From an uncultured bacterium (GTDB lineage: Bacteria; Armatimonadota; Hebobacteria; CAIYQO01): a stretch of 64,000 bases of DNA. The notes below the pieces were generated by a model. That model saw nothing but the letters and a program-made list of their open reading frames with translations. It was not told where the DNA came from and searched no databases. A program made the translations under genes and the position numbers. The stretch covers positions 547 to 64,546 of the forward strand of contig CAYYJR010000011.1 of the NCBI GenBank assembly GCA_964472305.1, written 5' to 3'. Of this stretch, positions 1 through 64,000 are shown in pieces; positions within the stretch are counted from its first letter, which is position 1; the number at the start of each line of letters is the position of its first letter.

Positions 1-1571
1 CAGACCATACACTGGCAACCGCCTGGAATGCTAATGATCGGACCGCGTTACATTGCGCGGCGGACGCGGGACAGGTTCAGGTGGCTGAGTATCTGCTCGC
101 ACACGGAGCGGAGATTGATCCTGATTATAGGCATACCCAAACACCTTTCATGCTTGCCGTTGCCGGCGGAAACGCGCGCATGGCCGAGTTGATGTTGCGC
201 TATCATGCCGCGCTCGCGCCTGCTAACTGGGGATTCGACGCCATCGGGATAGCGCTGCGGCAGCGGAATACAGCGCTGGTGCAGGTGTTGCTGAACCACG
301 GTGTCAGCGCAAACCGGAAAATCGACAACGATTATCCTCCACTTCGTAGCGCGCGTCTCTTACGGCTTAATCCCACAATCATTCGTCTCCTAGTGGAACA
401 TGGCGCACGCGATGACACTCACACGTCTTATTTCTTTTCGGCACTTCCGGCGCCATATTTGCACGATGGCGTGAGTATGATACCGGCGCCGCCGTTGACC
501 GCCTGGTTTGGCGCTGCCTGCTATGCCAATACGAGCGGAAAGAAGGTGACGATCGTGCTTGGACAACATGCCGTCACCTTCTCTTTGCACGCAAGGAGCG
601 CCGTTGTGGATGGCAAGTCTTTCCCGTTGCCAGCAGCGCCGGAGATACACGAAGGCGTGTTCTACGTGCCTCTGATTGGCGTCATCCGTGGTTTACGGCT
701 CCCTGCACGATGGGATGGGCATCGGCAGCAATGGAAATTAGACCATCCGTCCACCCGCGAAGTATTGATAGTCGCCATGGTAGATCCTGATCCACCGAAT
801 CGTCGAACCGCGCGCCGAGGACGATATGCCTTCTTCGAACACAGTCTGAATGGGATGGGATTTCTTTTTAATATATGGAACGGGAAGATTCCTGAACAGT
901 CAGGTCTTGGTGAAAATCCATATCCCGCACGCATTGAGAAAGTCTATAGCCTGACACGGTATGTCGGTACCAGGTCGGTGGAAAACCGCGATGCATTTAC
1001 TAATATCAATTATTTGTATCGGCCGCATACCGTCTCGTCGGACCAGCCGTGGTTCATCGGCTTCAGCGGCGCCTGGAATGCCATGCCGCGTGCGCCGCGC
1101 ATCGACAGTCCGATGCGCCCACTGTATCAGCAAGCCGCGCAGGTTATGCTGCAAGCACATGGGTTGAACGCCGTCCCGGTGCGAATCACGCGTGTGGTAC
1201 TGATCGATCTTGACGGTGATGGGCGGAATGAAGTGCTGATGTCGGGTGCATATGACGAGCATCCCGATTGGGGCCACGACTCACAGTACTATCGGAAATC
1301 CCGGCTATTCTATAACTTCACTGGCCTTTGGCGGCATGCCGGCGGTAAAATGGTGCCGGTGAGAGTCGAAGGCCTGTATGCAAAATATCAACTCATGAAT
1401 CATGTATGGTATGCCTTAACCGGCGTGCTCGACGTAAACAATGATGGTGTCATGGAGTATATCGTCGCGAGCGATCATTACGGTCAGGATTCCGCGTATA
1501 ATCTGCGCACGGTATACCGTTTCAGCGGAAATAAAGTCGCTGCTCTTGCTGATTACTGTTGGGGAGAATAA
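1..1571 (+). CDS. Ankyrin-repeat protein, 5'-partial (reading frame continues off the window start), with a copper-amine-oxidase N-terminal-like 'stalk' segment and a C-terminal FG-GAP/VCBS-like region
   Basis: The frame is open from nt 3, so the ORF-track start at 81 is only an internal GTG. Ankyrin repeats are visible (TALHCAADAGQVQVAEYLLAHGAEID, TPFMLAVAGGNARMAELMLRYHAA, GIALRQRNTALVQVLLNHGVS). VVDGKSFPLPAAPEIHEGVFYVPLIGVIRGL resembles the Cu-amine-oxidase N-terminal domain. Two DxDGDGxxE-type loops (VLIDLDGDGRNEVLMSG, VLDVNNDGVMEYIVAS) are typical of FG-GAP/VCBS. Confidence 0.55.
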   Translation, partial: DHTLATAWNANDRTALHCAADAGQVQVAEYLLAHGAEIDPDYRHTQTPFMLAVAGGNARMAELMLRYHAALAPANWGFDAIGIALRQRNTALVQVLLNHGVSANRKIDNDYPPLRSARLLRLNPTIIRLLVEHGARDDTHTSYFFSALPAPYLHDGVSMIPAPPLTAWFGAACYANTSGKKVTIVLGQHAVTFSLHARSAVVDGKSFPLPAAPEIHEGVFYVPLIGVIRGLRLPARWDGHRQQWKLDHPSTREVLIVAMVDPDPPNRRTARRGRYAFFEHSLNGMGFLFNIWNGKIPEQSGLGENPYPARIEKVYSLTRYVGTRSVENRDAFTNINYLYRPHTVSSDQPWFIGFSGAWNAMPRAPRIDSPMRPLYQQAAQVMLQAHGLNAVPVRITRVVLIDLDGDGRNEVLMSGAYDEHPDWGHDSQYYRKSRLFYNFTGLWRHAGGKMVPVRVEGLYAKYQLMNHVWYALTGVLDVNNDGVMEYIVASDHYGQDSAYNLRTVYRFSGNKVAALADYCWGE

Positions 1572-1586
1572 CGCCGCGCCGCATCT

Positions 1587-2861
1587 CTACCCATACACCT
1601 CGTCGATCACCTCTCGGGCGATGCGCACCCAACGAGCCAGGCGGTCGGGTTCGCCGTTGAGGGTATGCACGTCTTTCATGATCACCTCGGTGCTGCAGCG
1701 GTGGGCGTGGGTGAGTTGCAGCGTGTGGCGCAGGTCGGCGCGAATGGCGTCTTCGTCGAAATGCGTGGTGCTGACCAGCGTCGGGTTGGGCTTGCGCGAG
1801 TAGACGTAGCTGGTGCCGAGGACTTCCGCCATGAAGGCTTCGTCGCACCAGGGGGAGACGGAGACGCGCTTGAGGTTGGCCATGCGCCGCAGCACATGCC
1901 AGCGGGTGTTTACCGGCTCGCAACAGCCGTAGTAGACACTGCCGAAGCGCGCGGCGAGAGCGTTTTCATAGGGGAAGATGAATTCTTCATAGAGATCCGG
2001 CCCGACGCCCACCGTTTCTTGCGATTCGAGCATAGCCCACAGGTCGGCAGTGCGCACCGGGGTCTCCGGCGTCCATCCCGGTTGGGGCAGGCGTTGCGTG
2101 TAGCCGCGACTGCCGGAGCCGAGGTAATCGTTCTCGTTGTTCAATGTCAGCAGGTTTTCCCGTTCCATCCAATCAAGCAGGGCGAAATTCTCGTCGCGCA
2201 GGAACGCCATCAGTCGATGCAGCGCCTCCGGCTCGTCGAACATGTAGAGCATCAGCTCTTCCAGTCCGATCAGCAGGATGGCGGACCATGTCAGCCCCAG
2301 TGTCCACCACGGGTTGCCGCGCATGCGCACGCCCAGGATGCCGTCATACACCTCTGCCAACCGTGCCTTCACCGCCAGCGACGCCTCACGGTTCACCGCA
2401 TAACTGCGCGGGCGCAGCTTGTCGAAATCGCGCGCCAGGTCGGGCAGCACGGGGTCGATATGATAGGCGCCGCGCGTGCCGTCGGTATGCGGGCGAGTCT
2501 GGTGCGTCTCCACGCCGAAGTTGCTGATGGATAATTGCCATTCGCAATTGACGTACGGCTCAATGGGAGTGTCGTCGCCGATGGTCTCGACATGACAGAG
2601 CAAGCCTTGCAGCATCCACTCCTGTCCCTGCGCCCAGGACTCCCGGCAATGCGGGGTGAATTCCGGCAGCACCATCTGCAGCCCGCCGTCCGTCTCGGTC
2701 AGCACCAGTGGACGCTCGCTCTCGCCGCGGTCGTGCTGGTGCCAGCGGCGGATGCACTCCCGGTTGCGCGGGCTGTCGGCGATCTCGCGCACGCGTGTTG
2801 CCAACTCGCGCAAACGAGCAACATCGGCGGGGAGGACTTTCCAATCAAGCGAAACGGTCAT
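1587..2861 (-). CDS. Uroporphyrinogen-decarboxylase (URO-D/MtaA-like) family protein, paralog 1
   Basis: A 483-aa ORF, probable start at M60 (MTVSLDWKVLPAD..., nt 2861). Its length and motifs (YEEFIFPYENALAARFGSVYYGCCEPV, VSVSPWCDE) resemble URO-D/MtaA-like TIM-barrel proteins. It is paralogous to the ORFs at 25024-26100 and 27214-28329. Confidence 0.4.
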   Translation of the reverse strand: MTVSLDWKVLPADVARLRELATRVREIADSPRNRECIRRWHQHDRGESERPLVLTETDGGLQMVLPEFTPHCRESWAQGQEWMLQGLLCHVETIGDDTPIEPYVNCEWQLSISNFGVETHQTRPHTDGTRGAYHIDPVLPDLARDFDKLRPRSYAVNREASLAVKARLAEVYDGILGVRMRGNPWWTLGLTWSAILLIGLEELMLYMFDEPEALHRLMAFLRDENFALLDWMERENLLTLNNENDYLGSGSRGYTQRLPQPGWTPETPVRTADLWAMLESQETVGVGPDLYEEFIFPYENALAARFGSVYYGCCEPVNTRWHVLRRMANLKRVSVSPWCDEAFMAEVLGTSYVYSRKPNPTLVSTTHFDEDAIRADLRHTLQLTHAHRCSTEVIMKDVHTLNGEPDRLARWVRIAREVIDEVYG

Positions 2862-3116
2862 AGCGGCATACCTGTCGTGTAGCGTTACGTTATCATACTC
2901 CAGCGGACTGCCGGCTGGCAATGCACGAGGTTGGGGGATGGCAGCGTATTGGTGCCTGTATATACCCATGCGACGGCTAACGAGTTCGACACCGCATTGC
3001 TCGTTTCGATGCGGGTGAGGACGAATAGCCAGCATCAATGCAAGGTGGTCGTGATGTGCAGCGATATGCCGGCGCCTGACGCCAATTGACCATACCCGCG
3101 GAGCGCCGGTATGCGC

Positions 3117-4043
3117 TCATTTGATTCTCGCGGCGTTCAGCGCGTCGCGGAAAGCATAGGCTAACTGTTGTGCGGTGCCGCGTGCCTCGAAGTGAAGGTA
3201 AATAATTTCCGGGGCGGTGCCGATCATATGATGATGGAGGGCAGTCACCCAGATACCGTCCGTGCGCAGAGCCTGCGTCACCGGCGTCACCTCGCTGGGC
3301 AGCAGCGCCATCTCACAGACGATGGCGGCGTTCTGGTCGGAGCCGATGAATTGCGTTTCGATGTCCAGTCCCATGCGTCCAGTGATGCGCGCTCCCTGCA
3401 CCACCAGCCGAATATCGTTGCGATCGATCATGTACCGGTAGGCGGCGCCTTGTTCCTGTCCCTGGTGGCGCACGATGCGATTGAGCCGGTCGCGGTTCAG
3501 CGATAATGCCGGCGGTGTCGCGCCGGTGGACTGCGTGTTGCGCTCGTCCGCTTCGCCATCCGGCGGCACCACATTGCCAATGAAATCGAGCGCCGGTTTC
3601 ACTCGTCGCGCCAGGTCGTCGGCGGCGCCGGTCGCCGTGAAGTGCACGAACATGGCGCGCGGGGTATCCCACAGGAAGTGGTTATGCACCGCCGTCACCG
3701 CAATATGCTGGTCGAGCAGGATGGAGACGATGGCATTCACTTCTTGCTGCAACAGCACTAACTCGCCCATCATCACCTGCTGCCCGCGCGCGCCGCGCGT
3801 CATCGACACCTTGCCGGTGAAGCCGAATGCCGCCGGCACCGTCCAACCCAGCATGGTGAAGCGGGGCGCAGTGCGGGGCAAGCGAAGTTGCAACACCTGG
3901 TTTTGATAATCGCCCGTGCGACCCAGAATGGTGAGCACGTTCCGATACTCGCGCGGCATTTGCTGGGCGACGCCCGGCAGACCGGCCAGCAGCAATACCG
4001 CCAGCACCCCCAGCCACCGGCGAACGCTGTACCCGTACGGCAT
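3117..4043 (-). CDS. Secreted protein with an internal tandem duplication (DUF1259/LpqO-like family suspected)
   Basis: Signal peptide VRRWLGVLAVLLLAGLPGVAQQ. Two repeats of about 110 aa share ...LL..EV...I.VTA(V/L)H(N/H)H...P...(V/L)HF.A.G.A..LA (VTAVHNHFLWDTPRAMFVHFTATGAADDLA versus VTALHHHMIGTAPEIIYLHFEARGTAQQLA). RBS GGAGGAGG lies 9 nt upstream of the ATG at 4043. Confidence 0.5.
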   Translation of the reverse strand: MPYGYSVRRWLGVLAVLLLAGLPGVAQQMPREYRNVLTILGRTGDYQNQVLQLRLPRTAPRFTMLGWTVPAAFGFTGKVSMTRGARGQQVMMGELVLLQQEVNAIVSILLDQHIAVTAVHNHFLWDTPRAMFVHFTATGAADDLARRVKPALDFIGNVVPPDGEADERNTQSTGATPPALSLNRDRLNRIVRHQGQEQGAAYRYMIDRNDIRLVVQGARITGRMGLDIETQFIGSDQNAAIVCEMALLPSEVTPVTQALRTDGIWVTALHHHMIGTAPEIIYLHFEARGTAQQLAYAFRDALNAARIK

Positions 4044-4164
4044 GTGGATCATCCTCCTCCACGCGCAGTATTCCCGCCGCCGGAGCAGATGCGAAGGCGA
4101 AAAACGGACAATGCCGACAGTGGTCGGGGGCAGTGCCGGTTGATGCCATCGGATGTCGGAGGGA

Positions 4165-5373
4165 TTACTTCACCAGGGCGGGTACATTGACCAGCATGCC
4201 GATGAACGTCACGACGCGATACAGCAGCGCCCCCGCCAGCGCGCAGGTGGGAATGGTGAAGATCCACGCGGCCACGATATTCTTGGCGATGCCCCAACGC
4301 ACTGCCGACAAGCGCTTCGAGGCGCCAATGCCCAGGATAGAGGAAGAGATGACGTGCGTGGTGCTGATGGGCACCTTCAGAAACGTCACCAGTTGGATGG
4401 TCACCGCGGCCACCGTTTCCGCGGCGAAGCCATGCACGGGCGCGAGTCGGATGATCTTATGTCCCAGCGTGTGAATCACCCGCATGCCGCCCAGGCCGGT
4501 GCCCAGCGCGATGACCAGCGCGCACGAGAGCTTCACCCAGAACGGCACCTCGACGTGCCCGCCGGCATCGAGCGCGATGAATTGCCCGGCAACCAGCGCC
4601 ATGGTAATGATGCCCATCGCTTTCTGTGCATCATTGGAACCATGGGAGAATGCCATCAGCGCCGACGACACAATCTGCCAGCCGCGGAAATGCTTGTTTA
4701 GCTTGTAAGGCGCGACATTGCGGAAGATCCACATCATGATGACCATCAGCAGCCAGCCTACCGAGAAGGCCACGACCGGCGCCAGTACCATAAACAATCC
4801 GATCTTGCCGAGATATGCCATGTTCAACGGGATACCGCCCAGCACAAAGACGCCGATCAATCCGCCGAAAAGTGAGTGCGAGGTGCTGACCGGCATCCCC
4901 CAACTGGCGGTCAGGTAGCTCCACGCACTGGCGCCGATCAGGCCGCACAAGATCATCACCGGAGTGATTTGCGTCGGATCGATATGCTTCATATCGGCGA
5001 ACTTGGTCGCGATGCTGGTGGCCACGCCGGCATGCGCCATGGCGCCGGCCAAATTCAATACCGCAGCCATGAGCAGCGCCGCGGTCGGCGTGAGCACCCG
5101 GGTGGAGATGACCGTGGCGATGGCGTTGCCGGCGTCGTGCATGCCGTTGACATAATCGAATGCCAGTGCCGCGATCACCACGCTCACGATCAACACCGTG
5201 TTGACCGGCACGCCGTACGCCACGGCGATGGCGACGGCAATCGCCAGCACCGCGATAATTCCCCCGGCAATCGCCCACGGCACATGGGGACGGGGAGGGA
5301 CATCGGCATCTATGACGAATCGGGATTGCTCGTCAGTATAGTCAACGGTCTCTTCAATAATTGTCGTCATCAT
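4165..5373 (-). CDS. pit: Inorganic phosphate transporter, PiT family
   Basis: 402-aa polytopic membrane protein with the duplicated PiT signature (GSNDAQKAMGII / GMHDAGNAIATVI). RBS GGAAGGAAG. Sits immediately downstream of phoU in the pst operon. Confidence 0.85.
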   Translation of the reverse strand: MMTTIIEETVDYTDEQSRFVIDADVPPRPHVPWAIAGGIIAVLAIAVAIAVAYGVPVNTVLIVSVVIAALAFDYVNGMHDAGNAIATVISTRVLTPTAALLMAAVLNLAGAMAHAGVATSIATKFADMKHIDPTQITPVMILCGLIGASAWSYLTASWGMPVSTSHSLFGGLIGVFVLGGIPLNMAYLGKIGLFMVLAPVVAFSVGWLLMVIMMWIFRNVAPYKLNKHFRGWQIVSSALMAFSHGSNDAQKAMGIITMALVAGQFIALDAGGHVEVPFWVKLSCALVIALGTGLGGMRVIHTLGHKIIRLAPVHGFAAETVAAVTIQLVTFLKVPISTTHVISSSILGIGASKRLSAVRWGIAKNIVAAWIFTIPTCALAGALLYRVVTFIGMLVNVPALVK

Positions 5374-5420
5374 ATCTTCCTTCCGGACATCAAAAAGCGG
5401 GACATCGCACGTATCGTCAG

Positions 5421-6098
5421 TTACCTCGCGGACAGCGGTGGAGTCTCCGATTTATGGCGGATGATTTCGCCATCGATCAGATACACCACATCCTCGGCAA
5501 TGTTGGTGGCATAATCGGCGATGCGCTCCAGATTGCGGCTCACCGACAGGTAGTTGATCAGTGTTTCCACCTGCTCCGGGTGCTGCCGTATCGCCTGCTG
5601 AATGCTGTGGAACATCTGCCGGTTGATCTCATCCACCTCATCATCGGCGGCGCCAACATCTCGCGCCAGTTCCACGTCCATGTTCATCAACGCATCCAGG
5701 CTGCGGCGCAGCATGTTTTGCGTCTTCATCGACATCTCGGTCAGATCGTATGGCGGCGGGATGGCGGTATGGGCAGCCAGCACCGCGGAGCGCTCGGCGA
5801 TATTCACCGCCAGGTCGCCGACGCGCTCCAGATCGTTGTTGATCTTCATGACGGCGATCACCAATCGTAAATCGATGGCGACCGGCTGATGAAGGGCAAG
5901 AATTTTTAGACATTCTTCCTCGATATCCACCTCCATCTGGTCGATATCGTTATCGGTTTCGATGACCTGGGCAGCCAGCGCGACGTTGCGTTCGCTGACT
6001 GATTTGGTCGCCAGCCGCACGCTGTCCTCGACCAGGGCGCTGAGCGTGAGAATCTGGCGTTTCAGGTTTTCGATTTCCCGTTGCAAATGGCGTGACAT
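5421..6098 (-). CDS. phoU: Phosphate signalling complex protein PhoU
   Basis: 225 aa with two PhoU repeats (ALAAQVIETDNDIDQMEVDIEEECLKILALHQP and LAAHTAIPPP...). Lies between pstB and pit. Confidence 0.9.
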   Translation of the reverse strand: MSRHLQREIENLKRQILTLSALVEDSVRLATKSVSERNVALAAQVIETDNDIDQMEVDIEEECLKILALHQPVAIDLRLVIAVMKINNDLERVGDLAVNIAERSAVLAAHTAIPPPYDLTEMSMKTQNMLRRSLDALMNMDVELARDVGAADDEVDEINRQMFHSIQQAIRQHPEQVETLINYLSVSRNLERIADYATNIAEDVVYLIDGEIIRHKSETPPLSAR

Positions 6099-6107
6099 AT
6101 CGCCTCC

Positions 6108-6920
6108 TTAGCCGAATCGACCGGTGATGTAATCCTCGGTCCGCTTGTCAGTCGGATCAGTAAATAATTTTGTTGACTGGTTGAATTCGATCAATTCCCC
6201 GTTGAGGAAAAATCCCGTTTCATCAGAGACGCGCGCGGCCTGCTGCATATTGTGCGTCACAATGACAATAGTATAGCGCTCTTTCAGATCGAGCATAAGC
6301 TCCTCGATACTGGCGGTGGAAATGGGATCGAGTGCCGAACACGGTTCATCCATGAGCACCACGTCCGGTCGCACGGCCAGCACGCGGGCGATGCATAACC
6401 GTTGCTGCTGACCGCCGGAGAGCGAGGTGGCTGGATGATGCAGTACCTCTCGCACTTCATCCCACAAAGCTGCCTGCCGCAGGCTGTGTTCGACGAGTGC
6501 GTCCAGTTCGGCACCGCGGGCCAGCCCGTTCACGCGCGCCCCGTAGGCGACGTTATCGAAGATCGACATCGGGAAGGGGGTCGGGCGCTGAAAGACCATG
6601 CCGACATGGCGACGGAGGGCAACCACATCGATATCCGCGGCAGTGATGTCCTCGCTGTCCAGCAAGATGCGTCCTTCAGTGCGGGTGCCTTCGATGGTGT
6701 CGTTCATGCGGTTGATGGTGCGCAGGAAGGTCGATTTACCACAGCCGGACGGGCCGATGAGCGCGGTGATCCGGCGTTCCCGGATGACCAGGTTCACGTT
6801 GCGCAGCACCTGCTTGCGGCCATAGAAGAAATGCAAGCCCTCAATGCGTAGTTTTTCCGGATTGGCCATATCTTCCTCAATTCGCAGTGGCCGTGGTTGC
6901 ATGGTCGGTGTTTCCAGCAT
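6108..6920 (-). CDS. pstB: Phosphate ABC transporter ATP-binding protein PstB
   Basis: Walker [13 protein letters not shown] signature [15 protein letters not shown], Walker [13 protein letters not shown], and the PstB-typical FDNVAYG. Start placed at M38 (MLETPTM...), giving a 4-bp overlap with the pstA stop. The long N-terminal extension in the ORF track is probably spurious. Confidence 0.9.
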
Positions 6921-6922
6921 AG

Positions 6923-7795
6923 CTACCTCACAAAGCGGGCCCGACCGCGCGTCGCGTAGCGGGCGGCGACGCTCAGCACGAGAATCATCAACACCAGCAC
7001 CAGCGCGCCGGCCCAGGCTTGCGCGTGCCAATCGTCATAGGGGGCAATCGCATAGGTGTAAATCGATACGGGCAGACTTGCTATCGGCTGGTCGAGTTGG
7101 ACGCTGAAGAAGCGATTGCCGAAAGCAGTGAAAAGCAGCGGTGCGGTTTCCCCTGCAATGCGCGCAACCGCCAGCAGAATCCCGGTGACAATCCCGCCGC
7201 GCGCGCTGAGCATCACGACGGAAAGAACCGTTTTGAAGTGCGTCGCTCCCAGCGAGAGCGCGGCTTCGCGTTGTGAGACCGGCACCATGCGCACGAATTC
7301 TTCCGTCGTGCGGACGATGGTTGGAATCATCATAATCCCCAGTGCCACCCCGCCCGCCAGCGCGGAGAAATGATGCAGCGGTTTCACGATGATGCCCCAG
7401 ACGAAGACGCCGATCACGATCGAGGGAACGCTTGCCAGTACATCGGCGGTGAAGCGGATCACAGTTCCCACGCGGTGTTTGCCGAATTCCGCCAGGTATA
7501 TGCCACCGAGCAAGCCGAACGGCAAGCCGATCAGGCTCGCGAGGCCGATGAGGATGAGCGTGCCGACGATGGCGTTGGCCATGCCGCCGCCCGGTTCACC
7601 CACCGGTTTGGGCAGTTGGGTGAGGAATGCCAGGTTCAACGCCGGCAATCCTTGCCGGAACACGTAATACAGGACCATGATCAGCGGGATAATGGCGATG
7701 AGGGTCATCATCGCCGCCACGATCCACATCAGGTGATTGGCCGACCGTCGCCGTATCGTGAGCCAGTTCCGTTGTCGATGCAAATCGGTCATCAT
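6923..7795 (-). CDS. pstA: Phosphate ABC transporter permease PstA
   Basis: 290-aa polytopic permease with the EAA-like loop ([15 protein letters not shown]). Its stop overlaps the pstB start and its start overlaps the pstC stop. Confidence 0.85.
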
Positions 7796-8766
7796 TCGCG
7801 CACTCCCTGCACGTCCCCACGCGACACGCTCCAGATCAGCAGTCGCGCCACGACGTTGACGAGAATGGTGATGACGCCAAGCACCAGCACCACCTCGAAG
7901 AGGGAGGCTGTTTCCAGCTTCCCAGTTGCCTCGGCAAAGTTATTGACCAGCAGGCTGGGCATGGTATACCCCGGCTGAAACAGCGAGGCGGTGATCTGTT
8001 GCGCGCTGTTGCCGATCACCATCGTCACCGCCATCGTCTCGCCAAGGGCACGGCCCAGTCCGAGGATGATTCCACCGAGTATGCCGGTACGTGCATACCG
8101 CAGTACCGGCCCGCGCAGGGTTTCCCAGTGAGTGGCACCCAGGGCAAGAGACGCTTCGCGTTGTGTGTGCGGCACCGCCTGGATGACCTCACGCGCGACG
8201 GAGGTGATATATGGCAGGATCATGATCGCCAGGATCACCCCGGCGGCCAGTAAGCCGACGCCCAGCGGCGGCCCGGTGAAGAGCGGGATGAAACCCAGGT
8301 GCGCACCCAACCAACCCTCCGCCAGGCGTATCAGCGGCACCAGCACGAAAATTCCCCATAATCCGTAGACGATGCTGGGAACAGCAGCCAGCAGTTCGAC
8401 CACAAAGGACAATGGCCGCCGCAGCCATGGGGGGGCCAGCTCAGCCAGGAAAATCGCCGTGCCCAGGCTGACCGGCACCGCGATAAGCAGTGCCAGCAGC
8501 GAGGTGACGATGGTGCCGAAGATCGCGAAAAACACACCGTACTTATCGAAGACGGCATCCCAGATCGATGTGGTGAGAAATTGCCATTTGAATGCCGTGA
8601 TGGCCGGCTGCGCATCGCGGAACAGCACATATCCCAGCACGATAATCAGCAACGGCACGATCAGCGCAAAGGCAAAAGTGCTCCAGCGAAAGAGGCGATC
8701 AATCACATTGCCGCCGAACAGGCCGCGCCGCCGTAAAGAAGAACGGGTTGTCGAATAGGTCGCCAT
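7792..8766 (-). CDS. pstC: Phosphate ABC transporter permease PstC
   Basis: 324-aa permease with SLALGATHWETLRGPVLRYARTGILGG. Its stop overlaps pstA by 4 bp. Confidence 0.85.
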   Translation of the reverse strand: MATYSTTRSSLRRRGLFGGNVIDRLFRWSTFAFALIVPLLIIVLGYVLFRDAQPAITAFKWQFLTTSIWDAVFDKYGVFFAIFGTIVTSLLALLIAVPVSLGTAIFLAELAPPWLRRPLSFVVELLAAVPSIVYGLWGIFVLVPLIRLAEGWLGAHLGFIPLFTGPPLGVGLLAAGVILAIMILPYITSVAREVIQAVPHTQREASLALGATHWETLRGPVLRYARTGILGGIILGLGRALGETMAVTMVIGNSAQQITASLFQPGYTMPSLLVNNFAEATGKLETASLFEVVLVLGVITILVNVVARLLIWSVSRGDVQGVRE

Positions 8767-8781
8767 CAGATCACGATTCCG

Positions 8782-9915
8782 TTAGTGAGTTGCATGCAGC
8801 GGTTTCCCGTTCGACGTCACCGTACCAAGCAGGTGCTCGTTCAGCGCGGTCACCGCGGCCGGCAGAGGCGCATACAGCAGCGGCGCCGCATGCTGCTGCC
8901 CGTCATGAATCGCCCACCAGAGGAAATCGACCAACTCTGCGCCTTTCGTATGATCGGGTTGCTGCTGATACAGCAAAAGGTAGGTAAAACCACTGATGGG
9001 GTAGGCATCTTTCCCCGGTGCGTTGACGATGGAAACGCGCGCGTCCTTCCGCATGGCTTCGGCAGCGCCGTTTGCAGCCGCCTTGGTGGAAGCGATGCTG
9101 GGCGTCACGAAGGTACCGGTTTGATTGCGAATCGCGGCATACGGCAGCGCATTCTGTTCCGCGTATGCCAATTCCACGTAGCCGATGCTGCCCGGGGTTT
9201 GTTTCAACAAGCCGGCGACGCCTTCATTCCCCTTACCGCCGATGCCGGCCGGCCAGTTGACGGATTTGCCACTGCCGACTCTCGAAGCCCAGGTGTTACT
9301 GACGGCAGCCAGGTAATGGGTGAAGATATAGGTCGTGCCGCTGCCGTCGGAGCGGTGCGCTACGGCAATCGCCAGGTTCGGCAGCTTGAGTGTCGGATTG
9401 ACGGAAGCGATTCGCGAGTCACTCCACGTCGTGATCGCGCCGAGGAAAATGCCGGCCACCACCTCAGGCGTGAGCTTCACCCTGTCGGAGATACCGGGTA
9501 GGTTATACGCGAGCACCACCGCACCGGCGACCATGGGAAGCTGCACGACCGGCGCCGGCATCATTTTCAACTCTTCGTCCGAGAGCGGCGCGTCACTGGC
9601 GCCGAAATCGACCGTATTGGCCTGCAACTGCTTGATGCCGCCGCCACTGCCGATGGACTGATAGTTGATGCGTGCGTGCTGATGTGTTTCCCCATAGATC
9701 GCGAACCATTTGGAATACAGCGGATAAGGAAAAGTCGCGCCGGCGCCATTCAGGTTGACGACGGAGTCCGTGGCGGCTGGTTGCGCCTGGTCTTGCTGTG
9801 CCGTCAGGGGAGGAGTTTTTTTGCAGGATGCGACAGTGAATGCGATGACCAGCACGATGGCTGTCAGTATCCCCGCGCGCGGCAGGAAAACATGTGTATG
9901 TTGCTTATGCTTCAT
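8782..9915 (-). CDS. pstS: Phosphate-binding lipoprotein PstS
   Basis: Lipoprotein signal with lipobox (LVIAFTVASCKK). The PBP fold shows the phosphate-binding motifs YQSIGSGGGIKQ and FGASDAPLSDEE. First gene of pstSCAB-phoU-pit. Confidence 0.85.
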   Translation of the reverse strand: MKHKQHTHVFLPRAGILTAIVLVIAFTVASCKKTPPLTAQQDQAQPAATDSVVNLNGAGATFPYPLYSKWFAIYGETHQHARINYQSIGSGGGIKQLQANTVDFGASDAPLSDEELKMMPAPVVQLPMVAGAVVLAYNLPGISDRVKLTPEVVAGIFLGAITTWSDSRIASVNPTLKLPNLAIAVAHRSDGSGTTYIFTHYLAAVSNTWASRVGSGKSVNWPAGIGGKGNEGVAGLLKQTPGSIGYVELAYAEQNALPYAAIRNQTGTFVTPSIASTKAAANGAAEAMRKDARVSIVNAPGKDAYPISGFTYLLLYQQQPDHTKGAELVDFLWWAIHDGQQHAAPLLYAPLPAAVTALNEHLLGTVTSNGKPLHATH

Positions 9916-9973
9916 GGAAGCCAGCCCTTTCTATCGACGGCATGCACATTGATTGTCAGTTGTAGCGTACCGC

Positions 9974-9995
9974 CGAAATATTAGTATTGTGTGAG
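9974..9995 (-). promoter_or_regulatory. Candidate Pho box upstream of pstS (CTCACAC aata CTAATAT ttcg)
   Basis: Same 11-bp phased repeat type as upstream of the porin, about 60-80 nt upstream of the pstS ATG. Confidence 0.3.
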
Positions 9996-10067
9996 GATAA
10001 TAGTTTGGTTGTGCGCGGTTTTGTCGTTTCATCTGATCATTGAGCGACCGGGCATAGCCGCCGCAGG

Positions 10068-11234
10068 TTAGAACTTGGTTGCAAGGCCGATGGCAAACTG
10101 ATCCAGGTCGGGTGTATTCGTGCCGCCGTTAGTGGCATTACGCGTATACTCGGCTTTGAGGTCGGTCAACGGGGTGAGATGGAATCCCGCGCCGAGGGAG
10201 AACCGGGAGTATCGATTCACCGCCAACGTGCTGTCGACCAGTGTCGCCGTTTGCCCATCATTCAACTGCACCGTGCTATAGCGCGAGGCGAAATACAATC
10301 GGCCGGTGGCATTGATGAGTCCTTCGGCATACCAGTAGCTTGCCGTACGGTCAGTCGCGCCGGTGAAATTGTCATTGGCCTGGCCATAGGCAGTTGCGAG
10401 CTGGAATCGCGAAAGATTCGCTCCACTGGGAATGAGCGACTTGATGCCGGTGGTCCCGTAATTCCAGCGCGCGTCCACTTCCCACAGCGTACGATGCCAG
10501 CTGGTGACGCCGGCGGGAACGGCTTGCAGGTTGGCGACTTTTAACGCCGGAGCGATCACTGCGCCACCGAACTTGATATTCTCGCCGGAATCGTAACCGC
10601 TGACGGACAGGTAGACATTTTTATACGGGGCAATGCCGATTTTAGCTCCGGTCGCCAGTCCGTTGTTGGCTGAACCCACGCCACCGGTACCGTTCAGCAC
10701 ACTCAGCGAATAACTCGCCGGCATGCCGACCGGCAGGGAACCGCGGAAATTGATCCCGCCGTCATAGCCGCCTACTGCCGATGCTGAATTGGTGATGAGG
10801 ATGCCTTCCACCGGGTTGTCGGTCCAGGTTTCCTCGCCGATATCTACCTTGACTTTGCCCATTCGCATCGTGTGTCCCGGCAGCGCGCCTCCCCAGTTAT
10901 TCAAGTCCAGATAGAAGTAATCGAATCCGTTGCCGGTCGCCTTGTTGTTGCTGAAGCGATTGATGATGGTGAAGTCCTTGCGAGGCGTGAAAGTGAAGCG
11001 AAGCTTGGCATCCGGGATATCCAGTGCGCGATTGGCGTAGGCGCCATTCGCGTCGGAGTCAATGATGCCCATAAACAGGCGACCGTCGATCTTGAGGATC
11101 GAGCCATTACTGGCGGTCTGTACGGTCGGTGGGACGGCAGGCGGTATGATCGTCGTCGGCGCGTCTGCGGCAAACGCGTCCAGCGTGCCGGCGAAGATCA
11201 GTGCCAGTCCCAATGCCATTGCGGTTGTGTTCAC
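10068..11234 (-). CDS. Outer-membrane beta-barrel porin, probably phosphate-selective (OprO/OprP-like)
   Basis: Signal peptide (MALGLALIFAGTLDAFAADA), alternating beta-strand pattern, C-terminal ...AIGLATKF ending in Phe. Located between phoR and pstS with Pho-box-like repeats upstream. Start GTG (11234) or ATG (11219) behind RBS AGGAGG. Confidence 0.6.
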   Translation of the reverse strand: MNTTAMALGLALIFAGTLDAFAADAPTTIIPPAVPPTVQTASNGSILKIDGRLFMGIIDSDANGAYANRALDIPDAKLRFTFTPRKDFTIINRFSNNKATGNGFDYFYLDLNNWGGALPGHTMRMGKVKVDIGEETWTDNPVEGILITNSASAVGGYDGGINFRGSLPVGMPASYSLSVLNGTGGVGSANNGLATGAKIGIAPYKNVYLSVSGYDSGENIKFGGAVIAPALKVANLQAVPAGVTSWHRTLWEVDARWNYGTTGIKSLIPSGANLSRFQLATAYGQANDNFTGATDRTASYWYAEGLINATGRLYFASRYSTVQLNDGQTATLVDSTLAVNRYSRFSLGAGFHLTPLTDLKAEYTRNATNGGTNTPDLDQFAIGLATKF

Positions 11235-11328
11235 TGTAGTTATTCCTCCTGTTGTTCTGCGTTGCTGGCATGTCGGGGACGAAGTCGCCACGGGTCGTCC
11301 CACGGGCTGCCAGCATTTAGCTTACGGG

Positions 11329-11361
11329 GAGGTTATGAGCGGCGTGTTAGCGCAATGTGAG
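11329..11361 (-). promoter_or_regulatory. Candidate Pho box upstream of the porin gene (three 11-bp-phased repeats CTCACAT / CTAACAC / CTCATAA on the gene strand)
   Basis: On the gene strand: CTCACATtgcg CTAACACgccg CTCATAAcctc, about 95 nt upstream of the start. 7+4 periodicity as in enterobacterial CTGTCAT-type Pho boxes. Confidence 0.35.
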
Positions 11362-11475
11362 AGTTTGGTGGGGGGACACAATTAGCGGAGCTATTCGTGA
11401 GTAGTCGAAAATAACTCCATGTGGTGCGTATCCCATGGTGAGAATCATCGATGCCGGCGGGGAGAGTTCCTGTTG

Positions 11476-13269
11476 TTACTTCTCGTCGTGTTGCCCAGCG
11501 AGATGCGGCAGATACAGGGTGAAAAGACTGCCGTGGCCTACGGTGCTTTCCACGGTGACGTGGCCACCGTGCGCCTGGGCGATGTGTTTGACGATGGCCA
11601 GTCCCAAGCCGGTGCCGCCGAGTTTGCGGCTGCGGCCTTTATCCACGCGATAAAAGCGTTCGAAGAGGCGCGGCAGGTGCTCGGTAGGGATGCCGCTGCC
11701 GTGGTCGCGCACGCTGATCACGGCGTTGTCGTCGATGCGGGTGGCCGTCAGCTCGATGCGGCTGTGCGGTTCGCTGTATTTCAGAGCGTTGTCGAGCAGG
11801 TTGACCAGTGCCTGTTCGAGCAAGGCCGGGTTAACCCGCGCGCGCAACTCATCGGGACATTCCAGCGTGATGGTGATTTCTTTCGCCCCTGCCTTGAGTT
11901 CGCACGCCTGCACGGCGTTTTGTAAGATCACCGTCATTGCGCAATCGTCCAGGCGCAGCACGGCGGTTTCCGCCTCCTGTTCGATGCGCGACAGGCTGAG
12001 CAGGTCCTCGATAATCGCCTCCAGGCGATCAGCGTGGCGGGCGATGATCTGCAGGAAATGTTCCGCGTCGTCCGGCTGCCGCAGCGCTCCATCCTGCAGC
12101 GTCTCCACGAAGCCTTTGATCGAGGTGATGGGCGTCTTTAACTCGTGAGAAACGTTGGCGACGAAGTCACGGCGGATGCGCTCAAGCCGCCGCAGCCGCG
12201 TAATGTCGGTGAGCACCACCACGGCGCCCATGCGTCGGGCGGCTTCATCGTAGAGCGGTGTGCCGTGCACTTGCATGATGCGCTCATCGTCGCGCCGCAG
12301 GATCATCTCCGCTTCCAGCGGCTCGCGGCTGGCCAGCACCATGGCGACGAAGCGCTGTAGTTCGGTGTGGCGGATCACCTCCTGTAAACTGCGTCCCGCG
12401 GCCTGCTCGGCGTCAATCCCCACTAACTGCGCCGCCGCCTGGTTCAGCTTGAACACCTGCTCGTTGGAATCGACGGCAAATACCCCTTCCGACATGCCGG
12501 CCAGCACGGCGTCCTGCTCGTTGCGCTGCCGGGTGATGGCGCGGATGCGCTCATCCAGCCGGACGGCCATCTGGTTCATCGCCTCTGCCAACTTGCCGAT
12601 CTCCTCCGAATCCGGGATAGGCAGCGGGGTATCCAGTTCGCCGCGCGCGAAGCGTTGCGCGCCACGTTTCAGTGCTTCCAGTGGGCGGCTGATGCGGCGG
12701 GAAATGAGCAGGCTGGCGCCCGCGGCCAGCACCGCTACGATGAGCCAGCCGGCGATCAGCGAGTGGCGCATGGTGCGCAGCGCTTGTTCAACCGCGGTGA
12801 GCGGCACCGCGGCACGCACGATGCCGATGATCCCGCGCGTGCCGTGCGTTGGCACCGCGACATACATCATTTTCTCGCCCAGCGTGCGACTGAAACGAAT
12901 CGCCTGTCCGGTGCCCCCGCGCAACGCCTCTCGTACTTCCGGGCGGTCGGCATGGTTCTCCATCTGCGCGGGTTGTTCCTCGGAATCGCCGATCACACGG
13001 CCATCCGGCAGGATAATGGTGATGCGCGTCCGGCTGTCGCGGCCCGTGTGTTTGCACGTCGCATCCACCAGGGGGTATTGCCGGTTGCGCAGGGCGGGAT
13101 CGATGACGTGCGCGGCCAGTCGCGCACGCGCGGCCAGGTCGATTTCCTGCTGTTCCAGGAAGAATTGGTGGAAGAAATACGAGGCTGCCCAGCCCAGCGC
13201 CAGCAGCGAGAACAGCGTGATGAGCAGGAATGGCGAAAACAGTTGCCAGAGCAATCGCACACGGCGCAT
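11476..13269 (-). CDS. phoR: Phosphate regulon sensor histidine kinase PhoR
   Basis: N-terminal TM segments, HAMP, a PAS-like region, HisKA (RRDFVANVSHELKTPITSIKGF) and HATPase_c (N-box LVNLLDNALKYS, G-boxes DHGSGIP and GGTGLGLAIVKH). Its stop abuts the phoB stop/start region. Confidence 0.85.
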   Translation of the reverse strand: MRRVRLLWQLFSPFLLITLFSLLALGWAASYFFHQFFLEQQEIDLAARARLAAHVIDPALRNRQYPLVDATCKHTGRDSRTRITIILPDGRVIGDSEEQPAQMENHADRPEVREALRGGTGQAIRFSRTLGEKMMYVAVPTHGTRGIIGIVRAAVPLTAVEQALRTMRHSLIAGWLIVAVLAAGASLLISRRISRPLEALKRGAQRFARGELDTPLPIPDSEEIGKLAEAMNQMAVRLDERIRAITRQRNEQDAVLAGMSEGVFAVDSNEQVFKLNQAAAQLVGIDAEQAAGRSLQEVIRHTELQRFVAMVLASREPLEAEMILRRDDERIMQVHGTPLYDEAARRMGAVVVLTDITRLRRLERIRRDFVANVSHELKTPITSIKGFVETLQDGALRQPDDAEHFLQIIARHADRLEAIIEDLLSLSRIEQEAETAVLRLDDCAMTVILQNAVQACELKAGAKEITITLECPDELRARVNPALLEQALVNLLDNALKYSEPHSRIELTATRIDDNAVISVRDHGSGIPTEHLPRLFERFYRVDKGRSRKLGGTGLGLAIVKHIAQAHGGHVTVESTVGHGSLFTLYLPHLAGQHDEK

Positions 13270-13271
13270 GC

Positions 13272-13958
13272 CTACTCCTTAAACCGGTAGCCGACACCGC
13301 GCACCGTCTCGATACAGCAGCCCGCAGGGCCCAGTTTCTTGCGCAGGCCGGAAATCTGCACGTCCACCGCGCGTTCGGTAACCGCATACTCTTCCCCGCG
13401 CACACTGTCGACAATCTGGTAGCGGGTATATACCCAGCCGGGCCGCCGCGCGAGCAGGTGCAGCACGCTGAACTCGGTGAAGGTCAGATCGAGCGGATGT
13501 CCCGCGAGCAGCACTTCCCGGCGATGCGGATCGATAGTCAACTCGCGCAGCGTCAGCACGGCATCCAATCCGGCGGGCGCCGTCTCGCGGCGGCGCAACA
13601 CCGCGCGCACGCGCGCCACCAGCACCTTGGGACTGAACGGTTTGGGAATATAATCGTCGGCCCCCAGTTCCAACCCGGCGACGATATCGGACTCTTCGCC
13701 TTTGGCGGTCAGCATGACGATAGGAATATGTCGCGTGCCCTCATCCTGCTTGAACTGTCGGCAGACCTCTAATCCGTCGATGCCGGGCAACATCAGGTCG
13801 AGGAGAATCAGATCGGGTCGTACCGTGCGCGCCGCCGTCAATCCCTCTTCCCCGCTTAGCCGGCAGGTCACCTGATACCCCTCCCGGGTGAAGTTGTAAT
13901 GCACCAGTTCGGTAATATCTTCGTCGTCCTCGATTACCAGCAGATGGTGGCGTACCAT
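13272..13958 (-). CDS. phoB: Phosphate regulon response regulator PhoB (OmpR family)
   Basis: Receiver domain (LLVIEDDEDITELV...DLILLDLMLPGIDGLEV...KPF) plus winged-helix OmpR C-terminus (RREVLLAGHPLDLTFTEFSVLHLLARRPGWVYTRYQI...VDVQISGLRKKL). Start at M46 behind RBS GAGGAG. The upstream extension in the ORF track is unlikely to be translated. Confidence 0.85.
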   Translation of the reverse strand: MVRHHLLVIEDDEDITELVHYNFTREGYQVTCRLSGEEGLTAARTVRPDLILLDLMLPGIDGLEVCRQFKQDEGTRHIPIVMLTAKGEESDIVAGLELGADDYIPKPFSPKVLVARVRAVLRRRETAPAGLDAVLTLRELTIDPHRREVLLAGHPLDLTFTEFSVLHLLARRPGWVYTRYQIVDSVRGEEYAVTERAVDVQISGLRKKLGPAGCCIETVRGVGYRFKE

Positions 13959-14629
13959 CGATTGCTCCTCATCGCTAACATCGTTGTCTGATGCTAACGG
14001 GGGATTGTTAGGAAAAGATGAGTGACAGCAGTGAGTATAACAACGGTGATGAGAATGCGCAATGTCGCGGGAGGTGGTCGTTCCCGGTGACACTCCAGAC
14101 GGTCAACCGCCGGGCATGTCTCTCCCAAGGTGCTGTTTCTCCGGCACATCAAGCATACAGGACAGCGTGCCTTGAGTAGCCGGGCGGGTGTCTTCGACGA
14201 TGGGGTAATCGTCCAGCGTCTTGATGGGATGTTCCAGCAGTTTCGATCCCAGCACGACGGCTTTGTGGGTGGCGGTCAACGTTCTTACCCAATCCCCGCG
14301 TCCGCAACGGCGCCAGGTCGAATCTCGGTGGAATGATGCCGGTGTTAGTAGATGGTGCACGGCGTGCGCGCCGGCGCCTCGCCGAGCAGCGCGGCCATGA
14401 TGTCGTTACGCATGCCGTGTTATTCCCTGATGGTGCCGTTTGCTCCTGCCGCTGGTTAGATATCTTCTTGATCCACCGGCGGTTGTCGCCATTGTCGCCG
14501 GGGTCTGTCGGATTGCCGTTCCGTGGTGTCGCACGCCGTGGACAAATTTGGCCCCATCCGCGTTGTCCCGACTGAGCGCGGGGGTATGGCATGTTGGTAC
14601 TCCCCGTCGGGAGAAAGGAGGGAGTTCGG

Positions 14630-15376
14630 ATGAGAGGACTTCGCATGGTGTTGCTCACGGTGCTGACAGTCGGCACGCTGGTGCTGGCTATCACCGTGCT
14701 GCAAATCCGCGCGCAACAGACGCCCACCTCTGTGACGTCGCAAACCGTACTGCTGAATGGTGTGGAAGCCGGACAAGTGCTGGTCAGCCAATCGCCGGTA
14801 TTTACCTTCACCGCTCCGGCCGGCGGTTACACGCCCGCGCAGCGCGCGGCGGTGGTGGCGTCGCGGTTGATACAACTGATGAACCAGGGTTACAACTGGC
14901 AGAATCTTGCCGTCGGACGCATGAACGGCCAGGTGGTGCTGCTGATGGGCAATAATTTGTTGACCACCGTGGATCGCGCGGAGGCACGCGCCAACCGCAC
15001 GACACCGCTGGCACTGGCCTACACCTGGCGCGATCGCACGATTGCCGCGCTGGGCGGAAGCACACCGATCGCCGGCGTCGGCACACCCACCGTGGTAGCG
15101 GGCACGGCGGAAAGCTGGCCGGCATGGACGAATCCGGCAACGAAAATCGTGCCGATCTTCAGCCTGGGCACTCCGGGTTTGCGCGTGGGCTTCGCGCAGG
15201 TGACCGGTCCGGCCGAACGCATTAACGATGTGCGTTCGGTGATCCAGATTGACGCCGTGTTCCAACGCGCGGCACGCGCGCGTGTGCTGGTGCCGTCATC
15301 GGAGTTGACCGGACTGAATCGCGTACAAGGCACGGCCGTCACGGCATTGCTGCAATATGGTCTGGTGCGGTTCTGA
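14630..15376 (+). CDS. Secreted/membrane-anchored hypothetical protein, paralog A
   Basis: RBS GGAGGGAG, then MRGLRMVLLTVLTVGTLVLAITVLQ (signal/anchor). The C-terminal region KIVPIFSLGTPGLRVGFAQVTGP is paralogous to the next gene. No recognisable catalytic motif. Confidence 0.5.
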   Translation: MRGLRMVLLTVLTVGTLVLAITVLQIRAQQTPTSVTSQTVLLNGVEAGQVLVSQSPVFTFTAPAGGYTPAQRAAVVASRLIQLMNQGYNWQNLAVGRMNGQVVLLMGNNLLTTVDRAEARANRTTPLALAYTWRDRTIAALGGSTPIAGVGTPTVVAGTAESWPAWTNPATKIVPIFSLGTPGLRVGFAQVTGPAERINDVRSVIQIDAVFQRAARARVLVPSSELTGLNRVQGTAVTALLQYGLVRF

Positions 15377-15388
15377 AGGAGGATCATT

Positions 15389-15844
15389 ATGAGAACGGGA
15401 CGACGTTTTGCGTTGATTGCCGGCATCACGACCGCGCTGTTGCTGGGCGGCACCGTGAGCGGATACCTGGTGCGGCCGGCATACGCGCTGGACCTGGGGG
15501 ATGTGTTGAAAGTCGGCGGGATTATCCTGGTCGTCAGCACGTTCGGCGGGCAAATCAACAGCTTCATCAATAATACGCTGCGCCAGAATGAAGTCGCGGC
15601 AATGGGCGCCTCGAAGGTGGTGCCGATCTTCTCGGTGGGGCGCGGCGCCTATGTGGGCGCGGCACAGGTAGTGGGCTTGCCCGCGAATGTGCGCACCGTC
15701 CAGGGTGTTGGCGCGGTGGAGGTGACCCTCGGCGGGCTGGGTGGCACCGCGCTGGTGCCCATCAGCACGCGCCGGCCCGGCGGCAGCACGTTGAGCCGCG
15801 TCGGTGGCGTAGGAATCTCGGCGGTCATCGATTTTCATATCTGA
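15389..15844 (+). CDS. Small secreted hypothetical protein, paralog B
   Basis: RBS GAAGGAGG. Signal peptide RRFALIAGITTALLLGGTVSGYLVRPAYA. Shares the block KVVPIFSVGRGAYVGAAQVVGLP with paralog A. Gly-rich C-terminus. Confidence 0.5.
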   Translation: MRTGRRFALIAGITTALLLGGTVSGYLVRPAYALDLGDVLKVGGIILVVSTFGGQINSFINNTLRQNEVAAMGASKVVPIFSVGRGAYVGAAQVVGLPANVRTVQGVGAVEVTLGGLGGTALVPISTRRPGGSTLSRVGGVGISAVIDFHI

Positions 15845-15914
15845 TGTCCGCCGTTGGGGGGCGTGGAATCTCGATTGCCGCGCCCCTTCGGTTTTCTTAA
15901 AAGGAGTGATGTTG

Positions 15915-16364
15915 ATGCACACTTTATATCGCAGCCCTGGCATCTCCTTGACCGGCATGTTGCTCGGTATGACCCTATTCGTCTTTGCGCTCACTGCCTC
16001 ACCGACGCACGGGCAGTGCGCCCCTACGCCGCCGGCGGCGCCGCCGATGGCGGAGGTGACGATGACCGATGACCGGTATACGCCGGTGGAACTGGTGGTG
16101 CCTGCCGGCGCCACGGTGCGCTGGAGCAATTTCGGTCAACACCCGCATACCGTCACCACCGATACCGCAAACGCCGCCACGGGCGGTCCGGATTCCGGGC
16201 AGGTTTTTCCCAACGGCGTTCCCCCCAATGCCGCAGTCGTGTGGACGGTGCCGGTGAATGCCGCCTCCGGCACGCGCTGGTACTACCACTGTGTCTTTCA
16301 CGGCGGCGCCGGCGACGGCAAGAGCCTCGGTCCAGGCATGAGCGGAGTGATCGTGGTGCAATAG
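15915..16364 (+). CDS. Type-1 (blue) copper protein, plastocyanin/azurin-like cupredoxin
   Basis: Signal peptide (LLGMTLFVFALTASPTHG). Copper ligands are in canonical order: H (GQHPHTV), then C-x2-H (YYHCVFHGG), then M (GPGMSG). Start taken 8 nt after RBS AAGGAG; the GTG/ATG codons at 15906/15909 are alternatives. Confidence 0.65.
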   Translation: MHTLYRSPGISLTGMLLGMTLFVFALTASPTHGQCAPTPPAAPPMAEVTMTDDRYTPVELVVPAGATVRWSNFGQHPHTVTTDTANAATGGPDSGQVFPNGVPPNAAVVWTVPVNAASGTRWYYHCVFHGGAGDGKSLGPGMSGVIVVQ

Positions 16365-16440
16365 ATAGCATTGTGCTATGCTGATCATGCATGACCCCTC
16401 CCCGTATTATTTCGTGACATGGAACTGCTGGAGAGGGGTC

Positions 16441-16510
16441 GGCATGTTTTTTATATGCCGATAAACGCCATAACCTATATAATATTATATATTATGATAA
16501 ACAAATTCAT
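16441..16510. promoter_or_regulatory. AT-rich island (promoter region) upstream of topA
   Basis: ttttttatatgccgataaacgccataacctatataatattatatattatgataaacaaattcatt is about 75% AT in a 62% GC genome and contains TATAAT-like hexamers. It lies 150-220 nt upstream of the topA start. Confidence 0.4.
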
Positions 16511-16665
16511 TGCCCGCAGGTAAGAGCGGTATTCGGTTGGCGTTGTCTTTTGGATGCAACGGCTTGTCCGGCGGTTTGAATTGGCGCGGCAAATGGGAAT
16601 CCCTTGCGCGAAGGCATGAAAGCGTGTACCATTGGCGCCGACGTGGCAGGAGGGTATGGATACTC

Positions 16666-18963
16666 GTGGCAAAAAAATCTCTCATTATCGTAGAGTCTCC
16701 CGCAAAGACGCGGACCATCAAAAATTATTTGGGCGACGACTTTGAAGTCATGGCCTCGATGGGGCATGTTCGCGATTTGCCGGAACACGATCTGGGTGTG
16801 GATGTCGCGCATCACTTCGTACCGGAATACGTGACCATCAAAGAGAAGGCTGAGATTCTCGGCAAACTGCGTAAGGCCTCGCAACGCGCGGATACCGTCT
16901 ATCTGGCAACGGACCCGGATCGCGAAGGCGAAGCGATTGCCTGGCATCTGCGCGAGGCGCTGGATTTGGGCGACGTCGAGCGCATTGAGTTCAACGAGAT
17001 TACCAAAACCGCCATCACCAACGCGCTGTCCCATCCCCGCCATATCGATATGCAGCGCGTGAACGCGCAACAGGCGCGCCGCGTGCTCGACCGGCTGGTC
17101 GGGTATCAGCTTAGCCCGCTGCTGTGGCGCAAGGTGCGCCGCGGGCTGTCGGCTGGGCGCGTGCAATCGGTGGCGGTGAAACTGGTGTGCGACCGCGAAC
17201 GCGAGATTACGGCGTTTGTGTCCGAAGAATACTGGACGATCATCGCCGACCTGGCGGTGTCGAGTCACCGGGAACAGACTTTTTCCGCGAAGCTGATCGA
17301 GCATGCTGGCGCGAAGATCAAGTTGGCCAACGAGGAGCAGGCGCGGGAAGCGGAACGCGCGTTGCACGACGCGGCCTACCGTATCGCCACGGTGAAGCAA
17401 TCCCAGCAGCAGCGCTCGCCGCAGCCGCCGTTCATCACCAGCACCCTGCAGCAGGAAGCCTTCCGCTCTCATGGTTTCGGCGCCAAACGCACCATGGCGC
17501 TGGCGCAGCAGCTTTACGAGGGGTTGGACCTGGGCAGCGAAGGCCACGTGGGACTCATCACCTACATGCGTACCGACTCCACCCGCGTTTCCACGGAAGC
17601 GCAGGTGCAGGCGGTGAAATATATCGAAGCGAAATACGGCAAGGAATACCTGCCCGGCAAGGAGCGCAAGATCAAGGCGGTGAAGGGCGCGCAGGAAGCG
17701 CATGAAGCTATTCGACCCACCGACGTCAACCGCACGCCGGAGGAGTTGGCCAGCCGGCTCACTCCGGAACAGCTCAAGCTGTACCGGCTGATCTGGCGGC
17801 GTTTCCTGGCCAGCCAGATGGCGAACGCGGTACTCGACGTGATGGTGGTAGACGTACTCGCGGGCGACTATAAACTGCGCGCGAACGGCCAGCGGGTGAA
17901 ATTCCCCGGCTACCTGTCGCTCTCGCCTGATCGCCAGGAATCGGAATTCCTGCCGCCAGTGAAAGTGAACGATGCGCTCGACCTGCACAAGCTGCATACC
18001 GAGCAGCACTTCACCCAGCCACCCGCGCGTTATACCGAAGCGACGCTGGTGAAGGCGTTGGAGTCGCGCGGCATCGGCCGCCCCTCCACCTACGCGCCCA
18101 TTATCAGCACCATCCTCGACCGGCGCTACGTCTTTCTGGAAGAGAAGAAGTTTCATCCCACCGGATTGGGCATGGTGGTGACCGAGCAGTTGGAGAAGCA
18201 TTTCCCCAACATCATCAATCCCGACTTCACCGCGCGGGTGGAAGGCGATCTCGACTCCATTGAGTCCGGCTCGGAAACGTGGGAAGACGTGCTGGGGAAG
18301 TTTTACGGCCCCTTTGAAAAGGCGCTGGGCGAGGCGACCGAGACGATGCAGCGCATCAAGGTGCCGGAAGTCGAACTTGAGCATACCTGTCCGCAATGTG
18401 GCAAGACGCTGGTGCTGCGCGAAGGGCGCTTCGGACGCTTCGTGGCCTGCACCGGCTTCCCCGAGTGCCAGTTCACCGCGCAGGAAGAGCAATTCCTGCA
18501 GAAGGAAGAGAACAGCGAAGCGACGGCGGAAGGCATCGAGGAACAGCCGCAGGTAATCTGCGACAAGTGCGGGGCACCGATGATCGTGCGCCGTAGCAGG
18601 CGTGGCTCGTTCCTGGGATGCAGCCGTTATCCGGACTGCAACGAAATCAAGCAGATGCCGGGCGAAGAAGGCACGGCGCAGAAGAAGGAACCCGCACCGC
18701 TGACCACCGAAAAATGCGATAAATGCGGCAAGCCGATGGCGCTACGCTCGAGTCGCCGCGGGAAATTTCTCGGTTGCAGCGGTTTTCCGCGCTGCCGCAA
18801 CCTGAAACAGATTCCGACTGACGGGGTGGAGATCATCACTGCTGACGGCAATCATGAACGCGTGGATGCCCCGGTCCGCGCGCAGGTAGAGACTACCGAG
18901 GGCGAAACCGCCACCAAGCCGACAAAGCCGAAGCGCCGGACGGCGAAGACGCGCGCGAAGTAG
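16666..18963 (+). CDS. topA: DNA topoisomerase I with C-terminal zinc-ribbon repeats
   Basis: Toprim N-terminus (KKSLIIVESPAKTRTIKNYLG), DxDxEGE (ATDPDREGEAIAWHL), and catalytic Tyr region (GLITYMRTDS). Three to four C4 zinc ribbons (CPQCGKT...CTGFPEC; CDKCGAP...CSRYPDC; CDKCGKP...CSGFPRC) and a Lys-rich tail. GTG start 10 nt after AGGAGG; the upstream part of the ORF is untranslated leader. Confidence 0.9.
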   Translation: MAKKSLIIVESPAKTRTIKNYLGDDFEVMASMGHVRDLPEHDLGVDVAHHFVPEYVTIKEKAEILGKLRKASQRADTVYLATDPDREGEAIAWHLREALDLGDVERIEFNEITKTAITNALSHPRHIDMQRVNAQQARRVLDRLVGYQLSPLLWRKVRRGLSAGRVQSVAVKLVCDREREITAFVSEEYWTIIADLAVSSHREQTFSAKLIEHAGAKIKLANEEQAREAERALHDAAYRIATVKQSQQQRSPQPPFITSTLQQEAFRSHGFGAKRTMALAQQLYEGLDLGSEGHVGLITYMRTDSTRVSTEAQVQAVKYIEAKYGKEYLPGKERKIKAVKGAQEAHEAIRPTDVNRTPEELASRLTPEQLKLYRLIWRRFLASQMANAVLDVMVVDVLAGDYKLRANGQRVKFPGYLSLSPDRQESEFLPPVKVNDALDLHKLHTEQHFTQPPARYTEATLVKALESRGIGRPSTYAPIISTILDRRYVFLEEKKFHPTGLGMVVTEQLEKHFPNIINPDFTARVEGDLDSIESGSETWEDVLGKFYGPFEKALGEATETMQRIKVPEVELEHTCPQCGKTLVLREGRFGRFVACTGFPECQFTAQEEQFLQKEENSEATAEGIEEQPQVICDKCGAPMIVRRSRRGSFLGCSRYPDCNEIKQMPGEEGTAQKKEPAPLTTEKCDKCGKPMALRSSRRGKFLGCSGFPRCRNLKQIPTDGVEIITADGNHERVDAPVRAQVETTEGETATKPTKPKRRTAKTRAK

Positions 18964-19094
18964 TGTTCAGGTTCGGTCGCCACCGCACCGCCTTTACCCC
19001 GTTGTCACTTCATCAGTGACAGTTGCTGCTCTGTCCGGCAGGAACCCCGCCACTGTTGCGTAATTGGTAAGGCAGCGTCCATGGTGGAGCAGAT

Positions 19095-19784
19095 ATGATG
19101 AAGATTGCACAACACAGCAAGCTGGTGATGATCGGCGATTCGGTCACCGACTGCGGGCGTGTCCGTCCCATCGGGGAAGGATTGTTCGGAGCGGTCGGCA
19201 ACGGTTACGTCTCGCTGGTCGATGCGCTGCTCAGCGCCGCGTATCCCGCCCATGATATCCGCGTGGTGAACGTCGGCAACAGTGGCAACACCGTACGCGA
19301 CCTGAAGGACCGCTGGCAGACCGATGTATTCGAACTGCGCCCCGACTGGCTCTCCATCATGATCGGCATCAACGATGTCTGGCGCCAGTTCGACAGCCCC
19401 CGCCAAACGGAGATTCACGTCTATCCGGAGGAATACGAGCAGACGCTCGACGCGCTGGTGGCCGAAACGAAGTCGCGGGTGCATGGGTTGGTGCTGATGA
19501 CGCCTTTCTTCATCGAACCGCTCCCACAGGATGCCATGCGCGCGCAAATGGACCGCTATGGCTGCGCCGTGGAACGCATTGCCCATAAATACAACACCCT
19601 TTTCGTGGATACTCAGGCGGCATTCAACCGTGTGCTGGAACACTGCCCCTCCGCCGCGCTCGCTTGGGATCGTGTCCACCCGAACCACATCGGCCACATG
19701 GTGCTCGCGCGCGCCTTCCTGCAAGCGGTCGATTTCTCCTGGGATGCCGCGCAGAACGCGCATGCCTTCCTCCCGGCGCGCTGA
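19095..19784 (+). CDS. SGNH/GDSL-family hydrolase (lipase/esterase-like)
   Basis: N-terminal GDS motif (LVMIGDSVTDCG), block III GxND (IMIGINDVWRQ) and C-terminal DxxH (WDRVHPNHIGH). 229 aa. Confidence 0.75.
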   Translation: MMKIAQHSKLVMIGDSVTDCGRVRPIGEGLFGAVGNGYVSLVDALLSAAYPAHDIRVVNVGNSGNTVRDLKDRWQTDVFELRPDWLSIMIGINDVWRQFDSPRQTEIHVYPEEYEQTLDALVAETKSRVHGLVLMTPFFIEPLPQDAMRAQMDRYGCAVERIAHKYNTLFVDTQAAFNRVLEHCPSAALAWDRVHPNHIGHMVLARAFLQAVDFSWDAAQNAHAFLPAR

Positions 19785-19821
19785 ATGCCGCGTCGGTTTA
19801 CAGCAGGCGGACCGATACGGT

Positions 19822-20205
19822 ATGCTAAGCCCGATGAAAACGCGTGGCCAATTGGAAGCGGAGATCAGCGACGCCCTCAAACGTTTCGAGAAAGAATACA
19901 TGGGACGGGGACCGTCCGATGTCCGCACGCGCCTGTTTGACGACACCGTCTTCGTGCGGTTGTTCGGGGTGTTGACGCCGGCGGAGCAGCAGTTGATCGC
20001 GCTGGATAACTCGCAGGAAGGTCGCCGGTTGGTCAAGCGTATGCGCATGGAGTTGCTGGAAAATGCCCGCGCATTGCTGGACGCCGTCATCTACGCCGTC
20101 ACCGGGTGCACGGTCGTCAGTCTGCATACCGATATCAGCACCGTTACCGGTGAGCGCGTTATTATTTTTATCCTGAACGGCAGCCCGATGTATCAGGAGT
20201 TGTAA
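19822..20205 (+). CDS. DUF2294-family small protein
   Basis: A 127-aa ORF nested in frame inside a longer spurious ORF (19531-20205). LEAEISDALKRFEKEYMGRGPSDVRTRLFDDTVFVRLFGVLTPAEQQL matches the conserved MGRGP block of DUF2294. Confidence 0.55.
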   Translation: MLSPMKTRGQLEAEISDALKRFEKEYMGRGPSDVRTRLFDDTVFVRLFGVLTPAEQQLIALDNSQEGRRLVKRMRMELLENARALLDAVIYAVTGCTVVSLHTDISTVTGERVIIFILNGSPMYQEL

Positions 20206-20402
20206 ACGCCGCCGTCGGCTCACTTGCCGCCGCGAGGTATTGACAGTATTGCCGACTTTTTGCTACCGTTACGCATTGTGTAAGGAAGACTGCGCGGAGC
20301 GTGCGTGCGCATGAGCCGCCGGTAAGCCGGCAGACGATCTTTGTGGGGTCGGGCTGCCGGTTTTTGGTTACAGTGGACCGCCAACGTGCGGGAGACGTGG
20401 AA

Positions 20403-23400
20403 ATGCAGGGGGGATTCGCCGTGAGCCAGCATCAACAGTTGATCGAGTGGGTTAATGAAATGGCACGCATGTGCCAGCCGGATCGCATCGTCTGGATCGA
20501 TGGATCTGAAGACGAAAAGGAACGCCTCACCCAGGAAGCATTAAGCATCGGCGAGTTGATTCCCCTTGACCAGGAAAAACTGCCCGGCTGCGTGTATCAT
20601 CGCACCGCGACAAACGACGTAGCCCGTACAGAAGACCTGACGTTCATTTGTACCAAGTTGCAGGATGATGCCGGACCGACCAATAACTGGATGTCGCCGG
20701 AAGAGGGGTATCGCCGTGCCGGTGAGCTCTTCCAGGGTGCAATGCAGGGGCGGACGATGTATGTCATCCCCTTCTCCATGGGTCCGGTCGGTTCACCGTT
20801 CAGCAAGATCGGCGTCGAACTCACCGACAGCATCTACGTGGTGCTGAACATGCGCATCATGACCCGCATTGGGGCCGCCGTGCTGAAACAACTCGGTACC
20901 GCCGGCGAATTCACCCGGTGCCTGCATAGCAAGGCTGACCTGAACATCACGCGACGGTTGATTTTGCACTTCCCCGAAGACAACACCATCTGGAGCGTGG
21001 GCTCCGGTTATGGCGGCAACGTCTTGCTGGGCAAGAAATGCCTGGCGCTGCGCATTGCCAGCTTCCTCGGCAAGAGCGAAGGCTGGCTGGCTGAGCACAT
21101 GCTGATCATGGGCATTGAAGATCCAGCCGGACGCATCGAATATATCGCTGCCGCTTTCCCCAGTGCGTGCGGGAAGACCAACCTCGCCATGCTGCTGCCT
21201 CCGGAAGGGCTGCAGATGAAGGGGTATCGCATCTGGACCGTGGGCGACGACATCGCGTGGATGCGCATCGATACCGACGGGCGGTTGTGGGCGATCAATC
21301 CGGAAACCGGCTTCTTCGGCGTGGCGCCGGGTACGAACGCGAAGACCAACCCCAACATGATGAAGACCATCAGCAGCAACACAATCTACACCAACGTCGT
21401 GCTGGGCAACGACGGCACCGTGTGGTGGGAAGGCGGGGAAGGCGATCCGCCGGCGGAAGGCTTGGATTGGCAGGGACGTCCGTGGACGCCGGACACCGTG
21501 GACGCGGCTGGCAAGAAAGTCGTCGGCGCGCACCCGAACAGCCGCTTTACCGCGCCGATCACGCAATGTCCGACACACTCGTTCCGCATCGAGCACCATC
21601 ATGGCGTGCCCATCTCCGCCATCATCTTCGGCGGTCGCCGCGCCCACCTGGCGCCGCTGGTCTACGAGTCGTTCGACTGGGAGCACGGCGTCTTCGTCGG
21701 CGCGACCATGGCCTCCGAGCGCACCGCGGCGCAGTTCGGCGCCCAGGGTGAGGTTCGCCGCGATCCGATGGCCATGCTGCCTTTCTGCGGCTACCACATG
21801 GGCGACTACTTCGAGCATTGGTTGAACATGGGCCAGCGCATGAGCCAGCCGCCGAAAATCTTCAACGTCAACTGGTTCCGCATGGATGAGAACGGCAAAT
21901 TCCTGTGGCCCGGCTTCGGCGAAAATCTGCGCGTCATCGAGTGGATTCTCGACCGCTGCCGCGGCGAAGCCGATGCGCGCGAGACGCCTATCGGCTATGT
22001 GCCGACGGCGGACAGCCTGGACTTGACCGGACTGGATGTTTCGCGCGACACGCTGGAAAAACTGTTCGCCTGCAACCAGGAAGACTGGCTGCGCGAGACG
22101 GAATCCGTGCGCGTGTTCTTTGAGACATTCGGCGCGCGTCTGCCCAAGGAGATGTGGCAGCAACACACCGCGCTGCGTCAGCGTTTGGAATCCCCGGTCT
22201 CGATGTTGAAGGCAGGGAATACGTTGCGGCCTTCGGCGGTGGAACTCAATGCGATTATCGAGCGTGAGAATCCGGAACTGTTCGCCATGCTGTCGCAACT
22301 CGGCAAGCGCCTGTATTTCCCCAAGGGCATCCTGGCGCAGAGTGCGGAAGCCACCGAAAAGGCTAAGCAGTTCAACGCCACCATCGGCATCGCCCGCGAG
22401 CAGCAGCAACCGATGTATCTCCCCTCGGTGATGCAGTACCTGGACAAGCTGACACCGGCGGAGGCGCTGACCTACGCTCCGGCTACCGGTAATCCGGCAT
22501 TGCGCAAGCTGTGGAAAGAACACTTGCTGGCGCAGAACCCGAGCCTGGCTGGCAAAGCGATCAGCACGCCCATCGTTACCGGTGGCGTGACCCACGCACT
22601 AAGTCTGGTGGGTGATCTGTTCGTGAACCAGGGTGATTTCATCCTGCTGCCGGACAAGTTTTGGGAGAATTATGAACTGCTGTTCGGCGTACGCATGGAA
22701 GCCCAACTCGGCGTCTATCCGTTTTATAACGCAGACGGCGGCTTCAATGTCGAGGGGTTGCGTCTGGCGCTGGCCGCGCGCCGTGACGCGGGAAAGACCA
22801 TCCTGGTACTGAACTTCCCGAACAATCCGACCGGCTACTCGATTCGCAAGAACGAGGCGGACGCTGTGGTGGCGGTGCTGAAAGAGGCCGCGGAGAATGG
22901 CTGCAACCTGGTGGTCATTTCCGACGATGCTTACTTCGGTTTGTATTACGGCGACGAGGTGCTGCCGGAATCGCTCTTCGCGAAGATCACCGGACTGCAC
23001 GAGCGCATCCTGGCGGTGAAAGTGGACGGGCCGACGAAGGAAGAATATGTGTGGGGTTTCCGCACCGGCATGATCACCTTCGGCGCGAATGCTGCCAGCA
23101 CGGACGCGCTTTACGGCGCGCTGGAAAAGAAGGTGGCGGGCGCCATCCGCAGCGCCATCTCCAACTGCTCGCAGCCGGCGCAGTCCATCCTGTTGAAAGC
23201 GATGAACGATGACGCGTTCTCAGCGGAGATTCAGCAGAAGTACGACATTATGGCCAGCCGCGCGGCGAAGACGCAGGAGATTCTGCGGAACCCGGCGTTC
23301 ACCGAGTTGTGGGAGCCGTATCCCTTTAACGCGGGCTACTTTATGTGCCTGAAGCTGAAGGGGATCGACGCGGAGAAATATCGCAAGCACCTGCTCGATA

Positions 23401-23552
23401 AGCACGGCGTGGGCGTCATTGCCGATGGGAAGCACGACATCCGCGTGGCTTTCTCCGCGGTCGAAGCGGAGGAGCTGTCCGCGCTCTACGATGTGCTCGC
23501 GACCGCCGCCCGTGAACTCATCGCGGACGGGGAAGCCGTTTCGGTGAAATAG
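20403..23552 (+). CDS. pckG: Fusion protein: GTP-dependent phosphoenolpyruvate carboxykinase (N-terminal, about 600 aa) plus class-I AspC-like PLP aminotransferase (C-terminal, about 450 aa)
   Basis: One uninterrupted reading frame. PEPCK-GTP motifs: LIEWVNEMARMCQPDRIVWIDGSEDE, the kinase-1a P-loop AAFPSACGKTNLAML, WMRIDTDGRLWAINPETGFFGVAPGT, NWFRMDENGKFLWPGFGENLRV. Beyond ~nt 22200 come aminotransferase motifs: NFPNNPTGY, VVISDDAYFGLYY, and the PLP-lysine block GPTKEEYVWGFRTG (compare AspC SYSKNFGLYNERVG). An intrinsic terminator follows. Confidence 0.8.
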   Translation: MQGGFAVSQHQQLIEWVNEMARMCQPDRIVWIDGSEDEKERLTQEALSIGELIPLDQEKLPGCVYHRTATNDVARTEDLTFICTKLQDDAGPTNNWMSPEEGYRRAGELFQGAMQGRTMYVIPFSMGPVGSPFSKIGVELTDSIYVVLNMRIMTRIGAAVLKQLGTAGEFTRCLHSKADLNITRRLILHFPEDNTIWSVGSGYGGNVLLGKKCLALRIASFLGKSEGWLAEHMLIMGIEDPAGRIEYIAAAFPSACGKTNLAMLLPPEGLQMKGYRIWTVGDDIAWMRIDTDGRLWAINPETGFFGVAPGTNAKTNPNMMKTISSNTIYTNVVLGNDGTVWWEGGEGDPPAEGLDWQGRPWTPDTVDAAGKKVVGAHPNSRFTAPITQCPTHSFRIEHHHGVPISAIIFGGRRAHLAPLVYESFDWEHGVFVGATMASERTAAQFGAQGEVRRDPMAMLPFCGYHMGDYFEHWLNMGQRMSQPPKIFNVNWFRMDENGKFLWPGFGENLRVIEWILDRCRGEADARETPIGYVPTADSLDLTGLDVSRDTLEKLFACNQEDWLRETESVRVFFETFGARLPKEMWQQHTALRQRLESPVSMLKAGNTLRPSAVELNAIIERENPELFAMLSQLGKRLYFPKGILAQSAEATEKAKQFNATIGIAREQQQPMYLPSVMQYLDKLTPAEALTYAPATGNPALRKLWKEHLLAQNPSLAGKAISTPIVTGGVTHALSLVGDLFVNQGDFILLPDKFWENYELLFGVRMEAQLGVYPFYNADGGFNVEGLRLALAARRDAGKTILVLNFPNNPTGYSIRKNEADAVVAVLKEAAENGCNLVVISDDAYFGLYYGDEVLPESLFAKITGLHERILAVKVDGPTKEEYVWGFRTGMITFGANAASTDALYGALEKKVAGAIRSAISNCSQPAQSILLKAMNDDAFSAEIQQKYDIMASRAAKTQEILRNPAFTELWEPYPFNAGYFMCLKLKGIDAEKYRKHLLDKHGVGVIADGKHDIRVAFSAVEAEELSALYDVLATAARELIADGEAVSVK

Positions 23553-23574
23553 CCGCGCGTTTACCGTACCGTTG

Positions 23575-23614
23575 CACGCCTGCGGCGCCATCGCCGCGGG
23601 CGTGCGTTTTTTGG
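23575..23614 (+). terminator. Rho-independent terminator after the pckG-aminotransferase fusion (bidirectional with the convergent antiporter gene)
   Basis: CACGCCTGCGGCG-CCAT-CGCCGCGGGCGTG forms a stem of about 13 bp with one mismatch, followed by CGTTTTTTGG. Confidence 0.7.
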
Positions 23615-23744
23615 GCGCGGAATGCACTGAAGCACGGCGGTCGAGAAAGTCAGAGCCTGCCTGCCGGGTGAAGAATCGGCGGCGTGTCGGGCCGATGGTG
23701 GGATCACTCCGACCGTAATGGCTTGTGTCAGCACCGGATGGCCG

Positions 23745-24860
23745 TCACCCCGCCGGCACGAAGTAAAACACAATCGCCAGTATGATATAGACGGCGGTGA
23801 GCTGCAGTCCTTCAAACCAGTTGGATTCGCCGTCGAGGGTGACGATAGCGAGGATGAGCACAGAGAGGGCGATCGCCACCACCTCGAAGACGTTGAATAC
23901 CAGCGACATCGGCTTGTGAAAGAGGAAGGATGCGAAGACCAGCACCGGCGCGACAAACAGCGCGATCTGCGTACTGGAGCCGGTGCAGATGGACATCGCC
24001 AGGTCCATTTTGTTTTTTCGCGCCATTAATATCGCGGTGAAATGCTCGGCGGCGTTGCCGATGACCGCCACCACGATGATTCCCACGAAGAATTCCGTCA
24101 TGCCCAGCGCCCGCGTCGCCTCGCCGATGGCACCCACCAGCAACTCAGCCTCGAAAGCCGTCATCACGGTGGCGATCATGAGCAGCACCATCGCTTTCAC
24201 GCTGCTTAACCGTGGTTGATAAACCTCCGTCTCCGATTGGCTGAACAGCGAGCGATGTGTCTTCAGCGAGAAGAAAAGGCTGGCCAGATAGGTGATCATC
24301 AGTACGATGGCGACCAGCAGGCTGAAGCGCTCTTCCAACAGTGGCAGGCTGGCGCTCTTTACGGTAAAATCGAACACGGCGGGCAGCACCAGCGCCACCA
24401 CCGCCAGAAAGAGCATGGCGGAACTGGCGCCCGCATTGGTACGGTTGAATCGCTGTTTCTCGCGTCCGAGACCGCCGGTGAAGATGCTCAAACCCATCAC
24501 CAGCAGTATGTTGCCGATGATACTCCCACTGATGGAGGCCTTCACCACTTCGTGCAGTCCGGCACGCAACGCGAACAACGCGATGATCAACTCGGTCGCA
24601 TTGCCGAATGTGGCGTTGAGAAATCCTCCCAACGCCGGACCCACACGCTCGGATAACTCCTCCGTCGCCTGCCCGATCAATCCCGCCAGCGGAATAATCG
24701 CCAGCGCGGCGGTAATGAAGACCCAGAGCCGTGGCTGATGGGTATACTCGATGATCAGGCTGACCGGCACGAACAGCAGCAACCAGCTAAGCCAGTTTTC
24801 GCCAAGAAAAGGCAGCAGCCCCACCTTCTCGGCAGGCCGTACTTGTCGTTGTCGTGTCAT
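23745..24860 (-). CDS. Ca2+/H+ antiporter (CaCA family, ChaA/Cax-like)
   Basis: Eleven predicted TM segments with the two alpha-repeat signatures GNATELIIALFAL and GNAAEHFTAILMA. Start at M30 (MTRQRQ) behind RBS GGAAAGGA. Confidence 0.8.
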   Translation of the reverse strand: MTRQRQVRPAEKVGLLPFLGENWLSWLLLFVPVSLIIEYTHQPRLWVFITAALAIIPLAGLIGQATEELSERVGPALGGFLNATFGNATELIIALFALRAGLHEVVKASISGSIIGNILLVMGLSIFTGGLGREKQRFNRTNAGASSAMLFLAVVALVLPAVFDFTVKSASLPLLEERFSLLVAIVLMITYLASLFFSLKTHRSLFSQSETEVYQPRLSSVKAMVLLMIATVMTAFEAELLVGAIGEATRALGMTEFFVGIIVVAVIGNAAEHFTAILMARKNKMDLAMSICTGSSTQIALFVAPVLVFASFLFHKPMSLVFNVFEVVAIALSVLILAIVTLDGESNWFEGLQLTAVYIILAIVFYFVPAG

Positions 24861-25023
24861 CGTGCATATCCTTTCCGCCGTCCCGGTTGCGTTCGTTATC
24901 CAGTGTAAGTAAATGACCGTATTCTGACAAGTACTGTCGCCTTGCACCTACCTGTTCGGCCTGTTATACTCTGCTCACCGGCTTGATACAGGCCGTGCCT
25001 CATCTGCGAACGGAGACGTGATT

Positions 25024-26100
25024 ATGTTGATGCCCATCGAGCATATCCCGGATTGGGAACAGCGTTTGGCACGCCAGGATGCCTTCTGGAATTGCGATAT
25101 CATCGACCGCCCCGTGGTGAATATGCACCTCTCTCGACCGAACCCGGCGTATCCGTGGCCGGCGGGTAAGGAATATGCCATTGCGCGCGATGCTTGGATG
25201 GATTGCGAGGCGATCGCCCAGCGCATGGTGGCCGGTACGATGAATACCGAATACCTGGGCGACGCGCTGCCGGCGGCCAATCCCAACCTCGGGCCTGAAG
25301 TGTTCAGTGCCTTCTGCGGTTGCGAGATGGATTACACGCAGGACACCTCATGGACCATTCCCAACGTACATGACTGGTCGGAAGTGTCGAAGGTGAAGTT
25401 CACCACCGAGAACTACTACTGGAAGAAGATGAACGAGCTTACCGACGCGCTGTTAACGATCGGCAAGGGTGTCTATTACGTCGGCATCACCGACCTGCAT
25501 CCCGGCGCTGATGCCATCGCTGCCTTCCGCGACCCGTTGCAGATGAATATTGACATGATCGAGTCGCCGGAGGAGATCAAGTCGCTGCTCGACTATGTCA
25601 CCCAGGCGTATTTCGCGGTATACGATCACTTCTTCAACAAACTGCGCGCGGCGGGGCAGGCGTGCACCGCGTGGCCCGGCATCGTGTCCAGCAAGAAGTG
25701 GTACGTGCCGTCGAACGACTTCTCCTGCATGATCTCGAAGGCGATGTTCGACGAATTCTTCCTGCCCGGCATCGCTGCCGAGTGCCGCCACATGGAGGCC
25801 AATATCTATCACCTCGATGGCCCCGGCGCTTTGCAGCACCTGGACAGCCTGCTCGGTATTCCCGAACTGAACGCCATCCAGTGGGTGTATGGCGCCGGCA
25901 ATGGCCGCCCCTCCGACTGGCTGCCTGTCTACCGGAAGTGCCAGGCCGCCGGCAAGGGCTTGCAGATCGGGTTGGAACTCGACGAACTTGACCTGTTTAT
26001 GGACACGCTGAAACCCAATGGCCTGTGGCTGACCATTTCGGGTGTGCCGAACCGCGAGGTTGCCGACGCGATTCTGAAGAAGATGCTGACGTGGAAGTAG
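25024..26100 (+). CDS. URO-D/MtaA-like family protein, paralog 2
   Basis: About 358 aa. Architecture and length resemble the paralogs at 1587-2861 and 27214-28329 (CGCEMDY..., HLDGPGALQHLDSLLGIPELNAIQW). RBS GGAGACG. Confidence 0.4.
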   Translation: MLMPIEHIPDWEQRLARQDAFWNCDIIDRPVVNMHLSRPNPAYPWPAGKEYAIARDAWMDCEAIAQRMVAGTMNTEYLGDALPAANPNLGPEVFSAFCGCEMDYTQDTSWTIPNVHDWSEVSKVKFTTENYYWKKMNELTDALLTIGKGVYYVGITDLHPGADAIAAFRDPLQMNIDMIESPEEIKSLLDYVTQAYFAVYDHFFNKLRAAGQACTAWPGIVSSKKWYVPSNDFSCMISKAMFDEFFLPGIAAECRHMEANIYHLDGPGALQHLDSLLGIPELNAIQWVYGAGNGRPSDWLPVYRKCQAAGKGLQIGLELDELDLFMDTLKPNGLWLTISGVPNREVADAILKKMLTWK

Positions 26101-26286
26101 GGGAGATATCCGCACCCTCCGTGTCGTAAAATGGGAACAATCATGCAATGCGGTCGCCAGGGCGGCAACATCATCGTACCCCGGGCGAATGGCTTCGGCC
26201 CTTGCCGGGCTGGGTTGCGACTGACATTGTCCCTGGAAAGGGGTGAAGACCCTCAATCCCTTTTTCGAGGAAGCGGACACGTCGTG

Positions 26287-27105
26287 TTATAGCAGCGGCG
26301 TCAGCAGCTCGATGGCACGCTTGATGTCGATAATCTGCTGCGGGCCGCTGATTTCGCGCTCGATGGTGAGCGAGCCGGTGTAGCCCAATGCCTTCAGCTT
26401 GCCGACCAGCGCGGGGAAGTTCACCCGGCCTTCGCCCAGCGGCTTCTCGTGGCCGAGGTAGTAGCCGTCGGTGGGGTATTCGCCGTCCTTTGCGTGCACG
26501 CCGCGCACGTATTTGCCGAAAATATCCAGCGCGTCCACCGGGTTGGCGTTGCCGTAGAGCAGCAGGTTGGCGGGGTCGAGGTTGACGCCCAGGTTGCCGG
26601 TGCCCACGTCCTGGATGCAGCGCAGCAGCACCATCGGCGTCTCCTGGCCGGTTTCGAAGTTAAAGAAGACGTCGCGCGCGAGAGCGTATTCGGTGATTTC
26701 TTTCAGCGCATCCACGGTGCCACGGTAGTTCGGGTCTTTCGGGTTGGGCGGCAGAAAGCCGACGTGGGTGGCCATGTCCTTTGTACCCAGCCAGGTAGCC
26801 ACGTCCGCGCCGTGCTTCAACTCCTGGGTGCGCACGGTGCGGTATTCCGGCGGCACCAGCCCGATGGTGGACGGCCCATCGATGTAGTTCCACTCCGCCG
26901 GTCCGCTGTAGCCGCACCAGAACAGCGTGATCGTCACTCCCGCCACCTCGGCGGCGGCGCGCGTGCGCTCGGCTTGCTGCCGGGTGACCGCCGTGCCCCA
27001 CGACGCGAGCTGGCATGCACTCAGCCCCACCTCGCGGATCGACGCGAACGCCGCTTCCGGCTCGTTGCTCAAGCCCATCATGACACCGATACTCAATTTT
27101 GACAT
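26287..27105 (-). CDS. Sugar phosphate isomerase/epimerase (xylose-isomerase-like TIM barrel)
   Basis: Start MSKLSIGVMMGL behind RBS GGAGGAAT. Typical AP_endonuc_2 features (VTITLFWCGYSGP..., HVGFLPPNP..., GSLTIEREISG). Confidence 0.65.
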   Translation of the reverse strand: MSKLSIGVMMGLSNEPEAAFASIREVGLSACQLASWGTAVTRQQAERTRAAAEVAGVTITLFWCGYSGPAEWNYIDGPSTIGLVPPEYRTVRTQELKHGADVATWLGTKDMATHVGFLPPNPKDPNYRGTVDALKEITEYALARDVFFNFETGQETPMVLLRCIQDVGTGNLGVNLDPANLLLYGNANPVDALDIFGKYVRGVHAKDGEYPTDGYYLGHEKPLGEGRVNFPALVGKLKALGYTGSLTIEREISGPQQIIDIKRAIELLTPLL

Positions 27106-27213
27106 GCGATTCCTCCACCGGATTCGTGTCCGCAGTGTGAAAATCCGGTTCCTTCGGCGCATCGGTCCCGTCAGGGAGCAGATCGTGCCGTTCCTCAGGG
27201 CGATCCCGAAAGG

Positions 27214-28329
27214 CTATTGCATTGCGCGCCATGTTTCCAACACGCGGGGCGGATTGGCGGATTCGTCGGCGCGCAGTGTGGGCATGAAGATCAGTCCTTT
27301 GCGCGCGCCGCCGGTGTAACCGATGACGCGGCGGAAATAGGCGTCCAGCGTCTCGTCATCGCCACGCGGAATGCTTCCGCAGTAGCATTTGCCGGCGTCG
27401 ATGAGCGCGGGAATGATGACGGAGAAATCGTGGCGTTCAGGATTGCCGAAGTTCAGCCCGCGCACCAGCGGCTCAGCCAGTATGCCGGCGAGCAGCGCGG
27501 CGTTGTCGCCGCAATAGTGCACCCAGCCGCCGCCGAAGGCCGCCAGCGCGCGCCGGCGATAGGGGTGGACGAAGACATCCAGCATTTCCGGGGCCAGCAG
27601 CGTGGCGGTGTCCTCGCAGGAGCGTACGCCGCCGTTGGCCAGTGCCAGGTTCATATGATACCCGCCATCCAGCGACTCGCCGATCCAGGCTTTTATCACC
27701 CGCGTGCCTTCGATATAGAGTGTCGTTGCCTTCTCCAGCAAGCGGTGGGCATACCCGGGATCATCATGCAACACGTAGAAAAGGTCATTGCCATAGAGCA
27801 GGTGGGCGAGGTCGAATGGGCTTTGCGTGTCGGCGCAAAAGAGCTGCACGCACTCCGGAAGACGCGCGCGGAAGAAACGGTACAGTTCCCGCACACGCGG
27901 CATCACTCCCTCGGCGGCGAAATCGACGACGGTGGGATCGAAGGCGTCGAGGGCGTCCGGCGTCAAGTGCCCGGTCCACGGCAGGCTGACTTCGGAGGGA
28001 AGGAGCTTGCAGCCGGCGATAGAGGCCAACGTGCCGGTGCCGGTGTTGGCGCGCACCGCCAATTGTGCGTCGGAGCCGGCGCGCGCCAGGCAGACCAACC
28101 CGGCGGCCGTGTCGTAGAGCATCTGCTCGGCGTCTTCGACATGGCGGCGCAGGTCGCTATTCCAGGCAATACCCTCCGGGATATCCGTGCTGCCGAAGAG
28201 GATGGGCAGGCTGTCGGTGGGGCAGTCGTGCCACACATCGATCATGCGACGCCGGCCGGCCGCCAATGCCCGCGGATCGGGTTGGATCAAGTCGAGCAGC
28301 GCATCGAGGGGAAGCGTGGTGGTGGGCAT
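27214..28329 (-). CDS. URO-D/MtaA-like family protein, paralog 3
   Basis: 371 aa with RBS GAAGGAAGG. Similar organisation to paralogs 1 and 2 (WVHYCGDNAALLAGI..., GLNFGNPERHDF). Probably co-transcribed downstream of gatC. Confidence 0.4.
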   Translation of the reverse strand: MPTTTLPLDALLDLIQPDPRALAAGRRRMIDVWHDCPTDSLPILFGSTDIPEGIAWNSDLRRHVEDAEQMLYDTAAGLVCLARAGSDAQLAVRANTGTGTLASIAGCKLLPSEVSLPWTGHLTPDALDAFDPTVVDFAAEGVMPRVRELYRFFRARLPECVQLFCADTQSPFDLAHLLYGNDLFYVLHDDPGYAHRLLEKATTLYIEGTRVIKAWIGESLDGGYHMNLALANGGVRSCEDTATLLAPEMLDVFVHPYRRRALAAFGGGWVHYCGDNAALLAGILAEPLVRGLNFGNPERHDFSVIIPALIDAGKCYCGSIPRGDDETLDAYFRRVIGYTGGARKGLIFMPTLRADESANPPRVLETWRAMQ

Positions 28330-28359
28330 GGGACCTTCCTTCACGTGATGCGGAAAGAA

Positions 28360-28647
28360 TTATTCAACCACGCGCGGCACTTTGAACAGATCATCACGGC
28401 GTTCGGGGGCATTCGCCAGCGCCACATCAGGCTCTACGCTGGGCCGTTCGCAATCCGCGCGCAGCACGTTCACCATCGGCACCACGTGGGTGGTGGCGGC
28501 GCTCTGGCTGGTATCCGCTTCTTGCAACTCCTCAAAATATCCGAGGATGGAGTTCAACTGCCCGGTGAAACGCTCCACCTCATCATCGGAGAGCTTCAAC
28601 CGGCCCAGCAACGCTACATGCTCGACTTCATCGCGTGACAGGCGCAT
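28360..28647 (-). CDS. gatC: Asp-tRNA(Asn)/Glu-tRNA(Gln) amidotransferase subunit C
   Basis: 95 aa. MRLSRDEVEHVALLGRLKLSDDEVERFTGQLNSILGYFEELQEAD is the canonical GatC sequence. Confidence 0.85.
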   Translation of the reverse strand: MRLSRDEVEHVALLGRLKLSDDEVERFTGQLNSILGYFEELQEADTSQSAATTHVVPMVNVLRADCERPSVEPDVALANAPERRDDLFKVPRVVE

Positions 28648-28783
28648 CGCTTAGTTCCTTTCCGTGCGGCTCATTATATCATCGTGCCTGTCCGCGGACA
28701 AGCGGAAGGGATCACGAAATGACGGGCTGTAAAGGACACAAAGCGCATGAGTGTGTCTTTGCGTCCTTTGCGGCTAAGGTGCG

Positions 28784-30283
28784 TCACGCCGCTTCCGCGA
28801 TTGATTGGCCGCCCAGGGTAGGATTGATTTCCAGCCAATGGCCAAGGGCAAGGTTGTAATGGAGGATGCGGTCGTTATTGGTATCAGCGATGAAGAGCTC
28901 CTCTCCTGCGATGGAAAGACCGCCGGGTTCATAGAGCGCGGGCTTGCCATCCTGCCGCAGGCCGGGACGACCGGTACCGACAGCGGTGACGATCTCGCGC
29001 GAGGCCAGATCGATGCGCTTGATTTTATGGTTGTAGGTGTCGGCCACGTAAACGTATTGTCCCTGAGCGGAGATCCCGAGAGGATGCTGCAACAGTGCAT
29101 GCCCGATCGAGCCGTCCTGATCGCCGAAGGTGAATAATCCCTGCCCGACCAGTGTACTGACCAATCCTTGTGCCGCATCGTATTCGCGCACCGCGCTGGT
29201 TTCCGAATCGGCAAAGAACAACAACTCCCCGGCAGCGGATAGCCCGGATGGCTGTGCCAGCACCGCACGCCGCGCGACATTGTCGGCGATATCCTCCCGT
29301 CCGGTGCCCGCCACCACTTCCGCGATTTCCGTCTGCGGATCATAGGCCCAGATCTGGTGCAGTCCCGCCATGGCGATATACAGCTTGCCGTTGAGGAAGG
29401 CCACGTCCCACGGTGAGTTCAGCAACTGGTCGCGGCCGCGATGCCCGCCGCGCCGGTCGTAACCGATAATGCCGTTGCCAAGGGCGGTATGCACGTGAAA
29501 GCTGGTCAGATCGACTTGCCGCACCATGTGGTTATCGGTATCGGCGATATACAGGTTGTTGCCGAACAGCGCCATCCCCTGCGGATTGCGGAACCGCGCG
29601 TCGCTATACATGCCGTCCACCTGCCCGGGCATGCCGCTGCCCAGAAAGCCGATAATCTCGCCACGCCAGTCGGTGATCAGCACGCGGTGATGGCCGGAAT
29701 CGGCGATGAACAGCCGCCCACCCGCGCGGTCGGCCAGCACTTTGCCGGGAAACAGTAATCCGCTGCGCGAGGGTGGGCGCTGTTCAGGTTTCAACGTGAT
29801 GGGGCCGTCGGCTAACAGTTCCCGGTCGCGCCCGATGTCGAGCAATCCGGCGATCAACCGGTCTAGCTCCTCCCGATGGCCTTCCCCGCTGAACATGGCG
29901 ATGAGATAGCCATTGGGATCGATTACCGCCAGCGTCGGCCAGGCATTCACCGCGTAGGCATCCCAGATGGCGTGTGCCTGATCGACGACTACCGGGTGGG
30001 TGACGCCCAGGCGCAGGATGGCCTGGCGGATATTCTCCGGGTACGCCTCGGTCGTATATTTATTGCTGTGTACGCCGATGAAGACTACCGGGTCGTGGGC
30101 GTATTTGTGCTCCAGATAAGCCAGGTCGGGGATCACGTGCAAACAGTTGATGCAACAGTATGTCCAGAAGTCGAGTACCGTCACCCGCCCGCGCAGTTCC
30201 CCGCTGAACGCCAGCGGGTGATCGACGTTGAACCACGTATAGCCGGCGGGAATTTCCGGCGCCCGCGTCGGCGGCAGATCCAT
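28784..30283 (-). CDS. Thioredoxin-like (redoxin, CxxC) domain fused to an NHL-repeat beta-propeller (NHLRC2-like)
   Basis: N-terminal redoxin fold with VTVLDFWTYCCINCLHVIPDL. At least five NHL-like repeats follow (GRLFIADSGHHRVLITD; NNLYIADTDNHMVRQVD; GKLYIAMAGLHQIWAYD; QYVYVADTYNHKIKRID; EELFIADTNNDRILHYN). Confidence 0.7.
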   Translation of the reverse strand: MDLPPTRAPEIPAGYTWFNVDHPLAFSGELRGRVTVLDFWTYCCINCLHVIPDLAYLEHKYAHDPVVFIGVHSNKYTTEAYPENIRQAILRLGVTHPVVVDQAHAIWDAYAVNAWPTLAVIDPNGYLIAMFSGEGHREELDRLIAGLLDIGRDRELLADGPITLKPEQRPPSRSGLLFPGKVLADRAGGRLFIADSGHHRVLITDWRGEIIGFLGSGMPGQVDGMYSDARFRNPQGMALFGNNLYIADTDNHMVRQVDLTSFHVHTALGNGIIGYDRRGGHRGRDQLLNSPWDVAFLNGKLYIAMAGLHQIWAYDPQTEIAEVVAGTGREDIADNVARRAVLAQPSGLSAAGELLFFADSETSAVREYDAAQGLVSTLVGQGLFTFGDQDGSIGHALLQHPLGISAQGQYVYVADTYNHKIKRIDLASREIVTAVGTGRPGLRQDGKPALYEPGGLSIAGEELFIADTNNDRILHYNLALGHWLEINPTLGGQSIAEAA

Positions 30284-30431
30284 GGCAGCCTCCCTGTGAT
30301 ACAGCTTCAGGTTGGTCTGCCCGGCATGCGGAACAGGTAAACATCAGACGGTGCCAATTGTTTGAACCGTGATGTGCGGGAGTATGGGATGCCTATGATG
30401 TCTGGATCTCTGGGTATTATGATCACTCGGT

Positions 30432-31778
30432 TCAGACAAGCGTATTCGCCGCGGCATCCGGCAGGTAGGCGCCTTCGTCGAGCAGTCGGCGGCAGAGGCG
30501 CAGCGTGTCGACGGCGTGCACGTCGGCGTCGCCGGCGGCGGCGAGGGCGGCGGCAAGGCCAGCGGCTTCACCCATGGCCAGGCAGACGGGCATCACGCGT
30601 ATGGACCCCTGCACGGGACGATCGCAGGAGATGGCGCGCCCCGCCGTCAATACGTTGCGCAGATTTTTCGGGATCAGGCAGCGATACGGAATGCCGTGCG
30701 ATTCGCCGGGATGATAGTTCTCGTAGCGTTCCATCACATTCAGTTGCCCCTGGCGCGATTGCGCGATTTCGTGCTTGGCGGTGTGGATGTCGATCGGATA
30801 CGCGTTACGGCAAATTTCATCGGGAAAGCCGCGGCGGGCAACGTAATCTTCGATGGTGAGCACATAGTCACCGAGGATGCGGCGCGTTTCGCGAATGCCC
30901 ATCAGCGCGCCGGTATTGGCGAGGAAGGCGTTGGCGAACGCGGGGTGGTATTCGCGCAGCGCCGCACAAAACTCCGCCGCGAGCTGGCGCCCCGCGATGA
31001 GCGCGGCGGAAACGCTGTGCGGATCGGTGTTGTCGATGTCCCACAAGTGACCGGCGTTGAAGCCGACGGCGCCCGGCCCGACCAGGTTGTTACACAGGTG
31101 CATGTCCGGGATACGCGGGTAGCGGCCGGAATCGAGAATTTGTTTGAGGATGGCCGGATGCAGGCGTGGACCGTGGAGATAGGCGTAGGTATCTACATTG
31201 GCGAGTACAAAACAATGCGTGGCTGGTTGCAGTTCGCCGGTGGCATCGTCGCCTTTCTGGAAATCAGCGCCTGCCCACGCGGCCAGGTCGCCGTCACCGG
31301 TGCAATCGACGTAAATGGGAGCGCGGTACGCCGCCAGGCCGTCTTTATTGCCGAGGATAAGGGCGGATACGCCGTTTTCATCGGTCTCGACGCTGCAGAG
31401 TTGTGTATTGAAGAGCACCGTGGCGCCTGCGCCGGTCACCAGCGCATCATAAATACGTTTCAAGGCTTCGGCATCGATCGGCACCCAATCCCGCGCCTCG
31501 CTGTTGACATGCGCCATGGCCTGCTTCGTCGCGCGGAAGACCTGCTCCGCCAGGCCGCGGTAGATAACGCGCTCTTTATCGGAAAACGGGCACCAGGCGG
31601 GCACCAGTCCCACGGTGCCCATGCCGCCCAGGCAACCGGTAGCCTCCACCAGCAGTGTGCGCGCTCCTTCGCGCGCCGCCGCTGTTGCCGCCGTGCAACC
31701 CGCCGGTCCTCCGCCGACCACGACCACATCCCAACCATCATGCAGTGGAAGCGACTGTGTAAAGCGATAACTGGACAT
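30432..31778 (-). CDS. FAD-dependent oxidoreductase (FAD_oxidored/GlcD-like family)
   Basis: Start at M42 behind RBS GGAGAT. Dinucleotide-binding motif WDVVVVGGGPAGCTAATAAAREGARTLLVE. 449 aa. The long antisense ORF (30516-31952) is a high-GC artefact. Confidence 0.65.
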   Translation of the reverse strand: MSSYRFTQSLPLHDGWDVVVVGGGPAGCTAATAAAREGARTLLVEATGCLGGMGTVGLVPAWCPFSDKERVIYRGLAEQVFRATKQAMAHVNSEARDWVPIDAEALKRIYDALVTGAGATVLFNTQLCSVETDENGVSALILGNKDGLAAYRAPIYVDCTGDGDLAAWAGADFQKGDDATGELQPATHCFVLANVDTYAYLHGPRLHPAILKQILDSGRYPRIPDMHLCNNLVGPGAVGFNAGHLWDIDNTDPHSVSAALIAGRQLAAEFCAALREYHPAFANAFLANTGALMGIRETRRILGDYVLTIEDYVARRGFPDEICRNAYPIDIHTAKHEIAQSRQGQLNVMERYENYHPGESHGIPYRCLIPKNLRNVLTAGRAISCDRPVQGSIRVMPVCLAMGEAAGLAAALAAAGDADVHAVDTLRLCRRLLDEGAYLPDAAANTLV

Positions 31779-31920
31779 AAGAAATCTCCGTTGGCGAATT
31801 GTCCGGTGGCTAAAACGGTTAGCCATGACTTCCTCAACCATCGTGTGGGGCGCTATCCGTCGCGTAAAATCGTCGTGAGTTCTGACAGAGCAGACCAGCA
31901 CAACACCATACGAAATCGAT

Positions 31921-33489
31921 TCAGTCCACTCGATAATGCGCGCCCATGCTGATCGGATTGCGCAGGGCAGCGTCGGTGATGAGCAGTGCGACTTCGATGG
32001 CGTTGCGCAGGCCGATGAGCTGGTCGGAAAGCTTGGTTTCGCGATAGAACTGTTCGATGCGGTGTTCCAGGTAGCTCAGGTCGGCGCGGGCGCGGACCAG
32101 ACGCTTGGTCGTGCGCACGATGCCGGCGTAATTCCACATGGTGGTACGGATGGTCATCCAGTCCTGCACGATGAGCGCCGGGTCGATGCTCTCCGTCAGG
32201 TCGGCGTCATGCCATTCGGCGACGTGGTCGAAGCGCGTTTCTGTTTCGGCACGGGCGGCGCGGGCAGCGTCCTCCCCCGCTTTCACTCCCCATGTCAGCG
32301 CTTCCAGCAGCGAGGTGCTGGCCAGCCGGTTGGCGCCGTGTACGCCGGTGCAGGAGGTTTCGCCTACGGCGTAGAGATTCGGCAGCGACGAGCGGCCCAG
32401 CAGGTCCGCCTTGATACCGCCCATGAAGAAGTGCGCAGCCGGCACGACCGGAATCGGATCGCGGGTGATGTCCACGCCGTAATTCAGCAGCGTGTGGTAG
32501 ATGGTGGGGAAGCGTTTGGTGACGTCTACCTCGATCTCCGAAAGATCGAGCAGCATGTATTCCGAACCTTCCTTCAGCATTTCTTCCCAGATCGAGCGGG
32601 CAACCACGTCGCGCGGGGCCAGTTCAGCGAGCGGGTGGTAATGCGCCATGAAGCGCTCGCCTTTCCGGTTGCGCAGCACCGCGCCTTCGCCGCGCACCGC
32701 CTCGGAGATGAGGAAGCGGTCGGCGTCGCGGTGATAAAACGCGGTAGGATGGAACTGCACGAATTCGGCGTTGATGATCTCCGCCTGAGCGCGGTGCGCC
32801 ATGGCCAGACCATCACCGCGCGCACCATGCGGGTTGGTGGAGTGCAGATAAATCTGTCCCAGCCCACCGGTGGCCAGGATCGTCTTGCGCGCCAGCACTT
32901 TGCGCACTCCCCCGGTGCCCTGGTCCAGCAGATAGGCCCCCAGGCACACCACCGGCTCGTAAATGGCCAGCGGGTCGAGGGAATGGTGCGGCAAACTGAT
33001 AAGGTCGACGGCGGTGTGGCCGTGCCAGATTTCGATGTTTGGGTGGGCGCGCACGCCGGCGGCAAATCCCTCCGCCATGGCGCGCCCGGTGGCATCAGCA
33101 GCGTAAAGAATGCGGCGGGTGGAATGCGCGGCTTCCTGGGTGTATTCCAGCTCCTCGCCTTTGCGCGAAAAGTTCACACCCAGGCGGTTCACCAGCATTT
33201 GATACACCAGCGGAGGGCCGTCCTCCGCCAATTGCCGCACCGCGGGTGGCCAACACAAACCATTGCCGGCGGCGACCACGTCCTTCGCCAACAATGCCGG
33301 CGAATCGTCGCCACCGCGCGCGATGATGCCGCCTTGCGCATACGCGGTGTTCGAATCGGTGATGCTGGCGCCTTTGCAAACGAGCAACACCCGCGCGCCC
33401 AGATCGGCAGCCTGCAATGCCGCCGCGCACCCTGCCGCGCCGGTTCCGAGAATTAATACGTCATAAATCGGTGAATCCATCATCGCCAT
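31921..33489 (-). CDS. nadB: L-aspartate oxidase (NadB; SdhA/FrdA-like flavoprotein)
   Basis: YDVLILGTGAAGCAAALQAADLGARVLLVCKG (FAD), HFFMGGI, RANRLASTSLLEALTWG. About 523 aa, which fits NadB rather than SdhA. Start chosen at M35. Confidence 0.6.
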   Translation of the reverse strand: MAMMDSPIYDVLILGTGAAGCAAALQAADLGARVLLVCKGASITDSNTAYAQGGIIARGGDDSPALLAKDVVAAGNGLCWPPAVRQLAEDGPPLVYQMLVNRLGVNFSRKGEELEYTQEAAHSTRRILYAADATGRAMAEGFAAGVRAHPNIEIWHGHTAVDLISLPHHSLDPLAIYEPVVCLGAYLLDQGTGGVRKVLARKTILATGGLGQIYLHSTNPHGARGDGLAMAHRAQAEIINAEFVQFHPTAFYHRDADRFLISEAVRGEGAVLRNRKGERFMAHYHPLAELAPRDVVARSIWEEMLKEGSEYMLLDLSEIEVDVTKRFPTIYHTLLNYGVDITRDPIPVVPAAHFFMGGIKADLLGRSSLPNLYAVGETSCTGVHGANRLASTSLLEALTWGVKAGEDAARAARAETETRFDHVAEWHDADLTESIDPALIVQDWMTIRTTMWNYAGIVRTTKRLVRARADLSYLEHRIEQFYRETKLSDQLIGLRNAIEVALLITDAALRNPISMGAHYRVD

Positions 33490-33920
33490 AACTTCGTCTC
33501 GCGTCACAGTATAGCATGCCGTGTGCGAAGGGAAAATCTTGTGAACGCTTTCACGAACCCACACTCGTTTCCGCGTGCATGCGCTGTGCATGGCATATGC
33601 GCTGTGGTACCCCGGTCACAGCGTTTTATTATACAACATCGGCACGTCGAACGGATGCACCTGCAGGACGATCATTACGCGCTTCTCGGACGAACACTGA
33701 TGCGTTGAGCCATTCTACCAGATAGACTCCACCTTGTGGACGATGTTGGCGGGTGGTGAAGAAGACGCCGTGCTGTTCCGGCAGCGAGTGCAAGCCGGTT
33801 GTGCCGTCAACACAACCATTCGATCTCATCCGAGGCGATGCCAAGGAGTATCAGTCGATATCGATTGCCCCGGCAGTCGGTGAAATTCGGTAAGAACACG
33901 TGCAGGAATACGAACATGAC

Positions 33921-33958
33921 AAAAGGGCAAGACCGCGTCTTACCGCAATCTCGCCCTT
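33921..33958 (-). terminator. Intrinsic terminator downstream of the DRE-TIM aldolase gene
   Basis: On the minus strand, AAGGGCGAGA...TCTTGCCCTT is an imperfect 10-bp stem followed by TTTTG. Confidence 0.5.
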
Positions 33959-33980
33959 CATCCTGTTTCCGGAAACGCGC

Positions 33981-34973
33981 CTATTCCTTTTCCATCATCA
34001 GATCGTAGAACAGCACGTAATCGTCCGACGCGTGGCTGGAGCGCAGTTTGATGGCCATGCGCGGATGCTGGTTGAGCTGGCCAGTGATCATGTAGGGGAT
34101 GGAATAGCCCCAATCGAGCTGCTTGCGCAGGGGCAGAAAATGCTCCTGAATGCATTCCAGCACCGGGCGCAGGTGGAATTTCGGATTCTTCAGGAAGCCG
34201 ATCAGCAGTTCCAGCGGGCAGTTGCCGGCGCCGCGGCCAAGGCCGTTGATGGTGGCGTCCAGACGGCTGGCGCCGACGATGAGTGACTCGATGGTATTGG
34301 CATAGGCGAGTTGTTGGTTGTTATGGGTATGGATGCCCACCTCTTTCCCGGTGCCTTCCAGCGCTTTGAGAAAGATCAGCGTCATGTCACGAATCTGCTC
34401 GGGGTAGAGCGAGCCGAAACTGTCGACCAGATAGAGCACGTCAACCTTGCTTTGTGCCAGCACCGCCAGCGCGTCTTCCAACTCGCGATCCTGTACGGTG
34501 GAGACGGCCATCAGGTTCAGCGTGGTTTCGTAGCCTTTGTCGTGCGCGTCCGCGATCATGTCGATGGCGGTAGGAATCTGGTGAATGTATGCGGCGACGC
34601 GGATACAGTCGAGTACGCTCTGTTCCTTTGGCAGGATATCGGTGTGGTAATCCGTGCGCTCGGCGTCGGCCATGGCGCACAGCTTCAGCGGAGTCGGATT
34701 GTCGCCCACCAGCCGGCGCAGGTCGTCTTCGTCGCAGAATTTCCATGTGCCGTGATTCTTGCCGGCAAACTGTGTCTTCGACGCCTTGTAGCCCACTTCC
34801 ATATAGTCCACGCCGGCGGCGACGCAGGCATGATACACGGCGCTGACAAATTGATCTTCGAACTGGTGATCGTTAATCAAGCCGCCATCGCGAATGGTGC
34901 AGTCCAGCACCTTGATCTCAGGTCGGTACGTAATCAGTGTGCCTTTGGCGTGTTCGTCTTTGTAATGAGTCAT
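33981..34973 (-). CDS. DRE-TIM metallolyase (HMGL-like / pyruvate carboxyltransferase domain) aldolase
   Basis: KVLDCTIRDGG (the DRE motif region), HTHNNQQLAYANTIESL, INGLGRGAGNCPLELL. 330 aa, in the size range of 4-hydroxy-2-oxovalerate aldolase-like enzymes. Confidence 0.6.
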   Translation of the reverse strand: MTHYKDEHAKGTLITYRPEIKVLDCTIRDGGLINDHQFEDQFVSAVYHACVAAGVDYMEVGYKASKTQFAGKNHGTWKFCDEDDLRRLVGDNPTPLKLCAMADAERTDYHTDILPKEQSVLDCIRVAAYIHQIPTAIDMIADAHDKGYETTLNLMAVSTVQDRELEDALAVLAQSKVDVLYLVDSFGSLYPEQIRDMTLIFLKALEGTGKEVGIHTHNNQQLAYANTIESLIVGASRLDATINGLGRGAGNCPLELLIGFLKNPKFHLRPVLECIQEHFLPLRKQLDWGYSIPYMITGQLNQHPRMAIKLRSSHASDDYVLFYDLMMEKE

Positions 34974-35032
34974 GAACCTAATCCTTATTTATTAACGCTG
35001 GGCTCTAATACTTACAAATTCATCGGTTTTTG

Positions 35033-36859
35033 TCAATGGTTTGCCGGTGGCGGAGGGCATGGGGATGCGTCGTCGACCAGGTCCACCGGTATCCACCCGC
35101 GCACGGAATTGATGAGATAGATTGCCTCAGCGCCGGTCAGGTCCTCGCAAGTGATGACGGCCTCGCGCAGGCGACCGCGGGCCAGCAGTTCCGCGCGGAA
35201 GACGCCGGCCAGCAGACCGCAAGCGACGGGCGGGGTGAGCAGCGTGCCGTCACGGCGGATGACCACGTTGGCCAGCGTCGCCTCGGTCACCTCGCCGCGA
35301 GTGTTCCACAGGATGATGTCGTCGCAGTCCGGGCACGCCGCGCGCGCCGACTCGTATACCGCGCGCTGCGTGGTTTTATGATAGAGGAAGCGGTTGTCAA
35401 TTTCTACCGGCGTCGTCGCCAGCGCCACCCGCCACCGGCGGCGTGGAGTGGAACGCTCCAGCGGATAGGCTTCGACCATGATCTCGCCGTCTTCGGCGAC
35501 CAGCAGGCGCACCCGGCGACGGCCGGCGCCGAATTCGGCTGCGGTCGCGTCAAGACGGGCTGTCACGAGCGCGAGATCAAGCGGGTAGTTGAAATACCGC
35601 GCGGCGTCCGCCAGCCGCGCCAGGTGGCGGTCGCGCAGATAATAGCCGGCGTCCGGCTTCCATAACAGCGTCTCCAGCAGGCAGAACGCCGGGCGGTCGG
35701 AAAACAGCACCAATGCTTTGGTGCGGCATTCCTCATATTCATCCTCGGCGCGCGAATCCCATACAATGCCGCCGCCGGTGCCGTACTCCGCCCATCCGGT
35801 GCCGCGGTCCACATGCACGGTACGAATGGCGACATTAAACTGCGCCCGCCGTCCCGGCGCGATCCATCCGATGCTGCCGGTGTAAATGCCGCGCGGCGCG
35901 GTTTCCAATTCGGCGATAATCTCCATAGTGCGCACTTTCGGCGCGCCGGTGATGGAGGCGCAGGGGAAGAGCGCGCGCAAGATTTCTTGCAGCGGCACGC
36001 GCGTTTCCGCCTGCACGGTTGAGGTCATCTGTAACAGGGTTGCGTAGCGTTCCACCGCAAACAGCGTGGGCACCCGCACGCTGCTGGCGCGGGCAATGCG
36101 TCCCAGGTCGTTGCGCATCATATCGACGATCATCACGTTTTCCGCGCGATTCTTCATCGAGTAATGCAATGCCCGCGCCTGTGCTTCGTCGTCCTGCCAG
36201 GTCAGACCGCGCGGCGCGGTACCCTTCATCGGACGGCAGGTGATCTTCTTGCCCGCCAGGCGGAAGAACAGTTCGGGTGATGCGGAACAGAGCGCATGGT
36301 CGCCCAGGTCCAGATAAGCCCCGTACGGCACGCGCTGCGCCCTGCATAATGCGGAGAATAGCGTCCACGGGTGCGCCTGCACGGCCGCGCGCAACCGCAG
36401 TGTATAGTTTACCTGGTACGTGTCGCCGGCGGCGATGTAGTCTTTGATGCGTGCGATGGCCCGGCGGTAGGCTGTGCGTGTGACAGACGGGGACCATGCC
36501 GGGATGGGGCATGCCTCAATCCATGGCGGGCGGCGCAGCATGCTGACATCGCGGTACAGTCCGAAGTGGAGCAGCGGCAAGGGACCGGGTGGGCGGACGA
36601 CGAAGGCGTCATCGAAGGCCGGTGCGGCCTCATAACTCAGGAATCCCACTGCGTGCAACCCGTGTGCCGTTGCGGCATCCACTTCGTCCAACGCGGCGGT
36701 CACTTCGTCGAGGCGAGACGTTCGCACCTGACCGACCGGGTCGGCGAAGTGCCACCAGGCATCGTCGCAGTGCAGCAAGGCGCTGCCGGGTGCGGGTGCA
36801 AGGTCGTCCGTGGTGGCGGTCATGCGTGCGTCGGAGATGATGCGAGCCATTGTTGCCAC
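35033..36859 (-). CDS. pabB: Bifunctional aminodeoxychorismate synthase component I / aminodeoxychorismate lyase (PabB-PabC fusion)
   Basis: N-terminal chorismate-binding domain (ASPELFFRL, PMKGT, NRAENVMIVDMMRNDLGRI, SITGAPKVRTMEII, GIYTGSIGW). C-terminal class-IV aminotransferase-like domain (FCLLETLLW..., YHKTTQR, ILWNTRGEVTEATLANVV). Confidence 0.75.
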   Translation of the reverse strand: MATMARIISDARMTATTDDLAPAPGSALLHCDDAWWHFADPVGQVRTSRLDEVTAALDEVDAATAHGLHAVGFLSYEAAPAFDDAFVVRPPGPLPLLHFGLYRDVSMLRRPPWIEACPIPAWSPSVTRTAYRRAIARIKDYIAAGDTYQVNYTLRLRAAVQAHPWTLFSALCRAQRVPYGAYLDLGDHALCSASPELFFRLAGKKITCRPMKGTAPRGLTWQDDEAQARALHYSMKNRAENVMIVDMMRNDLGRIARASSVRVPTLFAVERYATLLQMTSTVQAETRVPLQEILRALFPCASITGAPKVRTMEIIAELETAPRGIYTGSIGWIAPGRRAQFNVAIRTVHVDRGTGWAEYGTGGGIVWDSRAEDEYEECRTKALVLFSDRPAFCLLETLLWKPDAGYYLRDRHLARLADAARYFNYPLDLALVTARLDATAAEFGAGRRRVRLLVAEDGEIMVEAYPLERSTPRRRWRVALATTPVEIDNRFLYHKTTQRAVYESARAACPDCDDIILWNTRGEVTEATLANVVIRRDGTLLTPPVACGLLAGVFRAELLARGRLREAVITCEDLTGAEAIYLINSVRGWIPVDLVDDASPCPPPPANH

Positions 36860-36863
36860 AGTG

Positions 36864-37814
36864 TTACGCCTCGTCGCCGCCTAATTCCTGCAATGCCAGG
36901 CGAATTTTATCCGCGACGGGGTGATGGGGGTGATGCCGCAGGAAACGGCGGTAGATGGCGCGCGCTTCGGGGCTGCGTCGCTCACGCAGGCGAATATTGC
37001 CCAGATTGGCCAGCGCGGTAGGCTCGTCGGGCCACAGCGTGAGGATGCGCAGAAAATGTCCGGCGGCGCGTTCCAGGTCGTCATGGCGCGCCGCGTCGAT
37101 GCCCGCGTCGGTCTCCAGCGCCAGATATTCCTCGCTCAGTCCCGGGTCATGCGACGCCAGCGCCAGCGCCTGTTGCATGATCGCCGCCGCCGCTTCCCAC
37201 TCACCCAGCCGCGCCAGCGCCAGCGCCAGGTTGCGGTGCGCCTGCGGATGGCGGGGAAGGTCGGTGATAGCGCGGCGATACAGGTCGCGCGCGGCGGCAA
37301 AGTCACCCGCCTGCATGGCGCGATTGCCCGCCAGCACCAGGGCGTGCGGCGCAGTGCTGCTGTGCGGGGTGGCGGCGACACGATCCAACAGCGCGACGAA
37401 GCTCGTAGTATTCAGTAGCGGGGTGATGGCGCCGTCAGGCGCCCGCAATTCCGCTTGCGCCGCGAAGTGGCCTTCCGTGTTCCAGTGCAGCGTCACGCGC
37501 AGGTCGGCCCGTTCGCGCACTTGCCACACCCGTGCCCACACGGCGACCACCGTCTTCCCCGCCAGCGCCGGAGCGCCCGGCCAGGCGATCTCCGGCGCCA
37601 GCGAGGAGAGCAATGCGGGCAGATCATCGGCGACACCCGGTTGGATGCGCAGGGTTGATGGCGCGCTGTTGGCGAGGTGCCACAGGACTGCCCGTCCTCC
37701 GGCGTCAGTGGGATCGGCTATCTGGCGCAATTCCGCCTCGCGGTCGCGGTCGAGGCCCGCCAGTGCATGCATCCAGCGCGTTGTTTCGAGACCGGCGCGC
37801 GATGGAACGGACAT
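36864..37814 (-). CDS. TPR-repeat protein
   Basis: The C-terminal half carries TPR repeats (ARDLYRRAITDLPRHPQAHRNLALALARLGEWEAAAAIMQQALAL...). Start MSVPSRAG behind RBS AAAGGAA. Sits between pabBC and an epimerase gene. Confidence 0.6.
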   Translation of the reverse strand: MSVPSRAGLETTRWMHALAGLDRDREAELRQIADPTDAGGRAVLWHLANSAPSTLRIQPGVADDLPALLSSLAPEIAWPGAPALAGKTVVAVWARVWQVRERADLRVTLHWNTEGHFAAQAELRAPDGAITPLLNTTSFVALLDRVAATPHSSTAPHALVLAGNRAMQAGDFAAARDLYRRAITDLPRHPQAHRNLALALARLGEWEAAAAIMQQALALASHDPGLSEEYLALETDAGIDAARHDDLERAAGHFLRILTLWPDEPTALANLGNIRLRERRSPEARAIYRRFLRHHPHHPVADKIRLALQELGGDEA

Positions 37815-37913
37815 CACGGTTTCCTTTCGAGAACAGCAGACACCATGCCGAGCGGGACCTGATGGTGTCATGGTGGTCTGAACCGTCGGTTTTCGAGTGA
37901 TTCTGCCCCGGAA

Positions 37914-38942
37914 TCACTGTGGCACCCGGCGTAAAGTGTCATCCAGTGCGTGATCGCGCAACAGCGCGGTCATCCACGCCAGCCGGGTGAAGCGCGATTG
38001 CAGGGCGTCGAGTGTCGGCGTGGTTTCCTGAAAGCGCTGATAAAGCTCGAGCGCGCCACGTCGCGCATCCCAGCGCGGGGTGAACGCGGGAAAGGTGCGC
38101 GCGAACTTGCTGAAATCGACCCGGTAGTTGCGCGGGTCGGGGCTGCCCGTGCCCGCATACGCGACGGTGCAATCGGGCACCGTGTCGCGCACGATTGCCG
38201 CCAGGTCACGCACCCGGTAATTCTCCGTGTTCGCCCCCACGTTGAATGCCTGATTATGGATAGTGTCGCGCGGTGCCTCCAGCACGGTCAGGAAAGCGGC
38301 GGAGATATCCTCCACGTGCGCCAGCGGTCGCCAGGGTGTGCCGTCACTCATGATGCGCACACAACGGGTAGTATACGCCCAACCCATCAGGTTATTCAAG
38401 ACAAGATCCGCGCGCAGCCGCGGCGAAGCGCCGTAGACGGTCGCGTTGCGCAGGAAGACCGGGCTGAACGTTTCGCCAGCCAGCGACGCTAGCCCAACCT
38501 CGGCACGCAGTTTCGACGCGGCATATGGCGTCAGTGGACAGAGCGGCGCCGTTTCCGTCAGCAGCGCTTCGCCCGCCGCACCATACAGGCTGCAGGAGGA
38601 CGAATAGAGGAAACGTCGGACCCCGGCCTCCCGCGCGCAACGGGCCAGGTGCACGGTGCCGTCATGATTGATTTGATGGGTCCATGCTTCGCGCAGATCG
38701 CCCAGCGGATCGTTGGAGAGCGCCGCCAGGTGGATGACCGCGTCGAATCCTTCCAGCAGGTGTGGAGTCACGTCGCGGATGTCGCGGCATACCGCCGGCG
38801 GTGGCAGGGCTTCCTTCGTGCCCAGCGTACAGGGGGCAAAGAAGAACGTATCCAGCCCGCAGACAGTATGGCCGGCTGCCTGCAACAGCGGCGTCATCAC
38901 CGATCCGATATACCCGTTGTGTCCCGTCAGCAATATCCGCAT
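37914..38942 (-). CDS. NAD-dependent epimerase/dehydratase family protein
   Basis: MRILLTGHNGYIGSVMTPLL (a GxxGxxG Rossmann motif) and the SDR catalytic YAASK (TPYAASKLRAE). RBS GGGAGGAAG. Start taken at M39 of the ORF. Confidence 0.75.
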   Translation of the reverse strand: MRILLTGHNGYIGSVMTPLLQAAGHTVCGLDTFFFAPCTLGTKEALPPPAVCRDIRDVTPHLLEGFDAVIHLAALSNDPLGDLREAWTHQINHDGTVHLARCAREAGVRRFLYSSSCSLYGAAGEALLTETAPLCPLTPYAASKLRAEVGLASLAGETFSPVFLRNATVYGASPRLRADLVLNNLMGWAYTTRCVRIMSDGTPWRPLAHVEDISAAFLTVLEAPRDTIHNQAFNVGANTENYRVRDLAAIVRDTVPDCTVAYAGTGSPDPRNYRVDFSKFARTFPAFTPRWDARRGALELYQRFQETTPTLDALQSRFTRLAWMTALLRDHALDDTLRRVPQ

Positions 38943-39110
38943 GCATTGCTTCCTCCCTGTCAATGGTAGCGTTCCTCGCACGCGGGTCAAGCGCGCGATG
39001 TGCTGTATTGCCGCCATCGGATGCCGCGAAAGGGTGCGTTGTGCGCCGGTGGCCACATGACGCCCGCGGACATTTCGTTATGCTGGGCGTCGGAGTGAGG
39101 GAGGGAGAGG

Positions 39111-40439
39111 ATGCAGAACGCGGAAGCGTTGCGACAACGGATTCTGGAACTGACGCGCGAGTATTATCACGCACAATGGCCTGCACGCCCTTTTCGAGCC
39201 GGCGAAATGCCGGTGCCGGTGAGCGGCAAGGTGTTCGATGATGATGAGCTGGCGTGCCTGGTCGATGCGGCGCTGGATTTCTGGTTGACCACCGGACGTT
39301 ATGCCGAACAGTTTGAGGCGCAATTCGCCGCGGCGGTCGGAGCGCGGCACGCGATGTTGACCAATTCCGGTTCCAGCGCCAACCTGCTGGCGGTGGCTGC
39401 GTTGACCTCGCCCACGCTGGGCGAGCGGCGACTGCGCCCCGGCGACGAAGTGATCACAGTCGCCGCCGGATTTCCCACCACCGTCAATCCAATTCTCCAG
39501 CACGGTTTGACGCCCGTCTTTCTCGACGTGACTATCCCCACGTATAACGTCGATGTGACCCAACTCGAAGCGGCGATGAGCGCGCGGACGAAGGCGGTCA
39601 TCCTGGCACACACGTTGGGGAATCCCTTCGATCTTGCCGCGGTGAGCGCCTTCACCCGCGCGCACGGCTTATGGCTCATTGAAGATTGTTGCGATGCATT
39701 GGGCGCGACCGTGCAGGGGCGGCGCGTCGGTTCCGTAGGCGATCTGGCTACATATAGCTTTTATCCCGCGCACCACATCACGATGGGTGAGGGTGGGGCG
39801 GTGACAACCGCTGACCCACAGTTAAAGCGACTGGTGGAGTCGTTTCGCGACTGGGGGCGTGACTGCTGGTGTCCGCCCGGCCACGACAACACCTGCTGTC
39901 GCCGCTTTGATTGGCAACTGGGCGGCCTGCCCCACGGATACGATCACAAGTTCACCTTTTCGCATATTGGCTACAATTTGAAATCGACCGACTTGCACGC
40001 GGCGGTGGGGGTGGCGCAGTTGCGCAAGCTGCCGGAATTCATCGCGGCGCGCCGGCGCAATTTCGCGCTGCTGCTGGAGGGATTGCGCCCGTTGAACGAG
40101 CAACTGATTTTGCCGGAGGCGACACCCGACAGCGAACCGAGCTGGTTCGGTTGCCCGCTGGCCGTGCGTCCCGGCGCCTCGGTAACGCGCGACGAGATTA
40201 TCCGCCGCCTCGATGCCGCGCGCATCGGCACTCGCCTGCTTTTCGGCGGCAACCTGCTGCGCCAACCGGCGTATCGCGACGTGCCGCACCGTGTCATCGG
40301 CACACTGCCCAACTCCGATTTCGTAATGCATCATGTCTTTTGGCTCGGAGTCTATCCCGGCCTGCATGCGGATATGATCGCCTACCTGCTGGAAACGCTG
40401 CACGGCGCGGTCGCTGCGAAGGTGCAGGCACGCACTTAA
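39111..40439 (+). CDS. DegT/DnrJ/EryC1/StrS-family PLP enzyme, RfbH/DdhC-like (CDP-4-keto-6-deoxyglucose 3-dehydrase-like)
   Basis: [27 protein letters not shown]..., [11 protein letters not shown], and 442 aa in length, all match RfbH-type lipopolysaccharide biosynthesis proteins. Confidence 0.7.
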
Positions 40440-40487
40440 CGGACAAAGTGGGAAACACATATTTGTACAAAGGAGCAACAAGGCCGG

Positions 40488-43400
40488 TTGTCGAATACTT
40501 CCGGCATGGGCACGGTATCGCTGTGGTTGGGCCCGGCGGGGTGCGGCAAGACCGGCATGGCATTGTCAGTGCTGCGGGAGGAACTTGACCGCGGGTGGCA
40601 GGGAGTGCGCTTGCTGGCGCCGACGGTCGGGCACAAGCAGAGCATCGAGCACCTGTTGCTGGGGTGTGATGAGCGCCGCGGACTGATCGGCGATCCCGTC
40701 ACCACCTTCTTCAACTTCGCGGAAGAGGTGGTGGAGCGCAGCGGCGTGCGCGTGCGCCGGTTGAGCGAACTGCAGAAGCACCTGCTGCTGAAGAAGCTCA
40801 TTCGCGAGACGCCGTTGAGCTATTTCGAGCGCGCGCGCGCCTTTCCCGGCTTTGTGCTGGCGCTGGGCGAGGCGATCGATGAACTGAAGGTGCATATGAT
40901 CCGGCCGGAGGCGCTGCTGGCCGCCGCCGAGATCGCCGGCACGCGCGGCGCGGCCGGTTTCGCGCGCAAGTTGCACGAGCTGGGTGTGCTTTATCAGCAA
41001 TTTCAGACACTGGTATACCGTGAGGACCTGTTCGACAATGAAGGCATCATGTGGATCGCCGCCGAGCACCTGGCCAATCGTCCGGCGCTCTTTGCCGACT
41101 TGCGCTGCCTCATTCTTGACGGCTTCGCCCGTCTGACCCCTATTCAGGTGGAATTTCTTCGCGCCTTCGCGACGCGGCAGACACGCATCATTACGCTGTT
41201 CGATTACCAGGAAGGCCGCTCGGTCGCCTATCATCCGGTGGAAGAGTCACTGCGCAAGCTGGACGAAGCGCGCGTCCAGGGTGGCTTTACCGAGGAGCGC
41301 CGCCTCTTCGACCGTTGCGTGCCCGCGGGCACCACGCTGGCATTCGTGCGCACCGAGCTGTTCTGCGAGCGCCCGCATACCTGCGATCCTGACGACTCGC
41401 TGCACCTGCTGGTCGGCGCCACCCCCGCCCATGAAGCGGAACTGATCGCCCGCGCGGTGCGCGCGTTGCTGCGCGAGGGGCGTCTGGACGGCAAGCCGGT
41501 GACAGTGGACGATATCGCCATCCTGGCGCGCAACGCCGACAGCGTGCGCGAACGACTGGCGCGCACCTTCCGCCGTTTTGGGTTGTCGCTGCGCGAGGAG
41601 CCGCCGTTGCTGGCGCATACTCCGGTGGGGCGCGCTCTGCTGGCGACACTGCGACTGATCCGCGACGACTGGAAGCGTGAGGACTTGCTGACGCTGCTGA
41701 AGAGCGGTTTTTTGGCTATCGACCCCGCGGTGGCGTTCGAAATTGACCTGGCGGCGCGCACGCGGTACCTGCGCAGCCGTAAAGTCACCTGGCTGAGCGA
41801 GTGGCCGGATGAGGCGACCGCCGAGGTGTTGCGTGCGGCGCTGGCGCCCATCGCGATGTTCGACGAGGCGTTCCGCCAACACGGTCTCGACGCCGCCGCG
41901 CTGCTGCAGGCGGTCGAAGCGCTGCTGGAGGCATTCCGCGTTAACGCGTTGCCCGCACAGCCGCCGTTGCCGGACGAACACCCCGCGGAGGCTGCACGGT
42001 ATCGCGAGCAGACGGCGGCGTTTGCCCAGGCGGCGAGTGTGTTGACCGAGTTGCGCGGACTGGATGCGCTGCTGGGCGGTTTTCGCCGCGAGGAGTTGAT
42101 CGAACTGGTCACCACTTCGCTGCTGCACGTGCGTATGCCCGCCCGGTCCGGTGAAGGCGTAGCATTGCTCTCCGCGCACACTACCGGCGGGCAAAAGTTT
42201 CCAGTCGTGTTCCTCTGCGACTTGCTGCAAGGCGTCTTCCCGCGCCGCCAGCGCGAATCGGCCTTTCTACTCGATCACGAGCGCGACGAGACGTTGCGCG
42301 ACTTGAACGTGCTCATCGACACCCGCAAGCATCTGGAGGAAGACGAACAGTTTTGGTTTCTCCACGCGCTGTCCTCCGCCACCCGGCGGCTGGTACTCAG
42401 CTATCCGGCGCACGACGGCGATGGCCGCTCGCTGGAAACGTCGACCTTCGTGGACGAGGTGCTGCGGCTGGCACCCGCGCTGGTGGCAACCGCCGGGCGC
42501 ACGTCCTTCCGCGACGTGGTGCCGCCGCTGGAACAGGCGGAAAGCGCCGCGGAGTTTCTCGCCGGGCTGGTGCTCGGGCTGCGCACCGCGCGGGATCGGC
42601 AGGATTGCGCACAATTGGCTGTCGCCTACACCGCGAGCGCGCCGACGCACCGCACCCGCCTGGCTGCGTTTTTTCGCGCTGCGCAATCCGCCATCCCGGC
42701 GCTGGTCGCCCCCAACCTGCTGGACCGGGTGCGCGCGCGCCCCCGCGCGTATTCCGCTTCCGAACTGCAATCATACCTGGATTGCCCGTTCCTCTGGTTC
42801 GGCGCCTTCTGTCTGGCGGTCAGGCCGGTGGTGGAGGAATACGGCCCACTCGACCGCGGTGCCATCCTGCATGCGGTGCTGGAACAGCTCTACCGCGGTC
42901 GGCAACGGCGTCCCGGCGAACCGGTGCACCTGGAAGGCATCGATCCGGAGGCACTGTGGCCGGAAGTGGAAGCGGCGCTGCGGGAGCGACTGGCGCAGGA
43001 ACCGCGCTTTACAAACCGTCCCACCTTCCTGCGCGACATCGAGATGGAGAGCCTGTGCCGCCTGCTGCGGCGTTTCATCGCCAATGAGATTGTTCGCGCG
43101 CGCACCCGGCGCACGCATCCTGCCTATTTCGAGCGCCATTTCGGCAGTGGCCGTTACCAGCCGCTGCTGCTGGGCGACGGCACGGTGCCGCTGCGCGGCG
43201 TTATCGACCGCATCGACCTGGTTGATGATAATCCCGAGTGCGCGGTGGTGGTGGACTACAAGACTTCCGCGGGGATGACGTTGAAGGAGTTGGAGAGCGG
43301 CACCGTGCTGCAGGCGCCCATTTATGCGCTGGCACTCGAGCGCGTAACCGGTTTCACGCCGCTGGGCGTCGAGTTCATGGATTTGCGCCAGGGTGAAGGC

Positions 43401-43676
43401 AAAGGCATCTTTCATCAGGACGCCACCAAGCTCTATGGCAGTGGGAAAGGGATGAAAACGCTTGACGCCGTGGCCTGGCAGGCCTACCTTGCCGCCTGTG
43501 AAACCCGCCTCGTGGCCGCCGCCGGCGCCATGGCTGCCGGACATATCCCCCTTTCCCCCATGACCAAGCACTGTCCCCGCCATTGCGACTACCTCTCCCT
43601 CTGCCGCGGCGAACCCTTCTCCCTGGAAGAAATCGTCCGCGCCGGGAATAGCGAGACGCACTCGGTGGCCGAGTAG
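40488..43676 (+). CDS. addB: AddB/RexB-type helicase-nuclease subunit (PD-(D/E)XK nuclease with Fe-S cysteines)
   Basis: N-terminal degenerate P-loop LWLGPAGCGKTG and collinear similarity to B. subtilis AddB (QKHLLLKKLIRE, KLHELGVLYQQF, LILDGFARLTPIQVEFLRAF). C-terminal RecB-family nuclease motif VVDYKTS flanked by Cys (DCPFLWFGAFC ... KHCPRHCDYLSLC). TTG start at 40488 or ATG at 40506. Confidence 0.75.
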   Translation: MSNTSGMGTVSLWLGPAGCGKTGMALSVLREELDRGWQGVRLLAPTVGHKQSIEHLLLGCDERRGLIGDPVTTFFNFAEEVVERSGVRVRRLSELQKHLLLKKLIRETPLSYFERARAFPGFVLALGEAIDELKVHMIRPEALLAAAEIAGTRGAAGFARKLHELGVLYQQFQTLVYREDLFDNEGIMWIAAEHLANRPALFADLRCLILDGFARLTPIQVEFLRAFATRQTRIITLFDYQEGRSVAYHPVEESLRKLDEARVQGGFTEERRLFDRCVPAGTTLAFVRTELFCERPHTCDPDDSLHLLVGATPAHEAELIARAVRALLREGRLDGKPVTVDDIAILARNADSVRERLARTFRRFGLSLREEPPLLAHTPVGRALLATLRLIRDDWKREDLLTLLKSGFLAIDPAVAFEIDLAARTRYLRSRKVTWLSEWPDEATAEVLRAALAPIAMFDEAFRQHGLDAAALLQAVEALLEAFRVNALPAQPPLPDEHPAEAARYREQTAAFAQAASVLTELRGLDALLGGFRREELIELVTTSLLHVRMPARSGEGVALLSAHTTGGQKFPVVFLCDLLQGVFPRRQRESAFLLDHERDETLRDLNVLIDTRKHLEEDEQFWFLHALSSATRRLVLSYPAHDGDGRSLETSTFVDEVLRLAPALVATAGRTSFRDVVPPLEQAESAAEFLAGLVLGLRTARDRQDCAQLAVAYTASAPTHRTRLAAFFRAAQSAIPALVAPNLLDRVRARPRAYSASELQSYLDCPFLWFGAFCLAVRPVVEEYGPLDRGAILHAVLEQLYRGRQRRPGEPVHLEGIDPEALWPEVEAALRERLAQEPRFTNRPTFLRDIEMESLCRLLRRFIANEIVRARTRRTHPAYFERHFGSGRYQPLLLGDGTVPLRGVIDRIDLVDDNPECAVVVDYKTSAGMTLKELESGTVLQAPIYALALERVTGFTPLGVEFMDLRQGEGKGIFHQDATKLYGSGKGMKTLDAVAWQAYLAACETRLVAAAGAMAAGHIPLSPMTKHCPRHCDYLSLCRGEPFSLEEIVRAGNSETHSVAE

Positions 43677-43856
43677 GCAGTTTGGGTGATATGCCGGGAG
43701 GAATATCGGCTGGCATGTGTCTGAATTGACACATGCGGGTATGCCGTCGCGGGCAGCAAGCAGGGACTGACATGTTTAGCCCTCACCAGCGTCGGGTAAT
43801 CCCCCTGAGGGATGGTTTCTGATTTCAACGCTCGCCCTGGTGGGCAACTGGCGGCT

Positions 43857-44897
43857 ATGGAAATATTCACCTGCAGACAATGCGGTGCGGTGTGTGACGA
43901 ACAGACGGAGTCTTGCGCAGCTTGCGGCGCGCTCTTGCCGCGGGAGGCGGAGGCGCTGGCACCACCCGATCCAAAGACGCTGCGTGTGCGCGAACTGCTG
44001 GATCAGTCGCGCCGCCAGCAACACGTGGGCGACCTGACCACTGCCATTCGTTGCGCGCGCGAGGCGCTGCTGCTCCGCCCGGATTGCTCCACCATACACG
44101 CCACCCTGGGTGCGCTGTATGAGCAGGTGGGCGACGAAGTCGCGGCGCGGTATCATTTTCAGACCGCGCTGTCGGTGACACCCGTGCACGACTGCCCGGT
44201 GCCGCCGGTCGTCCCGGAGTTCGCGGCGGTCCGCGCTTCTTCCGGCAGTTGGCGCACGCTGGTGCTCATCGGCTGCATCCTGTTCAGCGGGGTAGCCGTA
44301 TTGTTCACCCTGTGGCCCATCGAGCGCGACATCGAACGTGGCACCATTATCCATTCCCCTTCGCCGGCGGCAACGAACTGGATCGATCACGTACCGGAGC
44401 CGGCACCCGTGAAGCAAACGGAACCGGACGAAACCACCGCCAACGACACCGGCACGGGGAAAACACCTGTCCCGGCATCCGCCGATCCGAAACCCAATCC
44501 GGCATCGGCAACACCGGCAACGGTGACGCCCGCGAGCATGACCACCGTGGTGCTGGGGCCCAGCGCCAGTTCGAGCGTACCGGCCGTCGCGAACGCGCCG
44601 ACGCTGGAACAGGCCGAGCAAGCGGAGTTTACCGGTAATTACGAGCGCGCGGTGGCAACCTACGAAGCGCTATTACGCCAGCAGGACAAGCCCAATCCGA
44701 ATCTGCATCACAAGCTGGCGTTGAACTACCAGCGTCTGGGCAATACGCCGAAAGCCGCCGAACACCTTAACTCCGCCGTGCAGGATTTTCGGAAGCAAGT
44801 GGCGGACAATCCGCAGGATACCGTTGCCCAGCAGGAATTACGCAACTGCGAAGCCGCGCTGAAAATGCTGAACACCCACGACCAGACCGCGCCCTGA
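43857..44897 (+). CDS. Membrane-anchored TPR protein with N-terminal zinc ribbon
   Basis: MEIFTCRQCGAVCDEQTESCAACGALLP (C4 ribbon), TPR units, one TM helix (TLVLIGCILFSGVAVLFTLW), a Pro/Thr/Ala-rich linker, and C-terminal TPR units. Confidence 0.55.
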   Translation: MEIFTCRQCGAVCDEQTESCAACGALLPREAEALAPPDPKTLRVRELLDQSRRQQHVGDLTTAIRCAREALLLRPDCSTIHATLGALYEQVGDEVAARYHFQTALSVTPVHDCPVPPVVPEFAAVRASSGSWRTLVLIGCILFSGVAVLFTLWPIERDIERGTIIHSPSPAATNWIDHVPEPAPVKQTEPDETTANDTGTGKTPVPASADPKPNPASATPATVTPASMTTVVLGPSASSSVPAVANAPTLEQAEQAEFTGNYERAVATYEALLRQQDKPNPNLHHKLALNYQRLGNTPKAAEHLNSAVQDFRKQVADNPQDTVAQQELRNCEAALKMLNTHDQTAP

Positions 44898-44940
44898 GTT
44901 CTCCACCGGGCATCGTATCACACCACAAGGGAGCTGACAC

Positions 44941-46071
44941 GTGCGTCTCGCCATTACCTGTTTTGCCGGCATCGGCGGCAGCGGCATTGTCGCTACCGAA
45001 TTGGGCAAAGGCCTGGCCGCCCGTGGCCACGAGGTGCATTTTGTCTGCGCCGACATGCCGTTCCGCCTGGAGGATCTGTCCGCGCGCCTGTATTTTCATC
45101 CCGTGCGCCCATTCCCCTATCCGGTGCTGCAAAGCCCGCTTTACGATCTGGCGTTGGCATCGCGGTTAGCCGAGGTGATGGCTGAGCAGCAGCTTGAGTT
45201 GCTGCACGTGCACTATGCCATCCCGCATGCCATCTCCGCGTACCTGGCACGGCAAATCTGCACGCATTCCTTCCCGGTGATTACCACGCTGCACGGCACC
45301 GATACGCGGCTGGTAGGGCTCGATCCCTCATATCGACCGATCACCCGCTTCAGTCTGGAACAATCCGACGGCGTGACGGCGGTGTCGCGCCACTTGGCCG
45401 ATGCCACCCAGGAGGATTTCGCGCTCACTCATCCCATCACGGTGTTGCACAACTTCGTCGATACCGTGCGCTTCCGCCGGCGCGAACTGCCCCACTGCTA
45501 TCGCGCGCAGTTCGCCGAGGAGAACGAGCGCCTGCTGGTGCATATTTCCAATATGCGCCCGGTGAAGCGTCTTCTCGATATCGTGCGCGCTTTCGCCCTG
45601 GTGCAGCATGCGCTGCCTGCCCGGCTGGTGCTGGTGGGTGACGGGCCGGATCGGTTCGCGGCGGAACGGCTGGCCTGCGAATTGGAAGTGGCTGACCGCG
45701 TCACCTTCGCGGGCAATATCGCGCACGTGGAGAATGTGCTGGCGGTGGCCGATCTGTTCCTGCTCGCATCCGAAGTGGAATCGTTCGGATTAGCCGCGCT
45801 GGAGGCAATGGCTTGCGGCGTGCCGGTAGTCGGCACCGCCATCGGTGGCGTGCCGGAGGTTGTGACCGACGGCGTGGATGGCCTGCTGGTGGGGGTGGAT
45901 GACCCGGAAGCGCTGGCGGAGGCCGCATTGTCGCTGTTGCGGGTGCCCGAGCGACTGGCCGCCTTCGCCCGTGCCGCATACACACGGGTGGAAACCGACT
46001 TCAGTCTCGAGGCCGGCATCAGCGCCTATGAACGCTATTACGCGCAATTCCTCGCTCGCGCCGTCGTCTAA
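44941..46071 (+). CDS. bshA: GT4 glycosyltransferase, BshA-like (N-acetyl-alpha-D-glucosaminyl L-malate synthase-like)
   Basis: The N-terminus MRLAITCFAGIGGSGIVATELGKGLAARGHEVHFVCADMPFRLED is near-identical in pattern to BshA ([33 protein letters not shown]). The C-terminal GT4 E-x7-E region is present (FGLAALEAMACGVPVVGTAIGGVPEVV). GTG start behind AAGGGAG. Confidence 0.6.
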   Translation: MRLAITCFAGIGGSGIVATELGKGLAARGHEVHFVCADMPFRLEDLSARLYFHPVRPFPYPVLQSPLYDLALASRLAEVMAEQQLELLHVHYAIPHAISAYLARQICTHSFPVITTLHGTDTRLVGLDPSYRPITRFSLEQSDGVTAVSRHLADATQEDFALTHPITVLHNFVDTVRFRRRELPHCYRAQFAEENERLLVHISNMRPVKRLLDIVRAFALVQHALPARLVLVGDGPDRFAAERLACELEVADRVTFAGNIAHVENVLAVADLFLLASEVESFGLAALEAMACGVPVVGTAIGGVPEVVTDGVDGLLVGVDDPEALAEAALSLLRVPERLAAFARAAYTRVETDFSLEAGISAYERYYAQFLARAVV

Positions 46072-46394
46072 AGCGGTATTTCCATCGGTTTTCACCGAAG
46101 CGCAGCGCGTATTTTTCGATATCTTCGCCCTGCCGTGCTGGCGTTTCTTTACCGGGAGATCGCATGGTTGGTGCCCGGTTACACCCGTGTTCCCAGAGGG
46201 AATACAGCGCTGCTGCCCGGCATAAAATCATTCGCCCACTAGGAAATCGCTGTAAAATATGGTACAATCCTATCATCCTCGTCGGAGAGCGCCTGTGAAG
46301 CCGGCCAGGAAGCGAGATGCATGCCGGTCATCCCTGAGTAATTCGGGGGCCAGATGTTCTTTAGCTTACATGTCAATCCGCTGGAGGAGCTTGC

Positions 46395-47609
46395 ATGCCA
46401 TCATTTCGGTATAATGCCATTGACCAGACGGGGCGCCCGTATTCCGGTACGCTGGACGCTGAAAATCTGGAAGCGGTGCGCGCAAAATTAGCCGAGTTAC
46501 GCTACTACGTCGTTGGGATTGCAGAGATCGGCACCACCACCAGCCTCAACGATTACCTCAAAGCCTTCTCGCGGGTCAAGCAGAAAGAACTCGTCGTTTT
46601 CAGCCGGCAGTTTGCCACGATGATCGACGCCGGTTTGAGCGTATTGAAGTGCCTGGACATTCTCAATCGCCAGACGAAAGACCCGGTGTTGCGCGACACG
46701 CTGGCGACCGTACGCCATGATGTCAACGGCGGTGCCAGCCTTACCGAGGCCATGAGCAAGCACCCGCGCGTGTTCAGTAAGTTATACGTCAATATGGTGC
46801 GCTCCGCGGAGGCCGGCGGTATTCTCGACCAGGTACTCGATCGCCTGGCGACTTTCCTGGAAAAAGACCTTGACCTGCGGCATAAAGTCAGCTCGGCGAT
46901 GATGTATCCGACGGTGGTTTTCGTGTTCTCCGCCGTCGTGATGTGCGTCATGATGTGGTGGGTGCTGCCCCGTTTCGCCACGATTTTCGAAGAGATGGGA
47001 TTGAAAGAGCTGCCGTTTACCACCAAGGTCATGCTGGGATTTGCCACCAGTACGAAGAAATACTGGTACCTGGTCATCATGTCCATCGTCGCCGCCATCG
47101 TCGGCATCAAACTCTACGGACGCACACCGACCGGCGCATTGCACCTAGATAAACTCAAGCTGCGCATGCCGATTTTTGGCGATATCATGATGAAAGTTGC
47201 TATTTCGCGCTTCGCTCGCACCTTCGGCACGCTGATCTCCAGCGGTGTCCCGGTGTTGCGCGCCATGGAAATCACCTCCGATACCTCCGGCAACCTCGCC
47301 ATTGCCCAGGTTATTGAAAAAGCACGCACCAGTGTGAAAGAAGGCGAAAAAATCAGCGATCCCATGCAGAACAGCGAGTATTTCCCGGTCATGGTCACTC
47401 AGATGATTTCCGTGGGGGAAGAGACCGGGCGCCTCGATCAAATGCTCGTCAAAGTCTCTGATTTCTATGAAGCCGAAGTGGATGCCTTGCTCAAAGGCCT
47501 GGCCTCACTCATCGAACCATTTATGATTGTCGGTCTGGGGATCATGGTCGGTTTCATCGCCGTGAGCGTCATTTCCCCAATTTATACGCTGGTGGGCAGT
47601 GTGCATTAA
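46395..47609 (+). CDS. Type II secretion / type IV pilus platform protein (GspF/PilC family)
   Basis: 404 aa. Two GspF repeats are present (FSRQFATMIDAGLSVLKCL...; FARTFGTLISSGVPVLRAM...) with three TM helices. RBS GGAGGAG. Its stop TAA is immediately followed by the ATG of the next gene. Confidence 0.8.
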   Translation: MPSFRYNAIDQTGRPYSGTLDAENLEAVRAKLAELRYYVVGIAEIGTTTSLNDYLKAFSRVKQKELVVFSRQFATMIDAGLSVLKCLDILNRQTKDPVLRDTLATVRHDVNGGASLTEAMSKHPRVFSKLYVNMVRSAEAGGILDQVLDRLATFLEKDLDLRHKVSSAMMYPTVVFVFSAVVMCVMMWWVLPRFATIFEEMGLKELPFTTKVMLGFATSTKKYWYLVIMSIVAAIVGIKLYGRTPTGALHLDKLKLRMPIFGDIMMKVAISRFARTFGTLISSGVPVLRAMEITSDTSGNLAIAQVIEKARTSVKEGEKISDPMQNSEYFPVMVTQMISVGEETGRLDQMLVKVSDFYEAEVDALLKGLASLIEPFMIVGLGIMVGFIAVSVISPIYTLVGSVH

Positions 47610-48977
47610 ATGACTCCTCAGAATCCAGACACCGTTGACAACGCCTCCACCCGTGCCGCGGGAGAGCTGGACACGCTGGCGCAGTTTCGCGCCTTTCGTG
47701 CAACGCACGACATCGCCCTGCGGGATCAACTCGTCTGTCGCTATCTGCACCTGGTGCACAGCGTCGCCCGCCGCTTCAGCGGCATGGGCGAATCGGTGGA
47801 GGATCTGGTGCAGGAAGGCACTATCGGCTTGCTGAACGCCGTCGACCTGTACGATCCCGAACGGGGAGTTAAATTCAGCACGTATGCCTGCCACCTCATC
47901 ACCAGCCAGATGCAGCACTACCTGCGCGACCGCGGCCGGCTGATCCGTCAACCGGCGTGGGTGCAGGAACTGAACACCAAAATTACCCGCTCCACCGAAC
48001 AGCTCGCGCAGGAACTGGGACGCGATCCCTCGTCGGCAGAGGTGGCGGAACGGTTGAACATCTCTGAGGATTCGGTGCAGAACGTGCTGGCCGCCCGCGA
48101 GTTGAACCGTGTGATGTCGCTTAACGCCCCCGCCGACGGCAGCAGCGACTCCGAGTTGTCGCTGGTGGAAAAGGAGAAGGGATCCGTCTCCAAGCTGACT
48201 GCAATGCAGTTGCCGGTGGAAGATCGCATCGTGCTCGACGACGCAATTAACGGTCTGAAAGAGCTGGAACAAAAAGTGGTGCGCCTCTTCTTTTTCGGCG
48301 ATTTCAACCAGACGGAGATCGCGCGCAAACTCGGCATTTCGGTCAACTACTCGTCCTATTTGCTCCGCCGCTCAGTCACGAAGATCAAAGCGGTACTGGA
48401 TGAACAGCGCATCCAGGAAACGGCGGCATTACTGGAGAGTGAAACCGAGCGTATACAGTTATCGGCCGATCTACCAACCCACGATGCCGTCGCCGGCGTT
48501 TATTCCGGTGCCTATCTGCGCGCACGGGTTGCCGAAGAGATTGCCCGCGGTCGCCGTTATCCGACCAATTTCGCGCTGATGCTGGCTGGCGTGCAAGGCT
48601 TCGATCCCGCTGATGCCGAGCAGGCGCGGCTGGTGCTGCCGCCTATCGGACAGTTGCTGCGCAGTTGTACCCGCATTGTGGACCTGACCGCCCATATCGG
48701 CAACGGTCAGTTCGGATTGCTGCTCCCCCACACGGGCCGCGAGGCGAAGGTGCTTGGTGAGCGCCTGTGCGTTCAGGTGGCCACGCGCGAATTGCTACCT
48801 CCCGGCTGCATGCTGTCGCTGGTGTTGAATGTCGGATTCGCGGTCTTCCCGATGGAGGGCGCCAGTGTGGAGATGCTGTTTGATCGCGCGGAACACGCGC
48901 TGGCGCAGGCTGTCAAGGCCGGGCACAATACCGTCATGGGAGTGCCGGTTGCCCGTATCCCGCTGAAAGTGGTGTAA
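47610..48977 (+). CDS. Group-3 (SigB/SigF-like) sigma-70 factor fused to a degenerate GGDEF domain with an intact I-site
   Basis: Sigma region 2 (DLVQEGTIGLLNAVDLYDPERGVKFSTYACHLI) and region 4 HTH (QTEIARKLGISVNYSSYLLRRSV). Residues ~285-455 align to GGDEF, but the active site is GNGQF, the DxD metal site is lost (LAGVQG) and RIVD sits exactly 5 residues before it (RxxD I-site retained). The C-terminal DRAEHALAQAVKAGHNTV matches the GGDEF tail. Confidence 0.7.
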   Translation: MTPQNPDTVDNASTRAAGELDTLAQFRAFRATHDIALRDQLVCRYLHLVHSVARRFSGMGESVEDLVQEGTIGLLNAVDLYDPERGVKFSTYACHLITSQMQHYLRDRGRLIRQPAWVQELNTKITRSTEQLAQELGRDPSSAEVAERLNISEDSVQNVLAARELNRVMSLNAPADGSSDSELSLVEKEKGSVSKLTAMQLPVEDRIVLDDAINGLKELEQKVVRLFFFGDFNQTEIARKLGISVNYSSYLLRRSVTKIKAVLDEQRIQETAALLESETERIQLSADLPTHDAVAGVYSGAYLRARVAEEIARGRRYPTNFALMLAGVQGFDPADAEQARLVLPPIGQLLRSCTRIVDLTAHIGNGQFGLLLPHTGREAKVLGERLCVQVATRELLPPGCMLSLVLNVGFAVFPMEGASVEMLFDRAEHALAQAVKAGHNTVMGVPVARIPLKVV

Positions 48978-49206
48978 CCTGTCCGGCATGGCTTCAACGT
49001 CGTGTGGCATGATCGGTGACACATGGCGTGGGAATGGTGTGTTTCTGCTCTTGATGAAGAAGGAATCGTGCAAATACCGGCGAATAGCTAAAGATACGAT
49101 GAAAAACGATAACCCTCCCACAGCGCACCCCCGGTCGCGGGGCAGGCGTAATGGTCGGATAAGACGACGCACTTCGTGGATGACAGGCAATGGCAGGGGT
49201 GCGAGC

Positions 49207-52200
49207 ATGGGGAAGGAGGCTTCGGTGAAACGAATGGGATGGCTCAGTGTGCTGATGATCGTGCTGGCGGGCATGTGCTGGAGCGTCGCGACGGCGCAGT
49301 TCGCCTGGGATCCCCAGGAATTTATGGGGATCGATGAGATCAGACCAGGCATGACCGGATACGGCAAAACGGTTTTCGAAGGCACCAAGGTCGACAAATT
49401 CGACATCGAAGTGATCGGTGTACTGAAGAAGATCGATTTCGGCTTCGACATGATCCTGATTAAAGTGACCAGCGGGCCCGTTATCGATCGGAAGCTGCAA
49501 ACCGTCTCCGGGATGAGCGGCAGTCCCATCTATATCGAAGATCGGCTGATCGGCGCGTATGCGTATGGTTGGGAGTTCCAGCAGGAAGCGATCGCCGGTG
49601 TCACCCCCATCGCGGCGATGATGGAATGTAGCCAGCCCGGTTCGACAGCGCCGCAGCTCATCGGCAGCCTGGTACCGCGCAACCGCGTGCTGCATATCGG
49701 CAAGCACATGATTACCCGCGTCGAGGTGGTGTCCAACCCCTCGGAAGCGCGGCAGTTGCAGGCGAAAGCTGATCCGACTACCATGGTGCTGGCGCCGGTC
49801 GCCACCCCGGTGTTTGTGAGCGGCATGTCCGAAAAGGCGCTGCCGTCGCTGCAGAAAATCTTCGATCGATATAATCTGCGCGCGTTGCCGGGCGCGGGTC
49901 CGATGGACGGTCCCGCTCCGCCACTGGAAGCGGGTTCCGCTGCCGCCGTGTCGCTGATGGAAGGCGACGCTAACATGAGCGCGGTCGGCACTGTCACCTA
50001 CGTGAAGGGTGACACCGTGCTCGTATTCGGGCATCCGTTCCTCGGGGTTGGGAAGATCGACCTGCCGCTTTCCGCGGCGTACGTGCATGGGATTATCAGC
50101 AGCAGTGCCTCATCATTTAAACTCGCCTCGCCACTTGGCGAGGTGGGCGCCGTCACCTCGGACCGCGCCTTTGCCGTCGCCGGCATTCTCGGGCGCAAGG
50201 CGGAGGTGCTGCCGGCTACGCTGTATCTGAACGATCCCACGCGCAAGTTCACCCGGCGCTATCAGGCCAATCTGATGAGTGACCCCAACTTCACCCCCGC
50301 GCTGCTCTATATGTGGATCATCTATAACGGCGCGCAGCAGATGGGCGATCTCATGGGTGACGAGGGAACCTTTGTCGGGCGCATGCTGCTCAATACGGAT
50401 ACACTGGGCAGCATCGATCAAACCATCGCCGTCTGCCCGCAAATGAGCAGCACCTTCTTTCCGTTCAGTGAGTATTATGAGCTAGCCGACCTGTTAATGA
50501 AGAATCCGTATGAACCGGTGAAACTGAAGGAGATCTTCATCGACCTGAAATATACTCCCGAGCGCAATGTCGCGGTCATCGAAAAGGTTACACCGGACCG
50601 TCCGATCGCCCGTCCGGGCGATATTGTCAACCTGTCGGTGAACATTCGACCGTATGGCAAACCACTGGAAACGCGCACCGTGTCGGTGAAGGTGCCCGAG
50701 CGGGCGACTGAACCGGTGATGCTGGTGGTGGTAGCCGGCGGCACGATGGCCCCGTTTGTCAAACCATTGCTCAGTCCGGAGCCAACGTCGGAAGAAGGAT
50801 TGAAAGGAGTGGTGCGCTGGCTCACTAATAATCCGTCCAACCAGAGCCTGCTGACCGTGAAAATATTACCGTCACCCAGTTATGGGTATCGCGCGCACCT
50901 CTTGCGTGATGTGCCGTTGCCCGTGCTGGATCTGCTGCGGTTTGCCGAGACGGGCATCACGCCCCAAACCCGCAGCACAGGCGATTCCGGCGAGAATGCG
51001 CGAGAGGGGCAGAGCGGCGGCTTTGGCGGTAATGTTCAGCCCACCGCGTATATGACAATTGAAGATGTGCCATATTCGCTGGGCGGCGGTCAGATTATCT
51101 CCATCGCCATCGATACCGAGGAACGGGCGCTGCAGTCGCGACGCGGCCCCTTCGACTTCGGCATGCAGTTGCCGGTCCTGAGCTCGTCGCTCAACCCGGG
51201 GCGTGAAGCTCCTGAAGAAGGCAACGGTCCACCGTCGGGCAAAGATGAGATCGCCATGTATTCATCGTTGTTAACCCCACAGCAGAGGGCACGATTCGCG
51301 ATGATGCAGGAAATGTTCAAAGTGCCGACGGCACCGGTGACGCGAATGACGTTGCCCACCCTGACGGGACGCACGCTGGGTCGCGCCGAGTTGCTCTCAC
51401 GCGCCCTGTTGGCCAATCCACGTGCCGGCGAGGATGCAGAAATTGACGCCCAACCACCGGGCGATGGCGAAAAAAGTGAAGCCGGTCTGAAAGACGCGGA
51501 AACCGATGAGAATGGGCAGGCGCAGGAAGAGGATAATCCCGACGCTGACAATGCCAAGGAGCCTGGTTATGGCGAGTTGAAGTCGCTGCTCACCCGCAAG
51601 CAGATGAGTTGGGGCTTGACAGGACGGCGCGATTTCTTGCGCGGCAAGCATCTCGGCACCGGCGTTACCTCGCGCGGCAACCTGGTGCTGGTGCCCGCCG
51701 TGCGCTCGATCTACCAGACAAACAAGCTCATTCCCTGGAAGATCATCACCACAGCCAACGGCACCTACCTGTCCGGTTGGGGCAGCAGCAACATCGTGAA
51801 ATTCACCGCCGAGGGGAAGAGCGAAACCTTCTTCCCGAAGGTCGCATTGACCACGCCCGTGGAAGCGGTGACCGCCCTGGCCAGCGATGCCGACGGCAAC
51901 CTGCTCATCGGCACCTGGCCTGATCAGCGCGTCCGCCTGGTGGATACGACGGGTACGGTGAAACGTGAATGGGTACTGCCCGGCGGATCCATCTGGGATC
52001 TGGCTGTCACAAAGAACGGCAATCGGTATGCCGCTTGCGATGAAGGAATGGTCTATCTCCTGCGCGACCAGGCAGATGTGCCGCTGCAGGTGGCCTGCAC
52101 GGTGCCCGATAAACAGGTCTTTGTGTTGTCCGCCGCCGCTAACGGCGACCTGCTGATGGCTACCTCGCCGCGTGGCAAGGTGTATCGCCTGAAGGCTGTA

Positions 52201-53943
52201 GACGGGCAACTGAATTCGGTGTATGAGGCGCAAGGTGCGGTGACCAGCCTGACCACTGATGCGCAGGGGAACGTTTACGTGGGCACCTCGCCGCTGTGCC
52301 AGGTGTTCCGCATCAGCCCGGACGGCACCCAGCAGGAGATTATGCGCGGCATGGGCCGCGGCAATCGCCATGTGCTGTCGTTGCAAATGGTCGGCGATGA
52401 CCTGTACGCCGCCACCGGACCGGCCGGCGGCATCTACCGCATCAGCCAACCGACCAGCATGGAAGCAGAAGTCACCGCCGTCTTCGCTCGTGAAGACGCG
52501 CGGACCGGCGGTGAAGTTGATTCGGCCGGCTCTCCCGATGGCGTCGGCCCCGAATCGGTCATGGTGAATGCGCTGACGGTGAATGCCCGTGGCGAACTGC
52601 TGGCAGCGGCTTCCACGCCCGGTCAGGTGCTGAAGCTGGAAAACCGTACACAGGGCGCCTTCCTTTCCACCGTACTGCAGACCCCGGTGGTCGCACGTTG
52701 GGGACATTTCGACCTTCATGGCAATTTCGGTGAGGGCCAGACACTGGTGGTCGACAGCCGCAGTGGCAGCACCGCGGTGCCAGATAATACCTGGAGCCAG
52801 TGGACGGAAATCAGCAGTGACTGGTCGGAACTCACCAGTCCGCCGGCGCCGTTTGTGCAGTTCCGCGTGCGCATGTCCGGCGCGACGTCCCCATCGCTCG
52901 CCTATGCCCGCTTGTTCTACCAACCATCCAACCAGGCGCCGAAAATTCGCCTGCTGCAACCGCGCCCCGGCCAGTATTGGAGTGGAATGAAATCAATCCG
53001 CTGGGAAGCAATGGACCCAGATGGCGACACCCTGGTCTTCAACGTCTCAACCTCGCGCAATAACGGGAAGACGTGGTCGCTGATGGTGCGGACGCCCGAC
53101 GCGCCCCAACCGGAAGCCGCGCCGAAAGAGAACACAGCTGAACCGGCGGATAAAAAAGCCGATGAATCACAGACGCCGAAAGCCGATGCCGTTGCAAAAC
53201 CGGCGAAGTCCGGCAAGGAGAAGGTAAAAGGCGAGAAACCCGGGAAACCTGCGAAGGATCAGGTAGAAGTGTCGAAAGTGGTGGATCCGGTCAAAGGCAC
53301 ATCGACCGATACCAAACCCACGGCGGAAACGCCCAAACCGGAGGAGAAACCTGCGGTGAAATCGAGAAGATCCGATTCTGAACTGGCTGAATCCACTATG
53401 CCGTGGGATACCAAATCCACGCCGGATGGTCTTTACCTGCTGAAGATCGAAGCGTCGGATAAATACGCGAAACCCACCGATCCGAAGAGTGCGGTAGTCA
53501 TCTCCGGCGCCGTGATGATCGACAACACGCCGCCGTCCATCGCGCTGGACGATAAAGTCTATGGATGGGACGGTCTGAAGCGCATTGTCCTCACGGATAA
53601 CCTGACGGCACTGATGGGTGGCAAATACCGCATCGAGGATGGTCCGTGGACCGCGCTGGTCGCGGAAGACGGCATGTTCAATGCTCGTCAGGAAGCTGCG
53701 TTGCTGGTAACCCCCACCGGTGATGTCGCACTCACCAAGGGTGAATATAAAGTCGAACTCCAGGCGTTCGATTCCGCCGGCAATATGCTTGATCGCACGA
53801 TCACCGTACTGGTCGGCATTCAACCCCCACGTCCCCCGGCTAGTTTGGACGTACCGCCGGTGGGGGAGGCCAAAATCGGCGATATCAACCTCACCGAGCA
53901 TGAACGCCGGCTGGCTGAGATCCTGTTGCGCGGCCTGGAATAA
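49207..53943 (+). CDS. Giant secreted multidomain protein: SpoIVB-like (S55) serine-peptidase motifs, low-complexity linkers, Reg_prop-type beta-propeller, Ig/FN3-like domains
   Basis: Signal peptide KRMGWLSVLMIVLAGMCWSVATAQFA. Residues ~50-170 match the Ser half of SpoIVB (DKFDIEVIGV...MILIKVTSGPVIDRKLQTVSGMSGSPIYIEDRLIGAYAYGW). The His-half-like segment (AVGTVTYVKGDTVLVFGHPF...VHGIISSSASSFKLASP) comes later. Acidic/Pro-rich and Lys/Pro-rich linkers separate repeats DADGNLLIGT, AANGDLLMAT, DAQGNVYVGT. Start ATG 49207 or GTG 49225. Terminator follows at 53969. Confidence 0.6.
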   Translation: MGKEASVKRMGWLSVLMIVLAGMCWSVATAQFAWDPQEFMGIDEIRPGMTGYGKTVFEGTKVDKFDIEVIGVLKKIDFGFDMILIKVTSGPVIDRKLQTVSGMSGSPIYIEDRLIGAYAYGWEFQQEAIAGVTPIAAMMECSQPGSTAPQLIGSLVPRNRVLHIGKHMITRVEVVSNPSEARQLQAKADPTTMVLAPVATPVFVSGMSEKALPSLQKIFDRYNLRALPGAGPMDGPAPPLEAGSAAAVSLMEGDANMSAVGTVTYVKGDTVLVFGHPFLGVGKIDLPLSAAYVHGIISSSASSFKLASPLGEVGAVTSDRAFAVAGILGRKAEVLPATLYLNDPTRKFTRRYQANLMSDPNFTPALLYMWIIYNGAQQMGDLMGDEGTFVGRMLLNTDTLGSIDQTIAVCPQMSSTFFPFSEYYELADLLMKNPYEPVKLKEIFIDLKYTPERNVAVIEKVTPDRPIARPGDIVNLSVNIRPYGKPLETRTVSVKVPERATEPVMLVVVAGGTMAPFVKPLLSPEPTSEEGLKGVVRWLTNNPSNQSLLTVKILPSPSYGYRAHLLRDVPLPVLDLLRFAETGITPQTRSTGDSGENAREGQSGGFGGNVQPTAYMTIEDVPYSLGGGQIISIAIDTEERALQSRRGPFDFGMQLPVLSSSLNPGREAPEEGNGPPSGKDEIAMYSSLLTPQQRARFAMMQEMFKVPTAPVTRMTLPTLTGRTLGRAELLSRALLANPRAGEDAEIDAQPPGDGEKSEAGLKDAETDENGQAQEEDNPDADNAKEPGYGELKSLLTRKQMSWGLTGRRDFLRGKHLGTGVTSRGNLVLVPAVRSIYQTNKLIPWKIITTANGTYLSGWGSSNIVKFTAEGKSETFFPKVALTTPVEAVTALASDADGNLLIGTWPDQRVRLVDTTGTVKREWVLPGGSIWDLAVTKNGNRYAACDEGMVYLLRDQADVPLQVACTVPDKQVFVLSAAANGDLLMATSPRGKVYRLKAVDGQLNSVYEAQGAVTSLTTDAQGNVYVGTSPLCQVFRISPDGTQQEIMRGMGRGNRHVLSLQMVGDDLYAATGPAGGIYRISQPTSMEAEVTAVFAREDARTGGEVDSAGSPDGVGPESVMVNALTVNARGELLAAASTPGQVLKLENRTQGAFLSTVLQTPVVARWGHFDLHGNFGEGQTLVVDSRSGSTAVPDNTWSQWTEISSDWSELTSPPAPFVQFRVRMSGATSPSLAYARLFYQPSNQAPKIRLLQPRPGQYWSGMKSIRWEAMDPDGDTLVFNVSTSRNNGKTWSLMVRTPDAPQPEAAPKENTAEPADKKADESQTPKADAVAKPAKSGKEKVKGEKPGKPAKDQVEVSKVVDPVKGTSTDTKPTAETPKPEEKPAVKSRRSDSELAESTMPWDTKSTPDGLYLLKIEASDKYAKPTDPKSAVVISGAVMIDNTPPSIALDDKVYGWDGLKRIVLTDNLTALMGGKYRIEDGPWTALVAEDGMFNARQEAALLVTPTGDVALTKGEYKVELQAFDSAGNMLDRTITVLVGIQPPRPPASLDVPPVGEAKIGDINLTEHERRLAEILLRGLE

Positions 53944-53968
53944 TCATACTCGCTTCCCGAAACAGTCA

Positions 53969-54006
53969 CGCCGCCCTCGCCTATTGGCGAGGGCGGCGTT
54001 GTATTG
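53969..54006. terminator. Bidirectional intrinsic terminator between the giant-protein gene (+) and the GAF-GGDEF gene (-)
   Basis: CGCCGCCCTCGCC-TATT-GGCGAGGGCGGCG is a perfect 13-bp stem followed by TTGTATTG. Confidence 0.65.
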
Positions 54007-54057
54007 CGGAAGATTGACGCATGGTGAGTGAAACTGGCAATGTATGATGCCCGAGGA

Positions 54058-55353
54058 TTATTCTTCTTCCTCCATCGTCTCCAGTGCTTCATCCCAGTCG
54101 AAAATGATCTGGTTGCCGCCGATGTGCTGTGCTTGCGACACACACTGGCTGGCCTTGAGCGTCAACTGCTCGACGGTGGTCACGCGTACGGACAGGCAGG
54201 CAACGCCAATGCTGACGGAGAAATGTCCCAGGCCTTGTGCATTCTGGATGGTCAATGCCGAGATGCGCTCGCGCAGGCGCTCCGCTACCACCACCGCGCC
54301 GATGCCCGGCGTCGACGGCAGCAGCACCCAGAACTCCTCATCGGTATATCGCGCAGCCATATCGCGCGCGCGCACGCAGCCTTGAATCTCCTGGGCGATG
54401 CGCGCCAATACCTCGTCGCCAAAGTTGACGCCGAAGTTCTGGTTCATGGATTGCAGATGGTCAGCGGTGACAATCAGCAGCGACAGGTGACCACCGGTCT
54501 GAATGGCTTCAGTCACGTACCGCTGGATTTCGTCGAGAAAGTGCTGCTTGTTCGATAGTCCGAGTTCGGGATCAGTCGTGCTATTGGGATCAAATCGCCC
54601 CTTCAATGACGCGAGCTGGCGCGCGGTAGTGTCCAGTGTGGTCTGCAGCCGCATCTCGCGCAGACGCGCGGCTAGCAGTTGCCCGACCAGGCGCAAAGTT
54701 TCCAACTCCACCGATTGGAGTGATCGACCTTCGATGTCAGCGAGTACGATGGCGCCCATTGGCGTGGCGTGGGCCGCCAGCGGCGCCAGGATCAACGTGC
54801 GCGCCGTGTGACTCTGTTCGGCGCTGCCGTCTTCCGCGGGCGGCAACTGCCGATCGAAATCGGTAATCACCCGCACGTCGCTGGCGCCTTTGCGCATTAA
54901 GTGGGTTACCAGCGCAATCACCCGTTGCAGCGGAAAAACCTCTTCCTCATCCGACATGATGAGCGCCATGGAGGAGAGCACTTTGCCGTCGTGCAGCAGA
55001 ATAGTGCCGTATTCCATACCGTAGGTTTCGGCCAGACGTCCGATGGCATATTCCAGCAATTCGCTCTCCTGGCGCAGGCGCAGCATGGTGGAACCGACTT
55101 CACGGGTGAAATGCAGCAGTTTACTCGCCAGGATCTGCGTATCGTCATGTTGTTGCTCGGTAGTTGAATTAGCCATAAAAGAATACCATTCACGGAATAA
55201 TTGTCGCGCCATCGAGGCATGCGCGGTTGCATCGACATCCGAGCGGCGAGCGCATTTGACACCCGCCGAAGAGACCGGCAAAATATAGTCTTCAAGGAGA
55301 TCATCGGATTGCCGGCGAAAAGACTTAACCAACTTATTCCAGCGCGCGAGCAA
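54058..55353 (-). CDS. GAF-domain protein with degenerate GGDEF domain (RYTDEEF), likely non-catalytic
   Basis: N-terminal GAF-like regions. The C-terminal GGDEF fold (LIVTADHLQSMNQNFG, GDEVLARIAQ) has TDEEF in place of GG(D/E)EF and an RARD I-site 5 residues upstream. Confidence 0.6.
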   Translation of the reverse strand: MLARWNKLVKSFRRQSDDLLEDYILPVSSAGVKCARRSDVDATAHASMARQLFREWYSFMANSTTEQQHDDTQILASKLLHFTREVGSTMLRLRQESELLEYAIGRLAETYGMEYGTILLHDGKVLSSMALIMSDEEEVFPLQRVIALVTHLMRKGASDVRVITDFDRQLPPAEDGSAEQSHTARTLILAPLAAHATPMGAIVLADIEGRSLQSVELETLRLVGQLLAARLREMRLQTTLDTTARQLASLKGRFDPNSTTDPELGLSNKQHFLDEIQRYVTEAIQTGGHLSLLIVTADHLQSMNQNFGVNFGDEVLARIAQEIQGCVRARDMAARYTDEEFWVLLPSTPGIGAVVVAERLRERISALTIQNAQGLGHFSVSIGVACLSVRVTTVEQLTLKASQCVSQAQHIGGNQIIFDWDEALETMEEEE

Positions 55354-55387
55354 TTTTCCTCCTGAAAGAGAGAAGTGGGGAACGAAG

Positions 55388-56806
55388 ATGAAGCAATGCC
55401 CTGAATGCGGTGCCGACTACGACGTCACCGATGTGATTTGCGTCGCCTGCGGCGCCGATCTTCCCGCGCCATACGAGAAGTACGGCGATGACGACGCCGA
55501 GGTTACCCAGGCTGAGTCCGGTGTGATCAGTGTCCTGGGTGATGCTGATCCGGCGGTGTTGGCCGTACTCGGCGCGCCCGCGGTAGACCTGGCTGCGCTG
55601 ACGGCTAACCTGCGCTCAGATCAGCTCACCATCCTCTCCGGCGCCACCATCTTTGTGGGTGAGCACGTGGTGGAAGCCGGTACGGTCGGCATTGCCGGCG
55701 ATCGCATCATTGCCGTACTCGACACCGCCATTCCCAATCCGGGCGACGGCTCGCAATTCATCGATCTGCGCGGTCTGGTGCTCGCGCCGGGCTTCATCGA
55801 GTTGCACTCGCACGGGATGATGGGCATCGATACGAACTCGGCCGGTATGGATGATTTCCTGCGCATCTCCACCGAGGCCGCCAGGCATGGGCTGACCGGC
55901 ATCACTCCCACCACGGTGGCCTGTTCAGCAGAACAACTGCGTTCAGTGCTGCAGAATTTGCGCGACGCCCGCGCGGCGGGTATGCATGGCACGCGCCTGC
56001 TGGGCGTGCACATGGAGAGCAACTTCATCAGCATGGCCAAGAAAGGCGCGCAACCGCCCGACCAGATTTTCTCGCCTGACGATCCACGCGCGCAGGAAAT
56101 CCTTGACCTGATTGACGCCTATCAGGACGAGGTGCGTATCGTCACATTGGCACCCGAGCTGTCCGGCGCACTCGAACTGATCGGCTGGTTGCGCGAGCGC
56201 AACATCTTCGTCTCGCTGGGCCACTCCACGGCGAACTACGACCAGGCCATTGCCGGCTTCGACGCCGGCGCCACCATGGCGACGCACCTCTTCAACGCCA
56301 TGTCGCCACTCGCGCATCGCGAGCCCGGGCTGGTGGGCGCGGCGCTGGAGCGTGACGATGTCTACACCGAAATGGTCTGCGACGGCGTGCATATCCACCC
56401 CTCGGTCATCTCCACCGTCATCTCCGCCAAAGGCAGCGAGCGCTTTATTCCGGTATCCGACAGTCTGCAGGGCGCGGGACTGGGCGAAGGTGACGAGTTC
56501 TTCCTCGGCGGTCAGCACGTCACCGTGCGCGACGGCGTCGCCCGCCTGGACAGCGGCACCATCGCCGGCAGCGTGGTCACCATGGATAAGATCGTGCAGA
56601 TGTTCATCGAGACGCTGAGTTGGGACCTGGGCGAGGCGCTGACGATGGCCTCCACCACGCCCGCCGACGCGCTGGAACTCACCCACGTCGGCCGCATCCT
56701 CCCTGGCGCCATTGCCGACCTGGTGGTGCTCGACGCCGATCTCAGCGTTGTGATGACCTTCGTTGGCGGCCGGGTGGTGTATCAGCGAGACGCGCAGACG
56801 GTGTGA
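55388..56806 (+). CDS. nagA: N-acetylglucosamine-6-phosphate deacetylase with N-terminal zinc-ribbon extension
   Basis: N-terminus MKQCPECGADYDVTDVICVACGADLP, then amidohydrolase motifs GFIELHSHG, HLFNAMSPLAHREPGLVGAAL, ICDGVHIHP (NagA metal and substrate ligands). Confidence 0.75.
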   Translation: MKQCPECGADYDVTDVICVACGADLPAPYEKYGDDDAEVTQAESGVISVLGDADPAVLAVLGAPAVDLAALTANLRSDQLTILSGATIFVGEHVVEAGTVGIAGDRIIAVLDTAIPNPGDGSQFIDLRGLVLAPGFIELHSHGMMGIDTNSAGMDDFLRISTEAARHGLTGITPTTVACSAEQLRSVLQNLRDARAAGMHGTRLLGVHMESNFISMAKKGAQPPDQIFSPDDPRAQEILDLIDAYQDEVRIVTLAPELSGALELIGWLRERNIFVSLGHSTANYDQAIAGFDAGATMATHLFNAMSPLAHREPGLVGAALERDDVYTEMVCDGVHIHPSVISTVISAKGSERFIPVSDSLQGAGLGEGDEFFLGGQHVTVRDGVARLDSGTIAGSVVTMDKIVQMFIETLSWDLGEALTMASTTPADALELTHVGRILPGAIADLVVLDADLSVVMTFVGGRVVYQRDAQTV

Positions 56807-56863
56807 TCACCCACTGGGGGCGCCAGCATCCTGCTGGCCTCGTAGCAGTCGGTCGATGAGAAC

Positions 56864-56910
56864 GCAACAGCAACGCGCGTGAGAGTACCTCTCTCGCGCG
56901 TTGCTGTTGC
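56864..56910. terminator. Long perfect hairpin between convergent nagA (+) and GH3 (-) genes; possible bidirectional terminator or structured element
   Basis: GCAACAGCAACGCGCG-t-GAGAG-TACCT-CTCTC-GCGCGTTGCTGTTGC gives a 16-bp outer stem plus a 5-bp inner stem. It is followed by GAAAAAG on the plus strand and has no canonical U-tract on either side. Confidence 0.45.
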
Positions 56911-57147
56911 GAAAAAGTGATATATTTGCTTCACGAAAGACGCTTTTGGTGGACACGAAGCCGTGCTTCATCGCACTTAATTAGAATTTCGTCGGCGTGT
57001 TCTACGGATGATGTCATCATCTGGCAGTTGACTGGGATATCAAAGCGAATGCCCGGTCCGGTGGTTGGGCAGCCTATGGATGGCTGTTTCGCAACCACCA
57101 GGCGACGACTCGATGGAACTGTTCCCCGCGTCGCAGTTACATCCCCG

Positions 57148-59301
57148 TTATTGAAGGCATACCTCGATCGTCAGCACGTTGCTCTCGCGGTCGGAGCGCT
57201 GTGCCTGGTCGGGTTGTTTGCCGCCGACGGCGAGGCGGTAGGCCCCGGGGAGGATGAGGGATGCGCCATCGTCAGCGGTGAGGGCGAAGGCGTCCGGTGC
57301 CAGCGTGAAGGTGAGCGTGCGCGTTTCGCCGACGTCGAGATGGACGCGCTGGAAGCCGCGAAGCTGGCGCAACGGGGCGGGTACGGCAGGGGCTAGTGCG
57401 TTCAGGTAGAGTTGCGCGACTTCGTCGCCTGCCCGGTCGCCGGTGTTGGTAACATCCACCGTCACCGTCAGCGGGGCGCTCGCGTCCTTGATCGTCGCGC
57501 TGGCGCGCAGGTTGTCATACTGGAAGGTGGTGTAACTCAGTCCGTAGCCGAAGGGATACAGCGGCTCACCGGTGAAGAAGCGATAGGTGCGCTCTGTCAT
57601 GCTGTAATCTTCGAACGGTGGAAGCTGCTCGGTGGACTGGTAGAAGGTCACCGGCAGGCGGCCGCCGGGATTGTAGTCGCCGAAAATGACCTCGGCGATG
57701 GCGGTGCCGCCCTCCTGACCGGGGTACCATGCCTCAATGATGGCGTTCGCGTGCTCGTGCGCCCAACCTAATTCCACCATGCTGCCGTTCAGCAGTACCA
57801 CGATGAACGGTTTGCCGGACTGCTGAATAATCTCCAGCATCGCCTGCTGGCTGGCGGGCAGGCCCAGTCCGGTGCGGTCGCCGGTGCCGCCGCCCGCACC
57901 CTCCTCGCCTTCCAGCATCGCGGAAAGACCGACCACGGCTACGATCAGGTCGGCATATTCGCAGTGTTCATGGGTTTCCCACACGATGTCGTTCGGTCCA
58001 CCGTTCAACGGGCAGCCGTTGGTGTAAAAGACATTGGAGCCCGGGAAGGCACGGCGCACGAGGCCGTCCAGCGGGGTGATGGTGTAGGAAGGCGTGCCGT
58101 TGTAATTGCCCCACTGCACCTCGGCGTTATGCGCATTCGGACCGATCACCGCGATGGTGTTGAATTGTCCGTCGCGCAACGGCAGTAAGCCGTCGTTCTT
58201 CAGCAGCACCAGCGACTCGCGCGCCGCCTGCCGCGCCAGTTCGCGGTGCGCGGCGGAATCGACGACGCTGTAGGGGATCTTCGCGAAAGGCACCAACGCA
58301 TCAGGATCGAACATGCCCAGCTTGAAGCGGGAGGTGAAGAGGTGGGTGAGCGCCACATCCAACGCGGCTTCCGTCAGGAAATCCTTCCGCACCGCTTCGG
58401 TCAATCCCGCATACGCCGCGCCACAGCACAGGTCGCAGCCCGCGCGCACCGCGGCGGCGATGGCCTCTTCCTTGATGCGAAAGAGCTGGTGATGTTCGTA
58501 AATATCCTCCACCGCGCCGCAGTCGGAGACGACGTGACCTTGAAAACCCCATTGCTCGCGCAGGATCTTCTGCAAGAGCGTCGGACTGGCGTTGCACGCC
58601 TCGCCGTTCACCCGGTTGTAGGCGCCCATAATCGCTTCTACCTTCGCTTCCTGCACCAATGCTTTGAAGGCGTAGAGGTAGGTCTCGTGCAGATCGCGGG
58701 CGTTCACGCGGGCGTCGAAATGGTGGCGGGTATGCTCTGGGCCACTGTGCACCGCGTAATGCTTGGCGCAGGCGGCTGTCTTCAGATATCGCGGGTCGTC
58801 GCCTTGCAACCCCTTCACGAAGGCCACCCCCAGGCGCGCGGTGAGGAAGGGGTCTTCGCCGTAGGTTTCCTGCCCACGGCCCCAGCGCGGGTCGCGAAAA
58901 ATATTGATATTCGGTGACCAGAAGGTCAATCCGAAATACCGTTTATGGTACGCGCGCGCGTTGGCATCGTGATATTTCGCGCGCGCCTCATCCGAAGTGG
59001 CTGCCGCCATGCGCTCCACCAGCGGTGTGTTCCAGGTGGCCGACAACCCGATCGCCTGCGGGAAGACGGTGGCAATTCCTGCCCGTCCCACGCCGTGCAG
59101 GCACTCGTTCCACCAATCGTACGGCGCGAGGCCCAGCCGCTCGATGCCGATGGCGGCGTTCACCGTCTGCGACACCTTCTCTTCCAGCGTCATGCGCCCG
59201 ATCAGATCGCGCACGCGTTCGGCGATTGGCAGCGACGGGTTGCGAAACGGGGCATCCGCCGGCGCGGGGGGGAGCGGATTCTGCTCGGTTATCGTGTTCA
59301 T
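57148..59301 (-). CDS. Glycoside hydrolase family 3 beta-glucosidase (BglX-like) with C-terminal Fn3-like domain
   Basis: GH3 N-terminal domain (KHYAVHSGPE, GFQGHVVSDCGAVEDI with the catalytic Asp), C-terminal alpha/beta domain, and Fn3-like tail. 717 aa. Confidence 0.85.
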   Translation of the reverse strand: MNTITEQNPLPPAPADAPFRNPSLPIAERVRDLIGRMTLEEKVSQTVNAAIGIERLGLAPYDWWNECLHGVGRAGIATVFPQAIGLSATWNTPLVERMAAATSDEARAKYHDANARAYHKRYFGLTFWSPNINIFRDPRWGRGQETYGEDPFLTARLGVAFVKGLQGDDPRYLKTAACAKHYAVHSGPEHTRHHFDARVNARDLHETYLYAFKALVQEAKVEAIMGAYNRVNGEACNASPTLLQKILREQWGFQGHVVSDCGAVEDIYEHHQLFRIKEEAIAAAVRAGCDLCCGAAYAGLTEAVRKDFLTEAALDVALTHLFTSRFKLGMFDPDALVPFAKIPYSVVDSAAHRELARQAARESLVLLKNDGLLPLRDGQFNTIAVIGPNAHNAEVQWGNYNGTPSYTITPLDGLVRRAFPGSNVFYTNGCPLNGGPNDIVWETHEHCEYADLIVAVVGLSAMLEGEEGAGGGTGDRTGLGLPASQQAMLEIIQQSGKPFIVVLLNGSMVELGWAHEHANAIIEAWYPGQEGGTAIAEVIFGDYNPGGRLPVTFYQSTEQLPPFEDYSMTERTYRFFTGEPLYPFGYGLSYTTFQYDNLRASATIKDASAPLTVTVDVTNTGDRAGDEVAQLYLNALAPAVPAPLRQLRGFQRVHLDVGETRTLTFTLAPDAFALTADDGASLILPGAYRLAVGGKQPDQAQRSDRESNVLTIEVCLQ

Positions 59302-59664
59302 GGTGGATCATCTCCTTTTGCCCGCATGAGGCGTCACAGTGCATGGATTGCCGCAGCGAGCAGGCCTTCCGCTTATAAATCATCCGGACTGGTGGGCTAC
59401 CGTGTGTTATTCGCGCCCGTTCGACGTCCTCCTGCCGTAAAGGCATGCGGAATGCGGTAAATCTGATCATGGTGTTGGTGCCGGCAATGGGTGTTGCTAC
59501 CTGCGCTCGTAGCGTGCGGCGAGTGAAAGATGCCGGTTTTCGCGGAAACGCTCCGTTACTCAGCAGGACGACCGCCGGCGAACGGGAAAATACATATACC
59601 GGGCCCGGGCTTGCGCCGGCAAGGCGCGGACCGCGGTGTCCTATCTCGAAACAGGGAGCAGGTG

Positions 59665-60819
59665 ATGATGACGCGAGTACGCATGGGGGTGATCGGGGTT
59701 GGGGGCATGGGCTCCTACCACGCCGGGTATCTCGGCGAGGGGAAGATTCAACGTGCGGAGTTGGCCGCCGTGTGCGATATCGATCCGGCGCGCCTGACGC
59801 GCTTCGACGGCGTTGTACCGACGTTTCAGGACAGCGGCGCGTTGATCCGTTCCGGTCTGGTGGACGCGGTGATGATCGCCACCCCGCATTACGGGCATAC
59901 CACTATCGGCATCGATGCGCTGGAGCAAGGACTGCACGTGCTGGTGGAAAAACCGATCTCCGTGCATAAGGCGGATGCCGCGCGGCTCATCGCGGCGCAC
60001 ACCCGGCCCGGCCAACAGTTCGCGGCGATGTTCAACCAGCGCACGGATCCGCATTACATAAAAGTCAAGCAACTCCTCGAGAGCGGCGAGCTTGGCGAAC
60101 TGGTGCGGGTAAACTGGGTCATTACCGACTGGTTCCGCACTGATGCCTACTACGCCAGCGGTGGTTGGCGTGCCACCTGGGGCGGAGAAGGCGGTGGCGT
60201 GCTGCTCAACCAGTGCCCGCACCAGCTCGATCTGTTGCAGTGGATGTGCGGCATGCCGGTGAAAGTGCATGCCTTCTGCGGCTTCGGCAAGTGGCATCAC
60301 ATCGAAGTAGACGATCAGGTGACCGCCTACTTCGAATATGCCAACGGCGCCACCGGCGTCTTCGTGACGACCACCGGCGAGGCGCCCGGCACCAATAGGC
60401 TGGAGATCGCCGGTGAGCGCGGCAAACTGGTTGTCGAGCACAACGCGCTGACCTTCACGCGCAACGAAGTGCCGATGTCCGAATTTCGCCAAGCCGCGAA
60501 AAGCGGTTTTGAGCAACCGACCACCTGGCAGTGCGCGATCTCGGTCCATGGCAATGGCGGGCAGCACCAGGCCGTGACGCAAAATTATGTGGATGCCATT
60601 CTGGACGGCACGCCGCTCATCGCCCCCGCGGCGGAAGGCATTCGCTCGGTCGAGTTGGCGAATGCCATGCTGTATTCCGCGTTCACCGGCGGCACCGTGG
60701 CGCTACCGCTGGATGGGGAGGCGTACGAGGCTGAACTGCAGCGGCGCATCGCGCAGTCGAGTTTCACCAAAACGGTCGTCGCGCAGGATGTGATCGATGT
60801 CGCGAGTTCCTTCCGCTAA
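59665..60819 (+). CDS. Gfo/Idh/MocA-family NAD(P)-dependent oxidoreductase
   Basis: VRMGVIGVGGMGSYHAGYL (Rossmann), EKPIS, and a C-terminal alpha/beta domain. RBS GGGAG 6 nt upstream. The upstream part of the ORF is not translated. Confidence 0.8.
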   Translation: MMTRVRMGVIGVGGMGSYHAGYLGEGKIQRAELAAVCDIDPARLTRFDGVVPTFQDSGALIRSGLVDAVMIATPHYGHTTIGIDALEQGLHVLVEKPISVHKADAARLIAAHTRPGQQFAAMFNQRTDPHYIKVKQLLESGELGELVRVNWVITDWFRTDAYYASGGWRATWGGEGGGVLLNQCPHQLDLLQWMCGMPVKVHAFCGFGKWHHIEVDDQVTAYFEYANGATGVFVTTTGEAPGTNRLEIAGERGKLVVEHNALTFTRNEVPMSEFRQAAKSGFEQPTTWQCAISVHGNGGQHQAVTQNYVDAILDGTPLIAPAAEGIRSVELANAMLYSAFTGGTVALPLDGEAYEAELQRRIAQSSFTKTVVAQDVIDVASSFR

Positions 60820-60869
60820 GAACCGGTGGTCGCGAGAGATCGTGCCGCAACGGAAAAAGGAGAAAAAGT

Positions 60870-61781
60870 ATGGTGTATTTTACCGGGTTTGCCGATGAAG
60901 CCTCGCCCCAGGTTGCGCGGCAGATCGATGCGACGCGGGCGTTGGGCTGGCATTGCATCGAGGCGCGCGGCATGGAAGGCATGAATATCCACGACCTCGA
61001 TCAGGAGACCTTTGCGCGCGCCGCCGACGCGTTGCAGGCGGCGGGCATTCGGGTGAATTGCTTCGGTTCGGCCATCGCCAACTGGAGCAAGCGCATTGAC
61101 GAACCGTTCGACAGCTCGCTGGAAGAAGCGCGGCGCGCCATTCCGCGCATGCAGCGACTGGGTACGCGGCTTATCCGCATCATGAGCTTCGCCGTCTTAC
61201 CCGACCGCGAGGCGGACGATCAACTGGAAGACGAACGTTTCCGCCGCCTGCGCGTGTTGCAGACGATGTTTACCGACGCCGGCATCACCCCGGTGCATGA
61301 GAATTGCATGAATTACGGCGGCATGGGGTGGGGGTATAGCCTGCGCCTGCTGGAGGCGGTGCCCGGATTGAAGCTGGTCTTCGACACCGGCAACCCCGTA
61401 TTCACCGACGACCGCATGCAGCCCAAACCGTACCCGAAGCAGTCGGCATGGGAATTCTACCGTCATGTGAAAGCACACATCGCCTACGTGCACATCAAGG
61501 ATGGCATCTGGGACGCGGCGCAGGAGCAGACGCGCTATACCTTCCCCGGCGAGGGCGATGGCGATGTGCGCCGCATTCTCACCGATCTGCTGGCCTCGGG
61601 TTACGACGGCGGCCTGTCGATTGAGCCGCACCTGGCGGTGGTGCACCACGACGCCTCGGTGCAATCATCCGACGAGATACGCTTCGCCAATTACGTGGAA
61701 TACGGGCGGCGACTGCAGGCGATGGTGGAGGAGATTCAGGCGTCGATACCGCGGGGAAGCGCAGGAGACGCCTCGGAGTAA
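60870..61781 (+). CDS. Sugar phosphate isomerase/epimerase (xylose-isomerase-like TIM barrel)
   Basis: 303 aa with AP_endonuc_2-type barrel motifs (HIKDG, IEPH). RBS AAGGAGAAAAAG. Confidence 0.65.
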   Translation: MVYFTGFADEASPQVARQIDATRALGWHCIEARGMEGMNIHDLDQETFARAADALQAAGIRVNCFGSAIANWSKRIDEPFDSSLEEARRAIPRMQRLGTRLIRIMSFAVLPDREADDQLEDERFRRLRVLQTMFTDAGITPVHENCMNYGGMGWGYSLRLLEAVPGLKLVFDTGNPVFTDDRMQPKPYPKQSAWEFYRHVKAHIAYVHIKDGIWDAAQEQTRYTFPGEGDGDVRRILTDLLASGYDGGLSIEPHLAVVHHDASVQSSDEIRFANYVEYGRRLQAMVEEIQASIPRGSAGDASE

Positions 61782-61814
61782 CTTGACGCCGGATTTTCAC
61801 TGTGCTACATTGGC

Positions 61815-61828
61815 CGGGTCCGGACCCG
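61815..61828. promoter_or_regulatory. Perfect 14-bp palindrome CGGGTCCGGACCCG in the intergenic region between two sugar-isomerase genes (candidate operator)
   Basis: Self-complementary sequence. A related motif, GGGTTCGGACCC, recurs at 63191. Confidence 0.35.
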
Positions 61829-61981
61829 TGCGCGGACGCCCACATTCGCGGGCAGGAATGGCGAGGCTGTGCGAACGATGGCAAGCTGCGACGCATGCCG
61901 GTCACGAGCACATGCAGTGATCCGGGGTGATCTCGACGCAATCCACTATTCGGCTCGTGAGATCCGAAAGGAGAAAACCTG

Positions 61982-62857
61982 ATGAAACTTGGCATTCATG
62001 CGTATGCCTGGTGCGCGCAGTGGAGCAACGACACGCTGCCGCTGATCGATCGGGTGAAACAACTGGGAATGGATTTCATCGAAATCCCCCTGATGTGCCT
62101 GGAGACGTTCGATGCCGTCGCCGTGCGCGCGCGCCTGGAACAGGTTGGCCTGGGAGCCGTCACCTCCACGGTGCTGCTGGGCGATACCGATATCACCAGC
62201 GATGACCCGGCCATCCGTGCCAACGGGGTGGCCTATCTGTGCGCCTGCGTGCGCGCCACTGCCGAAATCGGCGCGCGCAGCTTTTCCGGGGTGATCTATT
62301 CCCAGCATGTCAAACAATTGCCCGCTCGACCGGAGGAGCGGCACTGGCACTACTCGGCGGAATGCCTGCGCGAAGTGGCGCGCGAGGCCGCCGACCTGGG
62401 CGTCGCGATCGGCCTGGAGCCGGTGAACCGCTATGAAACCTGCCTGGTCAATACCTGTGAGCAGGCCGTGCGGTTGAAAGAGATGATCGGTGAACCCAAC
62501 GTGAAGATTCACCTCGATACGTATCATATGAATATCGAGGAGAAGGATTTTTACGAAGCCACGATGCGGGCGGGGCGCGATCTCCTGCATTACCATCTGT
62601 GCGAAAACGACCGGGGAATTCCCGGCACCGGGCTGGTTGACTGGGATGGCATCTTCACCGCGCTGGCGGAAATCAATTACCAGGGGAATGCCGCGCTGGA
62701 GAGTTTCGTCGAGTGCACCGGCAATATGAACACCTGGGTGTGGCGTCAACTGGCGCCGGATGGCGACACCCTGTTGCGCGAAGGCGTGGCATTCATCCGC
62801 CGGAAACAGCAGGAATACGGGTTGCTCGACACACCCGCGACGTCTCTCCCCGCCTGA
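61982..62857 (+). CDS. Sugar phosphate isomerase/epimerase, ketose 3-epimerase-like (xylose-isomerase-like TIM barrel)
   Basis: MKLGIHAYAWCAQWSNDTL..., the metal-ligand pattern E...D...H...E (LEPVNRYE, HLDTYHMNIEE), 291 aa. RBS AAAGGAGAAAA. Confidence 0.7.
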   Translation: MKLGIHAYAWCAQWSNDTLPLIDRVKQLGMDFIEIPLMCLETFDAVAVRARLEQVGLGAVTSTVLLGDTDITSDDPAIRANGVAYLCACVRATAEIGARSFSGVIYSQHVKQLPARPEERHWHYSAECLREVAREAADLGVAIGLEPVNRYETCLVNTCEQAVRLKEMIGEPNVKIHLDTYHMNIEEKDFYEATMRAGRDLLHYHLCENDRGIPGTGLVDWDGIFTALAEINYQGNAALESFVECTGNMNTWVWRQLAPDGDTLLREGVAFIRRKQQEYGLLDTPATSLPA

Positions 62858-63155
62858 CCCTCCCCGGTGGCGTCGCGGATGAAAACGTCATGGTCGGGTA
62901 CGGGGCGCACGCCACGTCGGTTGAGGCGATACGCCTCACCGCGTTGCGGTTCACAGCAAATATCGTATCGGGATCGGATGGGCGGAGTGAGCGTCCATCG
63001 CCTGTCGTCTGGACGGGCAGCTCGGAATGCCGAGTGCCGGAAACGTCGATTGCTACGGCGGCACGAAGCAGATTATTTCCGAAAATGCCGCATAGCCGCA
63101 AGTCAACTGAAGCGAACATTTTACTGAGATATTGACACGACACTTACTCAGCTAC

Positions 63156-63183
63156 TTGACGCCAGCGCGAAAGATGTTATAAT
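63156..63183 (+). promoter_or_regulatory. Sigma-70-like promoter (TTGACG, 16-bp spacer, TATAAT) driving a ~330-nt leader of the prepilin-like gene
   Basis: ttgacgccagcgcgaaagatgtTATAATatcg. A second TTGACA lies 25 nt further upstream. Confidence 0.5.
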
Positions 63184-63190
63184 ATCGTAT

Positions 63191-63230
63191 GGGTTCGGAC
63201 CCACGCGATGATATCATTGCGTCCGAACCC
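63191..63230 (+). other. 40-bp inverted repeat/hairpin at the start of the leader: GGGTTCGGAC-(20 nt containing the palindrome ATGATATCAT)-GTCCGAACCC
   Basis: 10-bp perfect arms. The inner loop carries its own 10-bp palindrome. The left arm matches the motif at 61815. Confidence 0.5.
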
Positions 63231-63514
63231 GGCTGAAGGCAGCATGACCGGCATAAGACTGCCCGGTGGTCTGCTGCGTATCGACCAGTAGGAGTCGTAT
63301 AACTATGTTGGCGGGCGTAACCGATCAAAATTCGTGTATGGCGAAGGCAATTATTGCTAACGGCAACGGCCATCGTTTCTACGCGCCACGGCACGATGCC
63401 GGTTCACATCCCGCCATGTCCGCTGTTCCGGGCACGCTATGCCGGCGGACGACGACAGCTTCATGCTCAAATGGGACAATCAGGTGATCAATTACGTAAA
63501 AGGAGGTTCCCGAA

Positions 63515-64000
63515 TGGTTAGGCAAAAGGTATCACTCCGAGGCTTTACCCTCATCGAACTGCTTGTAGTGATAGCCATCATCGCTATCCTGGCAGCAATT
63601 CTCTTTCCGGTATTTTCCAAGGCTCGCGCCAAGGCTTACCAGAATGTGTGTCTGAACAATCAGCGCCAGTTGGCGCTGGGTATCCTGACTTACAGCCAGG
63701 ATAACGAAGAGACGCTTCCGTATCCCCCGAAATGGGTGGCGGCCACCGGACTCAGCAGTGATTCGAAGGTGTTCAACTGTCCGGTCAGTTCCGAAGACGG
63801 CATGCCGTCCGCGCCGGATTACGGGTACAACTCATGGCTGTTTGATGAAGTCGACGGCGTAAAAGTCGGCGCGGCGTACGGCAACATTCAGCGTCCGGAA
63901 GCCACGGTAATACTCGTGGATGCGTATGGGACGACCGCTCCGACCGCGGACAGCGCCAACCCGTTTGGGTCGAGTCCCACCGTCAATTCATTGACCGGCA
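63515..64000 (+). CDS. Prepilin-type N-terminal cleavage/methylation-domain protein, DUF1559 (H-X9-DG)-like, 3'-partial
   Basis: [41 protein letters not shown] is the class-III signal/pseudopilin N-terminus typical of the abundant DUF1559 proteins of Planctomycetota/Armatimonadota. The ORF runs off the window end. Confidence 0.75.

Follow-up and report, generated by a model that had tools for sequence, protein, structure and literature searches.

The two consecutive reactions that lead from aspartate through oxaloacetate to phosphoenolpyruvate (PEP) are carried out in several organisms by separate proteins, an aspartate aminotransferase (AspAT) and a PEP carboxykinase (PEPCK). Such unfused pairs include cytosolic GOT1 and PEPCK-C, which serve gluconeogenesis in mammals, and AspAT and PEPCK in the bundle-sheath cells of PEPCK-type C4 plants. 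The same two steps form part of the GDH2-AAT2-PEPCK route of glutamate use outlined in a preprint on Pichia pastoris (bioRxiv 10.1101/2021.03.10.434748). A related logic, in which scarce oxaloacetate is handed from one enzyme to the next, underlies the mitochondrial MDH-AspAT and MDH-citrate synthase 'metabolons', in which channelling is itself disputed (PMC11461322). In the DNA analysed here, a 64,000-nucleotide stretch of an Armatimonadota contig referred to as the window, a gene encodes a GTP-dependent PEPCK and a class-I aminotransferase in one polypeptide. Whereas the metabolons are non-covalent and the unfused AspAT and PEPCK routes use unlinked proteins with an aminotransferase of an unrelated subfamily, the two enzymes of the window are joined by a peptide bond.

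The fusion gene occupies positions 20403..23552 of the plus strand and comprises 1049 codons, for a protein of 115 kDa, followed by a TAG stop at 23550-23552, one residue fewer than the 1050 aa given in the original prediction. The uninterrupted reading frame across the domain junction was confirmed, since the plus-strand frame 20301-23552 contains no in-frame stop. The ATG at 20403 is the likely translation start and is preferred over the upstream GTG at 20301 because it fits better the length of the homologs (1038-1045 aa). A Shine-Dalgarno-like GGGAGA, read from the sequence, lies 7 nt 5' of this ATG (20390..20395, plus strand), and a strong intrinsic terminator (23573..23616, plus strand; a 15-bp stem with 12 G-C pairs, a 4-nt loop and a T-run) starts 20 nt past the stop codon. 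A public protein of 1049 aa (P0001) is 100% identical to the predicted product. The gene looks free-standing and resembles a housekeeping gene; among 80 loci, even the most frequent flanking families are shared by about five at most, the higher counts being shadow ORFs within the fusion gene itself. Searches of the window for rRNA, tRNA and Rfam families returned no matches. The window also holds sugar-metabolism genes, e.g., that of a GH3 glycosidase.

The fusion is a genuine single gene in which both enzymes are complete, as the NCBIfam profiles NF003253 and NF006388 are each matched nearly end to end. The search for the fusion in relatives that the original prediction had suggested gave a clear outcome: at least 120 protein clusters carry the PEPCK-aminotransferase architecture (the best 120 are all of about 1040 aa with three domains), relatives are found in 288 species-level genomes of Armatimonadota and Planctomycetota, and a single frame of at least 1000 aa is present at about 65 of 80 inspected loci. 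These continuous loci, together with a linker that is gap-free in 123 fused homologs (all at least 70% identical in the alignment used), contradict the notion that the two genes are always separate in orthologs. It is likewise exceedingly improbable that sequencing or assembly merged two genes by dropping a stop codon or shifting the frame. Some related long-read MAG loci (L007, L012, L015, L069 and L072) do carry frameshifts or internal stops, but the same frame recurs in about 65 independent genomes and at least 120 clusters from varied studies and technologies, the junction is without gaps, and codon usage is uniform across it. Because GC3 is equal in the PEPCK and aminotransferase halves (0.79 in each) and the codon usage of the two halves is correlated (r = 0.90), there is no sign of a chimeric join. 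The architecture is widespread and old, and the fusion is maintained vertically; a tree of the fused proteins places the window protein in Armatimonadota. In several lineages (L059, L067, L073, L076 and L080) the genes are secondarily split or separated, so that the covalent link seems to be of help but can be dispensed with.

The N-terminal part of the protein is a complete GTP-dependent PEPCK (20424..22190, plus strand; aa 8-596), as identified by Pfam, NCBIfam and an alignment to the Mycobacterium tuberculosis enzyme 4wiu. The Pfam domains PEPCK_N (PF17297; aa 15-223, 297 bits) and PEPCK_GTP (PF00821; aa 228-594, 545 bits) are present, NF003253 PEPCK(GTP) is matched over aa 8-596 at 887 bits (cut-off 504; profile positions 18-608 of 612), and the alignment covers residues 14-607 of the 608 of 4wiu (E 7e-198). 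The kinase-1a P-loop PSACGKTN is encoded at nt 21159-21182, and the metal-, oxaloacetate- and nucleotide-binding residues line up with those of 4wiu. All 123 homologs keep R75, Y203, K211/212, H232, S254, K258, T259 and D282/283, and all keep R381, R412/413 and the guanine-site residues W491/F492 and N508. This half thus has in common with stand-alone GTP-PEPCKs of the Rv0211/PckG type (4wiu, NF003253) the P-loop, the catalytic residues and the natural C-terminus. It looks catalytically competent for oxaloacetate + GTP <-> PEP + CO2 + GDP, and its chemistry is presumably that of the stand-alone enzymes. Unlike them, the fusion continues into a conserved linker of 13 residues and an aminotransferase of 450 residues; this additional domain should make it dimeric, whereas most stand-alone GTP-PEPCKs are monomeric (PMC8100219).

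The linker (SPVSMLKAGNTLR; 22191..22229, plus strand; aa 597-609) is of fixed length, with P598, G605 and R609 near-invariant among the 123 homologs and no gap in any of them over residues 585-625. It contains an in-frame methionine, Met601 (nt 22203-22205), which had been proposed as a possible start of an independent aminotransferase. The methionine is indeed there, but it is not conserved: position 601 is Met in 8 of the 123 homologs and Leu in 105. That Met601 or the linker region acts as an internal start, so that a free aminotransferase is made beside or instead of the fusion, is therefore improbable. Some methionine is found within residues 596-612 in 46 of the 123 homologs, and in one naturally split locus (L059) the linker carries a TAG followed five codons on by an ATG that corresponds to the natural N-terminus of the aminotransferase. 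Against an internal start also speak the failure to find a convincing Shine-Dalgarno motif upstream of Met601 and a gap-free linker under strong purifying selection at the protein level; if used, such a start would add a second product without replacing the fusion.

The C-terminal part is a complete class-I (fold-type I) PLP-dependent aminotransferase of the NF006388/PRK08637 family (22230..23519, plus strand; aa 610-1039). NF006388 is matched over aa 610-1039 at 593 bits (cut-off 301; profile positions 3-431 of 433) and Pfam Aminotran_1_2 over aa 670-1030; NCBIfam names the family 'hypothetical protein'. The NPTG motif is encoded at nt 22824-22835, and the PLP-binding lysine, Lys879 (nt 23037-23039), lies within DGPTKEEYVWGFRTG and lines up with the SMSK lysine of 4emy and the SYSK lysine of AspC. 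The PLP lysine and NPTG motif on which the original prediction had relied are thus present, but its term 'AspC-like' is a loose one, as the nearest solved relative is Sar2028 of Staphylococcus aureus (PDB 2x5f; E 1e-108, end to end), whereas E. coli-type enzymes match this half only at about E 1e-8 (TyrB structures). A search of the PDB with the 210-aa C-terminal segment returned 2x5f as the sole match and did not reach AspC or TyrB; because the segment is too divergent for this, a profile comparison was used for AspC. With an AspC sequence that is to be taken as approximate, hhalign gave a probability of 92.7% at 22% identity and equated K879 with K258, R916 (nt 23148-23150) with R292 and R1014 (nt 23442-23444) with R386. 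K879, R916, R1014, N808, D841, Y844 and R887 are invariant in all 123 homologs. E. coli AspC and TyrB (subgroup I-alpha) belong to a separate subfamily with only remote sequence similarity to the window aminotransferase, yet they have in common with it the fold and Asn194, Asp222, Tyr225, Lys258, Arg266, Arg292 and Arg386. Sar2028, which is about 50% identical end to end and has the same catalytic and carboxylate-binding residues, differs in being a free 430-aa protein. A 2007 study by Seetharamappa is said, by its title, to be a 'preliminary' characterisation of Sar2028. This protein is, by annotation, probably the product of aspA (SAUSA300_1916). S. aureus genetics ties aspA to aspartate-oxaloacetate interconversion, in a biosynthetic role the loss of which causes aspartate auxotrophy.

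In AspC, Arg386 binds the alpha-carboxylate and Arg292 the side-chain carboxylate of aspartate and glutamate. The aminotransferase half most likely interconverts aspartate and oxaloacetate, as proposed in the original prediction, because its residues correspond to Lys258, Arg292 and Arg386 of AspC, because Sar2028 is named an 'Asp/Tyr/Phe aminotransferase', and because members of the same family are fused independently to other oxaloacetate enzymes. These sister fusions comprise AT-PEPCK(GTP) in reverse order (the P0158 group; 8 clusters, down to 53% identity to P0158, on contigs of up to 163 kb), AT-PEPCK(ATP) (2 clusters, P0297 and P0299) and AT-MDH (3 clusters, P0147, P0295 and P0298), the last with a genuine malate dehydrogenase that has the Arg specificity loop and matches TIGR01763 above cut-off. 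Their aminotransferase parts match NF006388 above cut-off, so that all of them, as the window fusion, couple this family to an oxaloacetate-using enzyme. They differ from the window type in their opposite domain order, in their partner families, in their few known members and in their position in the aminotransferase tree, where window-type and AT-first fusions fall into separate clades (neighbour-joining, without support values). Apparent fusions of the same family to a sulfatase, an EamA transporter and a UbiE methyltransferase were set aside, as they occur in one or a few clusters, lack a metabolic connection and could have been merged during gene calling.

A different substrate pair, be it aromatic, alanine/pyruvate or another keto acid, would mean that the two halves do not catalyse consecutive steps. 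The name of Sar2028 covers tyrosine and phenylalanine as well as aspartate, TyrB-type enzymes share the Arg292 and Arg386 equivalents, and NF006388 still bears the name 'hypothetical protein'. This reading is nevertheless unlikely, as the family has MDH and PEPCKs of two non-orthologous types among its fusion partners, which points at oxaloacetate, and as the Arg292 and Arg386 equivalents are invariant; broad specificity would moreover be compatible with the use of aspartate. Less probable still is that the aminotransferase half regulates PEPCK, or acts as its sensor, without any catalysis of its own, in the way that the PTA-like domain of malic enzyme is non-catalytic and exerts allosteric control, including by aspartate and glutamate (PMC8100219). 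In this case, the PLP lysine and all the catalytic and substrate-binding residues checked would hardly be invariant in 123 homologs, nor would stand-alone descendants of the fused clade have been kept as full-length aminotransferases.

Oxaloacetate is the sole metabolite common to the fusion partners, which supports an aspartate:2-oxoglutarate aminotransferase activity and an oxaloacetate hand-off. The window protein is thus probably a bifunctional, vertically maintained enzyme, in which the substrate, the oligomeric state, the hand-off and the direction are those we infer. Its C-terminal half would catalyse Asp + 2-oxoglutarate <-> oxaloacetate + Glu in a PLP-dependent manner and its N-terminal half would convert oxaloacetate and GTP into PEP, CO2 and GDP, so that the net, reversible reaction would be Asp + 2-oxoglutarate + GTP <-> PEP + CO2 + Glu + GDP. 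The scarce and chemically unstable oxaloacetate would be formed and used on one particle, and the gain would consist of 1:1 co-expression and a local hand-off. Because GTP-PEPCKs are usually monomeric whereas class-I aminotransferases exist as obligate dimers, we expect a homodimer in which the aminotransferase core joins the two chains, each of them bearing a PEPCK lobe on a short, conserved linker. An AlphaFold2 model of the full-length protein, built from a shallow alignment of 123 sequences at least 70% identical (pLDDT 76, pTM 0.59), does not fix the orientation of the domains; it has low confidence in parts of PEPCK and shows no domain interface.

A broader proposal is that a recurrent pressure for oxaloacetate hand-off has led to two or more, perhaps four, separate fusions of one AspAT family (to GTP-PEPCK in both orders, to ATP-PEPCK and to MDH) in bacteria and DPANN-type archaea, and that the window type is a channelling machine of fixed interdomain geometry, an energy-conserving converter of PEP to aspartate or of aspartate to PEP that stands in for PEP carboxylase or pyruvate carboxylase throughout entire lineages within Planctomycetota and Armatimonadota. 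Taken as a whole, this is speculative and rather doubtful.

The PEPCK-aminotransferase fusion appears to be unstudied so far. In agreement with the original prediction, which knew of no characterisation of this architecture, no publication on it was found in the open-access literature, and neither a review of the PEP-pyruvate-oxaloacetate node (PMC8100219) nor the Fimbriimonas genome paper mentions it. New here is also that NF006388 is fused to reverse-order GTP-PEPCK, ATP-PEPCK and malate dehydrogenase. A large family of 'hypothetical proteins' thereby gains a testable function, that of an aspartate aminotransferase. The fusion offers a covalent system, of which the AT-MDH fusions are the counterpart to the mitochondrial metabolons, for the long-disputed question of whether there is a kinetic advantage in passing oxaloacetate between neighbouring enzymes; the reverse-order, ATP-PEPCK and MDH fusions and the natural split versions are built-in controls. 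Since present annotations list the fusion genes under the name 'PEPCK (GTP)' and nothing more, the aspartate aminotransferase is absent from metabolic reconstructions of Planctomycetota and Armatimonadota MAGs, in which the PEP-pyruvate-oxaloacetate node may be wrongly interpreted.

As to the direction of the flux, we lean slightly towards aspartate to oxaloacetate to PEP, the plausible direction put forward in the original prediction, by which amino acids would feed gluconeogenesis or the flux would be cataplerotic; reversal is possible at high CO2 and PEP. A rough estimate from textbook constants and ordinary metabolite levels favours this direction, because with glutamate in large excess over 2-oxoglutarate the aminotransferase would maintain a few micromolar oxaloacetate, and at ordinary CO2 PEPCK would reverse only below this concentration. 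The opposite, anaplerotic direction, in which PEP + CO2 + GDP would give oxaloacetate + GTP and transamination with glutamate would then yield aspartate, is a serious contender with somewhat under an even chance. Such an energy-conserving 'PEP-to-aspartate synthase' would rely on the aminotransferase to pull the unfavourable carboxylation by holding local oxaloacetate very low. It is consistent with the biosynthetic role of the S. aureus family member aspA, with the GTP-PEPCK followed by a class-I aminotransferase proposed for Thermococcus kodakarensis (PMC11921379), with PEPCK working toward oxaloacetate in saccharolytic anaerobes, e.g., Clostridium thermocellum (PMC8100219), with the origin of many carrier MAGs from high-CO2 anoxic sites (digesters, peat, sediment and groundwater), and with a free-standing, housekeeping-like gene in a window that encodes sugar metabolism. 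However, GTP-PEPCKs are generally weak CO2 binders that act toward PEP, and the thermodynamic estimate points the other way at ordinary metabolite levels. A compact GTP-conserving PEP-to-aspartate module would be useful in engineering for aspartate-family products. Neither direction draws support from the locus itself, since the window-type fusion has no conserved gene neighbourhood. Among the sister fusions, an operon-like row in an Aenigmarchaeota MAG leads from PGK and GAPDH to the AT-PEPCK(ATP) gene and adjoins a divergent glutamate dehydrogenase gene. The GAPDH/PGK pair is gluconeogenic in several archaea, and on chemistry alone the PGK-GAPDH-AT-PEPCK(ATP) row fits both directions.

The frame at 20301-23552 on the forward strand contains one gene in which a GTP-dependent phosphoenolpyruvate carboxykinase (PEPCK) is joined to an aminotransferase (AT), and its reading from ATG 20403 to the TAG at 23550-23552 gives 1049 codons with zero internal stops. 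Translation likely starts at ATG 20403, since a Shine-Dalgarno-like GGGAGA is located 7 nt upstream on the same strand and homologs are 1038-1045 aa long. The product contains the Pfam domains PEPCK_N (residues 15-223), PEPCK_GTP (228-594) and Aminotran_1_2 (670-1030), and nearly the entire NCBIfam profiles NF003253 for PEPCK(GTP) (residues 8-596, 887 bits) and NF006388/PRK08637 (residues 610-1039, 593 bits) are covered. The PEPCK half aligns as far as residue 607/608 of the M. tuberculosis PEPCK, and the alignment of the AT half to Sar2028 (PDB 2x5f), an unfused S. aureus enzyme, begins at residue 3 of the latter. These whole-profile matches and near end-to-end alignments point to two complete enzymes separated by a 13-residue linker (SPVSMLKAGNTLR), and at the sequence level the chain is shown to carry two intact active sites connected by a short conserved linker. 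The single-ORF fusion put forward in the original prediction is confirmed by the unbroken frame, the Pfam and NCBIfam domains, a GC3 of 0.79 in both halves and their uniform relative codon usage (r = 0.90). A 600-aa antisense ORF over the PEPCK half (20793-22595, reverse strand), of a family found repeatedly inside related loci too, was judged to be a shadow ORF and not a gene; such ORFs are typical of high-GC3 genes. The genes upstream (topoisomerase I, a GDSL hydrolase and an MpsC-family protein) and downstream (a Ca2+/cation exchanger in opposite orientation) are unrelated to the fusion, and a G+C-rich, terminator-like hairpin of 15 bp followed by a T-run begins 20 nt past the stop on the forward strand; the transcription unit thus appears to end with, or to consist solely of, the fusion gene.

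Among 8000 matches retrieved from 5.8 billion proteins, the best 120 clusters are ~1020-1108 aa long, all contain the three Pfam domains and are 73-81% identical to the fusion, plus one cluster at 100% (P0001). The few named clusters among these 120 are labelled plainly as 'phosphoenolpyruvate carboxykinase (GTP)'. When each species was represented by a single genome, the junction-plus-aminotransferase segment had relatives in 288 genomes. The best 80 of these 288 are MAGs, mainly labelled Planctomycetota (Thermoguttaceae, Pirellulales, Planctomycetaceae or Ca. Anammoximicrobium) or Armatimonadota, together with single Latescibacterota and Gemmatimonadetes bins. In about 65 of the 80 loci, PEPCK and AT are read in a single frame that stays open for 1000 codons or more, and the others are mostly cut at contig ends or frameshifted in long-read assemblies. 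Over 123 fused homologs, residues 585-625 align with zero gaps, P598, G605 and R609 of the linker are near-invariant, and the catalytic residues checked in the PEPCK and AT halves are all conserved (123/123). The continuous loci and the gap-free junction exclude an assembly artefact, and sequence conservation of this extent shows the fusion to be under long-term purifying selection. A separate AT product initiated at the in-frame Met of the junction had also been considered. This residue, Met601 (nt 22203), is present and may serve as such a start, but it is Met in only 8 of the 123 homologs and Leu in 105, so that the start is not a conserved feature, and no Shine-Dalgarno motif was seen in the sequence before it.

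A neighbour-joining tree built from the fused proteins (without support values) places the window copy inside an Armatimonadota-labelled clade that contains a copy from a complete 4.66-Mb chromosome (L025), and the Planctomycetota copies in other clades. This separation implies an old fusion that has become established in at least two phyla. A stand-alone AT without a nearby PEPCK occurs at four loci (L067, L073, L076 and L080), and in an uncultured Planctomycetales MAG (L059, 6031-6051) a TAG in the linker separates the PEPCK and AT genes. An ATG five codons after this TAG lies at the natural AT N-terminus, and the locus offers a naturally split counterpart that can act as a control for the fusion. 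All five copies nest separately within the fused clade of the AT tree (also without support values), and their scattered distribution suggests a single fusion and later several fissions.

The description of the AT as AspC-like holds for fold and motifs but not for the subfamily: E. coli-type enzymes match the AT half at E ~1e-8, versus 1e-108 for 2x5f, which was deposited as an Asp/Tyr/Phe PLP aminotransferase. The NCBIfam name of NF006388 is still 'hypothetical protein'. In a profile comparison with a manually entered AspC sequence (probability 92.7%, 367 columns), N808 corresponds to Asn194 of AspC in the conventional pig-enzyme numbering, D841 and Y844 to Asp222 and Tyr225, K879 to the Schiff-base lysine Lys258, R887 to Arg266, R916 to Arg292 and R1014 to Arg386, all of which are invariant in the fused family. 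In dicarboxylic substrates, Arg292 binds the side-chain carboxylate and Arg386 the alpha carboxylate. SAUSA300_1916 of S. aureus, annotated as 'aminotransferase', is elsewhere called aspA, and one paper annotates Sar2028 as an aspartate aminotransferase; the three are probably the same gene. The aspA product is an aspartate aminotransferase, and its loss leads to aspartate auxotrophy (PMC7275739).

A census of the AT family in 1.84 billion representative proteins (E <= 1e-30) gave 338 representatives, nearly all free proteins of ~430 aa, among which the entire window-type fusion (PEPCK first) is a single representative. A few long representatives, and more proteins from a follow-up search, carry other partners behind the AT. 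These are GTP-PEPCK in eight clusters (P0158 and P0278-P0284, with identities to P0158 as low as 53%) whose contigs reach 163 kb, ATP-dependent PEPCK in P0297 (from a Ca. Aenigmarchaeota MAG, with a TIGR00224 pckA match of 649 bits) and P0299, and malate dehydrogenase (MDH) in P0147, P0295 and P0298. P0147 and P0295 score 414 and 406 bits with TIGR01763 (cut-off 352), and the three MDH fusions contain in their specificity loop (GVARKPGMSRDDL in P0147) the Arg that distinguishes MDH from LDH. All AT parts tested (P0147, P0295, P0158 and P0297) are above the NF006388 cut-off; three AT-first genes were verified as continuous on their contig and two were found in independent assemblies. In the AT tree, which lacks support values, the AT-first fusions are distant from the window-type clade and intermixed with free proteins, from which it is deduced that fusion occurred independently at least twice, and probably more often. 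The sole metabolite common to GTP-PEPCK, ATP-PEPCK and MDH is oxaloacetate. This is classic fusion-partner evidence, by which the NF006388 family is predicted to interconvert aspartate and oxaloacetate, and it indicates selection for holding an oxaloacetate producer and consumer together. Other long proteins (P0170/P0301, P0169/P0302 and P0176, the last labelled as from the genome of the mussel Potamilus streckersoni) combine the same AT family with a sulfatase, an EamA transporter or a UbiE-type methyltransferase, and could have arisen from merged gene calls or from contaminating contigs.

The net reaction of the fusion would be Asp + 2-oxoglutarate + GTP <-> PEP + CO2 + Glu + GDP. Class-I aminotransferases are obligate dimers, and 2x5f was deposited with two chains. 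Since GTP-PEPCKs are mostly monomers (PMC8100219), the particle is expected from family knowledge to be a dimer with an AT core and two PEPCK lobes, an arrangement that the AlphaFold model (pLDDT 76, pTM 0.59) does not fix. The gain from fusion could be oxaloacetate channelling, or merely co-expression and proximity. For the physiological direction, Asp to PEP has a little better than an even chance. GTP-PEPCK usually works in this direction in bacteria, and the transaminase equilibrium keeps oxaloacetate low, so that a fused sink would help; by a rough estimate from textbook constants, with Glu in large excess over 2-oxoglutarate, oxaloacetate at AT equilibrium is a few micromolar, which is above the level where PEPCK reverses at ordinary CO2. 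The route from PEP through oxaloacetate to Asp, with a chance somewhat below even, is favoured by the biosynthetic role of the S. aureus homolog (probably aspA, PMC7275739), by the aspartate route proposed for T. kodakarensis, in which GTP-PEPCK is followed by a class-I aminotransferase (PMC11921379), by the carboxylation of PEP by PEPCK in saccharolytic anaerobes (PMC8100219), by the high-CO2 anoxic habitats from which many carriers originate, and by the free-standing, housekeeping-like fusion gene. Both directions may well be served, depending on substrate. In a Ca. Aenigmarchaeota MAG (L083, 1-6880; GCA_030639115.1), NTP-transferase, PGK, GAPDH and AT-PEPCK(ATP) genes form an operon-like row, a compact amino-acid/lower-glycolysis module in a DPANN archaeon. 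Its PGK/GAPDH/AT-PEPCK(ATP) part has intergenic spacers of 33 and 11 nt, and a divergent glutamate dehydrogenase gene lies upstream. The GAPDH/PGK pair is gluconeogenic in several archaea, and this row is counted in favour of Asp to PEP.

That the architecture was not known to have been characterised, as originally stated, agrees with the literature: no published account of a PEPCK-AT fusion was found in open-access work on PEPCK/aminotransferase fusions and on the carrier taxa, the Fimbriimonas genome paper does not mention it, and a review of the PEP-pyruvate-oxaloacetate node treats other fused domains without PEPCK-AT (PMC8100219). The component enzymes and the two-step Asp/oxaloacetate/PEP route are textbook biochemistry, and the new part is their fusion. 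It implies no new chemistry. As a clean, widespread and uncharacterised architecture it offers a natural experiment on how oxaloacetate is handed over, and it gives a predicted function to a 'hypothetical' family.

Several other genes of the window are of note. A 556-aa flavoprotein ORF (31921-33591, reverse strand), 8 kb from the fusion, contains FAD_binding_2 and a short Succ_DH_flav_C and fits L-aspartate oxidase (NadB), which would be a further aspartate consumer, or a fumarate reductase/succinate dehydrogenase flavoprotein. Another fused gene (35033-36859, reverse strand; 608 aa), with a chorismate-binding enzyme domain and a class-IV aminotransferase domain, resembles a PabB-PabC (aminodeoxychorismate synthase/lyase) fusion. 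Genes with phosphate-related domains (PHO4 transporter, PstS-like binding protein, PAS/HAMP histidine kinase) cluster at 4165-13269, interspersed with other ORFs. The 455-aa ORF at 47610-48977 (forward strand) joins sigma-70 regions 2, 3 and 4 (residues 42-260) to a C-terminal GGDEF domain (290-440), an unusual architecture linking a sigma factor to a c-di-GMP synthase (diguanylate-cyclase) domain. Directly 3' of this gene and of a T2SS-F gene lies a 1651-aa ORF (48988-53943, forward strand) with only faint Pfam matches (Reg_prop, Peptidase_S55).

Follow-up and report, generated by a model that had tools for sequence, protein, structure and literature searches.

The region at positions 46395 to 55353 of the 64-kb window (the whole stretch of DNA analysed) is probably part of a type IV pilus (T4aP) gene set that lies dispersed in the genome of this Armatimonadota bacterium, and its sigma factor, which carries a degenerate GGDEF domain (sigma-GGDEF), is probably dedicated to the pilus and gated by c-di-GMP. 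The pair formed by pilC and the sigma-GGDEF gene is more likely to serve the control of pilus genes than the export of the giant protein encoded downstream, and the "lone" pilC is best read as a scattered piece of a type IV pilus gene set. The sequence-only reading of this DNA had proposed a self-contained, c-di-GMP-responsive module exporting or displaying the giant protein. All four genes that it described are real, and its degenerate GGDEF domains, pilC-sigma pairing and link to the giant protein were borne out, but two gene starts, the absence of a prepilin gene and the operon status had to be corrected, and the export module is countered by the comparative data. The features of the region are as follows.

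46240..46268, plus strand: promoter-like element 5' of pilC, TAGGAA, 17-nt spacer and TACAAT with an extended -10 (TGGTACAAT)
46395..47609, plus strand: pilC, type IV pilus inner-membrane platform protein of the GspF/PilC family, 404 aa
47610..48977, plus strand: sigma-GGDEF, 455 aa, with sigma regions 2, 3 and 4 and a C-terminal GGDEF domain (Pfam)
48672..48713, plus strand: RIVD of the I-site, aa 355-358, and the active-site motif degenerated to GNGQF, aa 364-368
48978..49206, plus strand: intergenic gap between the sigma and giant genes, 229 bp
49207..53943, plus strand: giant exported protein, 1578 aa, start from gene callers and homologues
53968..53999, no strand assigned: GC-rich hairpin, perfect 14-bp stem and 4-nt loop, between convergent stop codons
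54058..55176, minus strand: GAF-degenerate-GGDEF protein, about 372 aa, in an ORF that reaches TTG at 55353

PilC contained two T2SSF domains (Pfam, 219.6 bits) and was matched over its full length by the NCBIfam PilC and GspF models, with scores under the equivalog cut-offs. It shared 59% identity with PilC of the complete pilus cluster in locus L007 and 35% with a T2SS-like GspF. Judged by these identities, the window PilC is an ortholog of the pilus-cluster PilC and would be an ordinary pilus platform protein. In T2SS and T4P, a PilC platform is not known to act without an ATPase and pilins. PilB, PilT, PilM, PilN, PilO and PilQ were indeed missing from the 64 kb searched (tblastn; Pfam survey of ~40 ORFs), as had been claimed for pilus and secretion partners in general, but one prepilin-type (N_methyl) gene runs from 63493 to the window end. 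The ATPase, secretin, alignment-complex and pilin partners would be located elsewhere in the genome. Functionally related genes are dispersed in Armatimonadetes (PMC4959169), and one 626-kb contig carried two sigma-GGDEF paralogs at separate sites, with pilins elsewhere.

We compared 52 related Armatimonadota loci, 47 of which had enough flank to assess the pilC-sigma order. In 37 of the 47, pilC lay directly upstream of sigma-GGDEF on the same strand, and in two more it was nearby. This coupling was the tightest linkage seen at these loci (0-6 nt in the window clade), and it persisted across clades with 34-48% protein identity despite repeated cluster break-up. The pairing is thus real and strongly conserved. 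The sigma ATG abuts the pilC stop (TAA-ATG), from which the two genes are probably coupled translationally; pilC would be fused transcriptionally to a phylum-wide pilus-associated group-3 sigma gene. In deeper lineages the pair was embedded in a complete type IV pilus cluster with the order PatA_N-pilMNOPQ-pilB-pilT-pilC-sigma-GGDEF-pilA-minor pilins-PilX-like-GAF/HD-GYP-MshEN ATPase (a second ATPase), followed by the giant protein (L007, L018, L022, L026, L028 and L049); L021, L024 and L048 showed the identical pilus cluster order, with no giant protein detected. A pil cluster into which this pilC fits, taken by the sequence-only reading as evidence against itself, was thus essentially found in relatives, where orthologous pilC and sigma-GGDEF genes lie between pilT and pilA.

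The sigma-GGDEF protein is a group-3 sigma-70 factor, with sigma regions at aa 42-260, a long linker helix at aa 245-279 and a degenerate GGDEF domain at aa 290-440. More than 120 clusters shared this architecture. Its best NCBIfam matches were SigB/F/G and cyanobacterial SigF, both under cut-off. The AF2 model (pLDDT 80.5) placed the long helix before the GGDEF domain and did not resolve the arrangement of the GGDEF and sigma domains (pTM 0.43). RIVD lies five residues N-terminal to GNGQF. Among 150 distinct family members, the arginine of RxxD was kept in 137 (91%) and the aspartate in 147 (98%), and the catalytic acidic positions had decayed in almost all, with D/E left in 9 members and E in 10; D358 and R385 were invariant in a 25-sequence alignment. 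The catalytic motif is, as far as these residues tell, dead family-wide. The claim of two degenerate, RxxD-keeping GGDEF domains, the second being that of the convergent GAF protein, therefore holds for the families and not only for this genome, and since both domains are degenerate with RxxD kept family-wide, it is reasonable to regard both proteins as candidate c-di-GMP receptors.

A pilus-associated sigma-GGDEF could also use its GGDEF domain for dimerization or docking, or as an intramolecular anti-sigma domain, rather than as a c-di-GMP sensor; the sigma factor might be tethered to PilC, PilB or another GGDEF/HD-GYP protein, or be released from inhibition by another signal. Degenerate GGDEF domains are often protein-interaction modules, as an E. 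coli interactome study reportedly found, and both the tight pilC-sigma coupling and the long helix would suit such a role. However, I-site c-di-GMP receptors typically show this combination of a retained RxxD and a decaying active site, and c-di-GMP wiring is also indicated by the GAF/HD-GYP protein and the MshEN-domain ATPases encoded in the full clusters. We consider this alternative unlikely, although it is the strongest competitor of the gated sigma factor.

In the full-cluster clade, pilA was preceded by a conserved promoter, ATCTCAAA-N13-TGTGGAATAA, that occurred nowhere else in those loci and is, by comparison with the sigma-70 consensus, apparently of a non-sigma70 type. Each of 11 loci had a single copy of TCTCA-N12-16-TRTGGAA, in every case located between the sigma gene and pilA, and the corresponding PWM scored 34-38 at pilA sites and <=20.8 at every non-pilA site. 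Related elements (TATGGAATAA) precede the pilins adjoining paralogs in L003 and L052. The pilA-type promoter was not found in the window, where the best PWM score of 12.2 equaled background. The element upstream of pilC has the form CTAGGAAATCG...TATGGTAC(A/T)AT, kept in the closest relatives (the window, L005, L054, L055 and L009). Its sequence (TAGGAA...GGTACAAT) resembles the SigF-type pilA1 promoter of Synechocystis, with TAGGC at -32 and GGTAA at -12 (PMC2532724), but an ordinary extended -10 promoter of the housekeeping sigma-A fits equally well. An autoregulatory loop of the sigma factor at this locus is possible.

The window sigma factor belonged to the pilC-linked paralog clade, and the sister clade includes pilin-adjacent paralogs (L003 and L030), so the two clades may have diverged in function. 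A general stress-type, SigB-like sigma factor that stands beside pilC through inherited gene order and has no part in pilus regulation would agree with the SigB/F/G matches, with the paralogs lacking an immediately adjacent pilus gene (L019, L020, L034, L044 and L052) and with the absence of a pilA-type promoter from the window. It is improbable, given a linkage that outlasts extensive protein divergence and cluster break-up, the unique conserved promoter directly between the sigma gene and pilA, and the control of pilins by group-3 sigma factors in cyanobacteria and Actinomycetota.

The giant protein begins with a signal peptide of the ordinary Sec type, followed by an S55-like serine-protease region, an unassigned region rich in beta structure, a disordered acidic linker, a beta-propeller of seven blades that matches Vgb-lyase and WD40 folds, Ig-like domains and a Lys/Pro-rich linker (AF2, residues 1-1200: pLDDT 80, pTM 0.69). 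Its start, previously placed at 48988, is at 49207 by gene callers and homologs or at a GTG at 49225 with a better ribosome-binding site. Pfam Peptidase_S55 matched at 27-32 bits, above the gathering score, over 66 of 210 profile positions. The serine motif GMSGSP aligned to the corresponding serine-motif region in the structure of SpoIVB (peptidase S55, Bacillus subtilis; 9lnf), and S104, S106 and H276 were invariant in 34 homologs. Beyond the partial S55 match, the protein differs from SpoIVB in several ways. A PDZ domain was not detected, and its candidate His motif (GTVTY...FGHPF, H276) follows the Ser motif instead of preceding it. It exceeds the solved chain of SpoIVB by ~1,250 aa, adds propeller and Ig-like domains, and has a pilus cluster as its context.

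Its association with the pilC-sigma gene set is recurrent, seen at 11 of 52 loci and in two distinct arrangements. Of 9 informative loci with complete pilus clusters, 7 had a homolog at the far end; in the full clusters the giant gene lies at a distance of ~6 kb and in the opposite orientation. The gene followed sigma directly in only 3 of ~20 window-clade loci. The 229-bp gap contained no terminator-like hairpin or inverted repeat, folded no better than shuffles and was poorly conserved relative to L005 and L055. A pilC-sigma-giant operon is therefore compatible with the gap, but the giant gene is unlinked to sigma in most close relatives. The protein would be a recurrent pilus-cluster accessory, perhaps an envelope or surface protease or an adhesin working with the pilus.

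The hairpin beyond it looks like a bidirectional terminator. A 123-nt region folded at -56 kcal/mol (z = -6.5), and the U-tracts are weak in both directions (TGTATTG on the plus strand, TGTTTCGGG on the minus strand). The convergent protein matched Pfam GGDEF at 103.9 bits and GAF weakly, and reads RARD...TDEEF as described. Since its orthologs are 365-372 aa long, its start is probably Met60, at about 55176 rather than 55353. In its family the first G of the motif was lost in most members, and R328 and D331 were invariant. Its conserved neighbor was a divergent Zn-ribbon amidohydrolase, and in relatives it never stood next to the pilC-sigma-giant locus; it is best read as an incidental, unrelated neighbor outside the pilC-sigma unit.

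The self-contained export module has in its favor four adjacent genes ending at the shared hairpin, the terminator-free gap and a recurrent giant protein with a signal peptide, but it is very improbable and already largely refuted by the pilus-type PilC and its general need for partners, the placement of orthologous pairs within full pilus clusters, the Sec-type signal peptide, the distant and inverted giant gene in those clusters and its rarity directly after sigma, and the unconserved GAF-GGDEF adjacency.

For the pilus-dedicated sigma factor, we propose that pilin promoters are the sites to which the sigma domain brings RNA polymerase; pilA transcripts would then start just 3' of TGGAATAA. 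The I-site of the GGDEF domain would be where c-di-GMP binds, with dimerization probably mediated by the long linker helix, and c-di-GMP would switch the protein between RNAP-competent and sequestered states. We infer this binding, the direction of regulation and the pairing of sigma factor with promoter. PelD, PopA and SgmT are c-di-GMP receptors in which a degenerate GGDEF domain binds the ligand at its I-site and is appended, as the sensor, to an output domain. They likewise have lost GG[DE]EF and kept RxxD, whereas sigma-GGDEF has an entire sigma factor as its output and its binding is predicted.

SigF of Synechocystis sp. PCC 6803, also group-3, controls its own expression and transcribes pilA1, the gene of the major pilin, from a promoter that is not of the sigma70 type (PMC2532724). 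Its model, PRK07408, was among the best matches of sigma-GGDEF (170 bits, below the cut-off of 261). Unlike sigma-GGDEF, SigF lacks a GGDEF domain and its gene lies outside pilus clusters, and the -35 element of the full-cluster pilA promoter (TCTCAAA) differs from that of the SigF-type promoter. The RsiG-c-di-GMP-WhiG switch of Streptomyces and Rubrobacter radiotolerans similarly ties a group-3 sigma factor to c-di-GMP, a tie that is presumptive here. It controls type IV pili in Rubrobacter and is described as the one sigma/anti-sigma pair known to be a target of c-di-GMP (PMC8325347); the predicted targets of WhiG there are type IV pilus operons and DGC/PDE genes, with promoters inside the pilus cluster (PMC8325347; PMC12871210). 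The WhiG consensus, TAAA-N15-GCCGATAA, has the overall shape of the pilA promoter described above. The window sigma domain, however, scored higher for SigB/F/G than for FliA/WhiG (177 versus 116 bits), and we saw no gene here that resembles rsiG. Sensing is instead presumed to reside in the degenerate GGDEF domain joined to the C-terminus of the sigma factor, where c-di-GMP would bind the RxxD I-site rather than a coiled-coil motif as in RsiG.

We found no description of a sigma-GGDEF fusion in the literature searched, and to that extent its sigma factor architecture is undescribed. It would be a one-polypeptide analog of the actinobacterial RsiG-(c-di-GMP)-WhiG switch, through which the supply of pilins may track the second messenger.

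By its named homologues, the window belongs to an Armatimonadota bacterium. Four genes occupy 46.3 to 55.4 kb of the window, whose G+C content is about 60%: pilC, the gene for a sigma-70 factor fused to a GGDEF domain (sigma-GGDEF), the gene for a giant exported protein, and the convergent GAF-GGDEF gene.

Features of the pilC locus in the window
46395-47609, + strand: pilC, GspF/PilC platform protein with two T2SSF domains
47610-48977, + strand: sigma-GGDEF, sigma-70 regions 2, 3 and 4 followed by a C-terminal GGDEF domain
from 49207 (or GTG at 49225), + strand: giant protein, start from gene callers and homologues; the ORF is open from 48988
53968-53999: perfect 14-bp GC hairpin between the convergent giant and GAF-GGDEF genes

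The flanking genes were unrelated, with DegT, AddB, TPR and GT4 genes upstream and amidohydrolase, GH3, oxidoreductase and sugar-isomerase genes downstream. Farther upstream lay a pst/phoU operon, a two-component system, topoisomerase I and PEPCK. PilB, PilT, PilM, PilN, PilO and PilQ were not detectable within the 64-kb window. The sole other pilus-type feature was a pilin-like, prepilin-type gene (63493-64000, + strand; Pfam N_methyl, with the N-terminal methylation motif), which is 8 kb from the locus and runs past the window end; Armatimonadetes genomes are said to contain dozens of such N_methyl genes (PMC4072686). The sequence-only reading, which had described a pilC gene lacking partner genes at the head of this locus, was thus essentially right in its description, but it misplaced two gene boundaries and overlooked the pilin-like gene. 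Elsewhere in the window, a 1083-aa ORF (20301-23552, + strand) contained a whole GTP-dependent PEP carboxykinase (PEPCK_N and PEPCK_GTP) and a class I/II aminotransferase domain, either as a true fusion or as two genes without an in-frame stop between them. An Rfam search for riboswitches and other RNA elements gave no match.

The TAA stop codon of pilC directly abuts the ATG of sigma-GGDEF at 47610. The sigma regions scored above the Pfam cut-offs throughout (Sigma70_r2, 72.9 bits; r3, 54.8 bits; r4, 35 to 43 bits). The protein fell below the cut-offs of the SigB/SigF/SigG model TIGR02980 (177.1 against 234.35 bits), the FliA/WhiG model TIGR02479 (116.5 against 189.6 bits) and the cyanobacterial SigF model (170 bits), with SigB/F/G and SigF outranking FliA/WhiG. 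Judged by these scores, sigma-GGDEF is a distinct group-3 sigma lineage. As the sequence-only reading had stated, both GGDEF domains of the locus are degenerate: sigma-GGDEF has GNGQF, with RIVD exactly five residues upstream, and the GAF protein has TDEEF with RARD. Sigma-GGDEF lacks the combination of active diguanylate cyclases, namely GG[DE]EF and the Asn of DxLTGLxNR, and both proteins carry the RxxD of degenerate-GGDEF I-site receptors. The same pattern extended across the family. Among 150 distinct aligned members, the I-site was kept (R in 137, D in 147) and the acidic residues of GG[DE]EF were mostly lost (D/E at position 3 in 9, E at position 4 in 10), and the substrate-binding Asn of DxLTGLxNR was replaced by Thr or Ser. 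D358 and R385 were invariant in a 25-sequence alignment, and R385 is presumably spaced roughly as is the secondary I-site arginine of PleD. Degenerate-GGDEF c-di-GMP receptors are recognised by a decayed active site combined with a retained RxxD, and sigma-GGDEF is a candidate receptor of this kind. In the AF2 model (overall pLDDT of 80.5), the sigma domains were helical and normal (~90), and a 35-residue helix (245-279) linked region 4 to a canonical GGDEF fold; with a pTM of 0.43, the model does not fix the relative placement of the domains. No solved structure covered both the sigma and GGDEF halves, the nearest being sigma-F, WhiG and SigA over residues 20-270.

The best 120 protein clusters were nearly all of the r2-r3-r4-GGDEF architecture, with 44 to 75% identity and a few short fragments among them, and their named members were Armatimonadota. 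A genome scan gave 44 loci. The sigma-GGDEF family is therefore large, with more than 120 sequence clusters and 44 species-level genomes, and confined to one phylum. Database labels for its members were "sigma-70 family RNA polymerase sigma factor" or "sigma-B factor". Searching 1.84 billion representatives with the GGDEF domain only gave 30,533 matches, 5 of them below 1e-30, which merged into the general GGDEF superfamily and revealed no new architecture.

We placed pilus proteins by tblastn on 52 non-redundant loci from related Armatimonadota (designated L with a number) and counted pilC adjacency in the 47 loci whose upstream sequence reached at least 1.5 kb. In 37 of these, pilC was the gene immediately upstream of sigma-GGDEF, in the same orientation, and in 2 more it was close by in another arrangement. 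In a clade with 43 to 48% identity to the window sigma-GGDEF, the pair sits within a complete type IV pilus cluster (hereafter, full cluster). The order is PatA_N, pilM, pilN, pilO, a pilP-like gene, the secretin gene pilQ, pilB (MshEN and T2SSE), pilT, pilC, sigma-GGDEF, pilA, minor pilins, a PilX-like gene, a GAF/HD-GYP protein, a second MshEN ATPase and a convergent homologue of the giant S55/propeller protein. Full clusters with the giant gene were found in L007, L018, L022, L026, L028 and L049; L021, L024 and L048 showed the same order with no giant detected. A giant homologue was present in 7 of the 9 full-cluster loci with adequate informative flank. The PatA_N-domain gene opens the cluster in L007 (1-833), with equivalents in L018, L024, L028 and L048, and is preceded in L007 by a small Ras/Arf-like GTPase; the two recall polarity regulators of the MglA and PatA types, which act in pilus motility in other phyla.

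In the clade of the window (53 to 75% identity), the pilus cluster is broken up and the conserved block is TPR-GT4-pilC-sigma, with 0 to 6 nt between the pilC stop and the sigma start in the closest relatives. Of this clade, just the window, L005 and L055 have the giant gene after the sigma gene; L054, L056, L001 and others do not. Of the gene order described in the sequence-only reading, the pilC-sigma pair was conserved in relatives, but the position of the giant gene mostly was not. A neighbour-joining tree placed the window clade as sister to a paralogue clade containing pilin-adjacent members (L003, L030). Both paralogue types occurred within single MAGs or contigs, as with family proteins P0020 and P0063, which are encoded 290 kb apart on one 626-kb contig. 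Published work calls Armatimonadetes genomes unusually "disorganised": genes of related function lie scattered, and sigma factors are numerous (PMC4959169).

The window PilC scored 219.6 bits over two T2SSF stretches (Pfam cut-off of 25.2), and it aligned over its full length to the NCBIfam PilC and GspF models below their equivalog cut-offs (PilC of Thermus, 400 against 700 bits; GspF, 380 against 424 bits). By these scores, its membership in GspF/PilC is at the family level only. Its identity was 59% to the PilC of the full cluster in L007, as opposed to 35% to the GspF of a T2SS-like cluster in L055, so that orthology assigns it, at the sequence level, to type IV pilus pilC rather than T2SS gspF. 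The simplest reading is that it is an ordinary pilus platform gene whose partners are encoded elsewhere in the genome. The lone PilC module for exporting or displaying the giant protein, as first proposed, is largely contradicted by the full pilus clusters in which orthologous pilC-sigma pairs lie and by the Sec signal peptide of the giant protein. The T2SS-like set of L055 (1-4322, - strand), a locus with 68% sigma identity, comprises an MshEN/T2SSE ATPase, a 410-aa GspF, GspG, GspH and an N_methyl protein, and is separate from and 5 kb upstream of the TPR-GT4-pilC-sigma-giant block. Since this set accompanies the locus's own pilC, these genomes have at least two GspF/PilC paralogues. The TPR and GT4 glycosyltransferase genes upstream of pilC (43812-46071, + strand) recurred in about ten window-clade loci (L001, L005, L006, L008-L010, L012, L014, L054 and L055). 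In the window they are separated from pilC by a gap of ~320 bp with a weak terminator-like site (46131-46143) and pilC's own promoter. A tie of these genes to pilin glycosylation or EPS is possible. One relative, L016, had a GAAGAGT tandem repeat array upstream of pilC (~8440-8530).

The gene callers and all homologues place the giant start at 49207 (1578 aa), and the alternative GTG at 49225 stands behind a GGAAGGAGG ribosome-binding site. No terminator-like structure was found in the 229-bp gap between the sigma and giant genes. A conserved promoter in this gap was considered and rejected, as an alignment of the window, L005 and L055 conserved only the ribosome-binding site and start region. 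The protein has a signal peptide, an S55 (SpoIVB-like) GMSGSP motif, a disordered acidic linker, a 7-bladed beta-propeller resembling Vgb-lyase, WD40 and SGL folds, and Ig-like domains. It belongs to an Armatimonadota-wide family of 1,400 to 1,600 aa (194 matches) labelled "SpoIVB peptidase S55 domain-containing". S104 and S106 of GMSGSP and H276 of GTVTY...FGHPF were invariant across 34 homologues, and the Ser segment aligned with the SpoIVB structure 9lnf. The Ser motif precedes the His-type motif (residues 102-276, window 49510-50034), the reverse of the order in SpoIVB, and the protease core may thus be circularly permuted or duplicated. Pfam and NCBIfam searches gave no match to a PilY1 C-terminal or vWA domain, either of which would mark a PilY1-type pilus-associated propeller adhesin. 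That the giant gene recurs next to pilus clusters, and does so in two distinct arrangements, points to a functional tie to the pilus, and its Sec signal peptide and variable gene position disfavour PilC-dependent export. With low confidence, we regard it as an envelope or surface protease or adhesin accessory to the pilus. Downstream of the giant orthologue in L005 (18194-21362) are UQ_con (E2-like), trypsin-like protease, YukD (ubiquitin-like) and ThiF (E1-like) genes, a run that resembles a bacterial ubiquitin-like conjugation operon.

In the full-cluster clade, a terminator hairpin closes the sigma gene and pilA starts 240 to 350 bp further on. All these sigma-pilA intergenic regions shared ATCTCAAA-N13-TGTGGAATAA(C), in short a TATGGAATAA-type element, ~105 to 150 nt before pilA. 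TCTCA-N12-16-TRTGGAA occurred exactly once per locus in 11 loci, always upstream of pilA. With a two-block weight matrix, those sites scored 34 to 38 bits and the pilA of L023 scored 24.7, and the rest of the ~0.9 Mb of loci and the window remained at or near background (maximum of 20.8). Pilins adjacent to the paralogues bear related -10 elements, such as TATGGAATAAT in L003 and L052. By its sequence, the pilA element is different from TTGACA/TATAAT and has the shape of a group-3 promoter. For reference, the WhiG/sigma-28 promoter is TAAA-N15-GCCGATAA (PMC8325347), and the Synechocystis SigF promoter at pilA1 is TAGGC/GGTAA (PMC2532724). Sigma regions 2.4 and 4.2 were nearly identical across clades in the alignment, and the promoter specificity is therefore probably shared.

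The window contained no pilA-type promoter, the best matrix score being at background. Two exact TGGAATAA matches, considered as such a promoter for the giant gene or pilC, were rejected as coding or chance occurrences. The promoter search upstream of 46395 proposed in the sequence-only reading did yield an element, CTAGGAAATCG-N8-9-TATGGTAC(A/T)AT, common to the window and its closest relatives, but its assignment is ambiguous: it could be read with equal ease as an extended -10 promoter of the housekeeping type or as a SigF-like promoter (TAGG...GGTA). Because the SigF-like fit is as good as the housekeeping one, autoregulation by the sigma factor is possible.

The GAF-GGDEF start is probably Met60, because the orthologues are 365 to 372 aa long. 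These have xGEEF or xDDEF variants, and R328 and D331 were invariant in 14 sequences. The family also has a near-invariant C-terminal tail, GGNQ(I/V)xFDWDEALE, past the GGDEF domain (window 54058-54100, - strand). In L057, which holds a 60% identical orthologue, the conserved neighbour is a divergent Zn-ribbon amidohydrolase gene, found in the window at 55388-56806, and no pilC-locus genes were nearby. The GAF-GGDEF protein, earlier counted as a member of the same module, is on these comparisons an independent candidate c-di-GMP receptor whose adjacency to the pilC locus is incidental. Upstream of its probable start at 55176, TGGAATAA occurs at 55341-55334 (- strand) within AGGAGGAAAA-N13-TGGAATAAG (55334-55372), and the offset of AGGAAA from TGG(T/A)A is identical in this site and the pilC promoter (CTAGGAAAT-N13-TGGTACAAT). 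The site was not conserved in L057 and stands as an unexplained hint; it may simply be the SD of a TTG start at 55353. The DNA at 55200-55330 (- strand) was conserved with L057 (~5770-5840) as GGTTAAG...ATCCGA...TCCTTGA.G..TAT.TTTGCCG, which would be an N-terminal extension or else a conserved leader or promoter.

Starting from the observed domain architecture, family-wide motif pattern, pilC-sigma(-pilA) synteny and pilA-specific promoter, we infer that sigma-GGDEF would transcribe pilin genes and that c-di-GMP binding at the I-site would switch it between RNAP-competent and inactive states, with c-di-GMP probably cross-linking or re-orienting a helix-mediated dimer. The pilC-adjacent paralogue of the window may also autoregulate through its TAGGAA-N17-TACAAT promoter. 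FlgM and sigma-28 make flagellin expression wait for hook completion; a checkpoint similar in logic could exist here, in which sigma-GGDEF would be retained or freed by the PilC platform protein, or by the assembly state of PilC, and the near-universal pilC coupling, tight or translational in the window clade, might reflect it. It is a tentative and rather doubtful proposal that sigma-GGDEF is the first sigma factor with a built-in second-messenger receptor, a one-component, c-di-GMP-gated and pilus-dedicated regulator throughout Armatimonadota whose coupling to pilC serves as a machine-state checkpoint. Full clusters also encode the GAF/HD-GYP protein and MshEN-domain ATPases, domain types linked to c-di-GMP elsewhere, for example in Thermus PilF (PMC11731258). 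By analogy, such gene content fits a pilus cluster in which c-di-GMP inputs enter at several levels.

In its logic, the nearest known counterpart is RsiG-(c-di-GMP)-WhiG, described in PMC8325347 as the sole sigma/anti-sigma pair that c-di-GMP targets and predicted to control type IV pilus operons in Rubrobacter (PMC8325347; extended in PMC12871210). The gene tables of the loci list no separate RsiG-like gene between pilC and pilA. In sequence and target, the nearest is cyanobacterial SigF, the sigma factor that drives pilA1 in Synechocystis (PMC2532724). Sigma-GGDEF differs from both in that its presumed sensor is the fused degenerate GGDEF domain. A full-text literature search found no account of a sigma-GGDEF fusion or of pilus regulation in Armatimonadota.

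The noteworthy part of the locus is the sigma-GGDEF family and its linkage to the pilus, not a lone PilC export module. For annotation, "orphan" secretion or pilus genes of Armatimonadota are often pieces of dispersed systems rather than stand-alone machines. Transcriptional control by c-di-GMP is known to act through DNA-binding effectors and, in the single case of RsiG-WhiG, through a sigma/anti-sigma pair. A sigma factor with its own c-di-GMP-sensing GGDEF domain, if true, would be a more direct path from second messenger to promoter choice. The family comes from a poorly studied phylum and brings its own predicted promoter, and it would represent a second, independently built way of tying pilus gene expression to c-di-GMP.

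Follow-up and report, generated by a model that had tools for sequence, protein, structure and literature searches.

The locus and the reality of the fusion

What lies at this locus? On the forward strand of the window (the whole 64-kb stretch of DNA that was analysed) a single gene at 47610..48977 encodes a protein of 455 amino acids, in which sigma-70 regions are followed by a GGDEF domain. Upstream of it, at 46395..47609 on the same strand, lies pilC/gspF, the gene for the platform protein of the type IV pilus. Its product contains two T2SSF domains (Pfam, 1.2e-65) and scores 400 bits against the NCBIfam PilC model and 380 bits against GspF. The TAA stop codon of pilC directly abuts the ATG start codon of the sigma gene; the junction reads taaatg (47607-47612), as an earlier note on this DNA had stated. 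In relatives the two genes are separated by anything from about -12 to +260 nt, and the tight TAAATG junction is a feature specific to the source lineage. The remaining statements of that note at the level of sequence, on the reading frame, the domains and the motifs, hold as well.

Is the fusion one gene, or might a frameshift or a mis-assembly have joined two? The latter reading can point to a relative, L048, in which the gene is split into ORFs of 271 and 152 amino acids. However, the L048 assembly has indel errors, its neighbouring GT4 and pilC genes being broken too, and we therefore rejected it as a natural split-gene version. Furthermore, the identical 455-residue protein occurs in two independent assemblies, and an exhaustive search returned at least 69 clusters (at 50% identity) that carry the fusion as a single matched stretch, those with a name being Armatimonadota throughout. 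To the possibility of two genes or a frameshift, which had been raised beforehand, the answer is thus a single gene.

The same sigma-plus-GGDEF architecture, which the earlier note had proposed looking for in relatives, is found in more than 100 homologues with 44-75% identity. Among 43 genome loci for which taxonomy was examined, those that are named belong to the Armatimonadota, except for one labelled Actinomycetota; several are labelled just ‘uncultured bacterium’. A few related lineages contribute many of the supporting loci, and these counts are not counts of independent events. The fusion is one conserved gene, spread across the phylum Armatimonadota. A search with the profile of the C-terminal domain for other architectures yielded no informative sister architecture; it returned truncated fragments of the family and, after these, REC-GGDEF proteins of a generic kind (about 27% identity).

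The sigma-70 part

The sigma-70 regions span 47733..48389 (+) and comprise region 2 (aa 42-110), region 3 (aa 120-188) and region 4 (aa 209-260), with a disordered linker between regions 3 and 4 (aa 168-199). Each is recognized by Pfam above its cut-off: Sigma70_r2 at 72.9 bits (1.8e-20, cut-off 24), Sigma70_r3 at 54.8 bits (1e-14, cut-off 25.3), and region 4 by both r4_2 (42.9 bits, cut-off 25.7) and r4 (35.2 bits, cut-off 24.1). The layout is that of group 3: regions 2, 3 and 4 are present, about 35 residues precede region 2, and there is neither a region 1.1 nor a non-conserved region. A complete group-3 sigma-70 resembling SigB and SigF had been proposed for the N-terminus, and this description is confirmed.

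To which sigma factors is it closest? With 101.1 bits against a cut-off of 42.9, the protein belongs to the sigma-70 superfamily TIGR02937. The best NCBIfam match is the SigB/F/G subfamily TIGR02980, at 177.1 bits and under the cut-off of 234.35; the second best is the cyanobacterial-type SigF, PRK07408, at 170 bits and under the cut-off of 261. Since both scores fall below their cut-offs, we regard the protein as SigB/F-like, yet as a family of its own. By Foldseek and phmmer the sigma part aligns over its full length to SigF (1l0o_C), SigB (8x6g_H) and WhiG (6pfv, 6pfj), and also to sigma-S and SigA. The AlphaFold2 pLDDT exceeds 90 in each of the three regions, which are the best-conserved parts of the family (column conservation 0.67-0.78).

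A GGDEF domain that has lost its active site

Between sigma region 4 and the GGDEF domain runs a variable linker of about 31 residues (aa 261-291; 48390..48482, +). It is the least conserved stretch of the protein (0.31), and the interval from K258 to D292 that includes it varies from 27 to 40 residues across the family. In the AlphaFold2 model a helix (245-278) carries region 4.2 on into the linker as far as residue 278.

The GGDEF domain itself occupies aa 290-440 (48477..48929, +; Pfam 9.5e-12) and covers positions 2-160 of the 161 in the Pfam profile PF00990, scoring 45.4 bits against a gathering score of 23.8. The AlphaFold2 model of this domain has a pLDDT of 93.2 and a pTM of 0.88, and Foldseek aligns it with TM scores of 0.74-0.83 to 50 solved GGDEF structures, among them PleD, WspR and YfiN (about 0.8). 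Run against the PDB, the family profile matches 6d9m best (5.7e-24), followed by WspR (3.5e-17) and PleD (1e-13). The profile searches and the structure prediction that had been suggested for this protein thus find Sigma70_r2/r4, the GGDEF domain and the GGDEF fold alike, and the claim that the C-terminal region adopts this fold is sustained by Pfam, by a confident model and by Foldseek.

If the fold is retained, what has become of the active site? At the place of the GG(D/E)EF signature the protein reads GNGQF (364-368; 48699..48713, +). None of the 69 family representatives (50% identity clusters) has GG[DE]EF, and the former signature drifts freely within the family, with forms such as ENEQF, QHGRF, TAARF and ATATF. 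Alignment by hhalign places G327 and Q329 on D327 and D329 of PleD, and the columns of the metal-binding aspartates are not conserved in the family, no member of which has the Asp pair. The guanine-binding segment FKxxNDxxGHxxGD is both replaced and shortened. The loss of the catalytic residues (GNGQF, DxD), already read from the sequence by the earlier note, is thereby corroborated. Judged by its sequence, the domain is not an active diguanylate cyclase, both signature elements being absent. That it is such a cyclase, or that the fusion is an artefact, are readings to which we assign next to no probability; with GG[DE]EF in 0 of 69 representatives, the metal-binding positions unconserved and the fusion in at least 69 clusters, the comparative sequence data have already refuted them.

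The retained inhibitory site

What, then, has been kept? The motif R355-I-V-D358 (48672..48683, +) has the form of the RxxD of an I-site. The order RIVD, LTAHI, GNGQF puts it exactly five residues ahead of the degenerate signature, and the canonical -5 position claimed for it earlier is correct and conserved in the family. With residues 310-395 of PleD as the hhalign reference, and the PleD numbering verified, R355 and D358 fall on R359 and D362 of PleD, GNGQF falls on GGEEF, and R385 (48762..48764, +) falls on R390, the third residue of the primary I-site; in WspR the motif corresponds to RssD. An RxxD motif by itself is no guarantee of c-di-GMP binding.

In PleD the I-site has been defined by four residues, namely the two of RxxD, R390, and R313 from the partner domain (PMC7288161). 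The counterpart of this last arginine, R198 in WspR, is probably R313 or R316, at the two ends of the stretch 48546..48557 (+) that closes helix alpha-1 and holds the candidate secondary I-site arginine. R313 falls on PleD R313 by ungapped extension of the PleD alignment, and R316 stands opposite WspR R198 in a profile alignment to a WspR-like chain, the WspR numbering being our own count.

How well are these residues conserved? Of the 69 clusters, 62 have R355, 65 have D358 and 63 have R385, and both RxxD and R385 are intact in all 31 of the pilC-linked orthologues. R313 is kept in 61 of the 69 clusters and R316 in 48, and neither varies in alignment A2. Among the ten columns without variation in the alignment of the C-terminal domain, five are arginines, and these map to the four-residue PleD I-site. 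The arginine of RxxD has been lost in two paralogues, which read HASD and HIED, so this arginine is not structurally obligatory. On these alignments the I-site residues have been selectively kept, at about 90%, while the catalytic site is lost throughout the family.

Might an arginine-rich pocket of this kind bind some other ligand, such as 3'3'-cGAMP, c-di-AMP, (p)ppGpp or GTP? The structural matches include PleD with c-di-GMP and ppGpp or pppGpp (9g85, 9g86), the best sequence match is a Geobacter hybrid-type GGDEF domain (6d9m), and there are degenerate GGDEF domains, that of Caulobacter PdeA being one, that sense GTP at the A-site. In our protein, however, the GTP-binding A-site is destroyed, with DxD lost, the guanine-binding segment deleted and GG(D/E)EF gone. 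The conserved residues match the I-site for c-di-GMP one for one, and the enzyme linked to the gene in related clusters (see below) is an HD-GYP phosphodiesterase of c-di-GMP. We hold another ligand to be improbable, and c-di-GMP remains the ligand that we prefer.

The type IV pilus locus

The earlier note had missed that the sigma-GGDEF gene is part of a type IV pilus locus. Directly upstream and on the same strand, pilC is present in 31 of the 47 loci tabulated, down to 34% identity. The fuller clusters read pilQ-pilB-pilT-pilC-sigma-pilA-minor pilins-HD-GYP phosphodiesterase, and the full cluster, pilM-N-O-Q-B-T-C-sigma-pilA-minor pilins-HD-GYP-ATPase, is found at the locus L045 and at ten others. 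The HD-GYP protein of these clusters has an intact HHExxDGxGYP motif, and HD-GYP genes adjoin three paralogues as well. Because the gene is embedded in pilus clusters, with the major pilin and the HD-GYP gene adjoining, the pilus genes are its likely regulon, and the link to c-di-GMP is strengthened. When the PilB ATPases of L045 were scanned for the c-di-GMP-binding MshEN motif with a strict regular expression, there were 0 matches; by eye there is a partial resemblance.

In the source lineage the pilus cluster is dispersed. There pilC alone is still adjacent, and a pilin-like gene (63439) lies 14.5 kb away. The neighbours in the window and in the related clusters encode TPR, GT4, PilC, S55-like giant, pilin and HD-GYP proteins. 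No anti-sigma or STAS gene is present in the window from about 15 kb upstream of the sigma gene to 13 kb downstream, and a separate gene for an RsiG-type anti-sigma is absent there and from the related clusters. No GG[DE]EF, and with it no active diguanylate cyclase, was found in six frames of the 64-kb window; a nearby GAF-GGDEF protein has the signature TDEEF. No riboswitch or other known RNA was found in the whole window at the gathering threshold, or at E<=1 in 45900-49400.

Could the degenerate domain bind no nucleotide at all and serve instead in protein-protein interaction or dimerization? Possible partners, to any of which it might tether the sigma factor, are an active diguanylate cyclase, an HD-GYP enzyme and the pilus machinery (PilB/PilC). 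The availability of sigma would then report the state of pilus assembly, in the manner of the FlgM/sigma-28 checkpoint, and not the concentration of c-di-GMP. GGDEF domains do dimerize, and degenerate ones are known to serve as interaction modules (discussed in PMC5635695). The conserved adjacency to pilC and HD-GYP genes is also to be expected of co-evolving protein partners, and the residues invariant outside the I-site (R306, E310 and PHTGRE at 373-378) suggest an additional conserved surface. But such a role fails to explain why exactly those residues that contact c-di-GMP (RxxD and the equivalents of R390 and R313) are invariant amid the decay of the remaining nucleotide machinery, and degenerate GGDEF domains without selection for a ligand typically lose the I-site too (PMC9239204). 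We therefore think a domain without nucleotide unlikely, if less so than one with another ligand. The interaction and the c-di-GMP receptor are not mutually exclusive; the latter is the reading we carry forward.

Promoter-like elements

If the pilus genes are the likely regulon, which promoters might the sigma factor recognize? In the relatives each of 11 loci has a single copy of the two-block element ATCTCA-N18-GGAATA. It lies in every case after the sigma gene and before pilA, and the 658 kb hold no further copy; the sequence of its spacer is not conserved. The -10-like box before pilA recurs before pilC: for YRYGGAATAR, 20 of the 22 matches lie at positions upstream of pilC or pilA. In 22 loci an A-rich block with a GGWAYA box stands at the equivalent position upstream of pilC.

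In the window a candidate promoter of the pilC-sigma operon (46240..46268, +) is located about 130 nt upstream of the pilC ATG. It consists of TAGGAA (46240-46245), a 15-nt spacer and GGTACAAT (46261-46268). Synechocystis SigF, a group-3 sigma factor, transcribes pilA1 and its own gene from promoters with TAGGC at -32 and GGTAA or GGTAC at -12 (PMC2532724), and TAGGAA-N15-GGTACAAT resembles these. An extended -10 promoter of the housekeeping type (TGgTACAAT) is an equally good reading of the window promoter, whose assignment is therefore ambiguous. The promoter-like boxes could also belong to another regulator.

The pattern AWAYGGWAYA has 3 matches in the window against 0.69 expected, a weak enrichment, and two of them are intragenic; with so few matches, so placed, we rejected it as a predictor of the regulon in the window. 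For the pilin-like gene at 63439, a convincing copy of the two-block element is lacking.

A proposed mechanism

What might be the task of a protein of this architecture and fold, whose A-site is lost and whose I-site is selectively conserved, and which is found throughout a phylum beside pilus genes and promoter-like boxes? In our judgement it is probably a pilus-associated, group-3 (SigB/SigF-like) sigma factor of the Armatimonadota that carries its own c-di-GMP sensor and whose activity is set in cis. The N-terminal 260 residues form a complete sigma, which binds core RNA polymerase and would direct it to pilus promoters, namely that of the major pilin (ATCTCA-N18-GGAATA in relatives) and that of the pilC-sigma operon. 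With the promoter of its own operon among the targets, the sigma factor would regulate itself, as SigF does in cyanobacteria. With its active site gone, the GGDEF domain can neither make c-di-GMP nor bind GTP. It retains the allosteric inhibitory site in R355, D358 and R385, with R313 or R316 as the candidate cross-linking arginine, and an intercalated dimer of c-di-GMP would bind there.

How might binding at the I-site be felt by the polymerase? The ligand may cross-link the GGDEF domain either to another GGDEF domain, so that sigma dimerizes, or to the sigma domains of its own chain, on the model of product-inhibited PleD and WspR or of the RsiG-(c-di-GMP)-WhiG complex. Either would alter the amount of sigma free for core polymerase, and the GGDEF domain would act as a built-in, ligand-dependent anti-sigma. 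Pilin transcription would then track the level of c-di-GMP set by neighbouring enzymes, for example the HD-GYP phosphodiesterase of the same cluster. The full-length AlphaFold2 model has a pTM of 0.45 and offers no confident arrangement of the domains, so the geometry of inhibition in cis is speculative. As to sign, we lean towards inhibition of the sigma at high c-di-GMP rather than activation. Wherever the original interpretation was open to computation, the outcome supported it; that the protein binds c-di-GMP, which genes make up its regulon, and how and in which direction it is regulated are what we infer.

The boldest form of the proposal we put at even chances: that this is the first sigma factor to sense a nucleotide second messenger directly, through a fused, I-site-only GGDEF domain, and that it controls pilin transcription in the Armatimonadota by passing between a free and a self-sequestered or dimerized state, without anti-sigma, transcription factor or riboswitch. 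The architecture had been put forward as new, and our literature search found no publication that describes a sigma-GGDEF fusion. To our knowledge c-di-GMP reaches transcription through repressors, activators, riboswitches and one anti-sigma, RsiG. If the proposal is true, no route known so far would lead as directly from c-di-GMP to the selection of promoters as the present protein. It would also give the type IV pili of the Armatimonadota, a widespread phylum that has barely been studied, their first concrete regulatory hypothesis, with a sigma factor, a promoter, a regulon and a signal. A compact, single-polypeptide, ligand-controlled sigma might serve as a switch in synthetic biology.

Comparison with known systems

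How does the fusion protein compare with known receptors? PopA of Caulobacter and PelD of Pseudomonas aeruginosa likewise combine a degenerate A-site with RxxD five residues upstream, in a sensor fused to an output, and receptors of this type bind c-di-GMP via the I-site (reviewed in PMC12564702 and PMC10333796). The fusion protein has the corresponding features, RxxD at -5 and additional I-site arginines, and is predicted to bind. The output is here a complete sigma factor, whereas it is a REC-REC proteolysis adaptor in PopA and a membrane/GAF module of a polysaccharide synthase in PelD; and the putative receptor of our protein follows the output at the C-terminus, from which a variable linker of about 31 residues separates it. 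The four-residue I-site geometry of product inhibition in PleD and WspR also appears to be retained. In contrast to those enzymes there is no catalysis to inhibit, and any cross-linking would act on the availability of sigma.

The principle of a C-terminal domain that regulates a sigma factor in cis, with no separate anti-sigma, is shared with ECF41, ECF42 and similar factors. ECF sigmas with C-terminal extensions belong to group 4, in which region 3 is missing; the extensions are SnoaL-like, TPR or Cys-rich domains. We know of none whose extension is a receptor for a nucleotide second messenger. The fusion protein has region 3 and is not a member of the ECF group, though it may work in a similar way; if so, the idea of a sigma with a built-in regulator would extend from ECF to group-3 sigmas.

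In Streptomyces, RsiG-(c-di-GMP)-WhiG provides a case in which c-di-GMP sequesters a group-3 sigma post-translationally, and WhiG is among the matches of our sigma part. There the ligand sits on RsiG, an anti-sigma encoded separately, which is a coiled coil without a GGDEF fold. In the fusion protein the putative receptor, a GGDEF domain with an I-site, is joined covalently to the sigma, and no anti-sigma gene is nearby.

Finally, the fusion protein resembles Synechocystis SigF (Slr1564), the autoregulated group-3 sigma for the type IV pilin gene pilA1 (PMC2532724), whose model PRK07408 is its second-best match. SigF is without the C-terminal domain, the PRK07408 score lies under the cut-off of 261, and the relatives have a different -35 block in their pilA promoter, ATCTCA-N18-GGAATA. 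The likeness suggests an evolutionary link to the cyanobacterial SigF-pilA circuit.

The sigma factor and its C-terminal fold

The sigma-GGDEF gene (47610..48977, +) encodes a 455-residue protein in which Pfam places Sigma70_r2 at residues 42–110 (1.8e-20), Sigma70_r3 at 120–188 (1e-14), Sigma70_r4/r4_2 at 209–260 and GGDEF at 290–440 (9.5e-12, profile positions 2–160 of 161). To which sigma factors does it belong? Among NCBIfam models it scores best against the SigB/SigF/SigG subfamily (177 bits) and PRK07408, the cyanobacterial-type SigF (170 bits). Since both scores are below the curated cut-offs, we class the protein, on its sequence, as a SigB/F-like group-3 sigma factor outside any named subfamily. 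Its sigma part aligns over the full length with SigF of the SpoIIAB complex (1l0o_C), WhiG, S. aureus SigB and housekeeping sigmas. Pfam and NCBIfam thus agree with the earlier note, which had read this ORF as a group-3 sigma factor with regions 2–4. Immediately upstream lies the gene for a PilC/GspF platform protein (46395..47609, +; two T2SSF domains, 1.2e-65; NCBIfam PilC, 400 bits), its TAA stop abutting the sigma-GGDEF ATG in the taaatg at 47607–47612, the junction which that note had also described.

Does the C-terminal region adopt the GGDEF fold proposed for it? The full-length AlphaFold2 model has a mean pLDDT of 84, with the three sigma regions and the GGDEF part above 90 and the r3–r4 linker (residues 168–199) disordered; because its pTM is only 0.45, it carries no confidence in the packing between domains. 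In the PDB it matches sigma factors, among them S. aureus SigB, sigma-S and the RsiG–WhiG–c-di-GMP complex. Modelled alone from the family alignment A2 of this domain, residues 283–455 reach pLDDT 93.2 and pTM 0.88, with the secondary-structure elements in GGDEF order. The top 50 Foldseek matches are all solved GGDEF domains (YfiN, MorA, PleD, WspR, DgcB, DosC and others; TM 0.74–0.83, rmsd 2.3–3.1 Å in most), and by sequence the family profile matches GGDEF structures down to 5.7e-24 across the whole domain. The region does model as a GGDEF fold.

Active site and I-site

PleD numbering was checked by matching PleD residues 310–395 to PDB chains, and the family profile was then aligned to that fragment. 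GNGQF (364–368) falls on the active-site signature GGEEF of PleD, and G327 and Q329 on its metal-binding D327 and D329; the guanine-binding Asn/Asp segment of cyclases is shortened and replaced. The catalytic residues are absent, as had been claimed. What of the inhibitory, c-di-GMP-binding I-site? In PleD it consists of R359, D362 and R390, together with R313 from a neighbouring GGDEF domain (PMC7288161). R355 and D358 of the RIVD motif align with R359 and D362, so that the RxxD is indeed retained, and R385 aligns with R390, the third primary residue. At the place of PleD R313, at the end of helix alpha-1, there is an arginine pair, R313 and R316: the former lies on PleD R313 (PleD alignment, ungapped extension), the latter opposite WspR R198 (profile alignment, WspR-like chain). 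We conclude that a variable linker joins a complete sigma factor to a GGDEF fold whose active site is destroyed and whose I-site is preserved.

Some 5 kb downstream, a 431-residue GAF-GGDEF protein (54058–55353, −; Pfam GGDEF 103.9 bits) keeps the RxxD in its signature RARDMAARYTDEEF, with TDEEF for GG(D/E)EF and VTAD at the DxD position. These residues make it a probable second GGDEF protein of the non-catalytic, receptor type in this neighbourhood.

Extent and conservation of the family

Is the fusion one gene? An identical protein occurs in a 125-kb NCBI contig and again in a Logan assembly made independently. When 1.84 billion representatives were searched exhaustively with an HMM, some 69 clusters at 50% identity matched the profile in both halves; the next matches are stand-alone sigmas of ~250 residues. 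It is one gene, not an assembly artefact. A word-indexed search gave 498 relatives; the best 120 of these, at 44–75% identity, nearly all have the sigma and GGDEF Pfam set, are named just ‘sigma-70 family’ or ‘sigma-B factor’ and belong to Armatimonadota. Scanning a single genome for each species gave 43 loci. Those with a phylum label are all Armatimonadota MAGs (Fimbriimonadia, Abditibacteriaceae, ‘Hebobacteria’) except one labelled Actinomycetota; several are labelled no further than ‘uncultured bacterium’. The exception (L036, SYMT01000040.1) is a pilC-sigma-GGDEF locus whose label could reflect mis-binning or horizontal transfer. A candidate for a natural split version (L048, 3452–7300 of the 528-kb contig_15966), in which GT4, pilC and sigma-GGDEF are each divided into two ORFs, was rejected: since the adjoining GT4 and pilC genes are broken too, we attribute the split to assembly indels.

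None of the 69 representatives has an intact GG[DE]EF, and R355 is kept in 62, D358 in 65, R385 in 63, R313 in 61 and R316 in 48. Wherever the gene follows pilC (31 loci), the RxxD and R385 are intact and the former GGDEF motif varies freely (GNGQF, ENEQF, GEGTF, QHGRF, RGTRF, TAARF, ATATF and others). Five of the ten invariant columns of the C-domain alignment are arginines (R306, R313, R316, R355, R385). When a degenerate GGDEF domain has no effector role, its I-site tends to be lost as well (PMC9239204). Two paralogues away from pilC have lost the I-site arginine (HASD, HIED), so that it is dispensable for folding. These copies (L047 9001–10392, L024 2546–3763) still stand beside pilin-like genes, three such ORFs in L047, two with N_methyl domains; on their sequences, they may represent the same sigma in a c-di-GMP-blind form. 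Column conservation is highest in sigma regions 2 (0.78) and 4 (0.75), 0.51 in GGDEF and lowest in the ~31-residue linker (0.31); the K258-to-D292 interval that holds this linker spans 27–40 residues across the family.

Type IV pilus genes

The gene order in the window is AddB-like, TPR, GT4 glycosyltransferase, pilC, sigma-GGDEF, S55-like giant protein, GAF-GGDEF, amidohydrolase; genes for an anti-sigma, STAS or HATPase protein are absent over ~15 kb upstream and 13 kb downstream of sigma-GGDEF. In 31 of the 47 tabulated loci the gene directly upstream, on the same strand, is pilC, at sigma identities down to 34%. The copies without pilC are paralogues, as is seen from MAGs that carry such a second copy.

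The L045 copy (47% identity) stands amid a complete type IV pilus cluster: pilM, pilN, pilO, pilQ, pilB (MshEN+T2SSE), pilT, pilC, sigma-GGDEF, major pilin, minor pilins, a PilX-like gene, GAF-HD-GYP, a second ATPase and the S55-like giant protein, which is encoded on the opposite strand. Eleven loci share the core order pilQ-pilB-pilT-pilC-sigma-pilA...HD-GYP. The GAF-HD-GYP gene (L045 13556–14980; homologues in L012, L015, L016, L017, L018, L020, L022, L023, L040 and L041) is inside the cluster, a few genes past sigma-GGDEF; a homologue also lies 1–2.5 kb downstream of three paralogues without pilC (L029, L037, L039). Because the L045 protein keeps HD and HHEvwDGsGYP (motif HHExxDGxGYP), it is probably an active c-di-GMP phosphodiesterase. 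Throughout Armatimonadota the fusion is conserved; its place beside pilC, pilA and an HD-GYP gene is conserved too.

In the window lineage the pilus genes are dispersed and only pilC adjoins sigma-GGDEF, as in L046. A pilin-like ORF with a class III signal/N_methyl motif (63439–64000, +) runs past the window end; its likely true start is M26 at 63514, after the ribosome-binding site AAAGGAGG. The giant protein (1578–1651 residues; 48988 or 49207 to 53943, +), directly after sigma-GGDEF, has a weak SpoIVB/Peptidase_S55 match, beta-propeller repeats and an Ig-like domain, and recurs at the pilus-cluster edge in L012, L016, L017, L020, L022, L041 and L045 (~7 kb downstream, opposite strand).

Elsewhere in the window, a single 1083-residue ORF (20301–23552, +) joins a GTP-dependent PEP carboxykinase (residues 49–628, 545 bits) to a class I/II aminotransferase (704–1064), either an unusual fusion or a read-through. 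At E≤1e-5 Pfam matches none of several well-formed ORFs of 150–480 residues with coding-type GC3, among them 1587–3038 (−), 10068–11303 (−), 14591–16364 (+) and 25018–26100 (+).

Promoter-like elements

What might the sigma factor recognize? In pilA-linked loci a terminator-like hairpin 3′ of the sigma gene is followed by ATCTCA-N18-GGAATA(AC), with a variable spacer sequence. The exact ATCTCA-N18-GGAATA occurs once per locus, on one strand, between the sigma gene and the major pilin gene in 11 loci (L012 9367–9396, L045 10404–10433 and nine others), with no other copy in the 47 loci totalling 658 kb. A −10-like box (A-rich plus GGWAYA) also precedes pilC in 22 loci, and in ‘Hebobacteria’-type loci 20 of the 22 occurrences of YRYGGAATAR are at pilC or pilA upstream positions. 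The same promoter-like box stands on both sides of the sigma-GGDEF gene, and it is possible that these elements are the factor's recognition sequence; they could also belong to a different regulator. The pilC leader of the window has TAGGAA-N15-GGTACAAT at 46240–46268, for which an extended −10 housekeeping promoter is another possible reading; in the window the short motif shows hardly any enrichment, and no convincing copy of the pilA element lies upstream of the pilin-like ORF at 63439. Rfam, including c-di-GMP riboswitches, had no match in the window. In Synechocystis the group-3 sigma SigF drives pilA1 and its own gene; the promoters have −32 TAGGC and −12 GGTAA (GGTAC in pixJ1) (PMC2532724), a suggestive parallel to the pilC leader box.

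A possible mechanism

How might c-di-GMP act on such a protein? The sigma factor would transcribe the pilin gene and its own operon, and its GGDEF domain would bind (c-di-GMP)2 at R355, D358 and R385. R313 and R316 could provide a second half-site, so that the ligand would cross-link two GGDEF domains or clamp the domain onto the sigma domains, changing the amount of sigma available to core polymerase. We favour sequestration of the sigma at high c-di-GMP because of the analogy with the domain immobilization of PleD and WspR and with RsiG–WhiG. Activation by c-di-GMP is a serious alternative: in other bacteria c-di-GMP stimulates pilus assembly through MshEN-type ATPases.

Comparison with known systems

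The degenerate-GGDEF receptors PopA and PelD are known by the same pattern, a dead active site and a preserved I-site (PMC12564702, PMC10333796). Control of a group-3 sigma by c-di-GMP is known from RsiG; here the group-3 sigma has a fused domain. Sigma factors of the ECF41/42 types carry fused regulatory extensions, as does sigma-GGDEF, and cyanobacteria use a group-3 sigma for pilin genes, as we propose here. We found neither a sigma-GGDEF fusion nor a sigma factor binding c-di-GMP itself described in the literature, recent c-di-GMP reviews included, and databases call such proteins simply sigma factors. The individual parts, namely I-site receptors, fused sigma extensions, RsiG control and a group-3 sigma for pilins, are known; to judge from this literature, their combination is new.

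Follow-up and report, generated by a model that had tools for sequence, protein, structure and literature searches.

The gene at positions 49207–53943 (+) of the window, the 64,000-nucleotide stretch of DNA analysed here, codes for a protein whose sequence supports an S55-like domain with its two barrels in exchanged order: the Ser barrel comes first and the His/Asp barrel second. With a probability of about 0.7, this protein is a Sec-exported, permuted serine endopeptidase of the S55/clan PA type, probably active, which works in the cell envelope together with a propeller/Ig partner that is fused to it here. Few enzyme scaffolds have been studied as thoroughly as the chymotrypsin fold (clan PA), whose His-Asp-Ser order is, to our knowledge, treated as invariant. 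A large natural barrel-swapped family that has kept its three catalytic residues would be a case study of how a two-domain active site undergoes circular permutation and of how a fold tolerates re-connection. The interest lies in the topology of the family and in its two-gene organisation; the window gene itself is an ordinary fused member.

The open reading frame corresponds in length and in its signal-peptide-like N-terminus to the 1.6-kaa secreted protein that had been proposed by the sequence-only reading. A product identical in all 1578 aa was called from an independent Logan assembly, where the flanking genes agree in length and Pfam domains as well. Starting at an alternative in-frame ATG (48988) would extend the protein by 73 basic residues that contain no domain, and homologues give no support for this start. 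The N-terminal hydrophobic helix, which spans aa 3–25 in the structure model and ends with VATA/Q in the sequence, looks like a Sec signal peptide. The evidence reaches as far as export to the envelope, and the surface location suggested earlier goes beyond it. The acidic and the K/P/E-rich linkers that had been noted are both present. The features of the gene are as follows.

49207..53943 (+): whole open reading frame, 1578 aa plus stop; an S55-like protease module fused to a propeller/Ig partner module.
49207..49299 (+): signal peptide, aa 1–31 (...SVATA/Q), as judged from sequence and from the helix at 3–25 in the model.
49324..49641 (+): Ser barrel plus terminal helix, aa 40–145, with GMS104GSP; homologous to the C-terminal barrel of SpoIVB; Ser104 codon at 49516–49518.
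49642..49926 (+): inserted alpha/beta domain between the barrels, aa 146–240, about 95 aa.
49933..50208 (+): His/Asp barrel, aa 243–334; His276 at 50032–50034, Asp319 at 50161–50163, conserved Asp254 at 49966–49968.
50209..51126 (+): rest of the conserved ~600-aa module, aa 335–640, with alpha/beta domains and an Ig-like beta-sandwich, as indicated by full-length homology to ~600-aa proteins, the secondary structure of the model and a weak beta-sandwich match to 5x7g.
51127..51591 (+): acidic low-complexity linker, aa 641–795, which stands where split genomes have the stop, an intergenic gap and the signal peptide of the partner.
51592..53841 (+): partner-homologous module, aa 796–1545, with a Reg_prop/PQQ-like beta-propeller (about aa 820–1170), a beta-sandwich carrying the motif TRSGNT..PD.TWS.WS, and Ig-like domains.
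53095..53361 (+): K/P/E-rich low-complexity insertion in the partner module, aa 1297–1385, with no residue-for-residue match in other partners.

The likeness of the N-terminal part to the Ser half of SpoIVB, which had been claimed before, is borne out by several comparisons. The Pfam profile PF05580 (Peptidase_S55) matches aa 54–119 with 27.4 bits (gathering cutoff 25); the match occupies positions 126–191 of the 210 profile positions and thus covers the Ser half only. The SpoIVB equivalog model TIGR02860 matches aa 54–118 only, and its score of 29 bits lies below the curated cutoff of 305.25. The sole solved relative found by sequence is 9lnf, a crystal chain of SpoIVB, which is matched by aa 54–120; with a family profile of 48 sequences, this match improves to an E-value of 2e-09. 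In a profile-profile comparison, the Ser barrel aligns with SpoIVB 328–415 over 87 columns, including GMSGSP and the C-terminal helix (E 4e-19). The SpoIVB sequence used is that of the 9lnf chain except for the mutated Ser motif, and its numbering reproduces His236, Asp363, Ser378 and Thr393. The putative nucleophile in GMS104G and the putative general base in GH276 align with SpoIVB Ser378 and His236, respectively, and both are invariant.

The motif FGH276PF is located 172 aa C-terminal of Ser104, in agreement with the earlier claim that a His segment follows about 170 aa downstream in an order opposite to that of SpoIVB. By means of hhalign, aa 246–334 were paired with SpoIVB 207–305, with His276 placed on the catalytic His236 (E 0.0056). 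The paired motifs of the window protein and SpoIVB are GD254 and RD213, GTVTY and GTMTF, FGH276 and LGH236, and K305...G326 and RFSSERKTIG...FG. When the natural order of SpoIVB was restored in silico by joining aa 243–334 to aa 44–145, a single collinear alignment of 182 columns over SpoIVB 209–418 resulted, with an E-value of 1.5e-18; it spans HMM positions 12–221 of a SpoIVB profile that starts at residue 198. In SpoIVB, His236 precedes Ser378. In contrast, Ser104 comes first in the window protein and in 243 of 243 relatives. As both S55 halves are homologous and the Ser segment is N-terminal, both are present in reversed order, with about 95 residues between them. In the window protein, no PDZ domain was found ahead of the protease domain. 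In the motif pairs given in the sequence-only reading, the protein labels had been swapped: DKFDIEVIGV, GMSGSPIYI and GTVTYVKG belong to the window protein, EKFDIEIV and GTMTFYEP..YGALGH to SpoIVB from B. subtilis.

The structure model of the first 620 aa has a pLDDT of 86 and a pTM of 0.81, with pLDDT values below 50 at aa 581–608. In this model each barrel is six-stranded, as is characteristic of the two trypsin-type beta-barrels of clan PA. Ser104 is located in the first barrel, between its strands 3 and 4; in the second barrel, His276 follows strand 3 and Asp319 lies just before strand 6. We take these loop positions to be those of chymotrypsin Ser195, His57 and Asp102. Ser104-His276-Asp319 is the predicted catalytic triad, and the two barrels would pack canonically. 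A Foldseek search against the PDB gave nothing significant. Family S55 is placed in clan PA by MEROPS, with the peptidase unit at 188–426 (table quoted in PMC3944710).

All three putative triad residues are present in each of the 243 relatives that cover the three positions. His276 and Asp319 do not vary in any of the 261 aligned sequences and Asp254 is found in 255 of them, although the aligned relatives are only about 30% identical to the query. Downstream of the Ser motif, the invariant positions of the family alignment are G243, G253-D254, G261-T262, G275-H276, G282, G314 and D319. In a set of SpoIVB sequences from Bacillaceae, D213, H236, N290, D363, S378 and T393 are all invariant. In the alignment, Asp319, which occupies the Asp102-like position, stands opposite Asn290 of SpoIVB and Asp254 opposite Asp213; both SpoIVB residues are invariant. 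The third member of the triad is therefore not shared with SpoIVB, the only characterised relative. Residues 213, 286 and 290 of B. subtilis SpoIVB belong to the region aligned to aa 254 and 319 of the window protein. The alignment further suggests that SpoIVB may lack a classical third triad residue. This fits the doubt expressed in the SpoIVB crystal paper, where Asp363 was located about 24 Å from His236 and its catalytic role was questioned (PMC12502668). The pairing of Asp319 with Asn290 may thus help with the unresolved third catalytic residue of SpoIVB.

For the C-terminal part, a propeller and Ig-like domains had been proposed. The propeller is confirmed: when aa 792–1198 were scanned alone, Reg_prop matched with 36.2 bits (cutoff 20.4), and the profile of the C-terminal module matches solved beta-propellers down to E 3e-50. 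For the Ig-like domains, the matches to Big_3_3 and Big_13 are sub-threshold. The partner profile also matches domains of hybrid two-component sensors, including 4a2l (E 1.6e-12); the match to Y_Y_Y has an E-value of 0.14 only. The domain scan detected no kinase or receiver domains anywhere in the window protein.

The view of the product as a single giant protein does not hold for the family. In a Brocadiia genome and in another metagenomic contig, a protease gene of about 610–627 aa is directly followed by a gene of 729–772 aa, and both of these neighbours (loci L082 and L084) are collinear with aa ~800–1540 of the window protein (E 7e-22 and 2e-27). In total, 58 of the 85 loci that were fetched contain the partner. 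In 40 loci it is encoded by a gene of its own beside the protease gene, in 15 it is part of the same open reading frame, and two loci (L016 and L064) have ambiguous frame bounds. The frames of split pairs either overlap, by anything from a few bases to about 230, or leave a gap of up to 176 bases. The 15 fused loci, one of which (L001) is the window's own gene, come from Armatimonadota, Obscuribacterales, Hebobacteria, Zipacnadia and other lineages, and include the closest relative (L002). Split partners start with a signal peptide of their own, followed by the conserved motif W.Q....DF.kG, which is found in the window protein at aa ~801–812, after the 155-aa acidic linker. This collinearity indicates that two genes which are neighbours elsewhere are fused in the window gene. 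Among the fetched loci, no partner was found beside the gene in Negativicutes, Thermotogae, Caldatribacteriota and Binatia; the protease therefore does not strictly need it. The conservation of the partner and the existence of natural fusions nevertheless argue for a physical complex of protease and propeller.

A plausible mechanism can be outlined as follows. The Ser barrel (aa 40–145), the linking domain of about 95 aa and the His/Asp barrel (aa 243–334) would form a circularly permuted double barrel of the chymotrypsin type. This catalytic unit is part of the conserved ~600-aa module, which would work in most diderm phyla with an exported propeller/Ig neighbour, and this neighbour might serve as a platform for binding substrates or ligands. 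Fusion by a disordered acidic linker, as in Armatimonadota and Obscuribacterales, would result in a tethered 1:1 complex. From these data we infer catalytic activity, a physical cooperation of protease and propeller, and a role in the envelope or at the outer membrane.

Three alternatives have to be weighed against the permuted protease. Taken alone, the His barrel reaches an hhalign probability of less than 10% (E 0.006–0.012), which corresponds to a modest sequence similarity, and its likeness to SpoIVB could be coincidental. In that case, aa 243–334 would be an unrelated small barrel of the MreC, PilZ or OB type, the Ser barrel alone would be derived from S55, and no permuted fold would exist. 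However, four motifs align collinearly, and His276 is placed on the catalytic His236. The Viterbi score of the His barrel (20.3) was reached by none of 200 column-shuffled profiles, which gave 11.95 ± 2.46 with a maximum of 19.0. It likewise exceeds both cross-barrel controls, which are at background level (12.3 for the His barrel against the SpoIVB Ser barrel, 10.0 for the Ser barrel against the SpoIVB His barrel). Moreover, the strict invariance of His276 and Asp319 is hard to explain in a non-catalytic barrel, and the Ser barrel would be left on its own; we know of no catalytic function of a lone Ser barrel. A coincidental likeness is thus unlikely. Quite unlikely, too, is that the module is a pseudo-protease without catalytic activity, used by an envelope protein for binding or as a scaffold in the manner of MamO, a repurposed trypsin-like fold. 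The large non-catalytic propeller and Ig-like extensions suggest binding. Yet GMSGSP, His276 and Asp319 are strictly invariant at about 30% identity, and pseudo-enzymes normally lose their catalytic residues; the preservation of the triad residues at this distance argues for an active enzyme.

The separation of the two parts into two genes in 40 fetched loci might also indicate that the 1.6-kaa frame was created by an assembly error or a frameshift that joined neighbouring genes. This origin is extremely improbable, given the identical protein from the Logan assembly and the uninterrupted single frames in 15 fetched loci. Furthermore, both modules are contained in one chain in 100 of 142 new cluster representatives (50% identity) that are nearest to it, so that the fusion is a frequent, lineage-typical arrangement rather than an artefact. 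The 155-aa linker takes the place of the partner signal peptide, which is not compatible with simple read-through. The fused, permuted protease accordingly remains the preferred reading.

SpoIVB is a sporulation checkpoint protease that acts between the two forespore membranes. The window protein has a Ser barrel that is clearly homologous to that of SpoIVB from B. subtilis (S55.001, clan PA, 9lnf): GMSGSP corresponds to GMSG(A/S)P, and the DKFDIEV motif as well as the C-terminal helix are shared. For the His barrel the homology is of lower significance, and the catalytic His is aligned. A further common trait is export to a compartment that two membranes enclose. In contrast to SpoIVB, the order of the barrels is reversed in the window family, an insert of about 95 aa lies between the barrels of the window protein and no PDZ domain was detected in it, and the family is found in non-sporulating diderm phyla. 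Due to these differences and the failed equivalog cutoff, the window protein is not an orthologue of SpoIVB. It belongs to the Vpar_0521-like family as a regular member, and its place within S55 and clan PA is that of a distant, permuted relative.

With HtrA, DegP, DegS and other periplasmic clan-PA proteases, the family has in common a double beta-barrel serine protease and accessory domains for substrate binding. However, those enzymes possess the canonical His-Asp-Ser order and C-terminal PDZ domains, in place of which the window family has the propeller/Ig partner; the sequence of the window protein has no detectable similarity to proteases of the HtrA/DegP/DegS type. The hybrid two-component sensors of Bacteroides (Reg_prop plus Y_Y_Y; 4a2l, 3v9f, 3ott) are likewise exported and have Reg_prop-type blades followed by Ig-like domains. 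In contrast to them, the window protein has no transmembrane kinase, receiver or HTH output, and its propeller module is linked to a protease. In the literature searched, neither the barrel permutation nor the protease-propeller pair is described, and annotation at database level elsewhere is possible; this topological variant of an S55/clan PA protease is apparently undescribed.

An S55-like domain in a diderm had been taken to be exceptional, which proved to be wrong because the family is spread widely over diderm phyla. Among scored candidates, 1,800 proteins matched the first 620 aa at E ≤ 1e-3, most of them about 600 aa long; among the matches listed, the relatives cover 53–95% of aa 1–620. 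Several are already named "SpoIVB peptidase S55 domain-containing protein" by NCBI. An exhaustive search of 1.84 billion cluster representatives at 50% identity yielded 5,926 matches at E ≤ 1e-3 and 1,791 at E ≤ 1e-30, and at least 598 stretches, from contigs of one genome per species, encode a relative. The lineages comprise Armatimonadota, Planctomycetota (anammox bacteria included), Acidobacteriota, Myxococcota, Gemmatimonadota, Zixibacteria, Latescibacterota, Spirochaetia, Obscuribacterales, Thermotogae, Caldatribacteriota and Negativicutes (Veillonella, Megasphaera, Dialister, Pelosinus). The family is thus very widespread in diderm phyla without well-studied models, including Melainabacteria, and matters for envelope biology.

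In Negativicutes, the gene is located inside the conserved outer-membrane gene cluster, between mreB on its upstream side and mlaE-mlaF-mlaD-tolC on its downstream side, in 10 loci, in three of which tolC or mreB was not detected (L079 at 4307–12244, L022, L026, L030, L036, L042, L043, L060, L061 and L069). An upstream mreB also occurs in some loci of other Bacillota and of Caldatribacteriota. Since TolC is Vpar_0525 and the gene order is mreB, S55-like gene, mlaEFD and tolC, the member from V. parvula is presumably Vpar_0521. This protein was detected in outer-membrane fractions of V. parvula and was singled out as conserved in diderm Firmicutes and as carrying an unexplained N-terminal "SpoIVB" domain (PMC5491611). 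The window protein is an end-to-end member of the same ~600-aa family, N-terminal export signal included. It shares the ~600-aa module with Vpar_0521 and the S55-domain proteins named by NCBI at about 30% identity over roughly 85–90% of aa 1–620; the Ser-first order is also common to them (PF05580 matches only aa 28–130 of the Veillonella protein). In contrast to the window protein, which is fused and has no conserved neighbours, the members from Negativicutes lack a propeller partner and lie between mreB and mlaEFD-tolC. A peptidase S55 domain protein was co-purified with BamA in Acetonema longum (PMC13018214); this protein, F7NM31, may be a true SpoIVB rather than a member of the Vpar_0521-like family.

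A more far-reaching and rather doubtful proposal is that the permuted S55 protease and its propeller constitute an ancient diderm envelope system for the processing of outer-membrane or periplasmic proteins. SpoIVB would then be its circular-permutation relative, either derived from it or of shared ancestry. If true, a core signalling protease of sporulation would be tied to the ancestral diderm envelope of Firmicutes, and the chymotrypsin clan would gain its first natural member with swapped barrels and catalytic activity. With tractable members in Veillonella parvula and Myxococcus, the function of the family is directly testable.

None of the window's neighbour genes recurs beside relatives. 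They code for AddB-like, TPR, GT4, T2SS-F, sigma70-GGDEF fusion, GAF-GGDEF, amidohydrolase and GH3 proteins. The gene at 40488–43676 (+) codes for an AddB-type helicase-nuclease subunit (ADDB_N, UvrD_C, PD-(D/E)XK) and is followed by the TPR and GT4 glycosyltransferase genes, which is an ordinary housekeeping content. Two domains of the c-di-GMP type flank the protease gene, neither of which is conserved beside relatives. Directly downstream and convergent with it, a GAF-GGDEF protein is encoded at 54058–55353 (-). Upstream, at 47610–48977 (+), a 455-aa protein of the sigma-70 family (regions 2, 3 and 4) is fused to a C-terminal GGDEF-like domain with a degenerate signature, as its translation contains neither GGDEF nor GGEEF. 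The gene of this fusion starts immediately after the T2SS-F stop and ends 230 nt before the protease frame.
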